NCBI RefSeq assembly: GCF_964194025.1
Contig: NC_134471.1
Coordinates: forward strand, 60,512,001 to 60,576,000
Reading direction: 5' to 3'
Source: Convolutriloba macropyga
Lineage: Eukaryota
Length of the DNA stretch: 64,000 nt
In this document: positions 1-64,000 of the stretch, piece by piece
Numbering within the stretch: the first letter of the stretch is position 1
Layout of the letters: the number at the start of each line of letters is the position of its first letter
Position numbers and translations under genes: made by a program
The notes under the pieces: generated by a model
Databases searched by the model: none
What the model was told of the DNA's origin: nothing
Seen by the model: only the letters and a program-made list of their open reading frames with translations

Positions 1-2640
1 AAGGAAATGAGAGATCATTCCGAATTGTTTAGTAAAAGACTTAATGACAAGTTAGCAAAGATCTCTGAGAAACAAGACAGGCCTTTGCTTAATGGATCTC
101 ATAATAATGTTGTTACACTGGAGGGTGTTGAACTGCCGAAATTTGTCCTGGACGTTTTATCGTTAGGTCCAAAGCATCCAGTCAGGGACAAATTTAATGA
201 AGTGCACTTCCTTGCGGATGTAGACAGATTATTTCGTGAGTTAAGGGAGAACAACACTGATGGTGAAAAGTTATGTGAAATAGAATCGTCTGCCAAATGG
301 TACGCCAAGAATGTACGTGAGACACCAATGGATAGAGCGGTTAAAAAATAAATGATTTTTTGAAAGATCAAAAACTACTAGCTGTACCTTTTGATAAAGG
401 TTGCGGTTTTTGTGTTATGAAACAGACAGCATACTTGGATAAGCTACATGAAATTCTGAGATCCAGTCAGTTTGAGCCTCGTAATGGAACAAGTGATGAT
501 CGAAGAATAAGAACGGAAAAACCGATAAATAGCAGTTTGCATCAATTAATGAAACAGGGAAAGATAAATGAAAATATTTATCACAGGCTCAGGACAACTG
601 GATCGCAACCGGCCAGGCTTTATGGACTTGCTAAGGTACATAAAATTAGGACACCGCTTCGGCCTGTTCTGTCAATACCCGGTAGCAGCTACGAGAACCT
701 CAATAAATTTCTGTCTCCCTTTTTCAGGAAGTTACCAGGTGCAATTATTGAGACTAACTTGAAAGATGCCAGAGCAGCTCTAGAGGCTACCAAATTGGAT
801 GAAGATTAGCTAGTGGTATCTCTCGATGCAAAAAGCTCATACACCAATGTACCGGTTGAGGAGGCAATTGAAATTGCGCTTAAAGAACTGTACTCCAGTG
901 ACGAGGTACCTGAGATTCCGAGGTCAGCTATGAAGAGCCTTTTGAGACTAGCCGTAACGAATGTTCACTTAAGTGCAATAAAATGTGGTACACTCAATCG
1001 GACGGTTTAGCAATGGGTGCTTCGCTGGTGGTAATTTTGCCAAATTTTTGGATGAAGTGCTTTGGAAAATTTTTATCTTTGCAGAAACCAAAAAAGGGAA
1101 GAGAGATCAAAACACCTGGCACAAAGGTGATATGCATTGACTGTAAACGACGCGTCACTTTCCGAGGGAAAAGAGTCAAGTGCAAATCGTGCAAAAACTG
1201 GTTTCATGCAAAATGTCAAGGTATCATTGACACAGAATATCGGACCATGCAGGAAATTGTTTGAATCTGTTCCTATTCTGCAGAAACAGGTAGAAAAGAG
1301 GACACACTGAAATTGAAATTATTCAAGAGGTATGTGGATGACATAGTGTGCACGGTAAAGGGGAACCCTCTAGATTACCTTGAGTATGCAAATTCTCTTC
1401 ACAAGAACTTACAATTCATTCTCGAGACACCAAACGGAAGTGCAGACCTGGCATTCCTGGATCTAAACATAAACCTAAACGAAGACAGAAAAATCATCTG
1501 TCATTGGTGTCAAAAATCAACTGATACCGGCATAATCCTAAATTTCCGTAGCTGTGCACCGTTACAACATAAAAGAAATGTGATTCAAGGGACTGTGCAT
1601 AGGATTTTTAATGCGACCAGTGACTGGCAATCCTTTGAAGTAGCTCTTAAGAAAAATCAAGATATCTGGACTGAAAATCAATACCCAACAGAGTGGTCCT
1701 CCAGTATTGTTAATGGGACGTTGGATAAAATAGTCACGAAGAAAAAGGTCACAGCAAAACCACCCCAAAATGAACACAATCTTAAAAAAGTTAAAAGCCT
1801 TAACAATAGGGAGCCTAAACTTAGGTTTTTTGTTCAATACAGAGGAAATATCACGCCAAATTTTGCAAGTAGACTGAAACAATTGTGTGATATTCAAATC
1901 ATTTTCACAACAAGAAAGCTAAGAACTTGCTTGCCCACCCTAAAATCACTCTTTGATAAGAATCTGAAATCCCATGTGGTAGTAATGGATGCAGTTCCAT
2001 CTATGTTGGCCAAACCAGCCGACATGTTACCACTAGAATTTCAGAGCATCAAAATAAGGATTCCCCTGTTGGACAACACCTTGTTGATTGTTGTGGTACA
2101 ACGCATAACGTAAAATGGGAGATTCTTGACGCATGTCGCGGGGTTGAGAAACTAATGGCGATAGAAGCGATCTACATCAAAAAGCTGAAACTGTAATTAA
2201 ATATGCGCGATGAATATCGGGGGAGGGAATTGACATTGAAATACTAGTTCAAATAAAAAAATTTGACTTTTGAAATTCAAAAAATATTCTGTTACATGTT
2301 AATTCGAAATTTTGTCAACCCCAAAAAGTAAAAAATGAAAACAGATAGGAATGAAAGTAAAAATCCCTTTTCAGGAATAGTAAGCATTATACCCGGAATT
2401 TTCATAAAATCCGGAATATAAAATGAATTGATTTTAGTGTAATAAGTGTAAATAAAATAAAGTAAATGTAATTTTATCTGTATATAATTTCAAAAATTCG
2501 ATGTTATTTTAACTCATTTCTTAGAATTATAGTCAAAGACAAGTTTATATACTTTGTAACTGATTTCATTTAATTTTTAATTCTGACGATGAACGCAATG
2601 TTCGAAAACGTTCGTTTTAGTTAATCAATTAAAGTTTTAA
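1..2640 (+). mobile_element. Penelope-like retroelement (PLE), decayed; RT + GIY-YIG endonuclease; begins upstream of the window
   Basis: Fragmented ORFs carry PLE RT motifs in order: RLYGLAKVHK, PLRPVLS, SLDAKSSYTNVP, GLAMGASL, RYVDD, FLDL. The GIY-YIG segment NGCSSIYVGQTSRHVTTRISEH appears in a shifted frame near 1985-2050. The coding region ends ~2247, with several stops and frameshifts. A hammerhead-like motif lies in the 3' region. Confidence 0.92.
2577..2624 (+). ncRNA. Minimal type I hammerhead ribozyme-like motif at the PLE 3' end
   Basis: Stem I TTAATT/AGTTAA; core CTGACGA (2583-2589) plus one extra T; stem II GAAC-gcaat-GTTC; GAAA; short stem III AAC-gttc-GTT. The geometry is off by about 1 nt at the cleavage site. 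PLEs are known to carry such motifs. Confidence 0.6.
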
Positions 2641-3078
2641 TTGACAATTACTTCTCTGCATAATTTAAAAGTGTGAATGAGTGCAAACGACAGACAGAGG
2701 TGAGCACGAACAATTTTGCTACCTGCAAAAAAAAAAAACGAATTTTCAAGTACCTGAAGATTGTAAAGAAAGAAAGCTTGCCGTAAGTAGCAAAATCAGA
2801 AAATTTGAAAGTAGAAGCGATAAACAACCTCGCTCAATGGTTTGACATTTAATTTGCAACAGTGGTGACTGACAATGAGTACAAAATTTTTGAGTGGAAA
2901 TCTTTCATTTGGCTACATTTATCTCCGAATAGCAGAAACGGAAAAAAGAAAAAATTGTGTGTACTAGACTACTCTAATAAAGAGGTGACTATTCAATATC
3001 GCCTATCGTAGACAAAACCTGAGAAACATTTTCGTCTTCGTTTAAAAATCCTCTTCACAGACGAACTATACCAGCAAC

Positions 3079-4295
3079 TTGAATCGAAAAAAATGCAATG
3101 ACATTCGAACTCTGTATGTCGAATTCAGAAAAGCCTTTGACAAAGTAGCGCACAAAAGACTCATCCAGAAGCTCAAGAACATTGGCCTCGGAGGAAAGCT
3201 ACTCCAACTACTCGAAAGCTATCTCACAAACCGAACGCAACGCGTCAAAATTGGAACAAGCAAATCAAAGACCAGAAATGTAACCAGCGGAGTACCTCAG
3301 GGATCAATTTTGGGGCCTCTGATGTTCATCATCAACATTGACGATCTCCCCGAAGAAATCTCAGACATCCCGGCCTTCGGATACGCGGATGATTTCAAAG
3401 CAATTACCCACGGTGAACACGAATGCGAGACCACTCTCGGGGAAATACAGAAATGGAGCAAAGCAAACCATATGGACCTAAATGTTAGCAAAAGTAAAAC
3501 TCTCCTCATCAGAGGGGATCTAGCCCAGCGTGACGAAGCAGATCTTGAAACCGTTGCCACCCAAAAAGATCTCGGAGTCGTAATGTCTCGAAATCTCTCT
3601 TGGAGCGCAAACTGCCAAATTAGAACAACTAAAGCGTGGAAAGCCTTCTACACACTCAAACGAAATGTTTCGAGCAGAACCTCAATGGAAACGAAACTGA
3701 ACGCTTACATAGGATACGTAGTGCCCGTACTCACTTACGCCTCCCAAGTCTGGTACCCTTCGAAGACTGACATGAAATCAATCGAGAAGATCCAGCAAAA
3801 GGCAACAAAGTGGATATGCGGTGGAAACGACGAATACCATCAAAGACTCGAAACGCTGAAAATACTCCCACTCTCCATGTACATGGAAATGCACGATGTC
3901 CTCTATCTCCTCTCAATCCTAGAAGGCAATTACTACGTCCCCGAAGACAAACTGCCAAAGCGAAAAGAAAACGAAACAAGACAAAAGCAGGAATTTGAAC
4001 TCCCCAAACACCGACTACATGAATCAGACGAAAATTTTTTCTTCAGAGCCACAAAGCTATTCAACATCATCAGTAGGACAACGGAGAAGCCAATGACGAA
4101 GAAACTTCTGACAGAGATGTACCAAAACTATTTCCACAGAAGCTACAACGAACTCGACAGCTGCACCTGGAGACTTCTATGCAACTGTGGAATCTGCAAT
4201 CCAATGAAAAAACTCGTGCCAAACGAAAACTGAAGGGTTCCACACCCGAGGGCTCCGACCCTAAAGACTCTCCTACTACTACTACTACTACTACT
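3079..4295 (+). mobile_element. 5'-truncated non-LTR retrotransposon (CR1/L2-like), RT and C-terminal part of ORF2
   Basis: ORF 3079-4233 contains FRKAFDKV, SGVPQGSILGP, YADD, DLGVV and a Cys-rich end (CTWRLLCNCGIC). It is followed by a short GC-rich 3' UTR and a (CTA)n tail at 4273-4295. Degraded ORF2-like sequence may extend upstream to ~2700. Confidence 0.9.
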
Positions 4296-4599
4296 TTAGC
4301 AACATTTAAATGCTTCGGAAGTTTCCTTGCATGTAGAAAACAAGAATAGTTATTTCAGTATACAAGGAGCGACAAAAGGAAATGCAAATTGCAGACCTCT
4401 GACACTCTTGAACATGTTATTAAAAAATTTTTGATCTGAAGCCACTGATCAAAAATCTCTAGAACACTGCAATTATTTTACAGTCTATCTCATATCTACT
4501 CGAATTTAGGCCTGCACAAGCTGTAAAAATATCCGTTCTTTTAATTTTTCCCAAGCTTTTGAAAATATTACGCAGAGCATTCTTTCGGAAAAAAAGGAA

Positions 4600-4758
4600 C
4601 TTTTCCGTTTGTGCCCCCCAGTACGTTATGCGCCCCCAGTTACAGAGCACGTGCCATTACATAGTAAATCACTATGTAAAAATATTGCACGTGCGTCTGG
4701 GGGGTGCAAATAATATGCGCCCACTAAGCTGGGGGGGGGGGGGGCACAAACGGAAAAG
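4600..4758. mobile_element. Palindromic MITE-like element
   Basis: 20-bp terminal inverted repeats CTTTTCCGTTTGTGCCCCCC / GGGGGGCACAAACGGAAAAG. Nested internal inverted repeats: GCACGTGC twice, TTACATAGT/ACTATGTAA. Confidence 0.7.
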
Positions 4759-4782
4759 ATCAAAACAAAATTATTACCTGCG

Positions 4783-5765
4783 ATGATATCCAAAGGCTTG
4801 TTCGAACTGATTCAAAGTTATGTAACGGATAGGAAGCAACAGCACGGATTAAGAGTGAGTTATCAGTCCTTGGGGTTCCATAGGGCTGTTTTTGGGTCGC
4901 TCCTGTTTTTTATCTACATAAATGTTCTACCAATTGTTTTATCAATTGCTCTATTTGCTCACGATATAAATGTAAAGACAAATTAATCGCTCAATATATT
5001 TCAAGATGATGTCAATGCGGGCACAATTGGATTGCAAAATTTTATTGTTCAATTTGATAAATTGCTCAATTAGGCAGTTATAATTCGGCAAACACAAGCA
5101 CTTGTGATGGAATCTCTTATAATGTAAACGGGCGAAGCCTTAAGCCCAAAACTTGAACCTCTGAACTGGAATGAACTTGTTCGGCAGAGAGTTGGAAAAG
5201 CAGCCAAAGCCTTCTTCTTGTTAAAAAAGAGTACATTTTCAATACTTGATCGTAAAGCTGTAATTATTCCTTCGTTAACTATTTGCTTCAGAATGTTGGG
5301 AACTCCTAAAGATTAGCTTTTACAGGTATTGAGATTTAAGAATGCTGTTGGAATCAAATATATTACCTTTATTATAACGTGCTAAAAGACCTACTTTTTT
5401 TCAGTAATATCGTCAAAGGGATACAACGTTGATTTTTCGAAGCATGTTAAAATACCGATAAAAGTAATACCGATAGAAGAAGACGTGTTATTCTTCCAGA
5501 TATGAGATCCAGGTGCAGAATTTTCGGCGCAGAACTGGATTCAGAGTCAAAATATTCAGCAAATCTTAGATTTCTTTAACCCAGAAATCTTAAAATATAA
5601 ACTGATCGAACTCATGTGGATTTACTTTAATAGACATTGGAGTAAAAACAAAAGCTGTACCTGGACTTACATTTGTCTCTGTGAAAATTGTCTCTCTAAT
5701 CCTAGATTATAACTGCGGGGCATATGTCCCCGTTGGCATATCCGCGAAGTCCTAATAATAATACT
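4783..5765 (+). pseudogene. Degraded LINE of the same clade as 3079-4295
   Basis: RT remnants (LIQSYVTDRKQ, LLFFIYIN) and a C-terminal CTWTYICLCENC matching the neighbour's CTWRLLCNCGIC. GC-rich 3' UTR and (TAA)n tail at ~5754-5762. Confidence 0.7.
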
Positions 5766-5835
5766 ATTTTATCATAAATAGAAAATTTTGGACAATTGCT
5801 CGCAAGTTGTACTGTCTGCACTTTCAGTTAAGATA

Positions 5836-6093
5836 ATGCAAGACCCTAATGAAGATACTGAGTGGAATGATGTCTTGCGGGCAAAAGGCATTATACCCCC
5901 TAAGGAGACAGAAATTACAGAGGATCAAATAGCTGACATGATTGACCAAGCTGTACAGAAACATGTGAATGGTGATCAAAAGGAGATGGATGAAATGAAT
6001 CTGGACGAGTTAGATGACATTGAAGATGACATAACAGAGGATGACGAGAAAGCCTTTGAGGAGTACAGACGGCAGAGAATGGCTGAACTCAAA
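5836..6093 (+). CDS. PDCL3: Phosducin-like protein 3 (PhLP2/VIAF), coding exon 1
   Basis: MQDPNEDTEWNDVLRAKGIIPPKE...FEEYRRQRMAELK is the typical PhLP2 N-terminus. Acceptor TTTCAG at 5827, GT donor at 6094, phase 0. Confidence 0.9.
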
Positions 6094-6331
6094 GTTAAAA
6101 AGTTTTCTTCTGTTTAGTTTTTATGATTCAACCTGGCAAAGACTATAAGATTTAAGATGCTGAAATTCACTTCGTTTTTTACCATTGGTTATGCAAAAAG
6201 TCAAATTAATCTCACTCTTTTATTTTGGACATTGAAAGTGCCAGCCTTACTTGATTAACCAATTTGCTTGTGTGGCCATCAAGAATTTTTCTCTGCTGCA
6301 GCGTGTAATATGATTTTCTTCTTATTTTTAG

Positions 6332-6607
6332 GCGATGTCGGCAAAGCCGAGATTTGGATCTGTGATTGAAATATCGGGACAGGATTGGGTCGAGGCAATA
6401 AACAAGGCTGGTGATGATATTTGGGTCATCGTACATCTGTACAAAAATGGGATCGAAATGTGCAACATTTTGAATCACCATTTTGTCCAATTGGCGCAGA
6501 AGTTCCCATTCGCGAAGTTCATCAAGGCAGTGGCGACTACTTGTATTCCGAACTACCCGGAGAACAACTTGCCGACTCTATTCATCTATCAAAATGGCGA
6601 AATGAAG
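6332..6607 (+). CDS. PDCL3: Phosducin-like protein 3, coding exon 2 (thioredoxin-like domain)
   Basis: RFGSVIEISGQDWVEAINKAG...VIVHLYK...KFIKA...CIPNYPENNLPTLFIY. TTTTAG acceptor, GTAATC donor, phase 0/0. Confidence 0.92.
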
Positions 6608-7065
6608 GTAATCAAGTAGGAGATGCGGATGAATTAAAACTAGAAGGCTCTCGTGAATCTGTGTGTGGAACGATATCAACAAATTCCTATTTGACAGCAT
6701 ACAGTGCATAACGTTCCAATTTTGATGTCCACGCCTAATTCTATTAATTCCATAGCACATGCTAGAACATGTGTACTGCAAAGATACTTCAAGTAAAGTT
6801 AAGCAAAATAAAAAAATACTGTCGTGGATTATATTATATTGAGCTTGCTCCATTAGTTAATCCTTTCTTCACTTTCGAATCAACAGTTTTTGAGGATGCT
6901 TGCAGCTTTAAAGAAGGTCGTGATTGCCTTTAAAGCAAACAAACTAAAGCAGAAAAATCCTAGAAGCCGTATCTTGTGTTTTTTTCAAAAAAAAGAACAT
7001 TCATGATCAGCATACGGTTCTAAGTAAAGGCAAATTTAAGAATTAAAAAAAGACAACATTTGATT

Positions 7066-8185
7066 AATAGCCGTAAAGCGATAGCGGCTATTATTGGGGA
7101 CATCGTGGTTTTTTACAATTCAAAGACTTCTTTTTTAAGGGGCGCTGTCTTTTTTTTTAAGATCTGTTCACACATTTTATTGATTTTTGAAGTCAAATTG
7201 GAGTAGTGATTTGGTCGCGCAGAAATAGGAAGTGGAGCGAAATAGCGAGGGGTATTGCGGCGTGGATTTTTTTCGCTCTAATTTTAAAGTAGAGTGAGAA
7301 CACGGTGTTCGAACAAAAATTCGTTTTCTCGCTAGTGGTTTTTTTCACTTCGATTTTACTCTTTTTTTTTGGCAATTTCACTTCGATTTTTACTCTTTTT
7401 TGGATTGTTTTGATGGGTTTTTTCTAAATGGTTTTCCCAATCCATTCATAGTTCTTTCTAGGCCTAGTTTTTTTGTTTGAACTAAATTTTGTTTCTCGCT
7501 AGTCGTTTTTTGTTTTGACATGCGGCATTTTGACATTGATTTTCATTTAATTTTTGTTTTTTTTTTATCTTATTTTTTTTATAGAAATGATTTTCCCAAT
7601 TTACTCATAGTCTGTTCTAGGTCTAGTTTTTTGTTTAGTCGATGAAAATTTTTTGAATTGTACGTCAGGACTTGTCCTGCTTTTTTTAAGGCGTCTTCTC
7701 CATCGATGATTCCTAAGACCTGACTTCTTGGAATTGACTCTTTCAATGACCTCAGCGACTTCTACTGCTTTGCAGTTAAAATTTGTGTGCGTGACGTCAT
7801 CTCTGCTTTTAGGTCAATTACGTGACTTACCTCACTCAAAAAATTACTTCTGAACTCACGTATGGAACTTAAAATTTAATGAAAATTTACTAGTTAAATC
7901 AATAGTGTGCATTTAAGTAGTGCCAAACTTATATGCCCTATTTCTTGAGTTTTAGTCTTGAGTTTTTAATTTCGAATATCAATTTTATAAAAGCTGGTTT
8001 AGGGCTTTTTCATTATAGACCGTATGTGTCATAAAATTGAGTCCAAATCGAACCCAAAAAGTCTAGTGGTCTATTAAAGGACTGATGGTTGATCTGGTTG
8101 TCTTATTTCTTTACTTGTTTCAATTCATCGAAGGCCATAAGCGTCTATTTCCCGGCTGATTTCCGGCAATCTGCCGGCTATGTTT
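7066..8185 (+). mobile_element. Composite Helentron/DINE-1-like non-autonomous element (family A containing family C)
   Basis: 5' AATAGCCG...CGGCTATT fold-back. Inner ACAATTCAAAG start at ~7115 and CAGGACTTGTCCTG hairpin at ~7667. 3' CCGGCAATCTGCCGG hairpin + CTATGTT. Confidence 0.6.
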
Positions 8186-9121
8186 TTAAAACTTCTCCAA
8201 AATCAAAAAGCAATTGGTATCAATATCAATTGGTATAGGAACTGGAAAAAGTTTCAAAACTCGCAAAATAAGTGAAACGAGCTCAAAACAACTGTAATCG
8301 ATGGAAGTGCAATCTGACGTTCTGTGAAATGAGATGTTCAAACAATTCAATCAAATGATTGAAACAAAAGATATCAAAACCTTTGCTATTTGCAATCGTA
8401 ATATAAGTAAATTGCAATGAATTTAAACACTGAAAAAGGTTTTGATGCTGTCCGTTGCTTATGGAGGTCTACCAGCGCTTCTGTTTTGTTGAAATCAATA
8501 AAGGTTTTCTGGAAAATTGCAATAGCTGTTATTTGAAGCTGTGCAAAACCAGCTGCGCTCCTTAGCTGTTTCGGATCTATTCTGTTTCGGCCTTGCCGTG
8601 TTTTTTTTGCGCCCAAATGTGTTACAAGTTATGTTTTGTTAGCACGTTATAAGTAGCGTTAAAGAAGTAAAGAATGAAAAAAGAGCTGCAACTTATACGA
8701 TTTTTGTTATGCCAACGTATTCTGAAGAATCGCCCTACATTATAAACTCATGGGACTTCAATGCAAGCTTTTTCTTGAAATGAATTGACATTAAAGACAA
8801 GAAGGTTCTTTTTTGACAAGTTCATCTGATAAATTTTGACCTTTAATTATTACATGATAGATCAAACCGGCCGCATTTAAAAGGCTTTGGAAAGATTAAA
8901 TATTCCATGAAAATGATCTCGAAGAAATTTTGAAGCAATTATTGTAAACGCGTGTCTTTTTTATGCAAAAGTTCCGCGTGACCATTTGTTCTAGTACATT
9001 CTTTGACTTCTTAATTGACTTTCTCATGCTTCTCTTCATTTTTGAGCGATCACAATTGCTCTCACTCCGAAGTAAAGTTTGTTGCTAAAGTAAAAGCAAT
9101 TGCAGCATGGGAGAGCACAAG

Positions 9122-9192
9122 AGGCGGGTTGCCGAGCGGTGGGTGCTTCTGTTTCGGGTTCAAGAGGTCGTGGGTTTGCATCTCACACTGGT
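9122..9192 (+). repeat. Degenerate tRNA-like cassette in a ~340-bp repeat unit
   Basis: A-box-like TGCCGAGCGG and B-box-like GGGTTTGCATCTC. Same upstream flank as the other cassettes. Confidence 0.4.
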
Positions 9193-9469
9193 AGGAGGTT
9201 TTGCACCTATAAACAAAAAGTTTTCTAGGCCGCAACACCCTTTGAATGAAATTGCTCTTGAACGATGTGTAAAGCAATTATTGTAAACATGTTTCGTTTT
9301 TATGCAAAATTTTTGCTTGATCGTTTTCTTCCGGAAAATTATTTTAATTTCACTTCTCGAGTTACTTTTTCAGGCTTGACTTCATTTTTGCAAGTGATTT
9401 AAATTGCGTGCATTCAGAAATTAAGTCTGTTGCTAAATTGAAACCGACTGCGTGCGATGCCTGTACATA

Positions 9470-9540
9470 GCCTGTGTAGCCTAGTGGTAAAAGTCCAGTA
9501 CTCTCAAATGAGAGCTCAGGTTCGAACTCCTCGCCAGTCT
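9470..9540 (+). repeat. tRNA-derived (SINE-like) cassette
   Basis: A box TAGCCTAGTGG and B box GGTTCGAACTCC with tRNA-like spacing; no convincing cloverleaf. Confidence 0.55.
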
Positions 9541-12201
9541 GATGTTTTGCACCATAAAAGTGTCCCTGACCTATACCCCTTCCAAACTTTTGCTTCGACA
9601 GTCGTTCGAGAGAAATTTTGTCCGACGTTAGTCTGGCTTTGTTTATAAGATGTTTTTAGAAATAGCCGGGAAGCGATAGCGACTCTGTTATTTATCTCAT
9701 TGTTGCTTTTACAATTCAACGAATTTGAATTGGGTTGACGCGCTGACTTCTTTAAAATAGTCGTGTAGGTTAAAATGTAATCTTTAATCTGTTTTCAATC
9801 ATCATCGGGCAGCTAATGGTTTTTGACTCTTATGCTATGTGTTTTTAAAAATTATCAGTCAATTTTTGTATTTTGCCCGTATTGTTGTTTTTTGTTGCCT
9901 TTTAATGAGGCATTTGCAACCTTATGTAATTTTTCCAGCTTATAGACCCTTCGCCTCCGTCACGAAATATTCTGATGCTGTAAATGGAAAAAACGAGCAG
10001 TGCTATGTCGTGCAAGTGTTTAAAGTGGAGTGAGACATTTTTTCTGAAAAAAGTGAGCTCTTTGACTTCTGTTTCTTACGATTGCTTATGATTTGTGATA
10101 TGTGTTATAACTGTGGTAAGTTTCTCTTTTCTGGATCCATTAAGGTGTAGCTAATGTTTTTTTTTACTCTGAAACTTTGAAAATATTAGTGACTTTAATA
10201 CTTTTTAACGTTGTTTTTATTTGGTTTTCTCTCATCCCATTATTATGTGTCCTATTGGCCTTCTTAGGAGGCAAAGGGAAATTTTTATCGTTATTATTTT
10301 ATCTACTGGCATCTCTAATTATTTTATGAGTTGGGCACAATGTGTTTTGATGAAACATATGGTTTTTTTCTGGTCCGCATTTTTGTCACTGAGTCACATA
10401 TTGAGATCTCCGATTCGCCTTCTCATGAAGAATAAGTGAATCTTAAGCAACTGTTTCCTTGATATCTACTTGTTTTTAAAATTTCACGCTTCGTTTTCAT
10501 AAAATATCAAAGTGTTTTTTGCGAAAACGCGAAAAACTCAGTTCTAATCCCAAAAAACGGCGTCAAATTTTTTAAAACTATAAGCTATGCAATTAAAAAT
10601 CTGATAGTTTATGGTTTCAATGACTGACGCCATTTAAATATAATTGTTAGTTTTTTGCGGTTTACCCGAGTTTGTTCCTATGGTTGTCTGATTACAATCT
10701 CGTTAATATTATGTTCTATTGGACTTCTATTGAGGTACAAGTTGATCTATTTAGTGTTTTTAGCGTTTAGCAGATGGTTTTTTTCTTGAATTTGGCGACA
10801 TTAAGTTTAAGTGAATTTTGAGTTCAAGATTTCTAGTTCAAAGATTGTAAAATACGGCTTCATGTTTAATGACTGATTCCTGTATCTGTAGGAAATGTTT
10901 GCCAGTTTTTCGTCAAATTGCTTATCTGTTGTCCTGCTGTTGCTTTGTTTCTCATTGGTTTTCCTCAATTTCGTTGTATTAATTCTGTGAACGCAAAATG
11001 TGAACTGTTATTTATTGAGTACTGTTTTAGATTTTAATTGTTTTTGCTCTTTCTGTATTTCGTATGCGAGGCCATATATTGCTGATTTGTTTGATATATT
11101 GCAAGTTTTGTTACGTCTCTTTTTTCACGCGCTATGAACTCAAGACTTTTTGGACTGAAACCAACCTGCCGTTGAGCTTGAGTGCGTGACGTCATTTGCT
11201 ATTATTTATTAGCCGCATAGCAATATCTGGGCCTATTTTTGGCCTTCTCTTGGGTTTTCTTCATTTCGCAGTCAAGATTTTTCTTAAGGACTTCACATCC
11301 AATTCATATCTGCTTTTTGTTCATTCGTTCATGCAGTTTCAATTGAATTGCATGAGTGACGTCTTTTTTCACTCCTAGTGGAGCGAGTTTTTTGTTCATT
11401 TGCTTGATTAAGTTTTTAGTCACACAGGACTTAACTCACTCTCAAGAAGATTTTCCTCACTCTTGAAGTTGACTTTTCTTTACTTTAATTCAAAAAGATT
11501 AGCTCAAGTGAGTGTGTGCCACTCTAATTGAAGGTTATCTAAGAGCAGCTATTAGAAGCAGCAATAAGTTTGACAAATTCTTAATCAAAATGTAACATTT
11601 GAGCATTTAGTAAAAGCATTTTTCATACTGCAGATCTACGAAGCTATTGCGGTTATTTTCTGGCAATCTGCCAGCTATGTTTTCTGTATTGGTTTTTTTG
11701 GTCAGGGATGGGATGAGGATACATGACGCACCTAACTTGATCAAATGACTTTCGCACTCAATTTTAAATTCTAAATTGAGAATGTGTACTGTAATTGAAA
11801 GTCAATTTAGGTAATACAAGCTAGATAATTATAAGGCTGCATTACCTATAAGCCATTAATGTTTGGAATTTGATCTGAAAATAATGATAATTTGAAATCA
11901 GTACCACATTCTGAATCTCAATTTTCTGTCTTTGGTCTTGGTGAATTTTTTTATCAGTAGTCAAAGCAATATTTTTGCGGCTATCTGCGGGTGTGTTCCA
12001 GCTTATTCCGTCTTTTTAGTTATGTTTCATAAAGTTTGTGGTACGATTTGTGGGATTTCCTCCGTTTGCGCCCTCCCCCTCCAGCTTAATGGGTGCATAT
12101 TAACTATCATACAACGAATTACTGTGTAATGGCTTGTGTTCTATATTTGGTGACTGATCAATAGTTCAAAATCATTGGGTAGAGAACTTGATTTGTTTTA
12201 G

Positions 12202-12357
12202 GACAAGCTAATTGGCAGAGATAGTTTTCCGAGTGGCAAAGTGACCTCAGAAGACGTCGAATGGCAGCTGAGTCGAACTGGAGCAATTGACACAGAACTT
12301 ACAGAGAATCCTCGGAAGCCCATTGATGATGTCTTTTCCAAGAAGACCATATATTGA
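12202..12357 (+). CDS. PDCL3: Phosducin-like protein 3, last coding exon (not in the ORF track)
   Basis: After TTTTAG it reads DKLIGRDSFPSGKVTSEDVEWQLSRTGAIDTELTENPRKPIDDVFSKKTIY*, matching the PhLP2 EWxLxxxGA...ENP C-terminus. The joined protein is 229 aa. Confidence 0.88.
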   Translation, partial: DKLIGRDSFPSGKVTSEDVEWQLSRTGAIDTELTENPRKPIDDVFSKKTIY

Positions 12358-13505
12358 TAATCTTCCTCACATTTATAATTTTATAAATTTTGTGTTTAAT
12401 ATTTGTTCTGATCAGTTATGAATCTTGAAACTGGCTACCTTTTCAAAGATTTTAACCTATTGCGATTAGCCGTGAAAGTGTTCTCTTGAAAGTAACAAGA
12501 TTCAGTTAAGCTTCTGCATGTTTTATTTCGAGCTGTTTTGATAATTTAAAAATTTATAATTTTAGTGCCTTTGAAAGCTTCTTTTATTTCAAATGCTGCT
12601 GTATTTCTTTCCATAATTCACCTATTTTGCTGACTTGTTTTTCGAAATTGAACTCGGTGAAATATTAAGGAAGATTTCGCCTGGAGTCCTGCAAATTTCA
12701 AATTTTTTTGACGAGGAAAGTTCCCCTTAATTAGCAGTGATCGAATTCGACCACACTGACTTCATTTTGTGTTCATTTTTGTACATCCTCCTGCCCTCCA
12801 CCGATTAAGCGTTCCTCGCGTGTTTTTAATTGTTCTCTAACAAAAAAATAGCGTCCGTTACTTCAGTCCTGTCGATCTTTCTGTTTTGAGCAATTTTTGA
12901 TAGTTTTTCTAACCATTTGACTTTTCGTCTGACCATTTGGCATCAGAAACGAGGTGAACAGGTAAAGCCCAGAGGGCATTAAGTGGCTTAACAGTTCTCT
13001 TGGAGTTCAGTCGTTAAGTGAAATAGTCGCTAAGCCTGTAACTATATCGGCGAAGTTGCCGAGAAAACATTAAATCATGGCGTGGTATAGTTTCTGTAGG
13101 TTTAGATCATACCACCTAACTCACCCTCTCACCCCCACGCTCCACTCCACACAACCCACCGCATTCCACCCTTAACACCGCACACTCGACACCCTTGAGA
13201 CCCACCACTCCGTTCAATCCCCTGCCTCAAACCCCCCAACCCCTCTCAAGTAAACACACTCCCCCCAACGCTCCAAACTGCTTCCGTATATATTTTTTCT
13301 GCCTTCAACTTCTTCCTAATTGTCAGAAATTAAGCTAAGCTTAGTGTTAATGAAAATTATGAGATAATATTCTGATACCTTGATTTTGTTGAAGCGTAGA
13401 TTAATTTGAAAGCAGTAAATTCTGCAGGAATACTCTTTGAACGTGTACTCTATGGATCTTGAATGAGAGCCTTTTTCAAATCTCAATTGAGATTTCATAG
13501 TTATT

Positions 13506-14016
13506 AATAGCCGCGAAGCAATAGCTGAGGCTATTGTTGGCCTTCTCTTGGTTTTTTATTTCGTCGTTATGATTTTTGTTACGACCATATGACGTCACAA
13601 CCACTTCAAATCTGCTTTTTGTTCATTCCTTCATGCATTTTCAACTGATTTGCGTGCGTGACGTCATTTTTCACTCTTAGTGGAGCGAGTTTTTTGTTCA
13701 TTTGCGTGATTAAATTTTTAGTCACACTTGACTCACCTCACTCTTAAAAATGACTTCTTCACACTAAAATTGACTTTTCTTTGCTTTAATTCAAAGAGAT
13801 AAGGTAAAATTAGTGCTTGTCACTCTAATTGAAGGTTTTTTAGGAGCAGCAAATAGAAACAGGAATAAATTATATAGATTTTTAATCAAAATTTAACATC
13901 TCAGCGCTTTATGAAAAAAAAAATAAGTTTCTTTTTGGTTTGTTTTTTATCATGTTTTGAGACTACAGATCTATGAAGCTATTGCGGCTATTTTCTGGCA
14001 ATTTGCCAGCTATGTT
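13506..14016 (+). mobile_element. Simple (un-nested) Helentron/DINE-1-like element
   Basis: TT-AATAGCCG...GGCTATT 5' end; 3' subTIR GCGGCTATT, hairpin CTGGCAATTTGCCAG, CTATGTT. The interior carries two TGACGTCA sites and recurs many times in the window. Confidence 0.65.
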
Positions 14017-14059
14017 TAAATATTGGTAACTTGACGGCGTTTTCTGAATGCGAGTATTC

Positions 14060-14700
14060 TTTTGTTTTTTTTTTCATCAGTTCTTAACATGTGATCGATA
14101 GTAATCGTTTTCAGAGTTCCGCTTCTTCTCACTAAAGGCCCATGCGGCTGTATAACACCACAACAGGTAAGCACAAGTACATGCGCTAAATTGGGAAGTA
14201 TCGTGCTAACGCAAAAGTGTTTGAAAAATAATTCAATCAACTCTCGTTGAGATGACAGCTGTTGCAGTTTTACGCAACCAGGAATTGTGCGAAGAGCAAT
14301 GTTTGTTGTGTTTGGCAAGTGGTTCCAGTTTGTATTGCTGATTGTGGAACCCCAAATGGGAGCACCGTAGTTCAGGACTTAGTAGTTGTGTCAGAGTGTC
14401 TTTTTGTGCAGTCCCAGTCGCTACTAAATCTTTTTCTGTGTCATTGCGGTTGGGTAGTTTCTCTTTGGTGCTCCATATTCTCCAAAATTGAGCTTACTAT
14501 CAAAGATGACACCAAGTACTTTGACTTTGGACTTCACTGGTGTTGGTGAATTGTTGATAGTGAGGTGTAGGTGAAAGTTGGCGTCCTTGCTACAGTTTGT
14601 GAACGCAGTGGCACTTGATTTCTCGACTGAATGATATGAAGGACCGACACTAAATGATACTTGTAGGGACTGCGTGAAACCACACCAACAGTAGAGCAAT
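14060..14700 (-). pseudogene. Degraded 3' fragment of a non-LTR retrotransposon (Jockey/I-like)
   Basis: KVLGVIFDSKLNF and ALRTIPGCVK motifs on the minus strand; A-run near 14066-14074. Confidence 0.55.
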
Positions 14701-17089
14701 TAAATGGCAAACAATAAAAGTATCTATTTTTTCAATGCAACTATTGAACCAGTGAAAGACGGCAATTAGAGCCGATATATACCCGCGCAAAAAATTAGAG
14801 CAAAAAATACCCGCGAATCACAGCTCTGTGTGACAGCTACAACAACATGACAGCTGATGCATAGCTTGGTAGTCAAATAAGTTTGTTGATCTCTATGGAT
14901 ACTACGAAAATCTGAAGCAGTGGTGTGACTCTGTGATTAAACTTCGATTTTCTTGTTTTCTCAGCGTAAGTTATATTCCACTGTTGTTATCGGAACGACA
15001 GCTGGTTTAGAATATGCTCTCTCAAAGCTATTGAACAACTCGGACTTCGCCTCGGAGAAAATATGCGGACAACAAGTCTCTAACGTTATTAAGAAATTTT
15101 TTGGGTCGTTGGCTAGAGCTGTTCTGGATACTTTCTAGGAGTGCTCGGTATTATGTTCCGACCTATCTCAATCGTACAGTTCCAAAGGCGAACAAAGATT
15201 ACCTCAGCGGTTTCAATATTCATATCTAATAGTTTACGGTCATGAAGGGCAACCCTTAGAGAGATATTCTTTTCAGATTTGACGAGGCAACTGACAACAC
15301 CAGAATGAAAACTTTTTATTGCCAATTTTAATAGCCAGTTTTTTAAATATTCGCTCTTTCACTGAATTTGTGGCTTGTTAAAAAATTTTTCATAAAGAAA
15401 GCATAGACTTTCATGAGCCACACATTACAAAAAGATACACTTATTACGGATATGGGCTCCAACGGCCCTTTCTGAAGTAATATGGCTGTTTTCAATCGTT
15501 TCATATCCGACCAAGTGACTGCAAACCCTCCCTATGTAGCTGACAGTTATCAAAAACTTGACGAGAGAAGTTTAAATGAGGTTAAAAGTAACTTTGTGCG
15601 TTAAAATTGCAGAATTTATAACATTAGGAGGTACTGAATGATGCTATCGAAACAATCAAGCTATCAAGCGCTTACCATATTGGCACAGATTAGAACTGGT
15701 TAGTGCATTCTCTTTTCATTTTTGAGACAAACCTTGATTCCTATTGCTGATAATGGGGACAATTGTCAAGATATTGAAACTTATTCCGCAAGCATTCAGC
15801 CGAGAAAATAGGACATGTGTTCTTTGATATTAACTAGATCAGGAGCAATGAAACGGTTATAAATCTGAATTCGATTTCAGATGGTAATGACATTGGATAA
15901 CTTGATTACTGTAATTGAGCTAAGTATGGAAGTTAGCATGACGCCTAATTAGTGTACCTGTTTCTTCAATAGTGATTAAACGAATTGTAACACCGCTTCT
16001 CAGTGATGCTGCAGTCATGGTCGACAGAAGGATTGTTTTGCACACAGTGAGCTGAGTTGACGCATAAAAACGTAAGTGTGCATTAGACTACACATTTTTT
16101 GACATATTGAGATATTAGAGGATTAAATCTAGGCATTTTAGTGAAAGCATTAATAAAGGGTATCGAAAAGCAGAAGTCACTGCCTCATTTCCAAGCGTAT
16201 CTGATTTTGTCATCCGCGTTCATCTCTATTAATAGATAGTAGCAATCACTTGTTGAATTAATTATTTAATCGTATCAATGGGCTGTTTTGCGTCTGTAAA
16301 TTTGGTATCGTTACGATTTTTCGTCTGAGGCTTTAAACTTTTCCTCCTCAAAAACGCGAAAGTTGTCCTGAGGTCATTAAGTGGCTGAGCAGCTCTCTTA
16401 GCGCCTTTGTAGTATCTTAGTGTGCGATTCACAGTTGTCAAAACAGTTGAGAAATAAAATTATTGTGAAGTGGGGTTCCTAGAAATTTAACCCCCTTGCC
16501 CCTCATCCTCTTTTCCCCACCCTCACCCCACCCTCCGACTGGCGATCTCGACACCCTCCTCGTCTGCGCTCCCAAGCAACCTCCAATCTCGTTCCGTCTC
16601 AACTTGTGCAGAAATTTCTCAGCTGACCACACTTCATAACGTTACATTTTATAATGCACGAAAAGGTTTGTAATATATTTTTCATAAATCAGCCTTTAGA
16701 TCCGCTACATATCAGTTATTGTTAAGCAAAGCATAAATATGCATTTCGCAATTGATTGTTTGAAGAAATTATTTTATATTTAAGTTTATGAGCAGCTATC
16801 AATTCTGTTTATGAGTTTATGACTGAATTTTGAAAAAGTAAAAACTTAAAAAAACTGTTGTCGAGAAGTTGCTTTTTCATAGACTTTCTTTAATTATTGA
16901 CTTGCTTTTATAAACAGCATAGTGCACTGCTGAAAACCACGCAAAGTCTGCTTCGTTCAACTTCAGAACTAAGTGCAAAATAGCTTATTAGATTGGTGCA
17001 AAATGTAAATTTAGCAACGGAATTTCAGATCAGAGATATTATTATAAAATGCATTTTCAAAATTCAAATCTAGGTAAAGTTATATGTTT

Positions 17090-18765
17090 AATAGTCGCAC
17101 AGCGATAGCTGGGGCTATTATTGGCCTTTTCTTGTGTTTTACAATTTAAAGAATTTGAATTGTATTCGGGCGCTGTCTTTTTTACGATTCGAAGAGGAGT
17201 ATTGGAGAAGTCCTTTTTTAATCAATTTTATTGGAGTGAATTTTGAAGCGAGAAATGAAACACGTGAAAAAAGTTGGAGTGATTTTGTTGCTGAACAAAA
17301 TGAAGAGTGGAGCAAAAAGAGAGTGGTTTTTTGTTCATATCGCTGTTTTCCAGAGAGCGAGAAATTGAGATGTGAAAAAAATTCTGTAAGCGAGCGAAAT
17401 TTTGTATTCACGTCCGGCATTTTAAAGCAGTCTTGTATTTTTTTGGTTAAGAAGTTTGTTTTGATTTTGTTTTAATTTAAGCTGGTATTGTTAGTGGTTT
17501 GCAGGTTTCTGGAAATACATATGAATTTTATGCTAATTCGTAGGTTTTTCATGTATTTTGCTAATTTTTGGGCTATTTTTGCGATGTTTTGACGATTGTT
17601 TCGTTTTACTGGTTCAAATGGGTATTTAAGAGACTTTAAGTGGTTACAGGTTTTTGGATATCAATCATTTTTTTCTTTAGGAATATGACAAAAAATGGCA
17701 AAAATTGGAACTATTTTTCTTCAATTTTTGCAGTTTTTCGTTTTTTTTTAGTTAAGTTTCTTAGCCTATCATGACTTGACTATTGTTTTGCGAATATATG
17801 GGTACCCTATTGACTGAAGGGAATTTTTCTTTGGATTTATATGCTTTTGTAATACTAAAAAATTTACTAACTTTTTCTAGTTTTTTAGTGCAAGTTGTTT
17901 GTAAGAGCTCTTTTTTCATTATTTGGCTTCAAGTATTTTTTAAAAGTTCTCATAATTGAGTTTAGTTGGCACTAGGGGTTTTGTTGAAGTAATTCGGGCA
18001 GAAACATTTATTTCGGAATCTCAATTTATGACAAAATTTGATTAGCTTTTCTTAATCATATTTTAACAGATTTGTTTTTGTTTTTTCTTTTGTTTTAATG
18101 GTTTTATTTCAAGATAATCATAATTATGTGGAGGAACCTTTTGTCTGATGAGTAATTGGATGGCGTTTGATTGGTTTTGGATATCGAGGCGTTTCCAGAA
18201 TTCTTCTGGCTATGTGTTTTTAAGGTCTGTTCACATATTTTAGTAATTTTTGAAGTCAAATTGGAGTAGTGATTTGGTCTCGCAGAAACAGGAAGTGGAG
18301 CGAAAAAGCGAGGGTTATTGCGGCGTGGATTTTTTCGCTCTAATTTTTGTTACGACAATATGACGTCACAACCACTTCAAATCTGCTTTTTGTTCATTCT
18401 TTCACGCAATTTCAACTAGAGTGCGTGCGTGACGTCATTTTTTGCTCTTGTTGGATCAAGTGTTTTTGTTCATTTGCGTGATTAAATTTTTGGTCGCAGT
18501 TGACTTACCTCTCACAAAATGACTTCCTCACTTTGAAATGGACTTTTATTTACTTTAATTCGAAGAGATAAGGTCAAACGGGTGTGTGTCACTCTAAATG
18601 ATGGTTATTAGAGCGCAGCTAATAGAGGCAGCAAAAACTTATACAAATTTATAATCAAAATGTAACATATCAGCCTTCAATGAAAAGACGAATTTTTTGG
18701 TCTGTCTTTTTTACTGTTTTTTTGAGACTGCAGATCTATTTTCTGGCAATCTGCCATCTATGTTT
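17090..18765 (+). mobile_element. Nested Helentron-like composite (A' > C > B)
   Basis: Three successive 5' ends at ~17090, ~17140 and ~17184. B-type 3' hairpin at ~18195; A-type 3' hairpin at ~18743. Confidence 0.6.
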
Positions 18766-19638
18766 ATATATAGAGCCACATTAAATTGAAATGGCTGAAA
18801 TTCTGCTGAGAAACGACAAATGAAATTGCCCAACCTCAATCTTTAAAAACGAATTTTTTTAAAAACTCTTCTTGAATTCTGGGCTCAGAGCATTCAAAGG
18901 ATACCACAGATTTTTCTCTGGGTTGACACGAAGCAGAAAAGTCTGCACTTTAACTGTCACTAATACTAGATTTATGATTGTAATGAAAACCGCTTCACTT
19001 TGTTGTTAGCAGATCGAACAGGATGTTAGTTCAGGAAAAAAACTGAATTATTTTTAAAAGCAAAAACAAACAATATAAGAGCGAAAATGACAATTTATAT
19101 GAATTATTTGTTCGAAAGAAACAATAGTACTACTATAAACAAATTGTTTTGAAATTGTTAAGTTTTTCAGAATGATCAATTAGAGAGACTATTAAACAAT
19201 TAAGAGACTATTAAAGTATTGAACAAATTATGATCATTCCAGAGAGAGCACCAAGAAAGGCCTTTCAAGTGTTGAGTCCGGAGAAAAATGTGAACTAGCT
19301 ATTATTGACTAGTTAAGGTTGACTGTGTATTGTAAGTGTTTTGTCAAAATAAAATTAGGAAGGGCTATATAGAGGATAATTGTGTGTAAAAAGAATATTT
19401 ATATTTAATTATATAGCGTCAGAACAGAAAAAAATCAAGCCACTTCGTGCGTGTACATTACGCTAAGATCTAAGTAAATGTCTAATATCAATAACTATAT
19501 AGCACCAAGTAAGTGCAATGGCAAAAAATTAATTATAAGTCATCAATAATTTCCAGCTAATAAAATTTCTGTTTTTCAATCAAATTTTATGTGTCAACTG
19601 TTAGGATTCTAAGCAGGTGGAACTACTGTGGAATTGGA

Positions 19639-19705
19639 CCAGTACTGGATTTGAACCAGCATCTCTTTCTTGCAAGCCTGTTGTGCTAACCATGAGACCA
19701 ACTGG
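19639..19705 (-). repeat. tRNA-like / SINE head
   Basis: Reverse complement reads CCAGTTGGTCTCATGGTTAGCAC...TTGCAA...GGTTCAAATCCAGTACTGG (A and B boxes). The anticodon stem is degenerate. Confidence 0.5.
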
Positions 19706-22234
19706 TCTGAAGTTTTCGAACTTGGGCATCTCTTATAGCTCATTCTCATGTCCTTTTTTGCTCCTCAAGGTTTCGTTTCTCTAGCCAAGTATATGTTGAA
19801 CAAGTATAGGTTTCTGTCAAGATTACCTTAAGCACAATGTGCATTAGATTGATTTCTCTCCTCTGAACCTTCTAACAACAACAGCCTGATACGGCATGAA
19901 CCAAAAACAGCTGGCGATTTGTTAAAAAATTACCCTGATGACCTCAATTGGAATTTGCTGTGTTCTCTGAAGTAAAAGAACGCAGTTTTTTTGTTTAAAA
20001 TGACATGACCAGTGGATATAAAAATGTTGGCTCAATCTGTTTTCGAGATATTCAAGTAGTTGGTATCTCAAACCATGCTTTTACTGGGTTTTTCGTTTAT
20101 CGACCTGAGCTGCATTGACTGAAGACTACAAGTTTGATGGCGTTCTAACTGCAGACGCCATGAGCAGAAGAATTGGGGGAAAAACTAAGCCTAGAGATGC
20201 CAAAATAATCACTCAAGTTGTTTGAAAAACCTCAAAATAAACAATTATTTGGTTCACAAAATAAAAAAAACATAGCAGGAAAGTCCTGAAATACAATTCA
20301 AAGAATTGAATGAAGAACTTAGAAGTACTCTACCTGACCAGCAGATCAATTGAACATGGCAGCCAAAAGACAAACAAAATCATCTCAAGAAATTAAGAAA
20401 CTAAAACAATCAAACAAACTAAACAAAAATATACTCATTACTAAAACTCTTGAAGCTCTTACCCCTTAGGCAAAATTTCATCCCTTTAAATATGCCTATT
20501 TCAAAAATATGCTCATGGCCACTTTTTGTTTTTGGAACTGGTCCAGTACTATGTCTGCATGGCCTGCAAAAATTCATTGGCCCTTGAAGATCGTTTAACT
20601 CAAAAATTACCAAAAATTTAAAAATTGAAATCAATTGAAAACTTTAATAAAATTTGGCTGAAAATCGTGATATTAATATCTTCAGAATCATTTCTGTGTC
20701 TCTAGAGGCTATCCATTAACCCAATTCTAAGCATTAAAAAAATCATTGGCTCAAAGATCGATAGGCAATAATTTTAAGAAAAAAATCTCAAATTTCAAAC
20801 AATAGAAATTCGTTCCATTAAAATGTTGAAAACTGTTCAATTGCGCCCTTGAACTATATAAAAACATACTGTCAAACCCAGGATAAAGTTAGCTGGCTCC
20901 TGAGGCAAGATGAAAAAAAATGAATAAAAGACAAATGTTCTGAAAAAACTTTAAAAAAATTGCAAATTTTATCAAAAACTTTCACAAAATTCGAAAGTTT
21001 AAATTGTTCAAAACAAATCCATTGCTAACAACCATGCAGTATCTCTTTATCAGACCGTGGAATAGGTTTTCTGGCACTTGAGCGGGAACAAATATCAAAA
21101 AATGACAAAAACTGTAGGAAACTTTGAAAAAATTGCAAATTTTATCAAAAAAATGCAAAATTTCAAGACATTAAAATGTTGGAAACCAATCCATTATTAC
21201 TAGATACTATGCTGTCGTCTTCTATAAAACCGCAAAGGACATTTCCTGGCCCCTGAAGCTGGAAAACTTAAAAAATGACGAAAATTTTTGAACAAACTTG
21301 AAAAAATAGCAAAAATTAGTATCATTTTGCGTGTTTGTATTTGTAGTACCAAAATACATAGCTCATAGACGCTCATAGCGATTTATATTGTCTTGCAAAA
21401 AGGCCTTAATCATTTTTCAAAATTTTCAACCCAAGAAATCAAACAAAAAACTCAAAAAAAAACACAGAAAACATGAAAAAATGTAATATTTTGAGCCCAA
21501 AAACTCCTAAAAATGACCTTTTAACCTTAAATTAAGGCCATCCCAGCAGCTGCACCACTATAAGCACTTGAAGGACTACTGAAGCCCACTTTGGGCCTCT
21601 AATGAAACTTAATGCCCGCTGGGCTTTACCTGTTTATCCCGTTTTAAAAGATCAAACTCATTGAAAAATATAATTTAAATTCTTTGAATTGTAAAAAACA
21701 TAGCAGGACAAGTTCTGAGCAACAATTCAAATAGTTTTTTTTATTCAAGAAACTAGACATCAAATGGACTATGAAAGGATTGGAGAATCCATTTTGAAAA
21801 AAAAATCAGAAAAAAAAATCAAAAAGTAGTAAAGATGCCGCATTTGAAGAACCAGTAGCCAGAAAGTGAATTTTTGTTCAAACACCGTTTTTTCATTCTT
21901 CGTCAAAATTAAAGCGGAAAAATGCGCGCCACAAAACCGCTCGTTTTTTCGCTACACTTCCTGTTTCGACATGACCAATATCATCAGTTCACTTTGACTT
22001 CAATTATGAAAATGTGTGAACAGATCTTTAACAGCGACCCAATGCAATTCAAAAATTGTTTGAATTGTAAAAAACTGCAGAAGTTCAAAATAACATTTTA
22101 TAGTGCACGGCCAAGAAGTGGGCGTCCGCTTGATACAGAAGTCAATTTGACATGATAAGTAAACATTTTTTGATACATTTTTGAGAAAGTGATAAATTTT
22201 TTGAGAAATTGATGGGCACAATTTTTCAAGCCTT

Positions 22235-23660
22235 AGTAGTAATAGTTAAGCAAGAGTGGGGGGGTAAAAAGACGTACCTATGTATAAAGATTACGTATAG
22301 CCCATATTCCCTCAAATCCCAAAGACGTACCTCACAGCATGATACCCAAGGTGTTCAAGCGAGGGGGATTAGAAAGTTAATCCCTTAATATTAAATTAGT
22401 AAGGTCATTCACTCATTCCCATATTGCACTTTATTAATGTAAATTTCCAAAGACGTACCTCACAGCATGACACCCAAGCTGTTCTCACGAAAGGGATTAG
22501 CAAGATAGTGCCTTAACAGCAAATCAGTAAGGTCATTGACCCCTACCATATTAGACTTTACTGATGTCAATTTCCAAAGACGTACCTCACAGCATGACAC
22601 CCAAGCTGTTCTCACGAAAGGGATTAGCAAGATAGTGCCTTAACAGCAAATTAGTAAGGTCATTCACTCATTCCCATATTGCACTTTTTTAATGTAAATT
22701 TCCAAAGACGTACCTCACAGCATGACACCCAAGCTGTTCTCACGAAAGGGATTAGCAAGATAGTGCCTTAACAGCAAATCAGTAAGGTCATTGACCCCCT
22801 ACCATATTAGACTTTACTGATGTCAATTTCCAAAGACGTACCTCACAGCATGATACCCAAGCTGTTCTCACGAAAGGGATTAGCAAGATAGTGCCTTAAC
22901 AGCAAATCAGTCAGGTCATTGACCCCCTACCATATTACACTTTACTAATGTCAATTTCCAAAGACGTACCTCACAGCATGACACCCAAGCTGTTCTCTCA
23001 AAGGGGATTAGTTAGGTAATGTTTTGATAATAAATTAGATAGGGTGACTCATTTACACTTACGTACGGTTTACTAGATTTCCAAAAAACGTACCTCACAG
23101 CTTGATACCCAAGCTGTTCACACGAAAGGGATTAGCAGGATAATGTTTTAATATTAAATTAGGTAGGATGACTCATTTACAGTTACGTACGTTAGACGTG
23201 ATTTTCAAAAATGTACCGCACAGCAAGATACCCAAGCTGTTCACACGAAAGGGATTAGCAAGATAATGTTTTAATATTAAAATAGATAGGATGACTCATT
23301 TACACTTATGTACAGCTTACGTGATTTTCAAAAATGTACCTCACAGTATGATACCCAAGCTCTTCACACTAAAGGGATTAGCAAGATAGTGTCTTAACAA
23401 CAAACTAATAAGGTCATTGACCCCCTAACATATTAGACTTTACTAATGTCAATTTCTAAAGACGTACCTCACAGCATGATACCCAAGCTTTTCACACGAA
23501 AGGGATTAGCAGAATAATGTTTTAATAATAAATTAGGTAGGATGACTCATTTACAGTTACGTACGACTTTTCAAAAATGCGCCTCACAGCATGATACCCA
23601 CGCTGTTCACACGAAAGGGATTAGCAAGATAATCCCTCAATAACAAACTAGTTTGGCTTG
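22235..23660 (+). repeat. Left TIR region: tandem array of 11 units of ~116-128 bp
   Basis: Core AAAGACGTACCTCACAGCATGAYACCCAAGCTGTTCWCACGAAAGGGATTAGCAAGATA starts at ~22321, 22449, 22576, 22704, 22832, 22960, 23084, 23208, 23331, 23458 and 23574. Confidence 0.95.
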
Positions 23661-23670
23661 CTCATATATT

Positions 23671-24295
23671 AGCCACTACTCCTATTCATTATTTCAAACA
23701 ACTTCTAGAAATCAGTTGGTTGAAATTTTAGTTTAATTTTTCTTTTTTCAGATAGTGTTTGTTTCTTTCTCCTTTCAGCAAGAAGAGTTTCAAGTTGAAC
23801 ATTTGCAGTGTTGAAGCGGGTAGGCAAACAAATTTAATAAATAGAAATTTTCCTTTGTTTCTGTATTTAAACTGGACCATTTTAGCCAGCCAAAATATCC
23901 CCAAATATTAGATATTGCAACACATCACTTCAATTCCAAAACCACAAAAAAACTGGTAAGTTTGCGTTTATTAAGCCGCTACTATTCCCAAGCCACTACT
24001 CCTATTCATTATTTCAAACAACTTCTAAAAATCGGTTGATCCAAATTCTAGTTTAGTTTATCCTTTTTTTTCAGATAGTCTTTGTTTCTTTCTCCTTGTT
24101 GCCAGTTTCAAGTTGAAGACTTGCAGTGTTGAAGCGGGTAGGCAAACAAATTTAATAAATAGGAATCTTCCTTTGTTCCTGTATTTAAACTGGATCATTT
24201 TAACCAGCCAAAACTTCCCCCTATAGTAGATATTGCAACTATTCACTTCACCTTTAAATCCAAAAAAGAAACTCGTAAGTTTGCTTTTATTAAAA
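23671..24295 (+). repeat. Diverged direct duplication of ~320 bp inside the Polinton
   Basis: Both copies start AGCCACTACTCCTATTCATTATTTCAAACAACTTCTA (23671, 23991) and end GTAAGTTTGC.TTTATTAA. Confidence 0.9.
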
Positions 24296-24361
24296 CCTGT
24301 TTTTGTGGTAGGAATATATACCCAATTATTGAATTAAAAAAACCATTAATAATCATAAAAT

Positions 24362-24475
24362 TCGCACGTGATTAGACAATTAGTCACTATTTTATAGTCA
24401 CAATTAATCATAACATCACAATTACATCATAGCTCGTCACAATTAGGTCATAGTGTTGTCATAATTACGTCATAT
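24362..24475 (+). promoter_or_regulatory. Putative pPolB promoter: phased ~20-bp motif array
   Basis: Five TCAYAATTA-N(1-2)-TCAY-like motifs plus CACGTG and TTACGTCA upstream of pPolB. Confidence 0.5.
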
Positions 24476-24657
24476 TTATTAAAGGACATTTCATTTCCGT
24501 TTTATTTTCATTTTTCTGATTTACAGAATTGAGTGCAGTTGAGAACAATAATCATTACAACTTTTGAAAAATATTTTATTCCATCGCAACTTACATTAAC
24601 ATTTTTTTCACTCCTCCTTTCTCACTCCTAATCTTACAGTTTATTTTCTTTCCAGAG

Positions 24658-27600
24658 ATGCCTCGGAAGTCGGACCAAAAAGAACTTTGCAATTCTTGTG
24701 ATAAGCTTATTTTGAAACCCAATATGAGCAGACATCAGAAGCTTCACGCAAAAAGATGTTTACAGTGCTTCCAGTCATTTCCAGACGACGAGAAACTGCA
24801 GCGTCACATTGCTTCTAAACATGCTCCATCTCTCACTCAAAAGAAGAAGTTTTCATGCGGCAGCTGCAATTCAACGTTCTCCACATATTATCAACTTCTT
24901 CATCACAAAAAAAACAGTCACCAACGTTCAATTCCTAGCACCTACGAGGAAGTTGACTTATCTGTCTATGGAGACTCTCCCGCTCTTCATAATGAACTTC
25001 AAACGGTTCAACACTTTCTGAGAGACTCGGTTCTTGAATTGTCCAGAAAGAAAGTTCACAACTTCAAAATAATGGAGATCAACCATGAAACAGTGATCGA
25101 AAAATTGGATTGTGTTTACAACGAGTTACCCAGTTCAGCTTAAATCAATATTTCGTTTGGATTCGTTCTGCAGAGTGTTCAAAATCCTGAAGAATTTCGC
25201 TACTACTACGCAGCAGATAACAACCCCGTATTCCTAAATCCCATGGTTCTCTCTGATGACTCAGATCTCAATTATATTAAATCAATGCTGAGACAAGATG
25301 AATTTTTTCCAAATCTAATTAATCAACGTCCAGACACAAAATGGAAGTTTTATTGTGTTACAAATGTCACTTTCTTTGTATTTCTCCTCAGTGGTGTTCC
25401 GCTAGGATGCATAGAACAATCAATTCCATCAACATTACTGAGGAATCCAATAGTTAAATGTTTTGTGTCTGACTGTGAAAAAAGACCTTATCAAGACAAT
25501 TTGTGTATGTTTCGTGCACTGGCCTATGAATTACATGGCAGCAATGAGCTACAACAAAATACAATGGAATTGATGCAGATGTTTCTCTCAGCGACAAGGA
25601 GAGATGACGAAACCTTCCCAGGAATACATGAAGACGATATTCCTGTTCTTGAGAATCTAGTTGACAGAAACATTCAAGTTTACTCAATATTTTTTGACGA
25701 ACAATCGGAAATGCTTGCTGAACTTACTCGTCGCTCCTCGATGAAACGTTCAAAGACAACTTCGTTACTGAGATACGAAAATCACATTTGTTGGACAGCA
25801 GACATCAACAAATTCCTCAAAAAGTTCCGGTGCTACGTATGCGATCACTTTTTCGATAGATCAAATAATTTGGAAGTCCACATGAGGAATTGCTCAGAGA
25901 GAACAAAACACCACTATCCCTCAGGTGTCTATCAAATATCAGAAACTATTTTCGAGCGCTTGGAATATGTAAATATTAATGTTCCGCAGGAGCTGAGATT
26001 GTTTTCTCATCTTATCGTATTCGATTTTGAGTCAATAACAGTCCCCGACAGTACACTCAAAAACACAGATTTGACTTCATGGATTGGAAAACATGTCCCC
26101 ATTAGTGTGTCAATATCCTCGAATCTAATCTCCGAGCCAATTTTTATTTGCAACGAAGATCCGCTTCAACTGATCCGTGATTTTGTGTACAGCTTGACTA
26201 ATATAGCAGAAAAAAGCACACTTCTAATGAAGGAAAAACTCAATAATTTCGTGTTGGAATTGGAAGAAAAATATTGGGCAGTACGACAATTGGTTCCAGT
26301 GAAAGACAAGCAGTTACCTACCGGAGCGGAAGACTTTTGGACAACGAGGCGGAACCTGACGGCGAGTAAGACGAAGACATTGAAATTCAGAGACTGAGAT
26401 GTGAGCTCAAGATGTTATCAAACTTGAGACAAGATTTTGAGAACTATTACAGCACCATTCCTGTGTTTGGGTTCAACAGTTCGAGGTACGATTTGAACTT
26501 AATCAAAGAGTATCTTCTGCATCACCTCTTAATAGAAAAAAACGTTATTCCTAGAGTGATTCGAATGGGGAATAAATATATTGGCATGAATTTTCTTGGT
26601 CTACAGTTTCTGGACATTTTAAACTTCCTGGGAGGAGCGACAACTCTGGATAACTTCCTAAAAGCCTATGGAGCAAGTGAAGAAAAAGGTTTCTTCCCCT
26701 ATGAATGGTTCGACAGTATTGAGAAGTTGAATGAATCCCAACTGCCACAAATCGACAGCTTTTGGAGTAAGTTGAAGAACCACAACGTTTTGTCGGTCGA
26801 GTACGATAAGTTTGTGCAATTGAAAAACGGTGGAATGGAGCAGGATGAAATTTTGAAGAAGTTGAGACTCAAGAAAGTTCCACAAAATGCCGAAGAAAAT
26901 TACTTGGAGCTCCAAAATATATGGGAAAGAAAAGGTATGCAGACGTTTCGTGACTTCCTCATGTGGTACAATAACAAAGATGTCGAACCTACACTTGAGG
27001 CTATGAAGAAAATGATCAGTTTTTACCACTCAAGACAAGTAGACATGTTGAAGTTGGGCTACACTCTTCCCAACTTGGCAAACAGGTTCCTTCATTCGTC
27101 AACAGATGCAGCTTTTTTTCCGTTTTGTGAGAAGGATAAAGAATATGATAATTACATTCGAAAGTGGCTAACAGGGGGACCCTCAATTATCTTTACAAGG
27201 TATGCGAAAGTTGGTGAAACAAAAATTCGAGAGTCAGAAAACGTTTGCAAGTCCATCGTCGGAATAGATGCCAGTCAGTTGTACCCTTTTTCCATGACAA
27301 AAGAGATGCCAACAGGACCCTATACAAAGTGGGAGTACAATGAAGAGACTGAAAAATTTCATCCGAACAGGAACTGGAGAAGCTACTTTGAACAGCAGGT
27401 CATGGACTACCTCCAACAGGTTCACCCCAATTGTAAAATACAAACCCAGTTCACACACAAGAAACAAAAGAAGCTCGGTCCTTATTTAGTTGATGGGTTT
27501 TGTAACCATTGCAACACGGTTTTTGAAGCGATGGGTTGTTTCTTTCATTTTTGTCCGTGTCAAGAGGAAAAACCACTTCTCTTCGAGGACATAGAAAGCC

Positions 27601-28985
27601 GATTGAAGCGAAGAGAACGTGACAATGACAGAAGAGAGTACCTGAAGGGATTGGGGTTGAATGTTGAAGAGATCTGGGAGTGTCAATGGAAGAAGTGGAG
27701 GAGCGAAAACACAAATGGGGTTAAAGACTTTCTCAAGTCAAATTATCCCTTCCAACCATCGATGAACAAAAACTCGCTCATTGAGAAAATTAAACGTGGA
27801 GAACTGTTTGGTGTCGTCGATTGTAGTCTTGAGGTTCCAGAGGAAATGTATCCGTACTTTGAAGACTTTCCTCCAATTTTCAAGAATTGTGAAGTTGGAC
27901 GAGATGATATTGGGGACCATATGAAAGAGTTTGCAGAACGCAACAAATTACTACCCAGACCCAGAAAAATGCTCATTTCCAGTTTCAAGCTTGAACGAGG
28001 ACCAGTTATTACACCACTTTTGTTATTTTATCTAGAAAAAGGTGTGATCCTAAAAGACGTCTTTTGGTTTCTCCAATACACTCCCCGGCGCTGCTTTGAG
28101 ACATTTGTTCAGAATGTTGTCGATGCCCGCCGCGAAGGAGACCAGAATAAGGAGTCAACAGTCGTTGCGGAGACAATGAAGCTGATTGGGAACAGTTCGT
28201 ATGGATATCAGATCATGGATCGTAGTCGACATACGAACACCAAGTACGTGAAAGGCTCACAGGTGGACAAATTTATTAACAATAGATTTTTCAAGACTAT
28301 GAATGAGCTACTAGAGCAGATATATGAGGTAGAAATGAGCAAGACACGCATCGAGCATAAGGAACCAATAATCGTAGGATTCTTCATCCTCCAGTACGCC
28401 AAACTCACCATGTTACAACTTAAATACAACTTCTTCTCCCCTTTCTGTGATAAGAACAAGTACGAACTCATTGAAATGGATACCGACAGTCTCTACATGG
28501 CCCTTAGTGAGGAAAAAATTGATGAAATCATTCGACCGGAAATGCGATCAGTGTGGTACTGGATGAGACAGAGCGACTGCAATGATAACTTTGCAGCAAA
28601 CTCCAGCAGCAATTTCTTCCCACGAGAATGTTGCAAAAAACATGCTGCCTTTGACAAGAGAACTCCTGGACTTTTTAAGGAAGAATTTAGATGCTCTGAG
28701 ATGATTGCTCTGTGTTCAAAGACGTACTGCTGTTACGATGAGGAAACAGACACAGTTAAACTATCAAGTAAAGGACTCAACAAGAAAAACATTGAGGAGC
28801 CCCTAAACAAGTACAGAAAAGTTCTGTTCGATGAGGAGCGAGTTTATTCAACAAATCGTGGCTTCAGAGTTGTTGACAACAAGAAAGTTTGTACCTATGA
28901 ACTAAAGAAAGTGGGACTGTCATATTTTTATCCCAAGCGTAAAGTCTGTGAAGATGGTATTCACACTACTCCTTTAGATTTATAA
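24658..28985 (+). pseudogene. Protein-primed family B DNA polymerase (pPolB) polyprotein, disrupted
   Basis: Three N-terminal C2H2 fingers, vOTU-like C/H motifs, exonuclease motifs (VFDFES, GFNSSRYD, YNNKDV) and polymerase motifs (DASQLYP, KLIGNSSYG, MDTDS, KTYC, SSKG). Lesions: in-frame TAA at 25141, 1-nt frameshift at the T-run 26335-26338, and TAA at 26367. Confidence 0.95.
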
Positions 28986-29214
28986 CTCGTTTTCTTTAGT
29001 CTTGTATTTATATCGCCTCTTTTTTAATTCACAGTTTTCCTACCAAAATCTCTTTTCAACAAAATACCTTTTTTTGAAATAAGTGAATTAGATACAAATA
29101 CACATACAAATAATAAAATACAAAATTACAAAACCTCAATAGAAAGTTTTGAAAACCATTTGCAACATTTTACGGATTACTGTTTAAAAATTTCAAGATT
29201 TTGGTTTTCAAAAC

Positions 29215-29610
29215 TTACAAAACATCAGCAAAGAACTTCAATATATGAAAATCATTTAAATATTTAGATGAGACTTTGGAAAATAACACATGGGCAAAAT
29301 AAATAGCATATAAACCACACAATTCTGAATCTTGGAGTTTCTCCTGTACTAATGAACCAAAGTTTGCTTTTGTCCTGATGCCATATTTTTCCAAAACTTC
29401 TCCCATCGAATCACCGTAGAACAACTTTCCATTCTTATTCGCAAGCAAAATCCAGTGGGAGCCCGGTTGAGTAGATGGATCTATGTTGATTATACAAAAC
29501 GTGTTTGTAGGTAAATTTTTTGGTCGAAGATCTGCAGGGAAGGAACCGAGGTATTTGAACTTTAGGTGTGGGAACCTGTTGACAACATGTAAGAGTTGTT
29601 GATTATCCAT
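29215..29610 (-). CDS. Adenain-like cysteine maturation protease
   Basis: IINIDPSTQPGSHW (His), FYGDSMG (Asp), KLQDSELCGLY (Gln/Cys). The likely start MDNQQ at 29610 overlaps the capsid stop. Confidence 0.92.
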   Translation of the reverse strand: MDNQQLLHVVNRFPHLKFKYLGSFPADLRPKNLPTNTFCIINIDPSTQPGSHWILLANKNGKLFYGDSMGEVLEKYGIRTKANFGSLVQEKLQDSELCGLYAIYFAHVLFSKVSSKYLNDFHILKFFADVL

Positions 29611-30841
29611 TTTTGGTGACTGATCCCTCCTTATCAATTGCAATTGAACTTATACGTTCACCACTAACAAATAATTCTACAGTATTGGTCAAATTGTTAG
29701 CAAAGTAGAGCTCTAAACGAATTCCTGCTCCAACTACATCAGGAAAATGCATTTCGACATTGGCCTCCTGTGTTGAAGTAAGATCGAAAAATAAATGAAA
29801 ATGGTTTTCAAAATCCTTGTATTGAATGTTAGGACCGTCATCATCAAACTTGAGTGCTTTCATTGTTTCAGCATAAGCTCTCACGTGATTTTCTGTTTTC
29901 AAGTTGACTATAGTTTGATTCCCACGCACAATTTTAACTTGCCGAAGGCCAAATTTACGAAAATGGAACGGATTCGTGTTGTATGTTCCACTGAACTCAT
30001 TATTCAGATTCATAGCAATATCAATCATTCGAATTGGTTTGTTTGAAAATATATTTTCTTGTATAAACTGGTTCTGTCCTGCGGGAATAATAAACGTCTT
30101 TGGAAGTTCTTCATTATAGTAAAATATGGCAGGTTCTCGAAGCAGTCTGCTTTTGAAACTTCTCATCCAGTTATCTGAGATTGCTACCTGTCTAGTAAAA
30201 AGGCAAGCTTCCAAAATTAAGGCCTCAGAGTTCAGCCCACCAGTATCGATCATATAGAACGCTGGAGAAGACCGGATCAACTTCAGTCTGAGGTTGACAT
30301 TTGGGAGAAGTAAAGTTTCACAAGCAAATAGACCTATTGCCAACGGACCGTAAAAAGTAAACTCATCTTTATCTTTTTGAAAAACAACATCTGTAAACGG
30401 TCTTTTATTAAAATCGTTTGGCTCAATCTCGTATCGATATCCTTGACATTGAGACAAGCTTTCCTTCGTTCCTTTTGTACCTGAAAACTCAGCAGAAACA
30501 AAAGCTTGATGAGCATAAAGAGAATTGGCACTGTGAACTTGTTCATTGTTTAGATAGACTTCGCAATTAGAAAAAAGTGAATGAAGAGCATTGTTTACCA
30601 ATAATGTTTCTTCGGCATTATCCAAACGTGTTCGATCGCCTTTAATAACCCTTCCTCTGATGAATAATCGACTAGATCGCAAGTCAGTGAAAATATTACG
30701 ATCAGTTTCCAATTGAAATTCGATTGTTGACTCGTTTAAGGAATTTGTTGGAAATATTTGTTGTTCATTGGACCAAAGAATTGGGTCTAAAATTGGAACT
30801 TTCCCAAAAAAGTCGAGCATAGAGTGAGATAAGGAATTCAT
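29603..30841 (-). CDS. Major capsid protein (double jelly-roll, hexon-like), ~412 aa
   Basis: IFPTNSLNESTIEF, FTDLRSSRL, NNALHSLFSNCEVYLNNEQV, LLPNVNLRLKLIR, NPFHF and FFDLT are typical Polinton MCP motifs. ATG at 30841. Confidence 0.9.
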   Translation of the reverse strand: MNSLSHSMLDFFGKVPILDPILWSNEQQIFPTNSLNESTIEFQLETDRNIFTDLRSSRLFIRGRVIKGDRTRLDNAEETLLVNNALHSLFSNCEVYLNNEQVHSANSLYAHQAFVSAEFSGTKGTKESLSQCQGYRYEIEPNDFNKRPFTDVVFQKDKDEFTFYGPLAIGLFACETLLLPNVNLRLKLIRSSPAFYMIDTGGLNSEALILEACLFTRQVAISDNWMRSFKSRLLREPAIFYYNEELPKTFIIPAGQNQFIQENIFSNKPIRMIDIAMNLNNEFSGTYNTNPFHFRKFGLRQVKIVRGNQTIVNLKTENHVRAYAETMKALKFDDDGPNIQYKDFENHFHLFFDLTSTQEANVEMHFPDVVGAGIRLELYFANNLTNTVELFVSGERISSIAIDKEGSVTKNG

Positions 30842-30881
30842 TTTAGCCGACCGTTTTTTATAATGATAATCGAGGAAATGA

Positions 30882-31679
30882 TCAAGATTTTTTCTGGAAT
30901 AATAAAGTAAGTTGAACTTGACCAATAGGGAAGAAGGGAACAAGGTGTCCAGCAGCGTTTCTTAATTCTACATGGATACTGTGGAAGTTCGATTTGATTA
31001 CTTTATGGAATCTCAAGTGTTCGAAACTGCGATAACTCAGAACTTGCGATCTCTTAATCTCATCATTATGGAAATCTCGGTGTTTGAATGGAAAGGAGCG
31101 TAGAAGAGGACATTTCACATCACCGACTGAATTGGGTTCAACTATATCCAAGTAGAGTAAAACTGTATGTGTTCCAGTAATATCAAAAGGGAGATCTGCC
31201 GTTGCCCAGGACTTGGTGTTGTATGATCTTTTCGAATAAGGCATAACAGGTTTGTCAGCTTCAACGCCCAAGTTAGCAGCCAAACTTTTGCTGAATGATA
31301 CATTTTGAGATTCTCTATTGCAAAAAGTTAGTCTTCGACTTTTTTTGTCGATATTGATGGAAAATTGAGGATCTAAGTTTTTGGGATGTCGTGCTTTTTT
31401 GGGAATATCTGTAAGACTCTTTACAAATTCATCCATAGAGTTAAAAACTGCTGGTGGAATGTTGAAGACATGCTTAAATTTCTCATCATAGTGAAAGGTC
31501 ATCAATCCTCCTTCAACGTTATAACATATACCGGGATATGATACTTCGACTAAAGCTACTTCCCAAGATCCATTTAGTTCAATTTTGTCGGGAAGAAAAT
31601 TAGTGAATGAAGCCATTGTATTTTGAGGATAAACTTGAGAGGAAGCGTTGGATACTAATTCAAGATAAAACGAATTCAT
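30882..31679 (-). CDS. Minor capsid protein (penton)
   Basis: FYLELVSNAS...YPQNTMASFTNFLP...LNGSWEVALVEVSYP N-terminus; YLDIVEPNSVGDVKCPLLR...LTLLF C-terminus. Confidence 0.9.
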   Translation of the reverse strand: MNSFYLELVSNASSQVYPQNTMASFTNFLPDKIELNGSWEVALVEVSYPGICYNVEGGLMTFHYDEKFKHVFNIPPAVFNSMDEFVKSLTDIPKKARHPKNLDPQFSINIDKKSRRLTFCNRESQNVSFSKSLAANLGVEADKPVMPYSKRSYNTKSWATADLPFDITGTHTVLLYLDIVEPNSVGDVKCPLLRSFPFKHRDFHNDEIKRSQVLSYRSFEHLRFHKVIKSNFHSIHVELRNAAGHLVPFFPIGQVQLTLLFQKKS

Positions 31680-31720
31680 GATGTTTGACTGTACTCTGTG
31701 ACGTTTGTTTGGGAAAATGA

Positions 31721-32059
31721 TTAGTCAAGGTTCTTTAGAAAGTCTTTCCGAATTTTTTGCCGAACGAAACTTTGTCTCGTGTTTTTCCTCTTTTTCATAC
31801 CACCACCAACTTGTTTTCGTATTGTTGATTTCGCAGTCTTCTTTACTGCTCTTTTAATTGAAGTCTGTCCTGATAAAACATCTCCAATTTCGGGAATGGC
31901 TGACTCGATTACATCTCGTCCAATTTTTTTTGCTGCAGGTAAAACGTATTTCTTGAGAATTGGGAGAGTTGTTCTAGCGACTGTTCTAGCCAAGGCTCCA
32001 AAGCCACGCCCTCTCTGACGAGGAACTCCTTTAAAATAAGGCAGATTGTAACCGTCCAT
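31721..32059 (-). CDS. Small basic/amphipathic virion protein (core or membrane-penetration candidate)
   Basis: QRGRGFG and QVGGG glycine motifs resembling adenain sites, amphipathic helices and a K/R-rich tail. Lies beside the penton. Confidence 0.7.
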   Translation of the reverse strand: MDGYNLPYFKGVPRQRGRGFGALARTVARTTLPILKKYVLPAAKKIGRDVIESAIPEIGDVLSGQTSIKRAVKKTAKSTIRKQVGGGMKKRKNTRQSFVRQKIRKDFLKNLD

Positions 32060-32086
32060 TTTCTAGCGCGACTAATTGAAAAATGA

Positions 32087-33031
32087 TTATTTAACTTTTG
32101 ACAATTCTTGCTCGTAAAAGATTCCATCAATGTTTTCTCCTTTCTGATCAACAACAAAGTAAGTCGGGAAAGGAGCCAAAGTGTTTATTTTTCGAATTAG
32201 AAAAATTTCATGTGTATAGTGAGGCTTATATCCTTTTTGAAAATTGTGCCCTACTAATACCAACCGAACTTTATCACCTACTTTAAAATTAGGCTTTTTG
32301 TTTTTTCGTAGTTTCATCCGCTTGTACAAGACAGTCAAAAAGTCAGCATTTACTACATTTTTGGGAGCCAAACCAATACTTCGATTTATTCTAGAGTTGA
32401 TGATGTCAACAAACATTTGCAGGTCTTTGATGTAAGATAATGTGTCCTTTTCCTCCAGGTAGCGGTAAATTAAGTTTTTCAGGGTTCGTATAGCTCTCTC
32501 GCCAAAAGCTACTTTTGTTTCACTATAAGTGTGATAATATTTGACTCCCACATCCTCGCAGAAATTGGCCATATCTCCGAAAAACTCTTTTCCTTGATCT
32601 AGCCATAATTTTTTCGGGAAATTGAGTTCGTTCTTTTTCGAACACATTTTGATAAAAGCTGCTTTCACACCCTCTGCTCTTTTGCTTCGTAATGCTTCTA
32701 CTCGCAAGAATCGAGAAAAAACATCGACAGTAACGAGTAAAAAGTTGATACCTCGGTTCCATTGTGATAGTTTATCCATTTGTGCAAGATCCAAACACCA
32801 AATCTCATCAATATAGCGAGCATGCGCATTTAGCCGGGGAAATTTTCTTCTGATCCCTTTGTACTTCGTATAAGAGTCTTTTGATTGTAAAAAATCTGTA
32901 ACTTTCTCGCGACTTATTCCACTTGATTTTGTTAGGTTGTTGATAGAACCGAAAGCTGTTGGTCCCTTCCCTTTATACAACTTCTGCAATTTGATTCTAT
33001 CTGAAACTGTAATTGAACCAGTCTGAGCCAT
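32087..33031 (-). CDS. Retroviral-like (rve) DDE integrase
   Basis: WCLDL (D), VDVFSRF, LWLDQGKEF (D), GERAIRTLK (E); FKVGDKVR and FYEQEL in the C-terminal part. Confidence 0.95.
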   Translation of the reverse strand: MAQTGSITVSDRIKLQKLYKGKGPTAFGSINNLTKSSGISREKVTDFLQSKDSYTKYKGIRRKFPRLNAHARYIDEIWCLDLAQMDKLSQWNRGINFLLVTVDVFSRFLRVEALRSKRAEGVKAAFIKMCSKKNELNFPKKLWLDQGKEFFGDMANFCEDVGVKYYHTYSETKVAFGERAIRTLKNLIYRYLEEKDTLSYIKDLQMFVDIINSRINRSIGLAPKNVVNADFLTVLYKRMKLRKNKKPNFKVGDKVRLVLVGHNFQKGYKPHYTHEIFLIRKINTLAPFPTYFVVDQKGENIDGIFYEQELSKVK

Positions 33032-33467
33032 ACTGTGTCCTCAAAATGTTGTTTTTAGCCAGATATGGTCTCAGATTTAGAACTTTAAGAATTAGGAAAT
33101 AGTTTGGATCAACTGGAGCGTTTTCCAATTTGATTGAATGAAGGAATGTTTTTATATCAACTCCAGTGTCAACGTTGTCAACAATAATTGTATTGGAAAG
33201 TGAAACTTTCAACCGTTTGTTTTCGTAAATTTCCTTCAAAGTTTTCAATGTCTCGGGACTGTTCTTATAGTGAAATTCCAGATCTGTCTTAAGTTCTTTA
33301 GGTGGACGATCGGTTTTTTCGGAACTAATTTCTTCTTTCGCTTTTTTGATAACTGGAAAAACAGTTTCTTCCTTTTTATAGATCTCGCAGGAGGGTTCCG
33401 GTAATTTCCCTTTTCTGGACTCCCACAGTTCTTTTGGAACAAGAACAAACTTTTTGACCTCACTCAT
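32997..33467 (-). CDS. Polinton hypothetical protein, 156 aa
   Basis: ATG-initiated ORF overlapping both neighbours; KKFVLVP N-terminus. Confidence 0.75.
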   Translation of the reverse strand: MSEVKKFVLVPKELWESRKGKLPEPSCEIYKKEETVFPVIKKAKEEISSEKTDRPPKELKTDLEFHYKNSPETLKTLKEIYENKRLKVSLSNTIIVDNVDTGVDIKTFLHSIKLENAPVDPNYFLILKVLNLRPYLAKNNILRTQYGSDWFNYSFR

Positions 33468-33780
33468 TGAAGAAAGTTGAAAATTTGTTCATACAAGGTT
33501 GATATATGTAACCTAGTATTGTTATTCCAGCCTTCGAGCCCAATATAAGTCTTCTGGAATTGAGGGTTGTTGATTTTGACGTGAGCTTTCTAAGTTGTTT
33601 TTGGAAGCGAACAAACTGATTTTTTCTTACTCCTGTGAGGTTTCCTTCAATCAAGTTTACAATACACTCACAGAGAAATCTGATGAACTCTTTAGGACAA
33701 TTTAGAAGGAAAGCTGGTTGAAATTTCTTGCTGAGATTCCGAAAGAGCTTCAGAGTATAATAGTTCTGTGCGTTTATCAT
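33460..33780 (-). CDS. Conserved Polinton small basic protein
   Basis: LCECIVNLIEGNL...KQLRKL motif resembles the small ORF that commonly follows Polinton ATPases. Start codon uncertain (first ATG ~33780). Confidence 0.7.
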   Translation of the reverse strand: MINAQNYYTLKLFRNLSKKFQPAFLLNCPKEFIRFLCECIVNLIEGNLTGVRKNQFVRFQKQLRKLTSKSTTLNSRRLILGSKAGITILGYIYQPCMNKFSTFFNE

Positions 33781-34432
33781 TAATATCAGTAATACGAGCA
33801 CGACTGTTCGGTACGAAGAAATCTGAGGGAAATGATGTTACATTTGAACAGTATCTCAACAAATCAGGTGTAGATGGTCTCAAATCAATCATAAGATGAC
33901 CATACGGTTCTTGTGTTGCATCATCATACCACTGTTTTAGTTGTCTTCCGAGACCTAGCTGTCTTCCCAAGATATCAATCTGCTGCACATCTCTCGGTGA
34001 TTTGAACAAAACAATGTGAGTAGTCTGCAGCTCGGCATCACGTCCAGTTTTGTTTTTGTGGAAGAGATTATGCTTGATATATACACAATTTAGGTTTCGA
34101 TGTCTACCGGCTGTCGCAATTCCGTTGAACTTTTCCGACTTGGAAAGAATGTCCAATGAATCATCGAATAAAAGTAAATATTTAGTGCCGTCAGCGGGTA
34201 AGTTATCGATTAAATCAAAGTCAACTCCCTGAATGAATTCTATGTCTGCAATTGATTGCATCATTGTGTCGTAAATTGGCTGAAAGTGCTTATAAAAGTA
34301 TAAAATTCGATCAAATGATGGCTGAAAAGTTTTCATTCGTAGCATATCATTGATAAAAACAGTTTTTCCAGATCCGGAAGGACCAACAAGATACATCAAA
34401 GTTCGTTCGTTTGTTGAAATGATTTTGTTCAT
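33692..34432 (-). CDS. FtsK/HerA-family (A32-like) genome packaging ATPase
   Basis: Walker A GPSGSGKT, Walker B LLLFDD, GRH arginine finger, HIVLFKSPRD, PYGHLMIDL. ATG at 34432. Confidence 0.95.
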   Translation of the reverse strand: MNKIISTNERTLMYLVGPSGSGKTVFINDMLRMKTFQPSFDRILYFYKHFQPIYDTMMQSIADIEFIQGVDFDLIDNLPADGTKYLLLFDDSLDILSKSEKFNGIATAGRHRNLNCVYIKHNLFHKNKTGRDAELQTTHIVLFKSPRDVQQIDILGRQLGLGRQLKQWYDDATQEPYGHLMIDLRPSTPDLLRYCSNVTSFPSDFFVPNSRARITDINDKRTELLYSEALSESQQEISTSFPSKLS

Positions 34433-34433
34433 T

Positions 34434-34688
34434 TTATGTTCGGGGATTAGGAAGTATATAACCAACGGCACTTGAAAGAATAGCAATCCAAACTGTCCGT
34501 TCGTCACAAGTTCTAGCAAAAATAAGATTAATAATTGAAAACAGAAGCAGTACTAATACAACTAAGCACTGAAATATTGACAAAAAAGCTGTTCGAGAGC
34601 AAGTGCGACCACAGATTTTCCAAGGAGGTCTTTCCTGATTGTTATTATCAAAAATAAAGTCAGATGCGTGATTGAGATGATCTGTCAT
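34434..34688 (-). CDS. Small two-helix membrane protein, 84 aa
   Basis: Hydrophobic stretches AFLSIFQCLVVLVLLLFSIINLIFA and VWIAILSSAVGYILPNP. Its stop abuts the ATPase ATG. Confidence 0.8.
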   Translation of the reverse strand: MTDHLNHASDFIFDNNNQERPPWKICGRTCSRTAFLSIFQCLVVLVLLLFSIINLIFARTCDERTVWIAILSSAVGYILPNPRT

Positions 34689-34730
34689 TAGAGAGCAACT
34701 GATTTTTGTTCGTCTTTAGGAAATAATGAT

Positions 34731-35225
34731 TCACACTTTGATTAATTGGAATCGTGATGACATTTTCAAAAAACAACAATATGCAAGACCTGTTATATGT
34801 CCCAAGAAACAAAAATTCAATATAGAATTAAAAAATGGAACAACGTAACAATATCCAGGGCCAATATTTAGATTTGTTTTCAGGTAGCCTGCGGCATCAT
34901 GAAATGTAGCATGTAATCGAAAAATTTTTGAGCAATTGAGAAGTTTTTCTAACTTTGAGTCACCAACTCCTATTAGTCCCCCAAACGGAGTTTCTCTGTT
35001 GATTTTATCCAGATATACATTTTTGTTCAAGCTTCGACAGACAGCCAAAAAATAATTTTTGCGTTTTGTATTTCCAACAAAAAGTTTACTGATTTCTTTC
35101 TCTAACGCTACAATTTCCTCAATGTTCATATCAAGCAACTGTACTGGAACATTAAATTTTAAAAAGTGATTAAAAACAAACATCACAACATACAATATTA
35201 AAAATTTACAATTACTGTTATGCAC
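34731..35225 (-). CDS. Polinton hypothetical protein (start uncertain)
   Basis: Open frame co-oriented within the cassette; no motif recognised. Confidence 0.55.
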   Translation of the reverse strand: MHNSNCKFLILYVVMFVFNHFLKFNVPVQLLDMNIEEIVALEKEISKLFVGNTKRKNYFLAVCRSLNKNVYLDKINRETPFGGLIGVGDSKLEKLLNCSKIFRLHATFHDAAGYLKTNLNIGPGYCYVVPFFNSILNFCFLGHITGLAYCCFLKMSSRFQLIKV

Positions 35226-35967
35226 TTTGCGATCTTTTTTGATTTTTGACTTTGTTCAGCACTGAAATAATTTCATCACTCATTCTGTGTAGTTTCTCCA
35301 TCTCACCAATTCTGACCGAAAGAAAGCATTTCCTTCTGAAAATGTCCTTTTCACTCCCTCGTGTGAACAGCTTGATTGTGAAGTAACATCGATTCGGGTC
35401 ATCTTGGAAAAATATTCTAGTTACACACACCTTCCGTCGAGCAGTCTCACTCACCTCCCAGAACACATCAAATTTTGCTTTTTCCTCAACATCAGTTGGT
35501 TGGAACACAGTTTCGTCAATCACCAGCTTCGCAGTACCTACAGTAGGTTCGAACAGTAGTGCTTCTTTTATCATCTCAGGTATCTTTTCAATAACAAGCT
35601 TCAATTCTCTGGCCGATAGCATCAGAAATTGATGCAGAACATATTCACTTTCCACATTTTTGCGAAATACTTTCAAGTGAGTCCAGTTAGAGTTTGAGTT
35701 GACGGTTTCCTCTGGGATGCTGATTTGAAAATTCCGGTTCCCGTATTCTTGAAAGGACCAACAGTTGTTTCTTCCATCGTGCTCCTCATTTGGTTTTGAG
35801 TCGGTGTTGTCTTTTTTATCGTTGTTGTCTTTAAATAGAGAAAACATGCTCTCATTGTGGTATTCCAATTGTGGTGAGGGAACAACTGGTTTTCCTTTGT
35901 AATCTCGTTTACGGAGGGGAAAGGAGAATGGTTTTTTGGAGTTAGGAGAGACAGAGCTTTGATCCAT
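35218..35967 (-). CDS. Hypothetical protein, 249 aa, with two putative PC4-like ssDNA-binding repeats
   Basis: Two similar strand-strand-helix blocks: HLKVFRK..FLMLSARELKLVIEKIPEMI and TIKLFTR..FLSVRIGEMEKLHRMSDEII. A splice acceptor directly precedes the ATG. Confidence 0.7.
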   Translation of the reverse strand: MDQSSVSPNSKKPFSFPLRKRDYKGKPVVPSPQLEYHNESMFSLFKDNNDKKDNTDSKPNEEHDGRNNCWSFQEYGNRNFQISIPEETVNSNSNWTHLKVFRKNVESEYVLHQFLMLSARELKLVIEKIPEMIKEALLFEPTVGTAKLVIDETVFQPTDVEEKAKFDVFWEVSETARRKVCVTRIFFQDDPNRCYFTIKLFTRGSEKDIFRRKCFLSVRIGEMEKLHRMSDEIISVLNKVKNQKRSQSA

Positions 35968-36094
35968 CTGTGAAATGAGAATGTGAAGTATGTAAAGTTT
36001 TTAAAGCAGAAAATTTGGGTCTACAAGGGTAACTGAATATTGAAATCGCAAAGAAACAAATGAATAAATTGTCTTCAAGAAAGGGGTTGATATC

Positions 36095-36290
36095 TTGAAC
36101 CAATGAAATTTAAGTAAGAACGAGAACAGTAGCGAAAAATAAACTTCGTATCCAATGAGATGTTATAAAATAATTCGTAACCAATGAAAATAGAGCGTGC
36201 ATCATGACGTAATAGTTATGTCACTTCTATTTTTAGTAACATCACGTGATGCCAAAGATGAGTTTTCTATATTTAGTCACGTGAGGGTGA
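36095..36290. promoter_or_regulatory. Putative promoter between the 193-aa and 249-aa ORFs
   Basis: Three CCAATGA boxes (~36100, 36152, 36181), TGACGTAA and two TCACGTGA E-boxes within 200 bp. Confidence 0.5.
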
Positions 36291-36321
36291 ATTTAGCATC
36301 GAACAAAAGCGAGTTATCTCA

Positions 36322-36903
36322 CTATTCTATTGGAGAACACTTATAGTTCGAGAAAGGAATATTTTGATGAGATGATTGAGTCTCTTCATTGTCAGTTTCC
36401 TGGATCGGAGGAAGAATAAGGTCTTTGAAATCGGGCAGATTGAAGGCTTCTGGTTTTTTAGAAAATGAGTCAGCATGCTTGGAGAACATGTCTTCTACCC
36501 ACCAAACACCGTAGTGATTTATGTCACGAGAGTACGGGAACATAATTCCTTTGCTGTCTTTCAACGGGTGAAACCCTTGTTCTTTTCGAATTCTTTCAAT
36601 GATTTGAAAATAAGTTTGGAGAGAAAGCAATGAATTGTTGACTTTTTTTTCGGCTAGGTGGAGGTTATGATGTCTAGCTGCCTCTAAAGTTCTCCACAAA
36701 TCCTTCGGAAGTGTCAAGCTAGTTGTCTGAGTTTTAATTGTTACTCTAGTGCAATCCACCTCAAAAGATAATTCCAAATTGTTATCGGTTACTACCGTTT
36801 TAAATATTGATGCTTCCGTGATAGGAGCGTAATCTAAATCTGAATGAAAAGTAGAAAGAAAAGATGTTGAAGGAAGTAAAGGAAGAATTGGAGTATTTTG
36901 CAT
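36322..36903 (-). CDS. Hypothetical protein, 193 aa, possible PC4-like segment
   Basis: ATG ORF nearest the right TIR; RVTIKTQTTSLTLPKDLWRTL resembles the PC4 ISLxxxxWxxL motif. Confidence 0.65.
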   Translation of the reverse strand: MQNTPILPLLPSTSFLSTFHSDLDYAPITEASIFKTVVTDNNLELSFEVDCTRVTIKTQTTSLTLPKDLWRTLEAARHHNLHLAEKKVNNSLLSLQTYFQIIERIRKEQGFHPLKDSKGIMFPYSRDINHYGVWWVEDMFSKHADSFSKKPEAFNLPDFKDLILPPIQETDNEETQSSHQNIPFSNYKCSPIE

Positions 36904-37179
36904 TTTTTTAGGCTACTTATGTTCAACCAAGAAAAAAGACAAAATGAATCGTAAATGTTTTTCAGCATCAACATTCCAAAATCAGATCTGACATATTATG
37001 TGATTGGTTAAAAAATAAGAAATAGACATTTTCAAAACAATAATACAACTTTTTCTGAAATCGGAAAATTGGAACTTCAGTTTAAAACGACACAGTGAAA
37101 CACTATTTTAAACAAAAAATTGATTAAAATTGTAAAAAAAAAATCTGTAAAAACCAAAAATAAAAAATTGTACTTTTTT

Positions 37180-37861
37180 GTTAATATGGGAATGGGTGGG
37201 TAAATGACCTTATTAGTTTGTTGTTAAGACACTATCTTGCTAATCCCTTTAGTGTGAAGAGCTTGGGTATCATACTGTGAGGTACATTTTTGAAAATCAC
37301 GTAAGCTGTACATAAGTGTAAATGAGTCATCCTATCTATTTTAATATTAAAACATTACCTAGCTAATCCCCCTTTGTGTGAACAGCTTGGTGTCATGCTG
37401 TGAGGTACATTTTTGAAAAGTCGTACGTAACTGTAAATGAGTCATCCTAATTTATTATTAAAGGATTATCTTGCTAATCCCTTTCGTGTGAACAGCTTGA
37501 GTATCATGCTGTGAGGTACATCTTTGGAAATCACGTAAACCGTACGTAGTGTAAATGAGTCACCCTATCTAATTTAATATTAAAACATTACCTAACTAAT
37601 CCCCTTTGAGAGAACAGCTTGGGTGTCATACTGTGAGGTACGTCTTTGAAAATATACATTATTAAAGTGCAATTTGGGAATGAGTAAATGAACTAATTTA
37701 ATATTAAGGGATTAACTTGCTAATCCCCCTCGTGTGAACAGCTTGGGTATCATGCTGTGAGGTACTTCCTTGGAATTTGAGCGAAAATGGGCTATACCTA
37801 ATCTTAATACATAGGTACTTCCTTTTACCCCCCCCCCCACTCTTGCTTAACTATTACTACT
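37180..37861 (-). repeat. Right TIR region: 5 inverted copies of the same unit
   Basis: Reverse-complement core (GCTAATCCC...CTGTGAGGTAC) occurs five times between ~37235 and ~37770. Confidence 0.95.
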
Positions 37862-38407
37862 AGCCTTACTGGACTTAAGCCAGCTGAAAAATTGAGCAGA
37901 AAGTTGAAAGTAGTTTTCAAAAGCAGTCAGTCTTAGAGAAACTGTTCATATTATTTAAAAATTTGCTGAAAACAGTGCAGCAATGTGAGCAATTGTTGTT
38001 GATTGATTATAAAATGAAAATTTGTCCATTCCATAATGCTAAAATGGAAAAATTGGAGCAATTTGAAAATTGCCAAAATGAGTTAGCTTTGAAGTTTTTT
38101 TAGTTTTTGGTTATTTAAGTTTCCAACTAACAAAGTATTTTACTAGTCCCAAAAAACATTAGCAAAATTATGCACGCCGCTTAAAACGAAAACTAAGAAT
38201 ATTGGCGAAACCCAATAAATGGCGTCAAACAGTGTGCACGAAATTTTTGCATCAAAACTTCACCTCGGCAACTTATATAGTAGCCTGGTCCATTTTGGTT
38301 AAAAGTGGGCCTTACATAAAATTCTCGCATTTTGTCTCTTAATTGAGATTTGAAATAGATCTCATTTTAACATCGATTTTTTTGTTTCGGGAAGTAATTT
38401 GGACGCG

Positions 38408-38493
38408 ATGTCGACAGAGGCTGTTTGTGTGATGGACTTCCAGTGCCTTGGAGATTGGCTATTGTACATGTTCCCGTCTTCCTATCAGAGAAA
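38408..38493 (+). CDS. MBOAT acyltransferase, putative coding exon 1
   Basis: ATG-initiated MSTEAVCVMDFQCLGDWLLYMFPSSYQR followed by a GTAAG donor; phase 2 fits the next exon. Confidence 0.55.
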
Positions 38494-38832
38494 GTAAGCT
38501 TCTATCAACGGCCCCAACTCCACTTTTTGTTTCTGGTCGTCAGTATTTTGTTTTTAATAATTACAGTATGGATAAATTCATCGTTACATTAAGGAGAGTA
38601 GTCTTTAAAAACAAATTGGCAGTGCTTTTTTGGCTTTTGTCCCGTTTTGGCTTTTGTAATGCAATAATCAAAAATGGGTAGTGGTTTGCGGATTTTCTCC
38701 AAGAATGCAAGTTGGAATGCAGCACAAATCAGAAAGTTAAAAATTATTTTAATTTAAAAATCTTATTGGGCTTTGATTACCTATTCTTTTTCTCGGCCGT
38801 TAAGATTACACGGCGAAAACAACTCTGTCTAG

Positions 38833-39120
38833 CAGCTACAACCAATACATCTGTTTTCTGCTGTTAAGGTTCTTCGCGGGTGCCTTCTTCACAATGTTCA
38901 CCTCTTTCCTCTACTACCTTCTAGTGCGTTACTGCAAACTGCCAATTTTGATGCGTCAAATGTACCTCATTCTCACAGGCATCTGTGTACTGTATGGATT
39001 ACTGCACTTATACGCAGTGCACTATTTTATCATGTGTACTCTTGTCTATGTCCAGATTCAAACCATATCGCCAAATCGGTTGCCATTTGTATACATTGTC
39101 ACGACATACGGGTACCTCAG
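38833..39120 (+). CDS. MBOAT acyltransferase, exon 2 (transmembrane region)
   Basis: Open hydrophobic frame, NAGNAG acceptor, CAG|GTAATT donor, phase 2/2. Confidence 0.7.
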
Positions 39121-39447
39121 GTAATTCAAGGCTTATTTCATTCCTTATTTTGCAAATAAATTGTTGCTATGCACAGGATTTGGTTTGGATTGGTTAGTTT
39201 CCTTGTCGAGATGACCGGCTAGAGATCCTGAATTATTGTTTGTCATCTGAATCACCTTCATTTAGCGTGTTAAATTAAGCGCTGACTTGGGAGGACCGTA
39301 CGGAAAAATCCTGAACATATGCTGTTGAGAGATCAGACGGGTGTTGTTTGAGTCGCGTGAAAATTGTCATATTTTAGTCGTTTTGGTTAAAGTCAAATAA
39401 AAGTATAGTTATACTCTATGTATCTAATGATTGGATCTCTATTTTAG

Positions 39448-39570
39448 CTATCGTCTGTTGCAATTCATGTTGGTGGACTTGGCCCAGACTCAGTTCCATG
39501 ACTCTGGCCTCCTAATGATATTCATGGCGAGGTGTACGTACATCGCGTTCGGTATCTACGATCACACAAG
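39448..39570 (+). CDS. MBOAT acyltransferase, exon 3
   Basis: YRLLQFMLVDLAQTQFHDSGLLMIFMARCTYIAFGIYDHT fits the LPLAT D-x-G-x-x-M...K/R...A...D motif. TTTTAG / GTAGG boundaries. Confidence 0.75.
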
Positions 39571-41038
39571 GTAGGTTATACACGTTCAGAGTAAAAATAC
39601 TGTTGCTATTACAATACAGCGTCGATCAACGTTATTTTGATACGTTTATTATAGCTGTAAGCTAAGCGTAGCTATATTGCGCTGCTCTTGGTTTTTACGA
39701 CTCGACAAGGAGTATAGGTGGAGCGTTTTTTATCATAATTTTTTGGAGTGTATTTGGAACAGGATGTAAAAGTCAATGCCTCACGTGAAAACTAAGTGTT
39801 TTGGTCAAACGGCTGAACGAATTGACAATCAGAGAGAAGAGAGTTGTTTTCTGTTCATGCCTCGTTTTTGAGAGAGATTAAGAAAAGTAGGTGTGCAAAA
39901 ATTTTCGCTATGCGAGCGAAATTTTTATGATCATGTGCGGCTTTTTCGAAGCAGTTTTTTCAGTTATTTTTTGGCAAAGCGGTATTTAACCCTGTTCACA
40001 AATGTATGTACGTTTGGGAGTTTTGCTGACCATCTCAACCATATTTGTATGCAATCTTGCGCCATTTTTGCGATTTCGCCGTCTTAGACGCTTTTAAGTG
40101 CTTTTTGGTTTTCCTTTTTTTTATATTTTTAGTCTTTGGGGTAATTTTTTGGTTGAAATAGACTTTTATGTCGGTTTTTGTGACTTTTCAATTTTGTTAA
40201 TATTAATCTCAGTTTTTTTTATAGAAAATAAGTTAAATTTAAACAATTTCTGTCCCCATTTTTCTGTTTCTGATGATTTTTTGCCCAGTTCTTCTGTTTT
40301 TTTCTGCTTTGTGGAATATTTTTTATATTCAATTGTGCCATGAGAGGTTTCTGTTGGGTTTTTGATAATAAGTGAAAACAATTAAAGGTTTGTTAGCACA
40401 TACTTCCATTACATTCATTCATCATACTTTCAAAATACATTAATCTAATCGGCAGTTTTTTGTTTTACTTTCCAGTGCATTTGGGTGTTGTCTGGACGCT
40501 CAATGAATCAACAATAACTCTTTAGTAAGGTGTGTTGAGAACAGCTTTGGAGACTTTTGTTAGAAATTTTTAGTAAATGTTAGAAACTCTTATTGAAAAA
40601 TGTTACAGGTTTTCTCAGCGTTTGTCCGTTAATTCTTCTTTTTGGTCGGTTTTTCTCCTTTTTCGAGATGTAGCGAGGATTATGTTTTCCCATCATAAGT
40701 TAAGAATTTTCATATAAAATGCTTTTAAGGAGAGTTTCAGGAAAAATTTGTTTCCTCCGTTAGTTGTTTCTTTTTGAATTGTATAATGAGGTTAATAGTT
40801 TTAGCAGTATGTGATTGGCTAGATTGTAAGTTGAATATTTTTTGTGTCAATTCCGGAGTCTTCTGGATATGTTTTGTGCTTCTTCGTCTGAGGCTTTTTA
40901 AATTTTATCTAGTTAAATTTGTTTCTCGCTTCGCTGACTTTTTCACGCTTGATTTCTTGCTTTTTGCGTGATTTCAATTGCTCTTTTTCAGAAAGGTCTG
41001 TTGCTAAAATAAAATTGATTGCAAGATAATGGTGATAA

Positions 41039-41110
41039 GGGTCTTATAGCCCAGTGGTTAATGCTTCCGCGTCTTACGCCGGGGGTTGGGATTCGAATCT
41101 CTTTGTTTGC
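41039..41110 (+). repeat. tRNA-derived cassette
   Basis: A box TAGCCCAGTGGTTA, B box GATTCGAATCTC. Confidence 0.5.
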
Positions 41111-43055
41111 TAAACATTTTTCACCCGTGCATCTTTTCTTACACTCAGTCTGAATTAAAAATTTTAGGTGGCCGTGATAAATTTCCGAACTCTTTTCTGT
41201 GTCGGTTTCTATCTGTATTTTACGTTACGAAGTCTGTTTCACAGCTATTCCTGCAGTCGGCCGGCTCTGTTGTTTAATCGAGTATATGAGTTTTTTGTTC
41301 CGCAAAATAATAGAATCTTTAGGCGGACCTGTTTGTTTTTTTAAAAAAAAAACAAAATAATTGATGTTTTTCTAGCTTGCAACGTATATTGATCACCTCA
41401 ATTGCCAATCCGGACTACAGGGTGGACATGCCTCATGAAGGCCAGAATAATTATTTAATTGCTCGCGAACGAAGTGTTAAGCAATTATGGTAAACCTGTG
41501 TTTTTTGACGGTCTCAAATGCTTTCTTTCCGCAATGAAGTTAATTGCTAAAATGGCAAAGCGATAGCCGAGGCTGTTATTGGCCTTCTGTTGTTTTTATT
41601 TTATCGTCAAGATTTTTGTTACAACCATATGACATCACAATAACTTCAAATCTGCTGTTGTTCATGCAATTTCAATTGAATTGTGCGCGTGACGTCATTT
41701 TTCACTTTTAGTAGCAGAGTTTTTTGTTCACTCGCTTGATTAATTTTTTGGCCACCTCACTCTTGAATTGACTTGTCTTTTTCTCAATTCAAACAGATAA
41801 TGACAAGTGAGTGCGTATCACTAATTGAAGGGTATTTGAGGGCACAGATACTGATTTAAAATAACTTCTCAGCATTCAATAAAAAGAATTTTGCTTTTTG
41901 GTCTGTTTCTTTATAATAGCCTCAAAGCGATTGCTGGGGCTATTATTGGCCTACTCTTGGTTTTAACTACTCGACGAGTATTAGTTTTAAGATTTTTTAC
42001 CGGAAGTACTAATTGTTCAGACGGCGTTTTGACCTAAAAGCGAAAGAGTAAAATTGCCGTGTGAACTAGTTTTTCTGAGCCAGACATATTTTTTGATCAT
42101 GCGCTTCGATCTCTGAATGACTTTTAGACTTTTAAGAATGTGTTTTGACAGAGTGCCGCATATAGATAGCCATTTATAGCCGTTTTTGTCCCTTTGACCC
42201 AGTTTTCTTGCCTACAATTTAATTTTTATAGAAATAATTTTTAATAGAAGCTGTATTAATGTTTGAACCTCTGAAAATGATAGCTCAGTTTTCTGAGAGT
42301 AAAATAATGCGTTTTAAAGTCTAAATGAGCACATATTTCCTAATTTTTTAAATTCATTTTTGACTTTCTTTAAATTAATTTCCTTTGATCTTAGAGCGGA
42401 TTTGTTTCCAAAAGTCAGTGCATTTGGCAATTTACTTGTGATATTTTATACATTTAATGCCTCTATGACGTGAGTTTTTTGTTTTATAGAATTGTACACA
42501 TGCTTGCCCGGTTTTGGCAGTTTTTTGTCGAGTTTTTCTCAGTTTTCTGTTTTTTTATTGAATTACTAGAAAGTTTGTTTATGCATCGTCAGCGATTTTT
42601 GTTTTCTTTTACTAATAACTGAATTGTTGTGCGGGGTTCAGTTTTTAATAGCTGCACAGTGATAGTTGGGGCTATTATTGGCCTTTTCTTGGTTTCTTTA
42701 TTTCCTCAAGATTTTAACGACCGTATGACATCACAATCACTTCCAATCTGCTTTTTGCTCATTCATTCATGCAATTTCAACTGAATTGCGTGCGTGACGT
42801 CATTTTCACGCTTATTGAAGCGAGTTTTTTGTTCTTTGGAGTGATTAAGTTGTTGGTCACGCGTGACCTACCTCGCACCGGCTATCATTTTGGCGCTTTC
42901 CTTCTTAAATTTTGCTGGCCTTTTTTTGATCGTTTTTTGTTTTGCATTAGTCACGATTTCCAAGCGTGACGGCTGATTTACCTCATTCAATGTTTCAATT
43001 GAATGGATTTACAATTCATGCGTTGAATTACGCAATGTAGTAAGTACAATCAAAG

Positions 43056-43255
43056 NNNNNNNNNNNNNNNNNNNNNNNNNNNNNNNNNNNNNNNNNNNNN
43101 NNNNNNNNNNNNNNNNNNNNNNNNNNNNNNNNNNNNNNNNNNNNNNNNNNNNNNNNNNNNNNNNNNNNNNNNNNNNNNNNNNNNNNNNNNNNNNNNNNNN
43201 NNNNNNNNNNNNNNNNNNNNNNNNNNNNNNNNNNNNNNNNNNNNNNNNNNNNNNN
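43056..43255. other. Assembly gap (200 N)
   Basis: Run of N. Confidence 1.
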
Positions 43256-44986
43256 CTAGTGTTTTTTTCGATATTCTGATTTTGTCCAATTTATGGTAGA
43301 GATTCTTTTGCACGACGATTCGAGTCGTTTCCGGTATTCTACCGGCTATGTTTTTTTTACCGGAAGTACTATTCGTTCAGACGATGTTTTGACCTAAAAG
43401 CGAAAGCGAGTAAAATTGCAGTGTGAACTAATTTTTTCTGAGCGAGAGAAGTTTTTTGATCATGCGCTGCGTTTAGTGAATGTCTTTTTGACATTGAAAA
43501 GTAGTTTTTGACTGAATGGCACATATAGATAACCGTTTTTTAGCCGTTTTTTTCGTCTAAGTGGCCTAGTTTTTTTTTGCTTGTAATTTGGTTTTTTGTA
43601 GAAATAATTTTTAATCGATGCTATGTTGAAATGTAAACCCCGGAAATTGTTAGCACAGTATTTTGCATAGCCTGAAATTGCGTTTCAAATGCGAAATTGG
43701 CACATATTTCTTGATTTTTTAGTTAATTTTTGGCTTTTTTTTCTATTAAATTCTTCGTTTTTGGATCTTTTAGCTGTTTTTTGTCAAAAATCAGTTAATA
43801 TGGCAACTTCCCTTTGATAATTCATATACTCAATGCCTCTTTCTACCTCGATGTAATTTTGTTTCATAAAATTGTACATTTGCTAATCCGATTTTCGTAG
43901 TTTTTTGCATTTTTTTTTCAGTTTTTTGTTTGTATTTTGCTTTTAGTTACTAGAAATAGTATTTTGGGGAACATGAGGGACTTTAATTTCGTTTCAATAA
44001 AAATTCAATCATTTTTTGGTGTTAAGTTTTTGAAAAAACAGAAATTTTTTTCATAAATGCAGTCTTAAATATTTTTTGAACACTTTTTTGCAAAATTTTT
44101 CATTGTTTCGTATGTCTGGATTCTGCTTTTTCTTGTTTTATTCTGTTATGCAAGTTGGATTTTGTCTCGAATGACTCGTTGTCTTTTCTATGTCTCGAAT
44201 GCTGATCAATGAAATGTACTCTTTTTTCTTGATTTTTTTAAATTTGATTTTTAACTTTCAAAAATCAAGAATTGGTCTTTTTTGTTACGGTGTTCCTAAC
44301 ATTGTGTCCATATTCTTCACATTCTCGTTTGTATCATTCTAGTTTTGTCCTGGCACCTACTTTTGTTTTCGTTATATTGATTTTTTCAGTTGTTAAAAAA
44401 TTGAATGAATTCAGCTTTTTCTTAGATCTTGGTTTCTTCGGTTTGCAATTGATTTAATTCAATATAAGGCAGTACTGGGAGTTTGCTAGAATGTCTTTGC
44501 CAACATTTCGACTTATTACTTTTCATTGAAATTTTATTCCGGGCTTGCTATTGTTTTTAGACGATTGTTTGCCTTTGAATATTATTCTGTTGCTTTTGTT
44601 TTTCTATGATTATTTTAATTTTTGAATTAATATGAAATCATGTTGTCTAGCATATATACAACAAAGAAGAATCATGTATTATTTTTGTCTGAATTGTCGT
44701 GTTGAGAAATCGAATTGTAGTGGTTCTCTGATTCTTAAGTTTGAGCTCTCTTTTTTGAATAATTTTGACTTTCCTGTCTTTTTTGAAAAGTTTTTATCTG
44801 CCGTTTGCTTTCGCGATCTTTTTGAGATTAGAATCATTAATTATCTGAGGGCAATTAATGGCCCTGTCAGCTTTGTCAGGCTATCAGTTTTTTGACCATC
44901 CTGAAAATTTTGTTATAGGAGCAAAAAGCCAGTAGTTTTGGCAGAGAATTTTTCTCGTACGGCAATTTAAACTTTTCTACTGATTC

Positions 44987-47671
44987 ATAGCCGCCCTCAT
45001 CTTCTCAGCCGGCTATTATAGCGCTCCTATTTTTTTACAATTCAAAGAATTTGAATTGTATTGGGGCGCTGTCTTTTCGACTCGAAGAGGAGTATTGGTT
45101 TTCTCTCGGTCTTTTTTTTTACAGGAAGTAGATTTGTTCACGCGGCATTTTGACCTAAAAGCAAAAGTGAGAAAAGCTGTCTTGGTGAACAGATTTTCGC
45201 TAAGCGAGAGAAGTTTTTTGATCATGCGCTTCGTTTAGTGAATGACTTTTTGACTTTGAAAAGTAGTTTTTGACTGTATGGCACATATTAATAACCGTTT
45301 TTAGCCGTTTTTTGGACTAAGTGGCCCAATTTTTTTGCTTTTAATTTGGTTACTTATAGAAATAAAGTTTATTCGATACTATATTGAAATGTCAACCTCT
45401 GAAATTGATTCCACAGTGTTTTGCAGAGCCTGAAAATATGTTTCAAGTTGAAAATTAGCACATATTTCTTGATTTTTTAGTTAATTCTTGGCTTTTTTTC
45501 TATTAATTTCTTCATTCTTAGATCTTTTAACCGTCTTTTTGTCAAAAATCAGTTCATTTGGCAACTTCCCTTTGATAATTCATATACTTAACGCCTCTCT
45601 CTACCTCGGTGTATTTTTGTTTTGTAAAATTGTACATATGCTAATCCGATTTTGGTAGTTTTTTTCCCGATTTTTGTCAGTTTTTTGTTTGTATTTTGAT
45701 TGTAATTACTAGAAATAGTCTTTTTGTGCAATATGAGGGACCTTAATTGCGTTTTAATAAAAATTCAATCATTTTTTGGAGTTCAGTTTTTGAAAAACAG
45801 TTGAAGCTTTTTCGTAAATGCAGTCTTAAAAGTTTTTATAATTTTTTTTTGCAAAATATTTCAATGTTTTATATTTTTGAGTTCTGCTTTTTCCTATTTT
45901 TTTTGTTCTCTTCAGGAGGATAGATTTTTGTATCGGATGACTAATTATCTTTTCTAGGTCTCGAATGTTGAGAAGTGAACTGTATTTGTTTTTCTTAATT
46001 TTTTAATTTGATTTTTAACTTTTTAAATAACAAGAATGCCTTTTTGTTACGGTGTTCCTTACATTGTGCCCATATTCTTAAAATTCTAGTTAGTATCATT
46101 CTAGCTTTGTCCTGGCACCTTTTTTTTGGTTTTTGGTATATTGATTTTTTCAGCTTCCATTTTTCATGAAAGCAGTATTAAAAGTTTTTGACCTTTTTCT
46201 GTTAAGTAATTAATGTTTCGTATGTTTGATATCTGGTTTTTCTTATTTTTTTGTTCACTTCAGGAGGATAGATCTTTATATTGGACAACTAGTTCTCTTT
46301 TTTATGTCTCTAATGCTGAACAATGAAATGTATTCGTTTTTCTTGAATTTTGTTTTTTTTTTTATTTTTGGTTTTCAAAAATCAAGAATGTGTTTTTATT
46401 ACGGTGTTCCTCATATTGTGTCCATGTTCTTATCATTCTAGTTAGTATCATTTTAGTTTTGTCCTGGCAGCTTTTTATGGCACATTTATTTTTGGTTGTT
46501 TCAGTTGTTAAAAATTTGAATGATTTCAGCATTTTCTCACATTTTCGACATTTCTTTGTTTGCAATTGATTTCATTCAACACAAGGCAGTACCGAGAGTT
46601 TGCTAGCCAGCTTTTTCCAAAAGCTCTACTTAATACTATCTAATGCAACTTCCTTCCGGCCTTGGTGTTAATTTAAACGATTTTTTGCCTTTGAACATTT
46701 TTCTGCTGCTTGTCTTTTCTATGATTATTTTAATTTTTGAATTAGTTTTTTGGTTTAATTGTTTTAATTGCAGTGATTTTGTTTTAATTGCAGTGATTAG
46801 AACTGTAATTATAGTGGTTTTCTGATTCTTAAATTTGAGTATTCATTTTTTTTAAAAAAAAAGATTTAACTTAGTTTCTAAGATTGTTATCTGCCGTTTG
46901 CTTTTCTGATCTTTTTGAGATCAGAATCATGAATTATTTGAGGTCAAATGATAGTCCTTTCAGCTGTTTTGGGCCATCAGTATTTTGACCTGCTTATCTA
47001 TTTCGGATTTTTTAACGTTATCAAACTTTTTCTACAATATAAAATTTTGCTGCATTTTTTTCTTGGTGACAGTGGTTTAAGTTTCACCAATTTTTAGATC
47101 AGACCAGGGGAGGTAATGAGTTAATGGTTGAATTCAAATGGTAATTGCTTCAGCTGCAATTAGGGTTTTGTTTGTGAGGTTTTGCGGCTTCGAGTCGCTT
47201 CTGGAATTCTTCCGGCTATGTTTTTTTATTTCGTCGTCATGATTTTTGTTACGACCATATGACGTCACAGCCACTTTTTGTTCATTCGTTCATGCAATTT
47301 CAACTGAATTGCATGTGTGACATCATTTTTCGCTCTTAGTGGAGCGAGTTTTTTTGTTCATATGCGTGATTAAATTTTTGGTCGCACTTGACTTACCTCA
47401 CTCTCAAAAATGACTTCCTCACTTTAAAATTGACTTTTATTTACTTTAATTCAAAGAGATATAGTCAAATGGGTGTGTGTCACTCTAAATGAAGGTTATT
47501 TGGGATCAGCTAATAGAGGCAGCAATAACTTATACAGATTTTTAATCAAAATATAACAGGTCAGCCTTCAATGAAAATACGAATTTTTTGGTCTTTCTTT
47601 TTTAGTCTTTTTTAAACTGCCGATCTACGAATCTATTGCGGATCTTTTCTGGCAATCTGCCAGCTATGTTC
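44987..47671 (+). mobile_element. Nested Helentron-like composite
   Basis: 5' ends at ~44987, 45037 and 45078; B 3' end at ~47188-47222; A-type 3' hairpin at ~47650. The first ~550 bp are near-identical to 51977-52550. Confidence 0.6.
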
Positions 47672-47733
47672 TTAATATTTTTACACAATTAGTTGCACAA
47701 AAAAACTATAGAAAATTTTGCATTTTCATTTTT

Positions 47734-48652
47734 AATAGCCGCCCTCATCTTCTCAGCCGGCTATTATAGCGCTCTTATTTTTTTTTATAATTAAAAGAAT
47801 TTGAATTGTTTTGCGGCGCTGTCTTTTTTTAAGATCTGTTCACACGTTTTCATGATTTTTGAAGGCAAATTGGAGTAGTGATTTTGGTCACGCCGAAACA
47901 GGAAATGGAGCGAAAAAGCGAGTGGTTTTGTGTCGTGAATTTTTTCCGCTCTAAGTTTAAAGTAGAGTGAGAAAATGGTGTTTGAACAAAAATTCGGTTT
48001 CTCGGTAGTGGTTTTTTGTTCACATGCGGCAATTTCGCTTTGATTTTTTCTGTTTTTTCGATTTTTTGGATTGGATTTTTTTTCTAAATTGTTTTTCCAA
48101 TCCATTCATAGTCCTTTTGAGGTCTAGTTTTCTGTTTAGTCAATGAAAATTCTTTGAATTGTACGTCAGGACTTGTCCTGCTATGTTTTTTACTTCGTCG
48201 AATAACAAAATGTTTCGCTTTACCTCATTTTGCCGCTTTTTCAACATTTTTGCGTGATATCTTTTTGACTTCTCTAGGATAGTTTCTTCTCTCATTCTGC
48301 TGAAAGTGATTTTGAACATCAGTTGCTCAGCAAAGCAATTCAAAATGGACAGAGTCAGTATAAAAAATTGAAGTCAGAAGTAGAAACGGGATAAACCCAT
48401 AAAGCCCATTTTTAGATGCCTGCTATTTGAACGTCGTTCCTAGTCTTATTGGTATTGATCGTAGCCCCTGTAGCTTCTCTCTGAGAAACAGAAGAACGTT
48501 ATGTTCAACTACGAAATGCCATCAAAAAAAATCGGACTTAAAAAATGTTTTTGTACAAAAAGCTTTTTTCTTCAATATCTTGTATTCTTTCAATCCCAAT
48601 CATGCTTATTGGAATCAACGGTGGCTATTTTTCGGCAATCTGCCGGGTATGT
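47734..48652 (+). mobile_element. Helentron-like composite A > C with an empty B site
   Basis: GCGCTGTCTTTTTTT is joined directly to AAGATCTG. C 3' end at ~48150-48187; A 3' end at ~48622-48652. Confidence 0.65.
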
Positions 48653-48832
48653 TTTTAATTAAACAGCTTTCTTCCAACTGTCTGACAACGGACGGCAGTA
48701 AAGCATCTTAGACTACTTGTGCTTTTTTCAGTACGTTAGTTTAGAAGGGGCTGTTTGCTCCCTTTGATCTGTGATCATGGTTAGGAAACGTATAGGCAAC
48801 AATATAAGATTTCTTCAAGATATAGTTTATTA

Positions 48833-50507
48833 ATAGCCGCCTCAGCTTCTCAACCGGCTATTATAGCTCTCCTAATTTTTTCTTACAAATCAAAGAATTT
48901 GAATTGTATTGTGCGCTGTCTTTTTTACGACTCGAAGAGGAGTATTGGAGAAGTCCTTTTTTAATCACTTTCGTTGGAGTGAATTTTGAAGCAGGAAATG
49001 AAACGCGTGAAAAATTTTGGAGTGGTTTGGGAGCTGAATAAAATTGAAGAGGAGCGAAATGAGAATGGATTTTTGTTCATTCCGCTGCTTTCGAGAGAAC
49101 AAGAAATTGAGGTGTGAAAAAAGTTTCTGTTAGCGAGCGAAATTTTGTGTTCGTGCTGCATTTTGAAACTGTTTAATTGATCTTGAACGAAGTTCATAGC
49201 AATTATTGTAAACTTGTGTGTCTTTTTTATGCAAATTTTTCACTTGACAATTTTGCGCTGTTCTAGAAAATTCTTCAACTTCTCGCTTTTTTTTCACGCT
49301 TTGGTTCTTCATTTTTGTGTGATCTCTATTGATCCGAAGTAAAGCGTGTTGCTAATATAAAATCGGTTGCAGAATAGCAGAGATCAGTGGTTCGTAGCTT
49401 AGTGGTTAGTGCGTGTGGTTGGGGACCGGGAGGTCAGTGGTTCGAATCCAGGCGGGGATAGGTTTTTCTTCACCCATAAAGAAAAATTGATCTTGGGTAC
49501 AGCCCCTGAATTAAATTGCCTCGCCTGTCGTTCAAGAGCAATTCTTCCGACATTTGTCAGTTTGTTTTTTGTTTAGAAGTTTGATTATAATTTTGTATTA
49601 TTTTTTGAATTGTTTTGATGGTGGTTTGTAGGTTTTGGTTCATTAATATGAATTTTATACCATTTTGCATGTTTTTCGGTTATTTTCCTGAATTTTAGGC
49701 GAATTTTAGCAATTTTTTGCTTTTTTTGGTTTACTGCTTTGTATGGGGATTTGAAGAGACGCATAATAGTAATGGAGTTTTTGGAACCTAGTGATTGCAG
49801 TTTTAATGGTGTTAAGCGGATTTTTTAAGAGCGCAAACTAAGAAGAGAGCAAACTAAAAGAAATTTTTAAAAAAAGTTTTTGCTTTTTTTTCTTAAACTT
49901 TCTTAGTCCAATTTACTTGCCTATTGTTTTGCAAGCTTTTCAATACTCTATTTGTTTTTTGGCTCTATGTGCTCTTGTGTAATCAAAAAATTAATTTAGG
50001 TTTTTCGATTTTTTAAAACTTTATTTTTTTTTTTTAGATTTTGTTTCAAGATGTTTTGAGATGATTTTTCTACTGTTCATTTTTTTATAGCATTTGGCTA
50101 TACCTATTGTCCAAATTAATTATTTTTTTTCTGCTTGTGGATGGTTCTGATTTTACCTTTGAGTCATTTTGGTCATTGTAATTCAGATAATTCAGTAATT
50201 TTTCTGCAGATTTTAGCAAAGTTTCGAGTTTTTTTTGCTTATTTTTGCTAAAATCTTATTGTGTGCTTTTTGCTACTTTTTTGTGTTCTAGCGTTTAATA
50301 GGAAGTTTTCTAGAGGTGTTGTTGGAATTTATTTAATGCACTTTTCGATTACAGATATTACAAATATCTAACTTTCTTTTTTCGTTCTTCGTTTTTGCTT
50401 TTATAAATAGTCAAAAGTCATTTTTTCACTAGTTTCTTCTCTTTTAATCCCAATCTTGGTTATGGGAATCAACGGCGGCTATTTTCCGGCAATCTGCCGG
50501 GTATGTT
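48833..50507 (+). mobile_element. Nested Helentron-like composite carrying a tRNA-like cassette (49388-49459)
   Basis: A, C and B 5' ends; TAGCTTAGTGGTTAG / GGTTCGAATCC boxes; 3' CGGCTATT-TT-CCGGCAATCTGCCGG-GTATGTT ends ~55 bp before the MBOAT last exon. Confidence 0.6.
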
Positions 50508-50561
50508 TTCTTCTAGCAACGCGTTCATAGATAACTGTTCTATCAGTTCTCTTGTTTTTAG

Positions 50562-51139
50562 GAGAATTGATCAAGATGAAGTATTACGTGGCCATTCTGT
50601 TTGGAGAATGCTGTGCAACTGCAAGCGGTGTCGGCTTTTCCGGCTACAGTGCTTCTGGAAAGCCCATCTATTCAAACGTTTTGAACCTACGTGCTTTTGA
50701 CTGTATGCTTCCCTGCAGTCCTAAGCTCCTAATGGAGGGCTGGCATATCACTATATCCCAATGGCTAAGGTACTCTGTCTACGAGCGAGTAACTGTCATG
50801 AAAACCTTGTCAGTATTTTTATCTTCTGCGTTATGGCATGGTTTCTACATCGGAATTCTGTTAGGTATGACTTACGGAGCGGTTTTGGTGCTTGCAGGAC
50901 GGAATATGCGTCGGCTGTTACGTCATAGAGTGAACTTGACCTCTAAGTGTTACGCAATTGTCTACGATGTCATAACGACTTCTTTCTCTATTTTTTTCAG
51001 CACGCCTTTTATGATTATTTACGTTGCTAATGATGCGAATAAAGTTCTTCCTTTGATCAAAAGCCACCTTTGGCTGCCAACTTTGATTTGCTTGATCATT
51101 GCTTTTCTTCCCATTAAGAGGTCCACAAAAACAAGTTGA
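50562..51139 (+). CDS. MBOAT (lysophospholipid acyltransferase-like), last coding exon
   Basis: KYYVA...ASGVGFSG, WHITISQWLRYSVYER, SALWHGFYIG (catalytic His); acceptor TTTTTAG at 50561. Linkage to the 38.4-39.6 kb exons is inferred. Confidence 0.88.
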
Positions 51140-51974
51140 TAGACAGGATAACCAAGAGATCGATTATTTAGTTGAGTTTAGATCTATTACTTATTTATGC
51201 TCTCATTAACATTGTACACCAAGTGAGTATTAAACAGGTTTAACAAGTGCTAATTGAGTGAATTTCACAGTGAGGTTTCCAGCGTTTCTCGTATCAGCAA
51301 CTATTAACGTAACATTGAAATATTTGGAATCTTTGAGGTTTGGTCGGAGTATCCCTCTAAAGCTATGAAGGTGAAAAGATTTATGAATATTCAATTTTTT
51401 TTAAATCAGAAGCCCTTTTAAAATGGTTGAACTGGTAAAACCCGAAGTCGCTGTAAAGCTATGTAAGAGCTTCAGTAGTCGTTAAAACCGAAATTGCTGA
51501 GGAGGCTTGAATTCATAACATATTCACGGCTATTTTGCGAGATGCAGTTGAGATCACCCCTTTTCAAACTATTCCTTTTCAAACATTACAATCTATTCCT
51601 CGTTGACATTAGTGGCATTCCTCGTCGCTAACAACGCTACTTTTCAAATGCTGATCGAGGAAGTGGAACGATTGGAAATTTCGATGATCAAATGATGCCT
51701 TATTCAGTTGCTATTTATTTCTTATATTTATATGGTTTTGTCAAAGTATTTTAGATCGTATATTATTTCTCTGTGGATATGTTAGGTCGCTTGAAGTGAG
51801 CCTGTCATGTTATGGTGAAATTTAACCTTACTATTCTCCCGTTTTGTAATCAAATTAGTTCCCTTTAGAATGGTGTACTGGTACCAAAAACAACCTATGT
51901 TCACAGAAAGTGGCTGCGGTGTACATACCAGTCGGAATGTTCACTTACGATAATGTTAAGTCTACTTTTTAATT

Positions 51975-54857
51975 AATAGCCGCCCTCATCTTCTCAGCCG
52001 GCTATTATAGCGCTCCTATTTTTTTTACAATTCAAAGAATTTGAATTGTATTGGGGCGCTGTCTTTTTTTTACGACTCGAAGAGGAGTATTGGTTTTCTC
52101 TCGGTCTTTTTTTTTACAGGAAGTAGATTTGTTCACGCGGCATTTTGACCTAAAAGCAAAAGTGAGAAAAGCTGTCTTGGTGAACAGATTTTCGCTAAGC
52201 GAGAGAAGTTTTTTGATCATGCGCTTCGTTTAGTGAATGACTTTTTGACTTTGAAAAGTAGTTTTTGACTGTATGGCACATATTAATAACCGGTTTTAGC
52301 CGTTTTTTGGACAAAGTGGCCCAATTTTTTTGCTTTTAATTTGGTTACTTATAGAAATAAAGTTTATTCGATACTATATTGAAATGTCAACCTCTGAAAT
52401 TGATTCCACAGTGTTTTTGCAGAGCCTGAAAATATGTTTCAAGTTGAAAATTAGCACATATTTCTTGATTTTTTAGTTAATTCTTGGCTTTTTTTCTATT
52501 AATTTCTTCATTTTTGGATCTTTTAACCGTCTTTTTGTCAAAAATCAGGTAATATGGCAACTTCTTTTTGATCATTCATATACTCAATGCCTCTTTCTAC
52601 CTCGATGTAATTTTGTTTTATAAAATTTACATATGCTAATCCAATTTTGGTAGTTTTTTTCCGATTTTCGTAAGTTTTGTTTGTATTTTGGCTGTAATTG
52701 CAACATGAGGGACTTTAATTTCTTTTCAATAAAAATTCAATCATTTTTTGGCGTTAGGTTTTTGATAAACAGCTAAAACTTTTTCATAAATGCAGTCTTA
52801 AAAGTTTTTTGAACATCTTTTTTGCAAAATATTTCAATTTTTCGTATTTTTGAATTCTGCGTTTACCTATCTTTTGTTCTCTTCAGGAGAATAGATCTTT
52901 GTATTGGATGATTAGTTATCTTTTATATGTCTTATATGCTGAACAATGTAATGTGTTCGTCTTTCTTGATTTTTTGAATTGATTTTAAACTTTCAAAAAT
53001 CAAGAATGTGTTTTTGTTACTTACATTGTGCCCATGTGTTCCTTACATTGTGCCCATATTCTTCACATTCTAGTTAGTATCATTCTATCTTTTTCCTGGC
53101 ACCTACATTTATTTTCGATATATTGATTTTTTCAATTGTTAAAAATGAACAATTTCAGCTTTTTCTTACACTTTCGTCATTTCTTTGGTTTGCATTTGAT
53201 TTCACTCAACATAAGGTAGTACTGAGAGTTTGATAGCAAGCCTTTTCCACAATTTCCACTTAAGACTATTTACTGCAATTTTCTTCGGCCTTGGTATTAA
53301 TTTTAAACGGTCTTTTGCCTTCGAATATTCTTCTGCTGCTTATGTCTTTTCTATGATCAATTAAATTTTTGAATTAGTATGCAATCATATTGTCTAGCAT
53401 ATGTGCAACAAGGAACAAGTGTGTGTTGTTTCTTAATTGCAGTGATTAGAAGTGTAATTGTAGGTGTTTTCTGATTCTTAAATTTGAGCTTTCTGTTTTC
53501 AAAAGATTTAAATTAGCTTCTATGATTTATCTGCCGTTTGCTTTCGCGATCTTTTTCAGATTAGAATTATGAATTATTTGAGGGCAATTGATAACCTTGT
53601 CAGCTTTTTCAGTCTAGCACTTTTTTGACCTCTTTAATTTGTTTTTTTTTTTAACGTTACCAAACGTTTTCAATGATGTAAAATTCTGCTGCATTTTGTT
53701 TCTCTTGGTGACAGTGGTTTAAGTTTCACCAATTTTTAGAGCAGACCTGGAGAGGTAGTGAGTTAATGGTTTAATAGACAAGGTAGTGGCGTCCGCTGCA
53801 ATTACGGTTGGGTTAGTGAAATTTTGACGCTTCGAGTCGCTTCCGGAATTCTTCCGGCTATGTTTTTTTTTAAGATCTGTTCACACATTTTCATGATTTT
53901 TGAAATCAAATTGGAGTAGTGATTTTGGTCACGCCGAAACAGGAAATGGAGCGAAAAAGCGAGTGGTTTTGCGGCGTGAATTTTTTTCGCTCTAATTTTA
54001 AAGTAGCGTGAGAAAACGGTGTTTGAACAAAAATTTGCTTTCTCGCTAGTGGTTTTTTGTTTACATGCGGCAATTTCACTCTTAATTTTTACTGTTGTTT
54101 CGATTTTTTGGATCGAATTGTTTTCTAAATCCATTCACAGCTCATTCTGGACCTAGTTTTCTGTTAGAATCAAAATTACATATCTCACTAGTGGTTTTTT
54201 GTTCTCCCTAGCAGCATTTTGTCATTGATTTTGTGTTTTTTTGTTTTTTTCATCTGACATTTTTTTAGAAATGGTTTTCCCAATTCACTCATTGTCCGTT
54301 CTAGGTCTAGTTGTTTGTTAAAATTCTTTGAACCAAGACGTTCTTGTACGTTAGGACTTGTCCTGCTATGTTTTTTTACTTCGTCGAATAAAAAATGTTT
54401 TGCTTTACCTCATTTTGCCGCCTTTTCAACATTTTGCGTGAAATCTTTTTGACTTCTCTAGGCTAGTTTCTCTCTTCTCTCATTCTGCTAAAAGTGATTT
54501 TGAACATCAGTTGCTCAGCAAAGCAATTCAAAATGAACAGAGTTAGTACAAAAATGGATGTCAGAAATAGAAACGGGATAAACCCATAAAGCCCAATTTT
54601 AGATGCCCGATATTTGAACGTCGTTCCTATAAGTCTTATTTACCATCTCTAATGCTTATTGTTATTGATGGTAGCCCCTGTAGCCTCTCTCTAAAACAGA
54701 AGTATGTTCAACCACGAAATGCCATCAAAATAAATCGGACTTAAAAAAATGTTTTTGTACAAAAATCTTTTTTTTTCAATATCTTCTGTTATTTCAATCC
54801 CAATCATGCTTATTGGAATCAATGGCGGCTATTTTCCGGCAATCTGCCGGGTATGTT
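51975..54857 (+). mobile_element. Fully nested Helentron-like composite A > C > B
   Basis: 5' ends at 51975, 52027 and 52072; 3' ends in reverse order at ~53862 (B), ~54372 (C) and ~54857 (A). Confidence 0.7.
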
Positions 54858-55193
54858 TCTATTACTGAATCTATTCCAAATAGGCTAGCGAACGGCAGAC
54901 ATTTGTAATACTGGTTCAACTTTTCGAATACAACTAAGCACCTCGGCAAATTCTAATCGCTCTTTTTGAGGCCGTTAGATCTGTTCACTGCTCCCCTCCC
55001 TCTCACATTCTGTAAACTAAGTTTTTGGTTTTCCTACGACTCTGTTTAGTAACTAATGCATGATTCCAGTAATTGGTAGTGTAGCCTGATAACTGCTGGA
55101 GATATTGTTTTAGGTATGTAGCGCGAGTGGTTCAGTTGTGCGTCGCCATGTTTTACTTCGGTAAAAATTAATAATTGTTGTTACTGCCTTGTA

Positions 55194-55344
55194 TAGTCAG
55201 TCCCATAAAGTTGCAACGCTATCGAACGTTTCAAAGGTCAAAGTTCAATTTTAAAACGTGCAGATATCTATCAAAACGCTGTCAATTTGCATGCCGCGAG
55301 CTTTTCGAACGTTCGCTTGCGTTGCAACTTTATGGGACTTACTA
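55194..55344. mobile_element. Tc1/mariner-type MITE
   Basis: TIR TAGTCAGTCCCATAAAGTTGCAACGC / GCGTTGCAACTTTATGGGACTTACTA, flanked by TA. Confidence 0.8.
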
Positions 55345-55381
55345 TAATCGCAATAGGATCGCGCCAACACGACTGTTAATA

Positions 55382-55594
55382 TAGCGTGTCCCATAAAGTT
55401 GAAATAAGCGAACGTTTCAAAAGCCACAGATTGGAGTTCAAAAGTTAAAGTTCAAATTTAAAACATGTAGAAAAAATTGATGAATAGAAGCTTAATAGAA
55501 AAAACGTCGACATTCAAATGACCAATTTGATGCTCACTTGCCTGTTTTTGACGTTTTCGAACGTTCGCTTATTTCAACTTTATGGGACAGACTA
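55382..55594. mobile_element. Second related Tc1/mariner-type MITE
   Basis: TIR TAGCGTGTCCCATAAAGTTGAAATAAGCGAACGTT / AACGTTCGCTTATTTCAACTTTATGGGACAGACTA, flanked by TA. Confidence 0.8.
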
Positions 55595-55739
55595 TAGCTG
55601 TCGTGTTTCTTATGAAGCTCTGATTTCAGACCGTTCTTTTTATGAGCTTTTATTGCTCTTTTTGTTGGTTATGGCAACATTTTTGCGCATGAAAGTTTGA
55701 GTTTGCTATTTGTACAGCGATCAAAGTTTTAGATCCGAA

Positions 55740-56009
55740 ATGCTGTCTGATGCTCTGTGTTCACTTCTGAGTGTTGGTATTGTTGGCTTGATATGTTTCG
55801 CTACTATGTTTGCTATCTTGGCATATTTTGGGCTTTTCGTTAAAATTGAAGTGAACACGCGAAAGAAGCATCCGTTCAACACACCTAAACTGCTTGCGTA
55901 CAAAGCTTTCACTGGGAACTATGATTACACTGACGAGCATCTCACCGCTCTAATGAAGGTAGCCCCATACAGTGATACACTTATCATATACTACGACAAT
56001 CCTCAAACG
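55740..56009 (+). CDS. TEX264: TEX264 homolog (ER-phagy receptor, GyrI-like domain), coding exon 1
   Basis: N-terminal TM anchor, then AYFGLF..IEV, LAYK..TGNY and IYYDNP, matching TEX264 GYSGLL..VEV, VAYK..MGLY and VYYDNP. GTAAG donor. Confidence 0.85.
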
Positions 56010-56245
56010 GTAAGATTTTTAATAGTGGCTGGCAGTGCCTTAACGGCTATTATTTAGGAGCTGTCTTTTGGTGCGCCGTCTGTCATTTGTGATCTATCTG
56101 TGCACACTTTTTATTTTCTGTTGTTAATGAGAATGCAAATTAGAGAAGTGCTTTTAGTCATAATGAAGTAGTTATAGGAGCAAAAAGCCAGTAGTTTTGG
56201 CAGAGAATTTTTCTCGTACGGCAATTTAAACTTTTCTACTGATTC

Positions 56246-58183
56246 ATAGCCGCCCTCATCTTCTCAGCCGTCTATTATAGCGCTCCTATTTTTTACAATT
56301 CAAAGAATTTGAATTGTATTGGGGCGCTGTCTTTTTTTTACGACTCGAAGAGGAGTATTGGAGAAGTCCTTTTTTAAATCAATTTTATTGGAGTGATTTT
56401 TGAAGCGGGAAATGAAACGCGTGAAAAAATTTGGAGTGATTTTGGTGCTGAACAAAAGTGAAGAGCGGAGCGAAAAGAGTGGTTTTTGTTCATACCGCTG
56501 TTTTTGAGAGAGCGAGAAATTGATGTGAAAAAATTTTCTCTAAGCGAGCGAAATTTTTTTGTTCACGTGCGGCATTTTAAAGCAGTTTTTTTCCATTTAT
56601 TTTCTTTAAGAGGTTTGGTTATGATTTTGTTTTAATTTTAGGCTGGTTTCGGTAGTGCTTTGAAGGTTTTAGGAAATTCATGTGAATTTTATGATAATTC
56701 GGGAGTTTTTAATGTATTTTGCTGATTTTGGGGCTAATTTTTGCGTTTTTTTTGACAATTATTTTCTTTTACTGGCTCAAATGGGTATTGAAGAAACCCC
56801 TTCTACTTGAACAAATTTATGATAACAATTGGTTACAGTTTTGTTGGTAAGAATCATTTTTTTGTTGAGAAATATAACAAAAAATGGCGAAAATTGGAAC
56901 TATTTTTCTTAATTTTTTTTTTTGCAGTTTTTCGTTTTTTTGTTTTTAGCAAGTTTCTTAGCCTATTGCCTATTGTTTTGCGAGCATCTGGATACCCTAT
57001 TAGCTAATGCGAATTTTTCTTTGTATTTATAGGCTTTTGAAATTTTAAAAAATTTGATAACTTATTCAGTTTTCCGTGAAAGTTGTTTTTAAGAGCTTTG
57101 TTTTCATAATTTAGCCTAAAGTATTTTTTTTTCAAAATTCACATGAGTGGTTTCAGTAAGTACTAGTTGTTTTGATGAAGTCATTTTTGGCAGAGATAGT
57201 TTTTTCGGGATCTCAATTTTTAACAAAACTTGATCAGATTTTTTATCATACTTTAACAGATTTGATTTTATTGTGTTTACTTCTTTGTTTCATGGTTTTG
57301 TTTCAAGATAATCATAAATTAGTGAAGGAACGTTTTGTTTGATGAGTAGTTGGATGGCGTTTAAATGGATTTTGACTTCGAGTCGTTTCCGGAATTCTTC
57401 CGGCTATGTTTTTTTTAAGATCTGTTCACACATTTTCATGATTTTTGAAGTCAAATTGGAGTAGTGATTTTGGTCACGCCGAAACAGGAAATGGAGCGAA
57501 AAAGCGAGTGGTTTTGCGGCGTGAATTTTTTTCGCTCTAATTTTAAAGTAGAGTGAGAAAACGGTGTTTGAACAAAAATTTGCTTTCTCGCTAGTGGTTT
57601 TTTGTTTACATGCGGCAATTTCTCTAATTTTTACTGTTGTTTCGATTTTTTGGATCGGATTTTTTAAATGGTTTTCCCAATCCATTCACAGCTCATTCTA
57701 GGCCTAGTTTTTTGTTTGAATAAATTTTTCATTTCTCGCTAGTGGTTTTTTTGTTCACATACGGCATTTTGACATTGATTTTCTGTTTTTTTCTTATTTT
57801 TTGATCTGATTTTTTTCTCAAAATGGTTTTCTCAATTCACTCATAGTCCATTCTTGGTCTAGTTTTTCTGTTTAGTCAATGAAAATTTTTTGAATTGTAC
57901 GTCAGGACTTGTGCTGCTATGTTTTTTACTTCGTGGAACTTTTTTTCGCTTTACCATTTTGCCGCTTTTTCGACATTTTGCGACATCTCTAAAGCTCATT
58001 GGTATTGATAATAGCCCCTGTAGCCTCTCTCTAGGAAGCAGAGGTATGTTCAACTACGAAATGCCATCAAAATAAATCGTACTTAAAAAGTTTTTTCGTA
58101 CAAAAATCTTCTATTCGTTCAATCCCAATCATGCTTATTGGAATCAACGGCGGCTATTTTCCGGCAATCTGCCGGGTATGTTT
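56246..58183 (+). mobile_element. Fully nested Helentron-like composite A > C > B in the TEX264 intron
   Basis: 5' ends at ~56246, 56295 and 56340; 3' ends at ~57410 (B), ~57922 (C) and ~58182 (A). Confidence 0.7.
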
Positions 58184-58813
58184 AATGTTTAATTGCTCTC
58201 AAACGAAGTTTAACAATTGTATTAGTCCTGTAGTTTTTTAATGCGATTTTTCGTTTGAGTGCTTCATTGAGCAGATCTCTTTACTACTATTCTAGTTTTA
58301 TTGCTAGTCTCTAAGCGTACCGAGAACACTAAAATGACGGTGTGAAGGGTAGGGGGTTTGGCGGTTAAGAAACCTACCTCCTCCCACACTTTGGACCCCT
58401 CTTGAGGTCTGCAACCTTAATTACCCCCCCCCCCCCCAACGCTCCCGCTTTTCTACTCCTTTCACCCTCTTGAGTTGAGTATTCAAACTAGTCTCACGAA
58501 GCACCAGCAAGCTACTGACGAAAGCAACCGCTCGCCAGGCGTTTGACAGCATTTCGCCCGACTTCAGTTGATTGTCTTTAGCAGCTGCACAGCGATAGCT
58601 GGGGCTCTTATTGGCCTTCTCTTGGTTTTTACTACTCGAAGTGTTTTGGTTTTATAGAATTTTAGTACACATGCTTGCCCAATTTTGCAGTTTTTTTCCC
58701 ATTTTTCTCAGTTGTTTTTTGGATTTATTTACTAGAAAAGATCTTTTTTTGCACAGTCAAGGACTTGAGTTTCTTTTAATAATAATAGAATTTTTGTGTG
58801 GCGTTCAGTTTTT

Positions 58814-61161
58814 AATAGCGGCACAGCGATAGCTGGGGCTATTATTGGCCATCTCTTGGTTTTTTCGTCAAGACTTTTTACGACCATATGACGTCACAAT
58901 CACTTCTAATCTGCTTTTTCATTCCTTCATGCAATTTCAACTGAAATGCGTGCGTGACGTCATTTTTGCTGCTATTTGAGTGGTTATATTGGTCATTCGT
59001 GACTTGTTTCTCTCAAAGATGACCTGACTCTGAATCTGACTTTTAAAATTTAGTTCAAAGAGATAAGGTCAAAGTGCGTGTCACTCTAATTGGTGGTGAT
59101 TTCAGCGCAGCTGATAGAAGCAGCAATAAGATAAACAGATTCTTGTCAAATTATAACATCTCATGTCTTGGTTTTTTATGAAAACGTTTTTTTTCAAAGT
59201 TTTTTATTGTTGCCAATAATTGAAAACTGTTTCTACTTAATCTATACACGAGGATAGCTATATAATTTTCCCCAGCCACGTATGCGTAAATATGAATGGT
59301 TTATTTTTCTACTTCATGTTTTATTCCGATTTTCAACTTTCAAAAATCATGCTGATCTGTTTTTATCATTTTTATCTTTATCCTAAGACCTATGGCTTCT
59401 TCAGCTCTGATTTTATCAGTTGTTAAAAGTAATGATTAGCTTTTTTCAAGGTTTTCATAGTTGCAATTGTTTTCATTTAACAGAGTGCCAATGAGAATTT
59501 GCTTAAATGCCTTTTAAAATTTTGACTGGTGATTTTCTGTGAATAGTTTTGTCTTTTTCTTGAATAATTTGGAAGTTTTTCAATTATTTTGCTGATTTTA
59601 AGTTCTTTTGCGATTTTTGGCCGATTATATCGTTTTGTTTTTTTAAAATTTATTGATAGCCGATGTAACCATCTCAACGACTACTGTTTAGGCGTTATCA
59701 CTGTTTCTCCTGTTCTTCAGAAATAGGTGTTTGTGAGCTCATTATGACTTAACTGATCTTTTGTGTCTAGCTGTATAACTGGTTTTCGTTGCATGAAACA
59801 ACGGTTTTTGTTTGAATGTGTACTTCTACATGAAATTTAAATTGAATCTTCTGAATTCTTAATTTTTTTTCTGGCAATTTTGCTGTTTTCTCTGCATTGA
59901 TGCTTTCTGCAAGGAAATATTAGGTGTTTGAAAAGCTTGTTTATTCGGGGTAAATGTCTTGGAGTCGTTTCCGGAATTTTTCTGGCTAGGCACAGCGATA
60001 GCTGGGGCTATTATTGGCCATCTCTTGGTTTTTTCGTCAAGACTTTTTACGACCATATGACGTCACAATCACTTCTAATCTGCTTTTTCATTCCTTCATG
60101 CAATTTCAACTGAAATGCGTGCGTGACGTCATTTTTGCTGCTATTTGAGTGGTTATATTGGTCATTCGTGACTTGTTTCTCTCAAAAATGACCTGACTCT
60201 GAATCTGACTTTTAAAATTTAGTTCAAAGAGATAAGGTCAAAGTGCGTGTCACTCTAATTGGTGGTGATTTCAGCGCAGCTGATAGAAGCAGCAATAAGA
60301 TAAACAGATTCTTGTCAAATTATAACATCTCATGTCTTGGTTTTTTATGAAAACGTTTTTTTTCAAAGTTTTTTATTGTTGCCAATAATTGAAAACTGTT
60401 TCTACTTAATCTATACACGAGGATAGCTATATAATTTTCCCCAGCCACGTATGCGTAAATATGAATGGTTTATTTTTCTACTTCATGTTTTATTCCGATT
60501 TTCAACTTTCAAAAATCATGCTGATCTGTTTTTATCATTTTTATCTTTATCCTAAGACCTATGGCTTCTTCAGCTCTGATTTTATCAGTTGTTAAAAGTA
60601 ATGATTAGCTTTTTTCAAGGTTTTCATAGTTGCAATTGTTTTCATTTAACAGAGTGCCAATGAGAATTTGCTTAAATGCCTTTTAAAATTTTGACTGGTG
60701 ATTTTCTGTGAATAGTTTTGTCTTTTTCTTGAATAATTTGGAAGTTTTTCAATTATTTTGCTGATTTTAAGTTCTTTTGCGATTTTTGGCCGATTATATC
60801 GTTTTGTTTTTTTTAAAATTTATTGATAGCCGATGTAACCATCTCAACGACTACTGTTTAGGCGTTATCACTGTTTCTCCTGTTCTTCAGAAATAGGTGT
60901 TTGTGAGCTCATTATGACTTAACTGATCTTTTGTGTCTAGCTGTATAACTGGTTTTCGTTGCATGAAACAACGGTTTTTGTTTGAATGTGTACTTCTACA
61001 TGAAATTTAAATTGAATCTTCTGAATTCTTAATTTTTTTTCTGGCAATTTTGCTGTTTTCTCTGCATTGATGCTTTCTGCAAGGAAATATTAGGTGTTTG
61101 AAAAGCTTGTTTATTCGGGGTAAATGTCTTCGAGTCGTTTCCGGAATTTTTCTGGCTATGC
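58814..61161 (+). repeat. Head-to-tail dimer of a ~1.17-kb Helentron-like element
   Basis: 58821-59988 is repeated almost exactly at 59990-61158; junction CTGGCTA|GGCACAGCG. Confidence 0.92.
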
Positions 61162-63065
61162 TAATTTGTACTTGTACATGAAAAATAAATTGGATCTGTA
61201 TTTTTTTATTTCTGGCAACTTTTTTCTCTGCATCGATACTTTCGGCAAGGAGAACTTAGGCATTTTAAATGCTGGTTTATTCGATGTATATGTCTTCAAG
61301 TTGTTTCGAATTTTTTGCTATGTTATTTTTGTCAAGATTTTTGTTAGGACGTTACAATCACTTCAAATCAAATCAGCTTTCGTTCGTTCGTTCGTGCAAT
61401 TTCAACTGAATTATGTGCATGACGTCATTTTCACGCTTATTGAAGCTAGTTTTATTTATTGGCGTGATTAACTTTTTGGTCACGTGTGACTTACCATTCT
61501 CAGAAATGACTTCCGGACTCAGAACTGACTTACTTAAATTCAAAGTCACAAATTTAATTGATTGCGTGTCTTTAATTGCTCATGAACGAAGTTCATAGCA
61601 ATTATTGTAAACGTGTTTTTTTTTTGCAAGTCTTTCCCTTGACAATTTTGGGCTTTTCTTCTAGAACCTTCTTGAATTGTCAAGTGACATTTTCACGCTT
61701 TAGTTTTTTTTATTTTTGAGTGAACTCTATGGCTCCGAAGTAAAGCTTGTTGCTAATATAAATTCGGTTGCAGAATAATTATTCCGACAATTAAACAATT
61801 ATTCCGACATTTGTCGGTTTATGTTTCTAATTGAAGGTTATTTAAGAGCAGCTAATAAAGGTAGTAATAACTCAAACAGATTCCTAATCAAAAAATAAGA
61901 TCTCAACATTTGATAAAAAGTTTTTCTGTCTATCTTTTTTAGACTGGAGATCTACGAAACTGTTGCGGCCGTTTTCTGGCCAGCTATGTTTTAATTTCCT
62001 ACGAATGTTTTTGACATGCCACATGTTCTATTGTTGCCAATTTACAATCTCAAAGAATGGATTGTATTGTTGGCTTTTTTTAGGTCCACTTTTTCGTTTC
62101 CATGAGAAGTCAAGTTAGAGTGGTGATTTTCATGGATCTGGGGTAGTAAAGGGAGCGACAAACAGAGGAGGTTCCATGCGCGATTTTTTCGAATTGTCTC
62201 TGAAGTATTGACTTTTGGTTTTTCAGGTAGGGCGATTTGACTTTTGCACTTGTCTCACCTGATTGTTTTTACGCTAATGATTTCCAAAGGTTATAAAAAT
62301 GCATTTTTTGAATTCATCAATAGGCGGTAAATTGATTTCTATGACTTAGAGACTTGTTTTTAATAAATTATCAGTGATTATTTTCTACCAATTTTGTCCT
62401 GTTTCTTTATTGGCTGATGTCAATGGCACACAGTGTATGCTTTGTTGACTATCCAAAGCTTTTTTGTTTTGCTGTTTTGACTATCGAAGGCTATTTTTCG
62501 AATAAGGTGGTAGTCATTAGTTTTATAGAAATAAGTAATTTAAAGAAATTGCTGACTCTCCGGCAATCTGGTGGTTGTTTACTTACTGTTGCTTTGGGAA
62601 TTCTGTGAAAGACATAGAAGTAGAGGTAGGACAGATTGACCGTTATTACTAACGTCCCTGAAACGAGATTTGAAAAACTCATCAAATTGTAATCATTCTG
62701 GTGTCTTAGTTTGAGGTCAGTTAAAGTGCCCAAGAGCAAAGTAAATTCCTGGAAACGCCCTCTAGAATAATTTTTCAAACCAAAATCTTTGAGTTCTTTC
62801 GGAATGGAAATTCAAAGTTTCAGCAAACTGCTGAAACTTGAACAAATTTCTATTTTGAAAGAATGTGACAGAAAATAGTTCTTGTAGGGGGAAGGGTTTG
62901 AACCATCACTGACTCTGTTCTGCGACTTCAAAGTATAAGATGTTTGTGATAAAGGATATGAGAAAGCAAGTGTCAATTTTCATCGTTACGGTGTAATTCG
63001 ACTTCTTGTTAGCTTTTTGAAATTTGAGTGTTGAATGCTTTCTAACAATCCCGCGGTTGTTTAAG

Positions 63066-63362
63066 GTTGACAAGAACAATTGTCGTTATGTGGTTGCAAT
63101 TGTTGTCGAAGATTGCGGTGAAAGAATGAGATTGGGAGAGCTTGTGAGACGTCTTGAAGAAGCAGAGTACAGGTTTTTCATGCTGCCAGGGGCAGATCCT
63201 GACGACAGCGGAATTAGCACCGACAGTTACCAAAATTTGAGGGACTCCATTATAGATCTGGCCATTACTCCTATGGTACACTGCTTGTATCCTGTTACCA
63301 ATTTGATCTCAGTTACCATCGCCCTTAAACGTGTGTATCCCAAGCTTCGAAGATACATTGCG
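63066..63362 (+). CDS. TEX264: TEX264 homolog, coding exon 2 (gene continues beyond this exon)
   Basis: VDKNNCRYVVAIV...YPVTNLISVTIALKRVYPKLRRYI aligns with TEX264 VPPDKCRCAVGSI...FPYTTILSIWLATRRVHPALDTYI. Phase 0/0, GTAAG donor. Confidence 0.85.
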
Positions 63363-64000
63363 GTAAGGCATTTTGCTATGTTAATTTTTTAATCTTGCTA
63401 TTGGAATTCCTGGTAACAAAACTTCAGTAGAAACTGGGGATTAAAGCTAACCGATACTGACATAGCTGTTGATAAATGGGTGCTCTCAGGGCCGAGAAGA
63501 GAATTGACCTGTTTGTGATCAGCGTTATTAAATTCGAAAAGGCATGACAATTTTTTCAATTTCAAAATTTTCTTGCTGTGATTTAAATGGTAATGTTTTT
63601 TCAGAGCGCATTCGTTACCGAAGAAACCATTCATTGCTAAGTTAAAGATATCCAATCGATTCGATTTAAGTGCTCTCAAGTGAAAATTTTGCAACTGATT
63701 GGGTCATTTATTAGGTTCATGAGACAAGGAGGCTCGGTATTGTGCATTTAGTTATGCCTTAAAACATATCGCCGTATCAGAGGCACTTTGATTGTTGCTG
63801 AAAAATACTTCCTACCGTAATCGCGCCGAAAGGCCAGTAAAGCCAAACAAAGGATCTTGCTGACTAAAAAGTCTTTAATGAAAGTTGCACAATTGACGTG
63901 CAATCGCAGTTGGAGAAAGTTGTAGTGTAATCCCATCCTGAGGCTGCATCAAGCGGCTAGTTGAAGCGGACATCAAATTGTTCAATATCTATTTTCCCCT

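What the first reader, a model, noticed from the sequence alone, without database searches (positions are those of the whole stretch)
22229..37867. Complete endogenous Polinton/adintovirus with intact virion and integrase modules but a crippled polymerase
Seen: perfect TSD and terminal sequence. All ORFs of the minus-strand cassette look open, while pPolB has two nonsense codons and one frameshift. Inference: a fairly recent insertion that could still supply capsid proteins or be mobilised in trans by an intact sibling.
Basis: partly seen in the sequence, partly recalled or inferred. Interest (0 to 1): 0.7.

Follow-up and report, generated by a model that had tools for sequence, protein, structure and literature searches.

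The report
Decaying copy of a young Polinton
A 15.6-kb virus-like transposon (Polinton/Maverick) sits whole in an animal genome with three breaks in its polymerase gene and twelve open genes on the other strand, but comparison with dozens of sister copies indicates that this split is likely just chance decay after insertion, so the copy is ordinary.

Summary
A 15,627-bp Polinton/Maverick (22235-37861) has a perfect 6-bp target duplication, AGTAGT...ACTACT ends, 12 minus-strand ORFs of the family's modal length, and a pPolB broken at 25141 (stop), about 26336 (one-base frameshift) and 26367 (stop). No covering sister locus shares these breaks (0 of 57, 0 of 59, 0 of 58). The pattern 'open cassette, dead polymerase' is not special. 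In 25 sisters, breaks are as dense in the cassette as in pPolB (0.72 against 0.63 per kb, p=0.38). Of 42 full-coverage sisters, 3 show the same state, 7 the reverse, and none is fully open. The copy's private substitutions (about 0.25%) look neutral in both modules, and 11 private missense changes already lie in the cassette. It is a young insertion that is drifting. No fully intact helper was found, and no sign that dead copies were multiplied in trans, but only part of the family was sampled. Public reads could not test the breaks or an empty site. The family is strongly recombinant. The scan noted other Mavericks in this genome before. New member of a known kind; low interest.

The parts
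22229..22234 (.). Left copy of the 6-bp target-site duplication (AGCCTT)
22235..37861 (.). Whole Polinton/Maverick element, 15,627 bp, ends AGTAGT...ACTACT
22235..23652 (.). Left terminal inverted arm, with a tandem array of about 128-bp units (9.5 copies at 22312-23511)
23671..24293 (+). 318-bp non-coding duplication; each unit has acceptor-like and donor-like motifs, and an acceptor-like motif ends at 24655 just before the pPolB ATG (predicted spliced leader; untested)
   Evidence: acceptor-like motif before the start ATG in 31 of 36 sisters
24658..28985 (+). Broken protein-primed B-family DNA polymerase gene: C2H2 fingers at the N-terminus, putative terminal-protein and vOTU region (motif reading, fold not tested), exonuclease, palm with a VSR/DUF559-like insert
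   Evidence: the 857-aa C-terminal piece folds like phi29 polymerase (E=2e-9)
25141..25143 (+). Private nonsense codon after residue 161
   Evidence: 0 of 57 covering sister loci have a stop
26333..26337 (+). Private one-base frameshift, between the Exo I and Exo II motifs
26367..26369 (+). Private nonsense codon in the downstream frame
   Evidence: 0 of 58 covering sister loci
29215..29610 (-). Adenain/Ulp1-like cysteine protease, 131 aa, open
   Evidence: weak Pfam C48 and C5 hits below cut-off; His, Asp and Cys motifs present; no private change
29603..30841 (-). Double jelly-roll major capsid protein, 412 aa, open, one private missense
   Evidence: model pLDDT 87.8; Foldseek hits to iridovirus, PBCV-1, Sputnik and mavirus MCPs, best E=1e-15
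30882..31679 (-). Probable minor capsid protein (penton), 265 aa, open
   Evidence: 25% identical, E=2e-17, to the gene at the like position in viral contig L100; label from position and recall, fold not tested
31721..32059 (-). Conserved basic 112-aa ORF with a QRGxG motif (probable core or membrane-active protein; label recalled)
   Evidence: homologue in L100, E=4e-9
32087..33031 (-). rve integrase, 314 aa, open, D-D-E motifs present
   Evidence: PF00665 E=5.8e-9, over cut-off
32997..33467 (-). 156-aa ORF of unknown function, open
   Evidence: modal length in sisters
33460..33780 (-). Conserved 106-aa ORF, open
   Evidence: homologue in L100, E=9e-9
33692..34432 (-). A32/FtsK-type packaging ATPase, 246 aa, open; Walker A and B present; two private missense changes
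   Evidence: PF04665 E=5.9e-8, over cut-off
34434..34688 (-). 84-aa ORF with two hydrophobic stretches, open
34731..35183 (-). 150-aa ORF of a widespread unnamed family with conserved GGxIG and HAxxHDAxG motifs (PLA2-like by recall only); two private non-conservative changes
   Evidence: 444 relatives; motifs; no Pfam or PDB match
35218..35967 (-). 249-aa ORF of unknown function, open
36322..36903 (-). 193-aa ORF of unknown function, open
37198..37861 (.). Right terminal inverted arm, with about 4.5 units of the same array
37862..37867 (.). Right copy of the target-site duplication

Best explanation
This is a full-length Polinton/Maverick copy with three private breaks in its polymerase gene and twelve open cassette genes, which likely inserted as a working element and has since decayed neutrally, the breaks likely falling in pPolB by chance. 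Shown: anatomy, TSD, membership of a multi-copy family, privacy of the breaks, equal break density in both modules among sisters, neutral-looking private substitutions. Inferred from family knowledge: the rve integrase made the 6-bp TSD; pPolB would copy an excised linear genome from its ends; ATPase, protease, MCP and mCP would package it. Inferred for this copy: it cannot replicate by itself, because the first stop cuts the protein at residue 161 and the surviving 857-aa frame lacks the N-terminal priming region and the Exo I motif. Its ends are whole, so rescue by another copy's polymerase is possible in principle but is not evidenced.
For: Breaks private: 0 of 57, 0 of 58 and 0 of 59 covering loci share them. 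Break density in 25 full-coverage sisters of the first 36: 68 in pPolB (0.63/kb) against 131 in the cassette (0.72/kb), p=0.38; chance that all three fall in pPolB by length alone is 0.052, or 0.139 if the two breaks 30 bp apart count as one event. Among 42 full-coverage sisters of 63 loci: 3 have a broken pPolB with 12 of 12 cassette ORFs open, 7 have an open pPolB with a broken cassette, 32 have both broken, 0 are all open. Private substitutions: pPolB 13 in 4328 bp, cassette 16 in 7290 bp, p=0.44; pN/pS 1.67 and 0.71, neither different from neutral; 1.3 stops expected and 2 seen. Variation shared by 3 or more copies has pN/pS 0.16-0.17, and the window's cassette differs from it (13:5 against 91:182, Fisher p=0.0016, 36-sister set). 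Rare 1-bp indels scale with private substitutions across 22 copies (r=0.84, intercept -1.27 +/- 0.91), as ageing predicts and a constant assembly error does not.
Against: p=0.052 for three independent breaks in pPolB is borderline. Private counts are small (11:5 in the cassette), so weak selection cannot be excluded. The stretch 26000-26400 has no sister above about 94%, so part of pPolB comes from an unsampled lineage and 'private' there may predate insertion. The breaks are not confirmed in reads. Only 63 loci were read; each search scored 40 of 223, 437 and 681 candidates. The sample was chosen by likeness to this copy.
Confidence: 0.85

Rival explanations
1. The three breaks are assembly errors and the element is fully intact.
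For: No laid contig from four public runs carries the window's letter at 25141 or 26367. In sisters, 40% of rare 1-bp indels lie beside homopolymer runs of 5 or more, against 8% background.
Against: The same runs also lack this copy's harmless private alleles (24770, 25776, 26189), and four runs do not cover its unique right flank, so they probably do not hold or have dropped this locus. Two of three breaks are substitutions, in the number expected from the private load. The frameshift is not in a long homopolymer. Indels scale with age.
Confidence: 0.06
2. The copy was already polymerase-dead when it inserted and was copied in trans by a helper.
For: Ends, integrase and virion genes are whole; 7 of 42 sisters have an open pPolB; the region around two of the breaks has no close sister.
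Against: No sister shares any of the breaks. Of 176 stop sites and 304 frameshift sites in 63 loci, the shared ones belong to one duplicated locus, lie mostly in homopolymer runs, or (checked for frameshifts) join copies mostly no more alike than background. Private changes are as dense in the cassette as in pPolB.
Confidence: 0.05
3. The host keeps the virion and integrase cassette of this copy under selection (capsid supply or domestication) while pPolB is free to decay.
For: 12 of 12 cassette ORFs are open with catalytic motifs intact; protease and integrase carry no private missense change.
Against: Cassette private pN/pS of 0.71-0.84 is neutral-like and above the family's 0.16; non-conservative private changes lie in several cassette genes; the reverse state is commoner among sisters (7 against 3 of 42).
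Confidence: 0.04

Closest known systems
Vertebrate Mavericks, intact and degraded copies (Barreat and Katzourakis 2021, PMC8097293; passages seen)
   Same: Size within 12.7-24.6 kb, TIRs, 6-bp TSD, core genes, convergent modules on two strands; most copies eroded by stops and frameshifts, in some hosts all pPolB genes broken; purifying selection on core genes along internal branches.
   Different: Here pPolB stands alone on the plus strand and the ATPase sits with integrase and capsid genes on the minus strand; the arms hold 128-bp tandem arrays of unequal length; this copy fails their 'intact' definition.
Adintoviruses (Starrett et al. 2021, PMC8502044; passages and section 3.1 seen)
   Same: Animal host, adenain-like protease, rve integrase, FtsK-type ATPase, double jelly-roll hexon, pPolB, small accessory genes; degraded endogenous copies are described as widespread.
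   Different: Alpha or Beta class not settled: the window's pPolB pieces do not hit PF03175, while 19 of 120 listed homologues carry it; the names PLA2X, GasderminX and Cupiennin were not tested against their sequences.
VSR-bearing pPolB2 of marine nematode and mollusc Polintons (Jeong et al. 2023, PMC10748475; passages and section 9 seen)
   Same: A VSR/DUF559-like stretch lies inside the palm region (weak PF04480, E=0.0067, below cut-off). The paper foresees gene exchange between closely related Polintons.
   Different: No tree with their sequences was built, so membership of that subgroup is a lead only.
Polinton pPolB architecture TP-vOTU-EXO-PALM (Krupovic et al. 2024, PMC11161782; passages seen)
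   Same: Long N-terminal region ahead of the exonuclease, with candidate catalytic Cys and His motifs.
   Different: C2H2 zinc fingers at the N-terminus (also in some homologues); TP and vOTU folds were not modelled here.

Membership tests
Polinton/Maverick | Terminal inverted repeats | tested here: met
   first 30 nt identical, arms of about 660-690 nt align
Polinton/Maverick | 5-8 bp (usually 6 bp) target-site duplication | tested here: met
   13 of 14 sister loci likewise
Polinton/Maverick | Length 13-25 kb | tested here: met
   15,627 bp; range from PMC10748475
Polinton/Maverick | Protein-primed B-family DNA polymerase gene | tested here: met
   present but broken; C-terminal piece matches phi29 polymerase, E=2e-9
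Polinton/Maverick | rve integrase | tested here: met
   PF00665 over cut-off; DDE motifs
Polinton/Maverick | Packaging ATPase | tested here: met
   PF04665 over cut-off
Polinton/Maverick | Double jelly-roll major capsid protein | tested here: met
Polinton/Maverick | Adenain/Ulp1-like protease | tested here: met
   weak Pfam C5 and C48 hits below cut-off, plus motifs and position
Polinton/Maverick | Single jelly-roll minor capsid protein | tested here: inconclusive
   homologue at the like position in L100; fold not predicted
'Intact' Maverick (Barreat and Katzourakis) | All conserved ORFs unbroken | tested here: not met
   pPolB in three pieces
Adintovirus | Animal host | tested here: met
   Wnt family over cut-off in G000, 0 of 14 controls
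Adintovirus Alpha | pPolB of the PF03175 type | tested here: inconclusive
   no hit for the window pieces; 19 of 120 listed homologues carry precomputed PF03175
Adintovirus (both classes) | OTU-like domain in the pPolB N-terminus | tested here: inconclusive
   candidate Cys and His motifs located (motif reading recalled); no fold or profile test
Adintovirus | Virions or free linear genomes | not testable with these tools
   no raw reads or RNA runs were offered
VSR-bearing pPolB2 subgroup | Clade membership with mollusc and marine nematode pPolB2 | not tested
   reference sequences not at hand; only a weak DUF559 hit

The most novel reading that the evidence does not exclude
The copy is a sample from a recently active, freely recombining Polinton swarm in an invertebrate germline. 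No fully open genome was found among 42 full-coverage copies, yet every gene is open in some copy and insertions are very young. The family may therefore persist by complementation and recombination among partly broken proviruses, or by repeated entry of an unseen circulating virus, rather than through one intact master copy.
Probability: 0.15. Interest if true: 0.55.

Novelty: new member of a known kind. Interest (0 to 1): 0.2.

Why it matters
The copy itself matters little: broken Maverick copies are the rule, and its pattern of breaks is what neutral decay gives. The family is of modest value. It is young, numerous and strongly mosaic, with purifying selection on capsid genes between insertions (pN/pS 0.16), which supports spread through virions and makes this host a reasonable place to look for Polinton particles and for exchange between near-identical elements, which PMC10748475 lists as untested.

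Tried and rejected
Reads: 11 runs were listed, all as contigs; no RNA holder listed, so expression was not tested. Laying 4 runs on 24700-27200 showed no contig with the window's letters at the two stops, but also none with several harmless private alleles; contigs drop rare variants, so this is no evidence either way. Laying 4 runs on the right junction gave no cover of the unique flank, so the empty site was not tested. No second copy of the right flank exists in the assembly, and the left flank is a dispersed repeat whose other copies match only up to about 22079, so no empty paralogous site was available. PDB sequence searches found nothing for the pPolB piece and only chance hits for the 150-aa family; Pfam named none of 52 members convincingly. 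A homologue search for the host MBOAT exon found none, so whether the element lies in an intron is open. Cluster look-ups gave no names. IMG/VR held one distant relative, 26% in MCP. An apparent excess of private changes in pPolB with 36 sisters (19 against 19) vanished with 63 loci (13 against 16); a substitution next to the frameshift that looked private was not private. Seven MCP columns where the window departs from distant homologues are family traits, not lesions. Four paper searches showed, in their listings, no paper on this family or on complementation among Polinton copies; only listings were seen for papers other than the four cited, and no supplements were read, so adintovirus supplement maps may already hold a relative.
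Full report
Observation. The sequence shows AGCCTT at 22229-22234 and again at 37862-37867, around an element that starts AGTAGT at 22235 and ends ACTACT at 37861. The first 30 nt of both ends are identical. The arms contain a tandem array of about 128-bp units, 9.5 copies on the left and 4.5 on the right. One plus-strand gene, 24658-28985, lies in three pieces, and twelve ORFs lie on the minus strand between 29215 and 36903.

Identity. Pfam names the integrase (PF00665) and the A32-type ATPase (PF04665) over their cut-offs, and gives weak hits for the protease and for C2H2 fingers and DUF559 in the polymerase pieces. The 412-aa protein models well (pLDDT 87.8) and matches double jelly-roll capsid proteins of iridovirus, PBCV-1, Sputnik and mavirus. 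The 857-aa C-terminal polymerase piece matches phi29 polymerase best. The 265-, 112- and 106-aa ORFs have homologues in a Polinton-like viral contig. This is a Polinton/Maverick. Its adintovirus class (Alpha or Beta) is not settled.

The family. A DNA search with 1.6 kb of pPolB gave 223 candidates, of which 40 were scored, most at 90-96% identity; searches with the MCP and ATPase regions gave 437 and 681 candidates, 40 scored each; the exact terminal 28-mer occurs 32 times. I read 63 sister loci. Two of them are one duplicated locus and one proved to be largely unrelated inside; 42 cover at least 90% of both modules. Two hits on one short rearranged contig were not carried into this set.

The breaks are private. 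No covering locus has a stop at 25141 (0 of 57) or 26367 (0 of 58); at about 26336, 58 of 59 differ from the window by one base in length and one has a larger deletion. So these are lesions of this copy, not programmed recoding. By motif position, the first stop falls before the candidate vOTU Cys and His motifs, and the other two fall between Exo I and Exo II. The surviving downstream frame keeps all palm motifs but lacks the N-terminal region. I infer that this copy cannot prime or replicate by itself.

The cassette is open, but that is not special. All 12 ORFs have the modal sister length and the catalytic motifs are present. In the 25 full-coverage sisters of the first set, breaks are equally dense in pPolB and cassette (0.63 and 0.72 per kb, p=0.38); by length alone three breaks fall in pPolB with p=0.052, two events with p=0.139. 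Among 42 full-coverage sisters, 3 share the window's state, 7 have the reverse, 32 have both modules broken, and none has all 13 ORFs open; one has pPolB and five core genes open with a single small conserved gene broken. Against 63 loci the window has 13 private substitutions in pPolB and 16 in the cassette (p=0.44 for even spread), with pN/pS 1.67 and 0.71, neither different from neutral; 1.3 stops are expected from this load and 2 are seen. Variation shared by three or more copies is strongly purified in both modules (0.16-0.17), and the window's cassette differs from it (p=0.0016). Eleven private missense changes lie in the cassette, some non-conservative, in the ATPase N-terminal part and in the 150-, 112- and 193-aa ORFs; none removes a catalytic motif listed. 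Counts are small, so weak selection is not excluded.

Age. The private load was 0.32% against 36 sisters, 9th lowest of 37 copies, and about 0.25% against 63 loci. 'Fairly recent' is fair in relative terms; no host rate is at hand to give years.

Assembly error. Public contigs could not decide. Indirect evidence favours real mutation: two of the three breaks are substitutions in the expected number, and across 22 copies rare 1-bp indels rise with private substitutions, with an intercept near zero. Against this, indels in sisters are enriched at homopolymers (40% against 8%), so some sister breaks may be errors, and a fully open sister cannot be excluded.

Mobilisation in trans. If dead copies were multiplied by helpers, inherited breaks should recur at separate loci. 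Of 176 stop sites, 15 are shared: five by the one duplicated locus, one in four copies near a gene start with a downstream ATG, and nine by single pairs. Of 304 frameshift sites, 28 are shared, mostly at runs of 6-8 bases and mostly between copies no more alike than background. I found no clear sign of it. The whole ends and the 7 open pPolB genes leave it possible.

Mosaicism. The nearest sister changes along the element, and incompatibility between 509 informative sites rises from 0.23 under 100 bp to 0.70 beyond 3 kb; 0 of 200 permutations reached the observed local compatibility (window plus 22 sisters). The family has recombined heavily, before or after insertion. This is the most interesting property seen, and it belongs to the family, not to this copy.

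Comparison. PMC8097293 (passages) reports that most vertebrate Mavericks are eroded, that in some hosts all pPolB genes are broken, and that core genes are under purifying selection. PMC8502044 (passages and section 3.1) defines the adintovirus gene set and notes degraded endogenous copies across animals. PMC10748475 (passages and section 9) describes fragmented ORFs, VSR-bearing pPolB2 and possible exchange between close elements. PMC11161782 (passages) gives the TP-vOTU-EXO-PALM layout. No supplements were read. The labels PLA2-like, core protein and penton for small ORFs rest on recall or position.

Verdict. Real, correctly described, and ordinary: a young, neutrally decaying member of a known kind of element. 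Interest 0.2.

Noticed in passing
window 24600-37200 against sister loci: The copy is a mosaic: the nearest sister switches along its length, and site incompatibility rises with distance. The pPolB N-terminal half is the most variable part (median 87-93% against 96-99% in the cassette).
   Followed up: yes
L023:2679-3254 (also L022, L024, L039): An optional 192-aa ORF sits upstream of pPolB in 4 of the first 36 sisters and is absent from the window copy; no Pfam family over cut-off.
   Followed up: partly
window 23671-24657: A duplicated 318-bp unit with acceptor-like and donor-like motifs, and an acceptor-like motif just before the pPolB ATG in 31 of 36 sisters, suggest a spliced non-coding leader.
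   Followed up: partly
L067 (G000:C10, about 28,911,900-28,918,400): One internally deleted sister has its right terminus repeated five times at about 1.6-kb spacing, each followed by the same six bases.
   Followed up: no
L026/L028 (G000:C3, about 68.01-68.03 Mb): One locus holds an inverted duplicate of a cassette-less copy with identical breaks and the same flanking hexamer.
   Followed up: partly
L073, about 6840 onward: A 1053-aa ORF unrelated to the element's genes follows a truncated sister, perhaps a nested mobile element.
   Followed up: no
   Followed up: no
window 26540, 27120, 31345, 31930: Homopolymer runs of 7-8 bases are recurrent frameshift hot spots among sisters.
   Followed up: yes
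window 34731-35183: The 150-aa ORF belongs to a family of at least 444 representatives with conserved His-Asp and glycine motifs and no Pfam or PDB match.
   Followed up: partly
window 345-4233: Retroelement fragments; 3046-4233 has a reverse transcriptase domain (PF00078).
   Followed up: no
window 50531-51139 (+): An exon of a host MBOAT-family gene (PF03062); the T-rich plus strand on both sides of the element hints at an intronic site, untested.
   Followed up: partly
window 21500-22079: The left flank is a member of another dispersed repeat family, about 80% identical to many loci.
   Followed up: no

What the first reader, a model, noticed from the sequence alone, without database searches (positions are those of the whole stretch)
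22321..23660. Polinton termini are repeat-spacer arrays: constant ~58-bp core, a few spacer classes, 11 versus 5 units
Seen: a conserved core alternates with ~60-70-bp linkers of about three classes (GGTCATTGACCCCTACCATATTAGAC, GGTCATTCACTCATTCCCATATTGCAC, GATGACTCATTTACAGTTACGTAC). Left units 2-5 are a near-identical expansion absent on the right. The third class carries TGACTCA (AP-1) at ~23045, 23169, 23292 and 23543, and inverted at ~37323, 37438 and 37556. Inference: an iteron/enhancer-like array (analogous to baculovirus hr regions or adenovirus packaging repeats) that expands and shuffles by recombination, perhaps bound by the pPolB zinc fingers or the PC4-like proteins.
Basis: partly seen in the sequence, partly recalled or inferred. 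Interest (0 to 1): 0.7.

Follow-up and report, generated by a model that had tools for sequence, protein, structure and literature searches.

The report
Shuffled switch arrays at Maverick ends
Both ends of a virus-like jumping element (Polinton/Maverick) in an animal genome carry a tandem array of 111-128-base units, 4 to 50 or more per end in scrambled order among sibling copies, and because a close sister group spread without it, the array is likely an optional enhancer built from host transcription-factor sites rather than an essential origin.

Summary
In detail: 11 left and 5 right units, with AP-1-type words exactly where stated, inside a 15.6-kb Polinton with AGTAGT ends and a 6-bp target duplication. 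It is not a CRISPR-like repeat-spacer array. The linkers are two old, homologous cassette types, and the C cassette is as conserved within its type as the core. The array is family-wide: 4 to at least 50 units at 55 ends, 1,191 exact core hits. Linkage breaks inside the core, which points to exchange there. The two ends of an element usually mirror each other; this element is an exception with mismatched ends, and its right array recurs at other insertions. A sister subfamily (ATPase 93% identical, 100 ends) lacks the array, so it is not an essential iteron or packaging signal. Best reading: an optional host-factor enhancer array (homeodomain word in every core, nuclear-receptor or AP-1 words in the cassettes); function untested. 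The scan noted similar motif-rich Maverick ends in two other genomes. New variant of a known kind.

The parts
22229..22234 (+). Left copy of the 6-bp target-site duplication AGCCTT
22235..22318 (+). Left lead of the TIR: AGTAGT end, G run, the 12-bp word that also opens each unit (22268), and the 22-bp motif
22280..22301 (+).
22319..23660 (+). Left array, 11 units (types B A B A A C C C A c, then a truncated unit); GGATTA in 11 of 11 cores
22447..22957 (+). Units 2-5, locally homogenised block (0.89-0.98 identity)
22530..22542 (+). Nuclear-receptor IR1-type palindrome (AGGTCA-n-TGACCC) in unit 2; also at 22785, 22913, 23411; none in the right array
   Evidence: IR1 definition from PMC11843329 passages
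23045..23051 (+). TGACTCA (AP-1-type word, label recalled) in C cassettes; also 23169, 23292, 23543, and inverted 37323, 37438, 37556
24658..28985 (+). Polymerase region in three ORFs (161, 384, 857 aa), broken near 25143 and 26397; N-terminal C2H2 fingers; reads inward from the left array
   Evidence: family-B polymerase motifs recognised by eye (recalled), no Pfam polymerase hit
29215..34432 (-). Morphogenesis and integration block: protease-like ORF, putative capsid ORFs (by size and position, untested), rve integrase 32087-33031, A32-type ATPase 33692-34432; reads inward from the right array
35218..35967 (-). 249-aa ORF with a predicted tandem PUR/PC4/Whirly fold, likely a single-strand-binding protein
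37190..37773 (-). Right array, 5 units (B C c C, then a truncated A/B unit); 99.3% identical over 591 bp to the array of an independent insertion (L057)
37791..37812 (-). 22-bp subterminal motif, right allele, identical to the commonest copy in the diverged families
37774..37861 (-). Right lead of the TIR; 0.87 identical to the left lead over the 52 bp compared
37862..37867 (+). Right copy of the target-site duplication AGCCTT

Best explanation
The array is a variable-number tandem repeat inside the terminal inverted repeats of one Polinton subfamily, and it likely works as an optional enhancer made of host transcription-factor sites that would drive the two inward-reading gene blocks. Shown: each unit is a conserved core plus one of two old cassettes; the core carries GGATTA, the A/B cassette AGGTCA (a full IR1 palindrome in a minority), the C cassette TGACTCA and TTACGTA; number and order differ among siblings; the two ends of an element mostly match; a sister subfamily lacks the array. 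Inferred: cassettes are exchanged by crossover or template switching inside the core (positions 9-40); the ends are re-homogenised by copying one end on the other during protein-primed, strand-displacement replication; this copy integrated with, or later acquired, ends of two lineages. Untested: binding by homeodomain, NR1H/RXR and bZIP factors, and any effect on transcription.
For: Family-wide and confined to element ends where looked at: 1,191 exact core matches, 0 for the reversed control; the first 100 listed are mostly inward-facing clusters. 55 terminal arrays hold 4-50 units, median 9. Polymorphic sites 1, 6, 8 track the upstream cassette (r2 0.36-0.44), several sites from 43 to 79 track the downstream one (up to 0.87), sites 25-39 track neither (at most 0.05), successive cassettes r2 0.015, in 374 distinct neighbour pairs. 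219 of 366 units have their closest outside copy at the partner end, 8.3 expected; the partner is the most similar of 54 arrays for 23 of 34 ends. Motifs: GGATTA in 403 of 472 distinct units, AGGTCA in 191 of 274 A/B, TGACTCA in 135 of 154 C; 54 of 55 arrays have AGGTCA, 51 of 55 the AP-1 word. TGACTCA and AGGTCA are among the best-kept linker windows of their class (3 of 50 and 3 of 58 other windows as good). IR1 arises in 1 of 20,000 shuffles of unit 4. The host genome encodes an FXR/EcR-like (NR1H) DNA-binding domain. Both gene blocks start just inside the arrays. Other families carry different subterminal modules at the same place, with AGGTCA or GGTCAT in families B, C, E and F.
Against: No expression, chromatin or binding data. 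Six- and seven-base words are common: GGATTA or AGGTCA alone appear in 5-7% of shuffled units, the motifs were picked after looking, and all units descend from few ancestors, so counts are not independent. The perfect IR1 is in only 60 of 274 A/B units and 35 of 55 arrays, is absent from this element's right end, and its second half is not better kept than neighbours (36 of 58 windows as good). GGATTA is not the best-kept part of the core (8 of 34 windows as good). The cassette mix per array is what random drawing gives (51 of 55 mixed, 51.3 expected), so no selection for both types is seen. The decay of mirror identity inward (14 of 17 pairs at unit 1, 5 of 16 at unit 4) follows from any slip in register, not only from end-to-end copying. 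Several sibling pairs are degraded mirror-type derivatives; among the 7 pairs with one polymerase-side and one capsid-side end at 90% identity or more, the partner ranks first for 6 of 14 ends and in the top 4 for 12 of 14.
Confidence: 0.5

Rival explanations
1. A neutral or selfish minisatellite: a subterminal segment was duplicated, is turned over by slippage and exchange during replication, and the core is uniform only because exchanges happen there; the motifs are incidental.
For: Dispensable in a sister subfamily with 100 ends; random cassette mix; more than tenfold range in unit number; IR1 not fixed; poxvirus ITR repeats vary in the same way with function unknown (PMC10101126 passages).
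Against: AP-1 and AGGTCA words sit in the best-kept windows of their cassettes; the C cassette is as uniform as the core although linked blocks show it is not the exchange zone; diverged families put other motif-rich modules at the same place.
Confidence: 0.27
2. Auxiliary binding sites for an element-encoded protein (integrase, terminal protein-polymerase zinc fingers or packaging ATPase), as proposed for transposon subterminal repeats: each unit repeats the 12-bp word found in the lead.
For: The word AAARAYGTACC occurs in the lead and opens 10 of 11 left and 4 of 5 right units, and never in the interior or flanks; it is kept twice in the lead of the array-less sister; ACAGC-N11-GCTGT is a dyad in 306 of 472 units, with ACAGC the best-kept core window; secondary transposase sites are proposed for Galileo TIR repeats (PMC3573991 passages).
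Against: The sister subfamily spread without core or dyad, with the same finger helices; three positions of the word vary and follow the upstream cassette; the PC4-like protein has a fold known for single-strand binding and is kept in array-less elements.
Confidence: 0.15
3. The left expansion (units 2-5) is an assembly artefact.
For: Units 2 and 4 are 0.98 identical; the best sibling match to units 2-5 is only 89.6%; no long read was available.
Against: The four units differ from one another; arrays of this size and larger are common in siblings; the right array recurs at 99.3% and 98.8% at other insertions; the left junction is bridged by a contig in three of four runs of one study, two samples, possibly the source individual.
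Confidence: 0.05
4. Each unit is a structured RNA, or the array is a CRISPR-like memory of acquired spacers.
For: The core can fold a short hairpin and unit 2 folds at z -2.9.
Against: No change on both sides of any hairpin or pseudoknot pair among the six commonest letter pairs per position in 472 units; the core alone folds at z -0.8, a B unit at -0.2 and a C unit at -1.7; no Rfam match near a family threshold; linkers are few, homologous and reused.
Confidence: 0.03

Closest known systems
Polinton/Maverick elements of animals (PMC8097293 passages; PMC10748475 passages)
   Same: (AGT)2 ends, 6-bp target duplication, 15.6 kb, integrase, packaging ATPase, two gene modules; TIR length is known to vary widely (46-1,447 bp in vertebrates).
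   Different: The passages read give TIR lengths and end motifs only; they do not describe an internal array of shuffled cassettes, its mirroring between ends, or a subterminal motif shared between families.
Tandem repeats in poxvirus inverted terminal repeats (vaccinia 54/70-bp repeats, monkeypox 16-mer; PMC10101126 passages; Baroudy and Moss 1982 seen only as a title in its reference list)
   Same: Non-coding tandem units of related sequence inside the inverted ends of a linear DNA virus, variable in number, attributed to unequal crossing over.
   Different: No sequence relation tested or expected; poxvirus ends are hairpins; here units are core-plus-cassette mosaics with host-factor-like words in an integrating element.
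Galileo/Foldback transposon TIRs with internal tandem repeats (PMC3573991 abstract and passages)
   Same: Repeats inside the TIR present in one subfamily and not others, different counts at the two ends, chimeric copies with ends of two subfamilies.
   Different: Galileo is a cut-and-paste element with 0-3 repeats proposed as transposase sites, and its chimeras lack matching target duplications; this element has a perfect duplication despite mismatched ends, and up to 50 or more units.
Baculovirus homologous regions (PMC4535591 abstract)
   Same: Repeated conserved units with an imperfect palindrome; activity there scales with unit number, the model for the enhancer reading.
   Different: hrs are spread round a circular genome and also act as origins; this array is terminal, is absent from a sister subfamily, and has no tested activity.
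Adenovirus ITR origin and packaging sequence (PMC9863843 passage; host-factor sites and panhandle copying recalled)
   Same: Protein-primed linear genome whose inverted ends hold the origin; the 22-bp motif 45 bp from the end sits where auxiliary host-factor sites would.
   Different: Adenovirus ITRs are about 100 bp with a packaging sequence at one end only; here the arrays are at both ends and dispensable.

Membership tests
Polinton/Maverick | (AGT)2 termini and inverted ends | tested here: met
Polinton/Maverick | 6-bp target-site duplication | tested here: met
   AGCCTT on both sides; exact in 15 of 20 end pairs examined
Polinton/Maverick | rve integrase and A32-type packaging ATPase | tested here: met
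   PF00665 E 5.8e-9 and PF04665 E 5.9e-8, both over cut-off
Polinton/Maverick | Protein-primed family-B polymerase | tested here: inconclusive
   No Pfam polymerase hit; motifs recognised by eye in the 857-aa ORF (recalled); gene in three ORFs
Polinton/Maverick | Protease and jelly-roll capsid proteins | tested here: inconclusive
   PF02902 E 0.003, under cut-off; the 412-aa ORF has 150 unnamed homologues; capsid fold not modelled
CRISPR-like repeat-spacer array | Unique, unrelated spacers between constant repeats | tested here: not met
   428 of 472 distinct tails fall in three clusters (A/B, long C, short C); linkers align above shuffles
CRISPR-like repeat-spacer array | Known repeat family or cas gene nearby | tested here: not met
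   Rfam hits far below threshold; no cas family among the 16 ORFs scanned
Iteron origin or packaging repeat | Required in every replicating member | tested here: not met
   4 of 4 sister-type ends read have no array; 100 ends of that type; matching target duplications
Iteron origin or packaging repeat | Bound by an element-encoded initiator or packaging protein | not testable with these tools
   Needs EMSA or ChIP
Baculovirus hr-like enhancer | Repeated unit with an imperfect palindrome | tested here: met
   ACAGC-N11-GCTGT in 306 of 472 units
Baculovirus hr-like enhancer | Dispersed at several sites of the genome | tested here: not met
   Only at the two ends in this element; second internal arrays occur in some degraded derivatives
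Baculovirus hr-like enhancer | Enhancer and origin activity | not testable with these tools
   Needs reporter and replication assays
Structured non-coding RNA | Compensatory base changes | tested here: not met

The most novel reading that the evidence does not exclude
Polintons of this host carry an exchangeable regulatory cassette system in their ends: the conserved core is a recombination joint that lets nuclear-receptor (IR1) and AP-1/bZIP modules be mixed and their dose tuned, the new mix is copied to both ends at replication, and the element thereby times its reactivation to host hormone-like and stress signals, while the 22-bp motif shared across families is the first candidate auxiliary origin element of Polintons.
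Probability: 0.2. Interest if true: 0.8.

Novelty: new variant of a known kind. Interest (0 to 1): 0.5.

Why it matters
The papers read here describe Polinton ends only by length and end motif; I found nothing on what switches these elements on or what their cis-acting signals are. This genome offers a natural experiment: sister subfamilies with and without the array, 4 to 50 or more units, two cassette types, and a 22-bp motif shared by families about 40% diverged. That gives short, defined sequences for reporter and binding assays. The matching of the two ends is also indirect sequence evidence on how the ends are copied. If the enhancer reading fails, the array is an ordinary subterminal minisatellite of the poxvirus or Galileo kind.

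Tried and rejected
Rfam scan of 22200-24700: nothing near threshold. RNA folding and covariation: no support. A relation between the 22-bp motif and the array unit: not significant (70-982 of 1,000 shuffles as good). Selection for mixed arrays: not seen. Relatives outside this genome: none in viral contigs by capsid-like protein or 22-bp pattern; one 21-base core hit in metagenome contigs is an isolated match in 61% GC DNA, taken as chance. Sequencing runs: no RNA holder listed, so expression is untested. Small ORFs between internal arrays of derivatives: no Pfam family over cut-off in 6 of 6. The single-sequence fold of the 249-aa ORF was useless (pLDDT 41); the alignment-based one was used. 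The protein atlas was unavailable. Kapitonov and Jurka 2006 and Baroudy and Moss 1982 are not held, and Repbase entries could not be searched, so an earlier mention of repeats in Polinton TIRs may have been missed. No supplements were read; TIR figures in the supplement of PMC8097293 could bear on novelty.

Full report
1. Observation. The element spans 22235-37861, begins and ends with AGTAGT, and is flanked by AGCCTT on both sides. It encodes an rve integrase and an A32-type ATPase over Pfam cut-off, a weak protease match, and a polymerase region in three ORFs with C2H2 fingers. The two gene blocks read inward from the two ends. Left units 2, 4 and 5 are 0.95-0.98 identical, unit 3 is 0.89-0.91.

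2. The array belongs to a family. A DNA search gave 237 matches from 40 of 948 candidates scored; an exact 24-base core pattern has 1,191 matches and 0 for the reversed control. I examined 58 ends (56 fetched, 2 from the window). Three were set aside because the first core lay over 700 bp inside, behind an insertion in at least two. The other 55 hold 4-50 units, median 9; the 50-unit array runs off the fetched stretch, and my rule ends an array at a 260-bp gap. Of 622 units, 557 were kept (last unit of each array, odd lengths and N dropped), 472 distinct.

3. Anatomy of the unit. Mean pairwise identity is 0.87 for positions 9-54, 0.67 for 55-80 and 0.51 for the tail. Tails cluster into A/B (274), long C (111), short C (43) and 44 minor ones. 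A and B align closely (z 9.7-16). A/B and C linkers align at z about 5, their last 45 bp only at z 1.5-2.3. Within the long C class the linker is as uniform as the core (0.918 versus 0.928); within A/B it is less so (0.853 versus 0.929). These are two old cassette alleles of one tandem repeat, not acquired spacers.

4. How it turns over. In 374 distinct neighbour pairs, sites 1, 6 and 8 are tied to the upstream cassette (r2 0.36-0.44), several sites from 43 to 79 to the downstream one (up to 0.87), sites 25-39 to neither (0.05 or less), and successive cassettes are almost independent (0.015). The inherited block therefore runs from about position 43 to position 8 of the next unit, and exchanges fall in the core. 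This is inference from linkage; units are related, so r2 values are descriptive. The core's uniformity may be partly a result of this exchange.

5. The two ends. Of 20 end pairs, 15 have an exact 6-bp duplication; 17 have arrays at both ends by my rule. 219 of 366 units find their closest outside copy at the partner end (8.3 expected by unit share), and the partner is the most similar of 54 arrays for 23 of 34 ends. Only 3 of 17 pairs have equal counts. Unit-by-unit identity of 0.9 or more falls from 14 of 17 at unit 1 to 5 of 16 at unit 4. Several pairs are degraded mirror-type derivatives; in the 7 pairs with a polymerase-side and a capsid-side end at 90% or more, the partner is first for 6 of 14 ends and in the top 4 for 12 of 14. 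End-to-end copying through a panhandle, recalled from adenovirus (a reference title seen), would explain this; intra-element conversion, as argued for Galileo, would too. The window element is an exception: 0 of 14 units are closest at the other end, partner ranks 13 and 9, although an inner 173-bp stretch is 98% complementary. Its right array is 99.3% and 98.8% identical to those of L057 and L084, while its left side is closest to L031, L036 and L037. It is a mosaic, so 11 versus 5 is not only a local expansion.

6. The array is optional. L142/L143 and L148/L149 share the lead with this element but have no array, and have matching target duplications; the L148/L149 TIR is 227 bp at 97.8%. Their junction pattern has 100 matches; I read 4 of these ends. 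The ATPase inside L148/L149 is 93% identical with no stop, its zinc-finger helices match those of array-bearing copies, and it keeps the 249-aa ORF at 76%. That ORF models as a tandem PUR/PC4/Whirly fold (mean pLDDT 66, best match PURA repeats I-II, E 8e-5), a fold known for single-strand binding (recalled); it is also in three families without this array. An essential iteron or packaging role for the core, or array-specific reading by these proteins, is thus unlikely.

7. The 22-bp motif at 22280-22301 and 37812-37791 is itself the repeat unit of 26-29-bp arrays in families whose ATPase is 57-61% or polymerase 54-57% identical: 41, 15 and 14 copies in L125, L126, L129; 3-34 in L132, L138-L141, L153; 7 and 4 in L144/L145. 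A degenerate pattern has 5,497 matches, control 0. It is absent from three other groups (L117/L154, L122/L123, L134/L135) and from L152, so it is not universal, and recent exchange of ends could explain the sharing as well as selection. It is unrelated to the array unit. Family B has its own 101-bp terminal array. Subterminal arrays are therefore a recurring, replaceable feature of Polintons in this genome.

8. Function. Every left and right core of this element has GGATTA (K50-homeodomain label recalled). A/B cassettes carry AGGTCA (191 of 274), and 60 carry a full IR1 palindrome, whose halves match the FXR/RXR IR1 consensus and the PLTP element given in PMC11843329. C cassettes carry TGACTCA (135 of 154) and TTACGTA (102 of 154) (bZIP labels recalled). 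IR1 appears in 1 of 20,000 shuffles of unit 4; the three C-unit words together in 1 of 20,000 of unit 7; single words in 1.5-7.5%. The host has an NR1H-type DNA-binding domain (best hits FXR E 1.6e-19, ecdysone receptor 6.7e-19) and an RXR-like one by eye. An earlier AI note calls the host an acoel worm (unchecked). Against: motifs were chosen after looking, IR1 is not fixed and is absent at the right end, its second half is not conserved, and the cassette mix is random. I put the enhancer reading at 0.5, a neutral minisatellite at 0.27, auxiliary sites for an element protein at 0.15, artefact 0.05, RNA or CRISPR-like 0.03.

9. Literature. Six searches on Polinton or adintovirus ends (listings only) showed no title or abstract start on repeat arrays in Polinton TIRs. 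Passages of PMC8097293, PMC10748475, PMC11414722, PMC8363768, PMC8502044 and PMC11161782 gave TIR lengths and end motifs but no such array; PMC11414722 mentions putative transcription-factor sites in repeats derived from a nematode Polinton TIR. The founding Polinton paper and Repbase were not available. Variable tandem repeats in inverted ends are known from poxviruses and Galileo, and dose-dependent enhancer repeats from baculoviruses (abstract). This scan has noted motif-dense Maverick-type ends in two other genomes (unchecked AI notes, not independent evidence).

10. Verdict. Real, family-wide, not CRISPR-like and not essential; a new variant of subterminal repeat arrays with a clear shuffling signature and a plausible but untested enhancer role. 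Interest 0.5.

Noticed in passing
L132:5139-5212, L132:8728-8801, L133:2531-2604, L125:2597-2668: ARAGORN finds a tRNA-Met gene directly inside the 26-29-bp terminal arrays of two diverged Polinton families; the same sequence is visible after the array in L139 and L144. Polintons here may carry their own tRNA-Met next to the shared 22-bp motif.
   Followed up: partly
window 23671-24293: A 318-bp tandem duplication (85%) lies between the left array and the polymerase start; it is shared with siblings at 90-97%.
   Followed up: partly
window 24360-24480: Short TCACAATT repeats, one CACGTG, TAATTA and ACGTCA just upstream of the polymerase start; a possible proximal promoter.
   Followed up: no
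L043, L047, L061, L042 (about 4.5-5.7 kb inside); L052, L081, L046, L067 (about 2.4-2.8 kb inside): Degraded derivatives carry a second, internal array, in the first group preceded by a lead-like copy with the 22-bp motif; small ORFs of no known family lie between the arrays.
   Followed up: partly
L053, L049, L055: Lead-derived segments are copied into the array as extra unit types, alternating with short C units nine times in a row in L053.
   Followed up: no
L055 (G000:C10:28911970-28918334): Five termini repeated head to tail at about 1,587 bp, the four read with the same flank: a tandem amplification of an element end with host DNA.
   Followed up: no
   Followed up: partly
L066 and L077, about 1.7 kb inside the first unit: The same insertion with tRNA-like stretches interrupts the first left unit in two independent insertions (97.8% identical), while the right ends lack it; ARAGORN finds no tRNA gene.
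   Followed up: partly
G000, genome-wide: Polintons are abundant and diverse: 151 ATPase matches from 150 of 5,947 candidates scored, 57-100% identity, and 215 further ends of the AGTAGTA-N-GAGCAGAT type against 7 control hits.
   Followed up: partly
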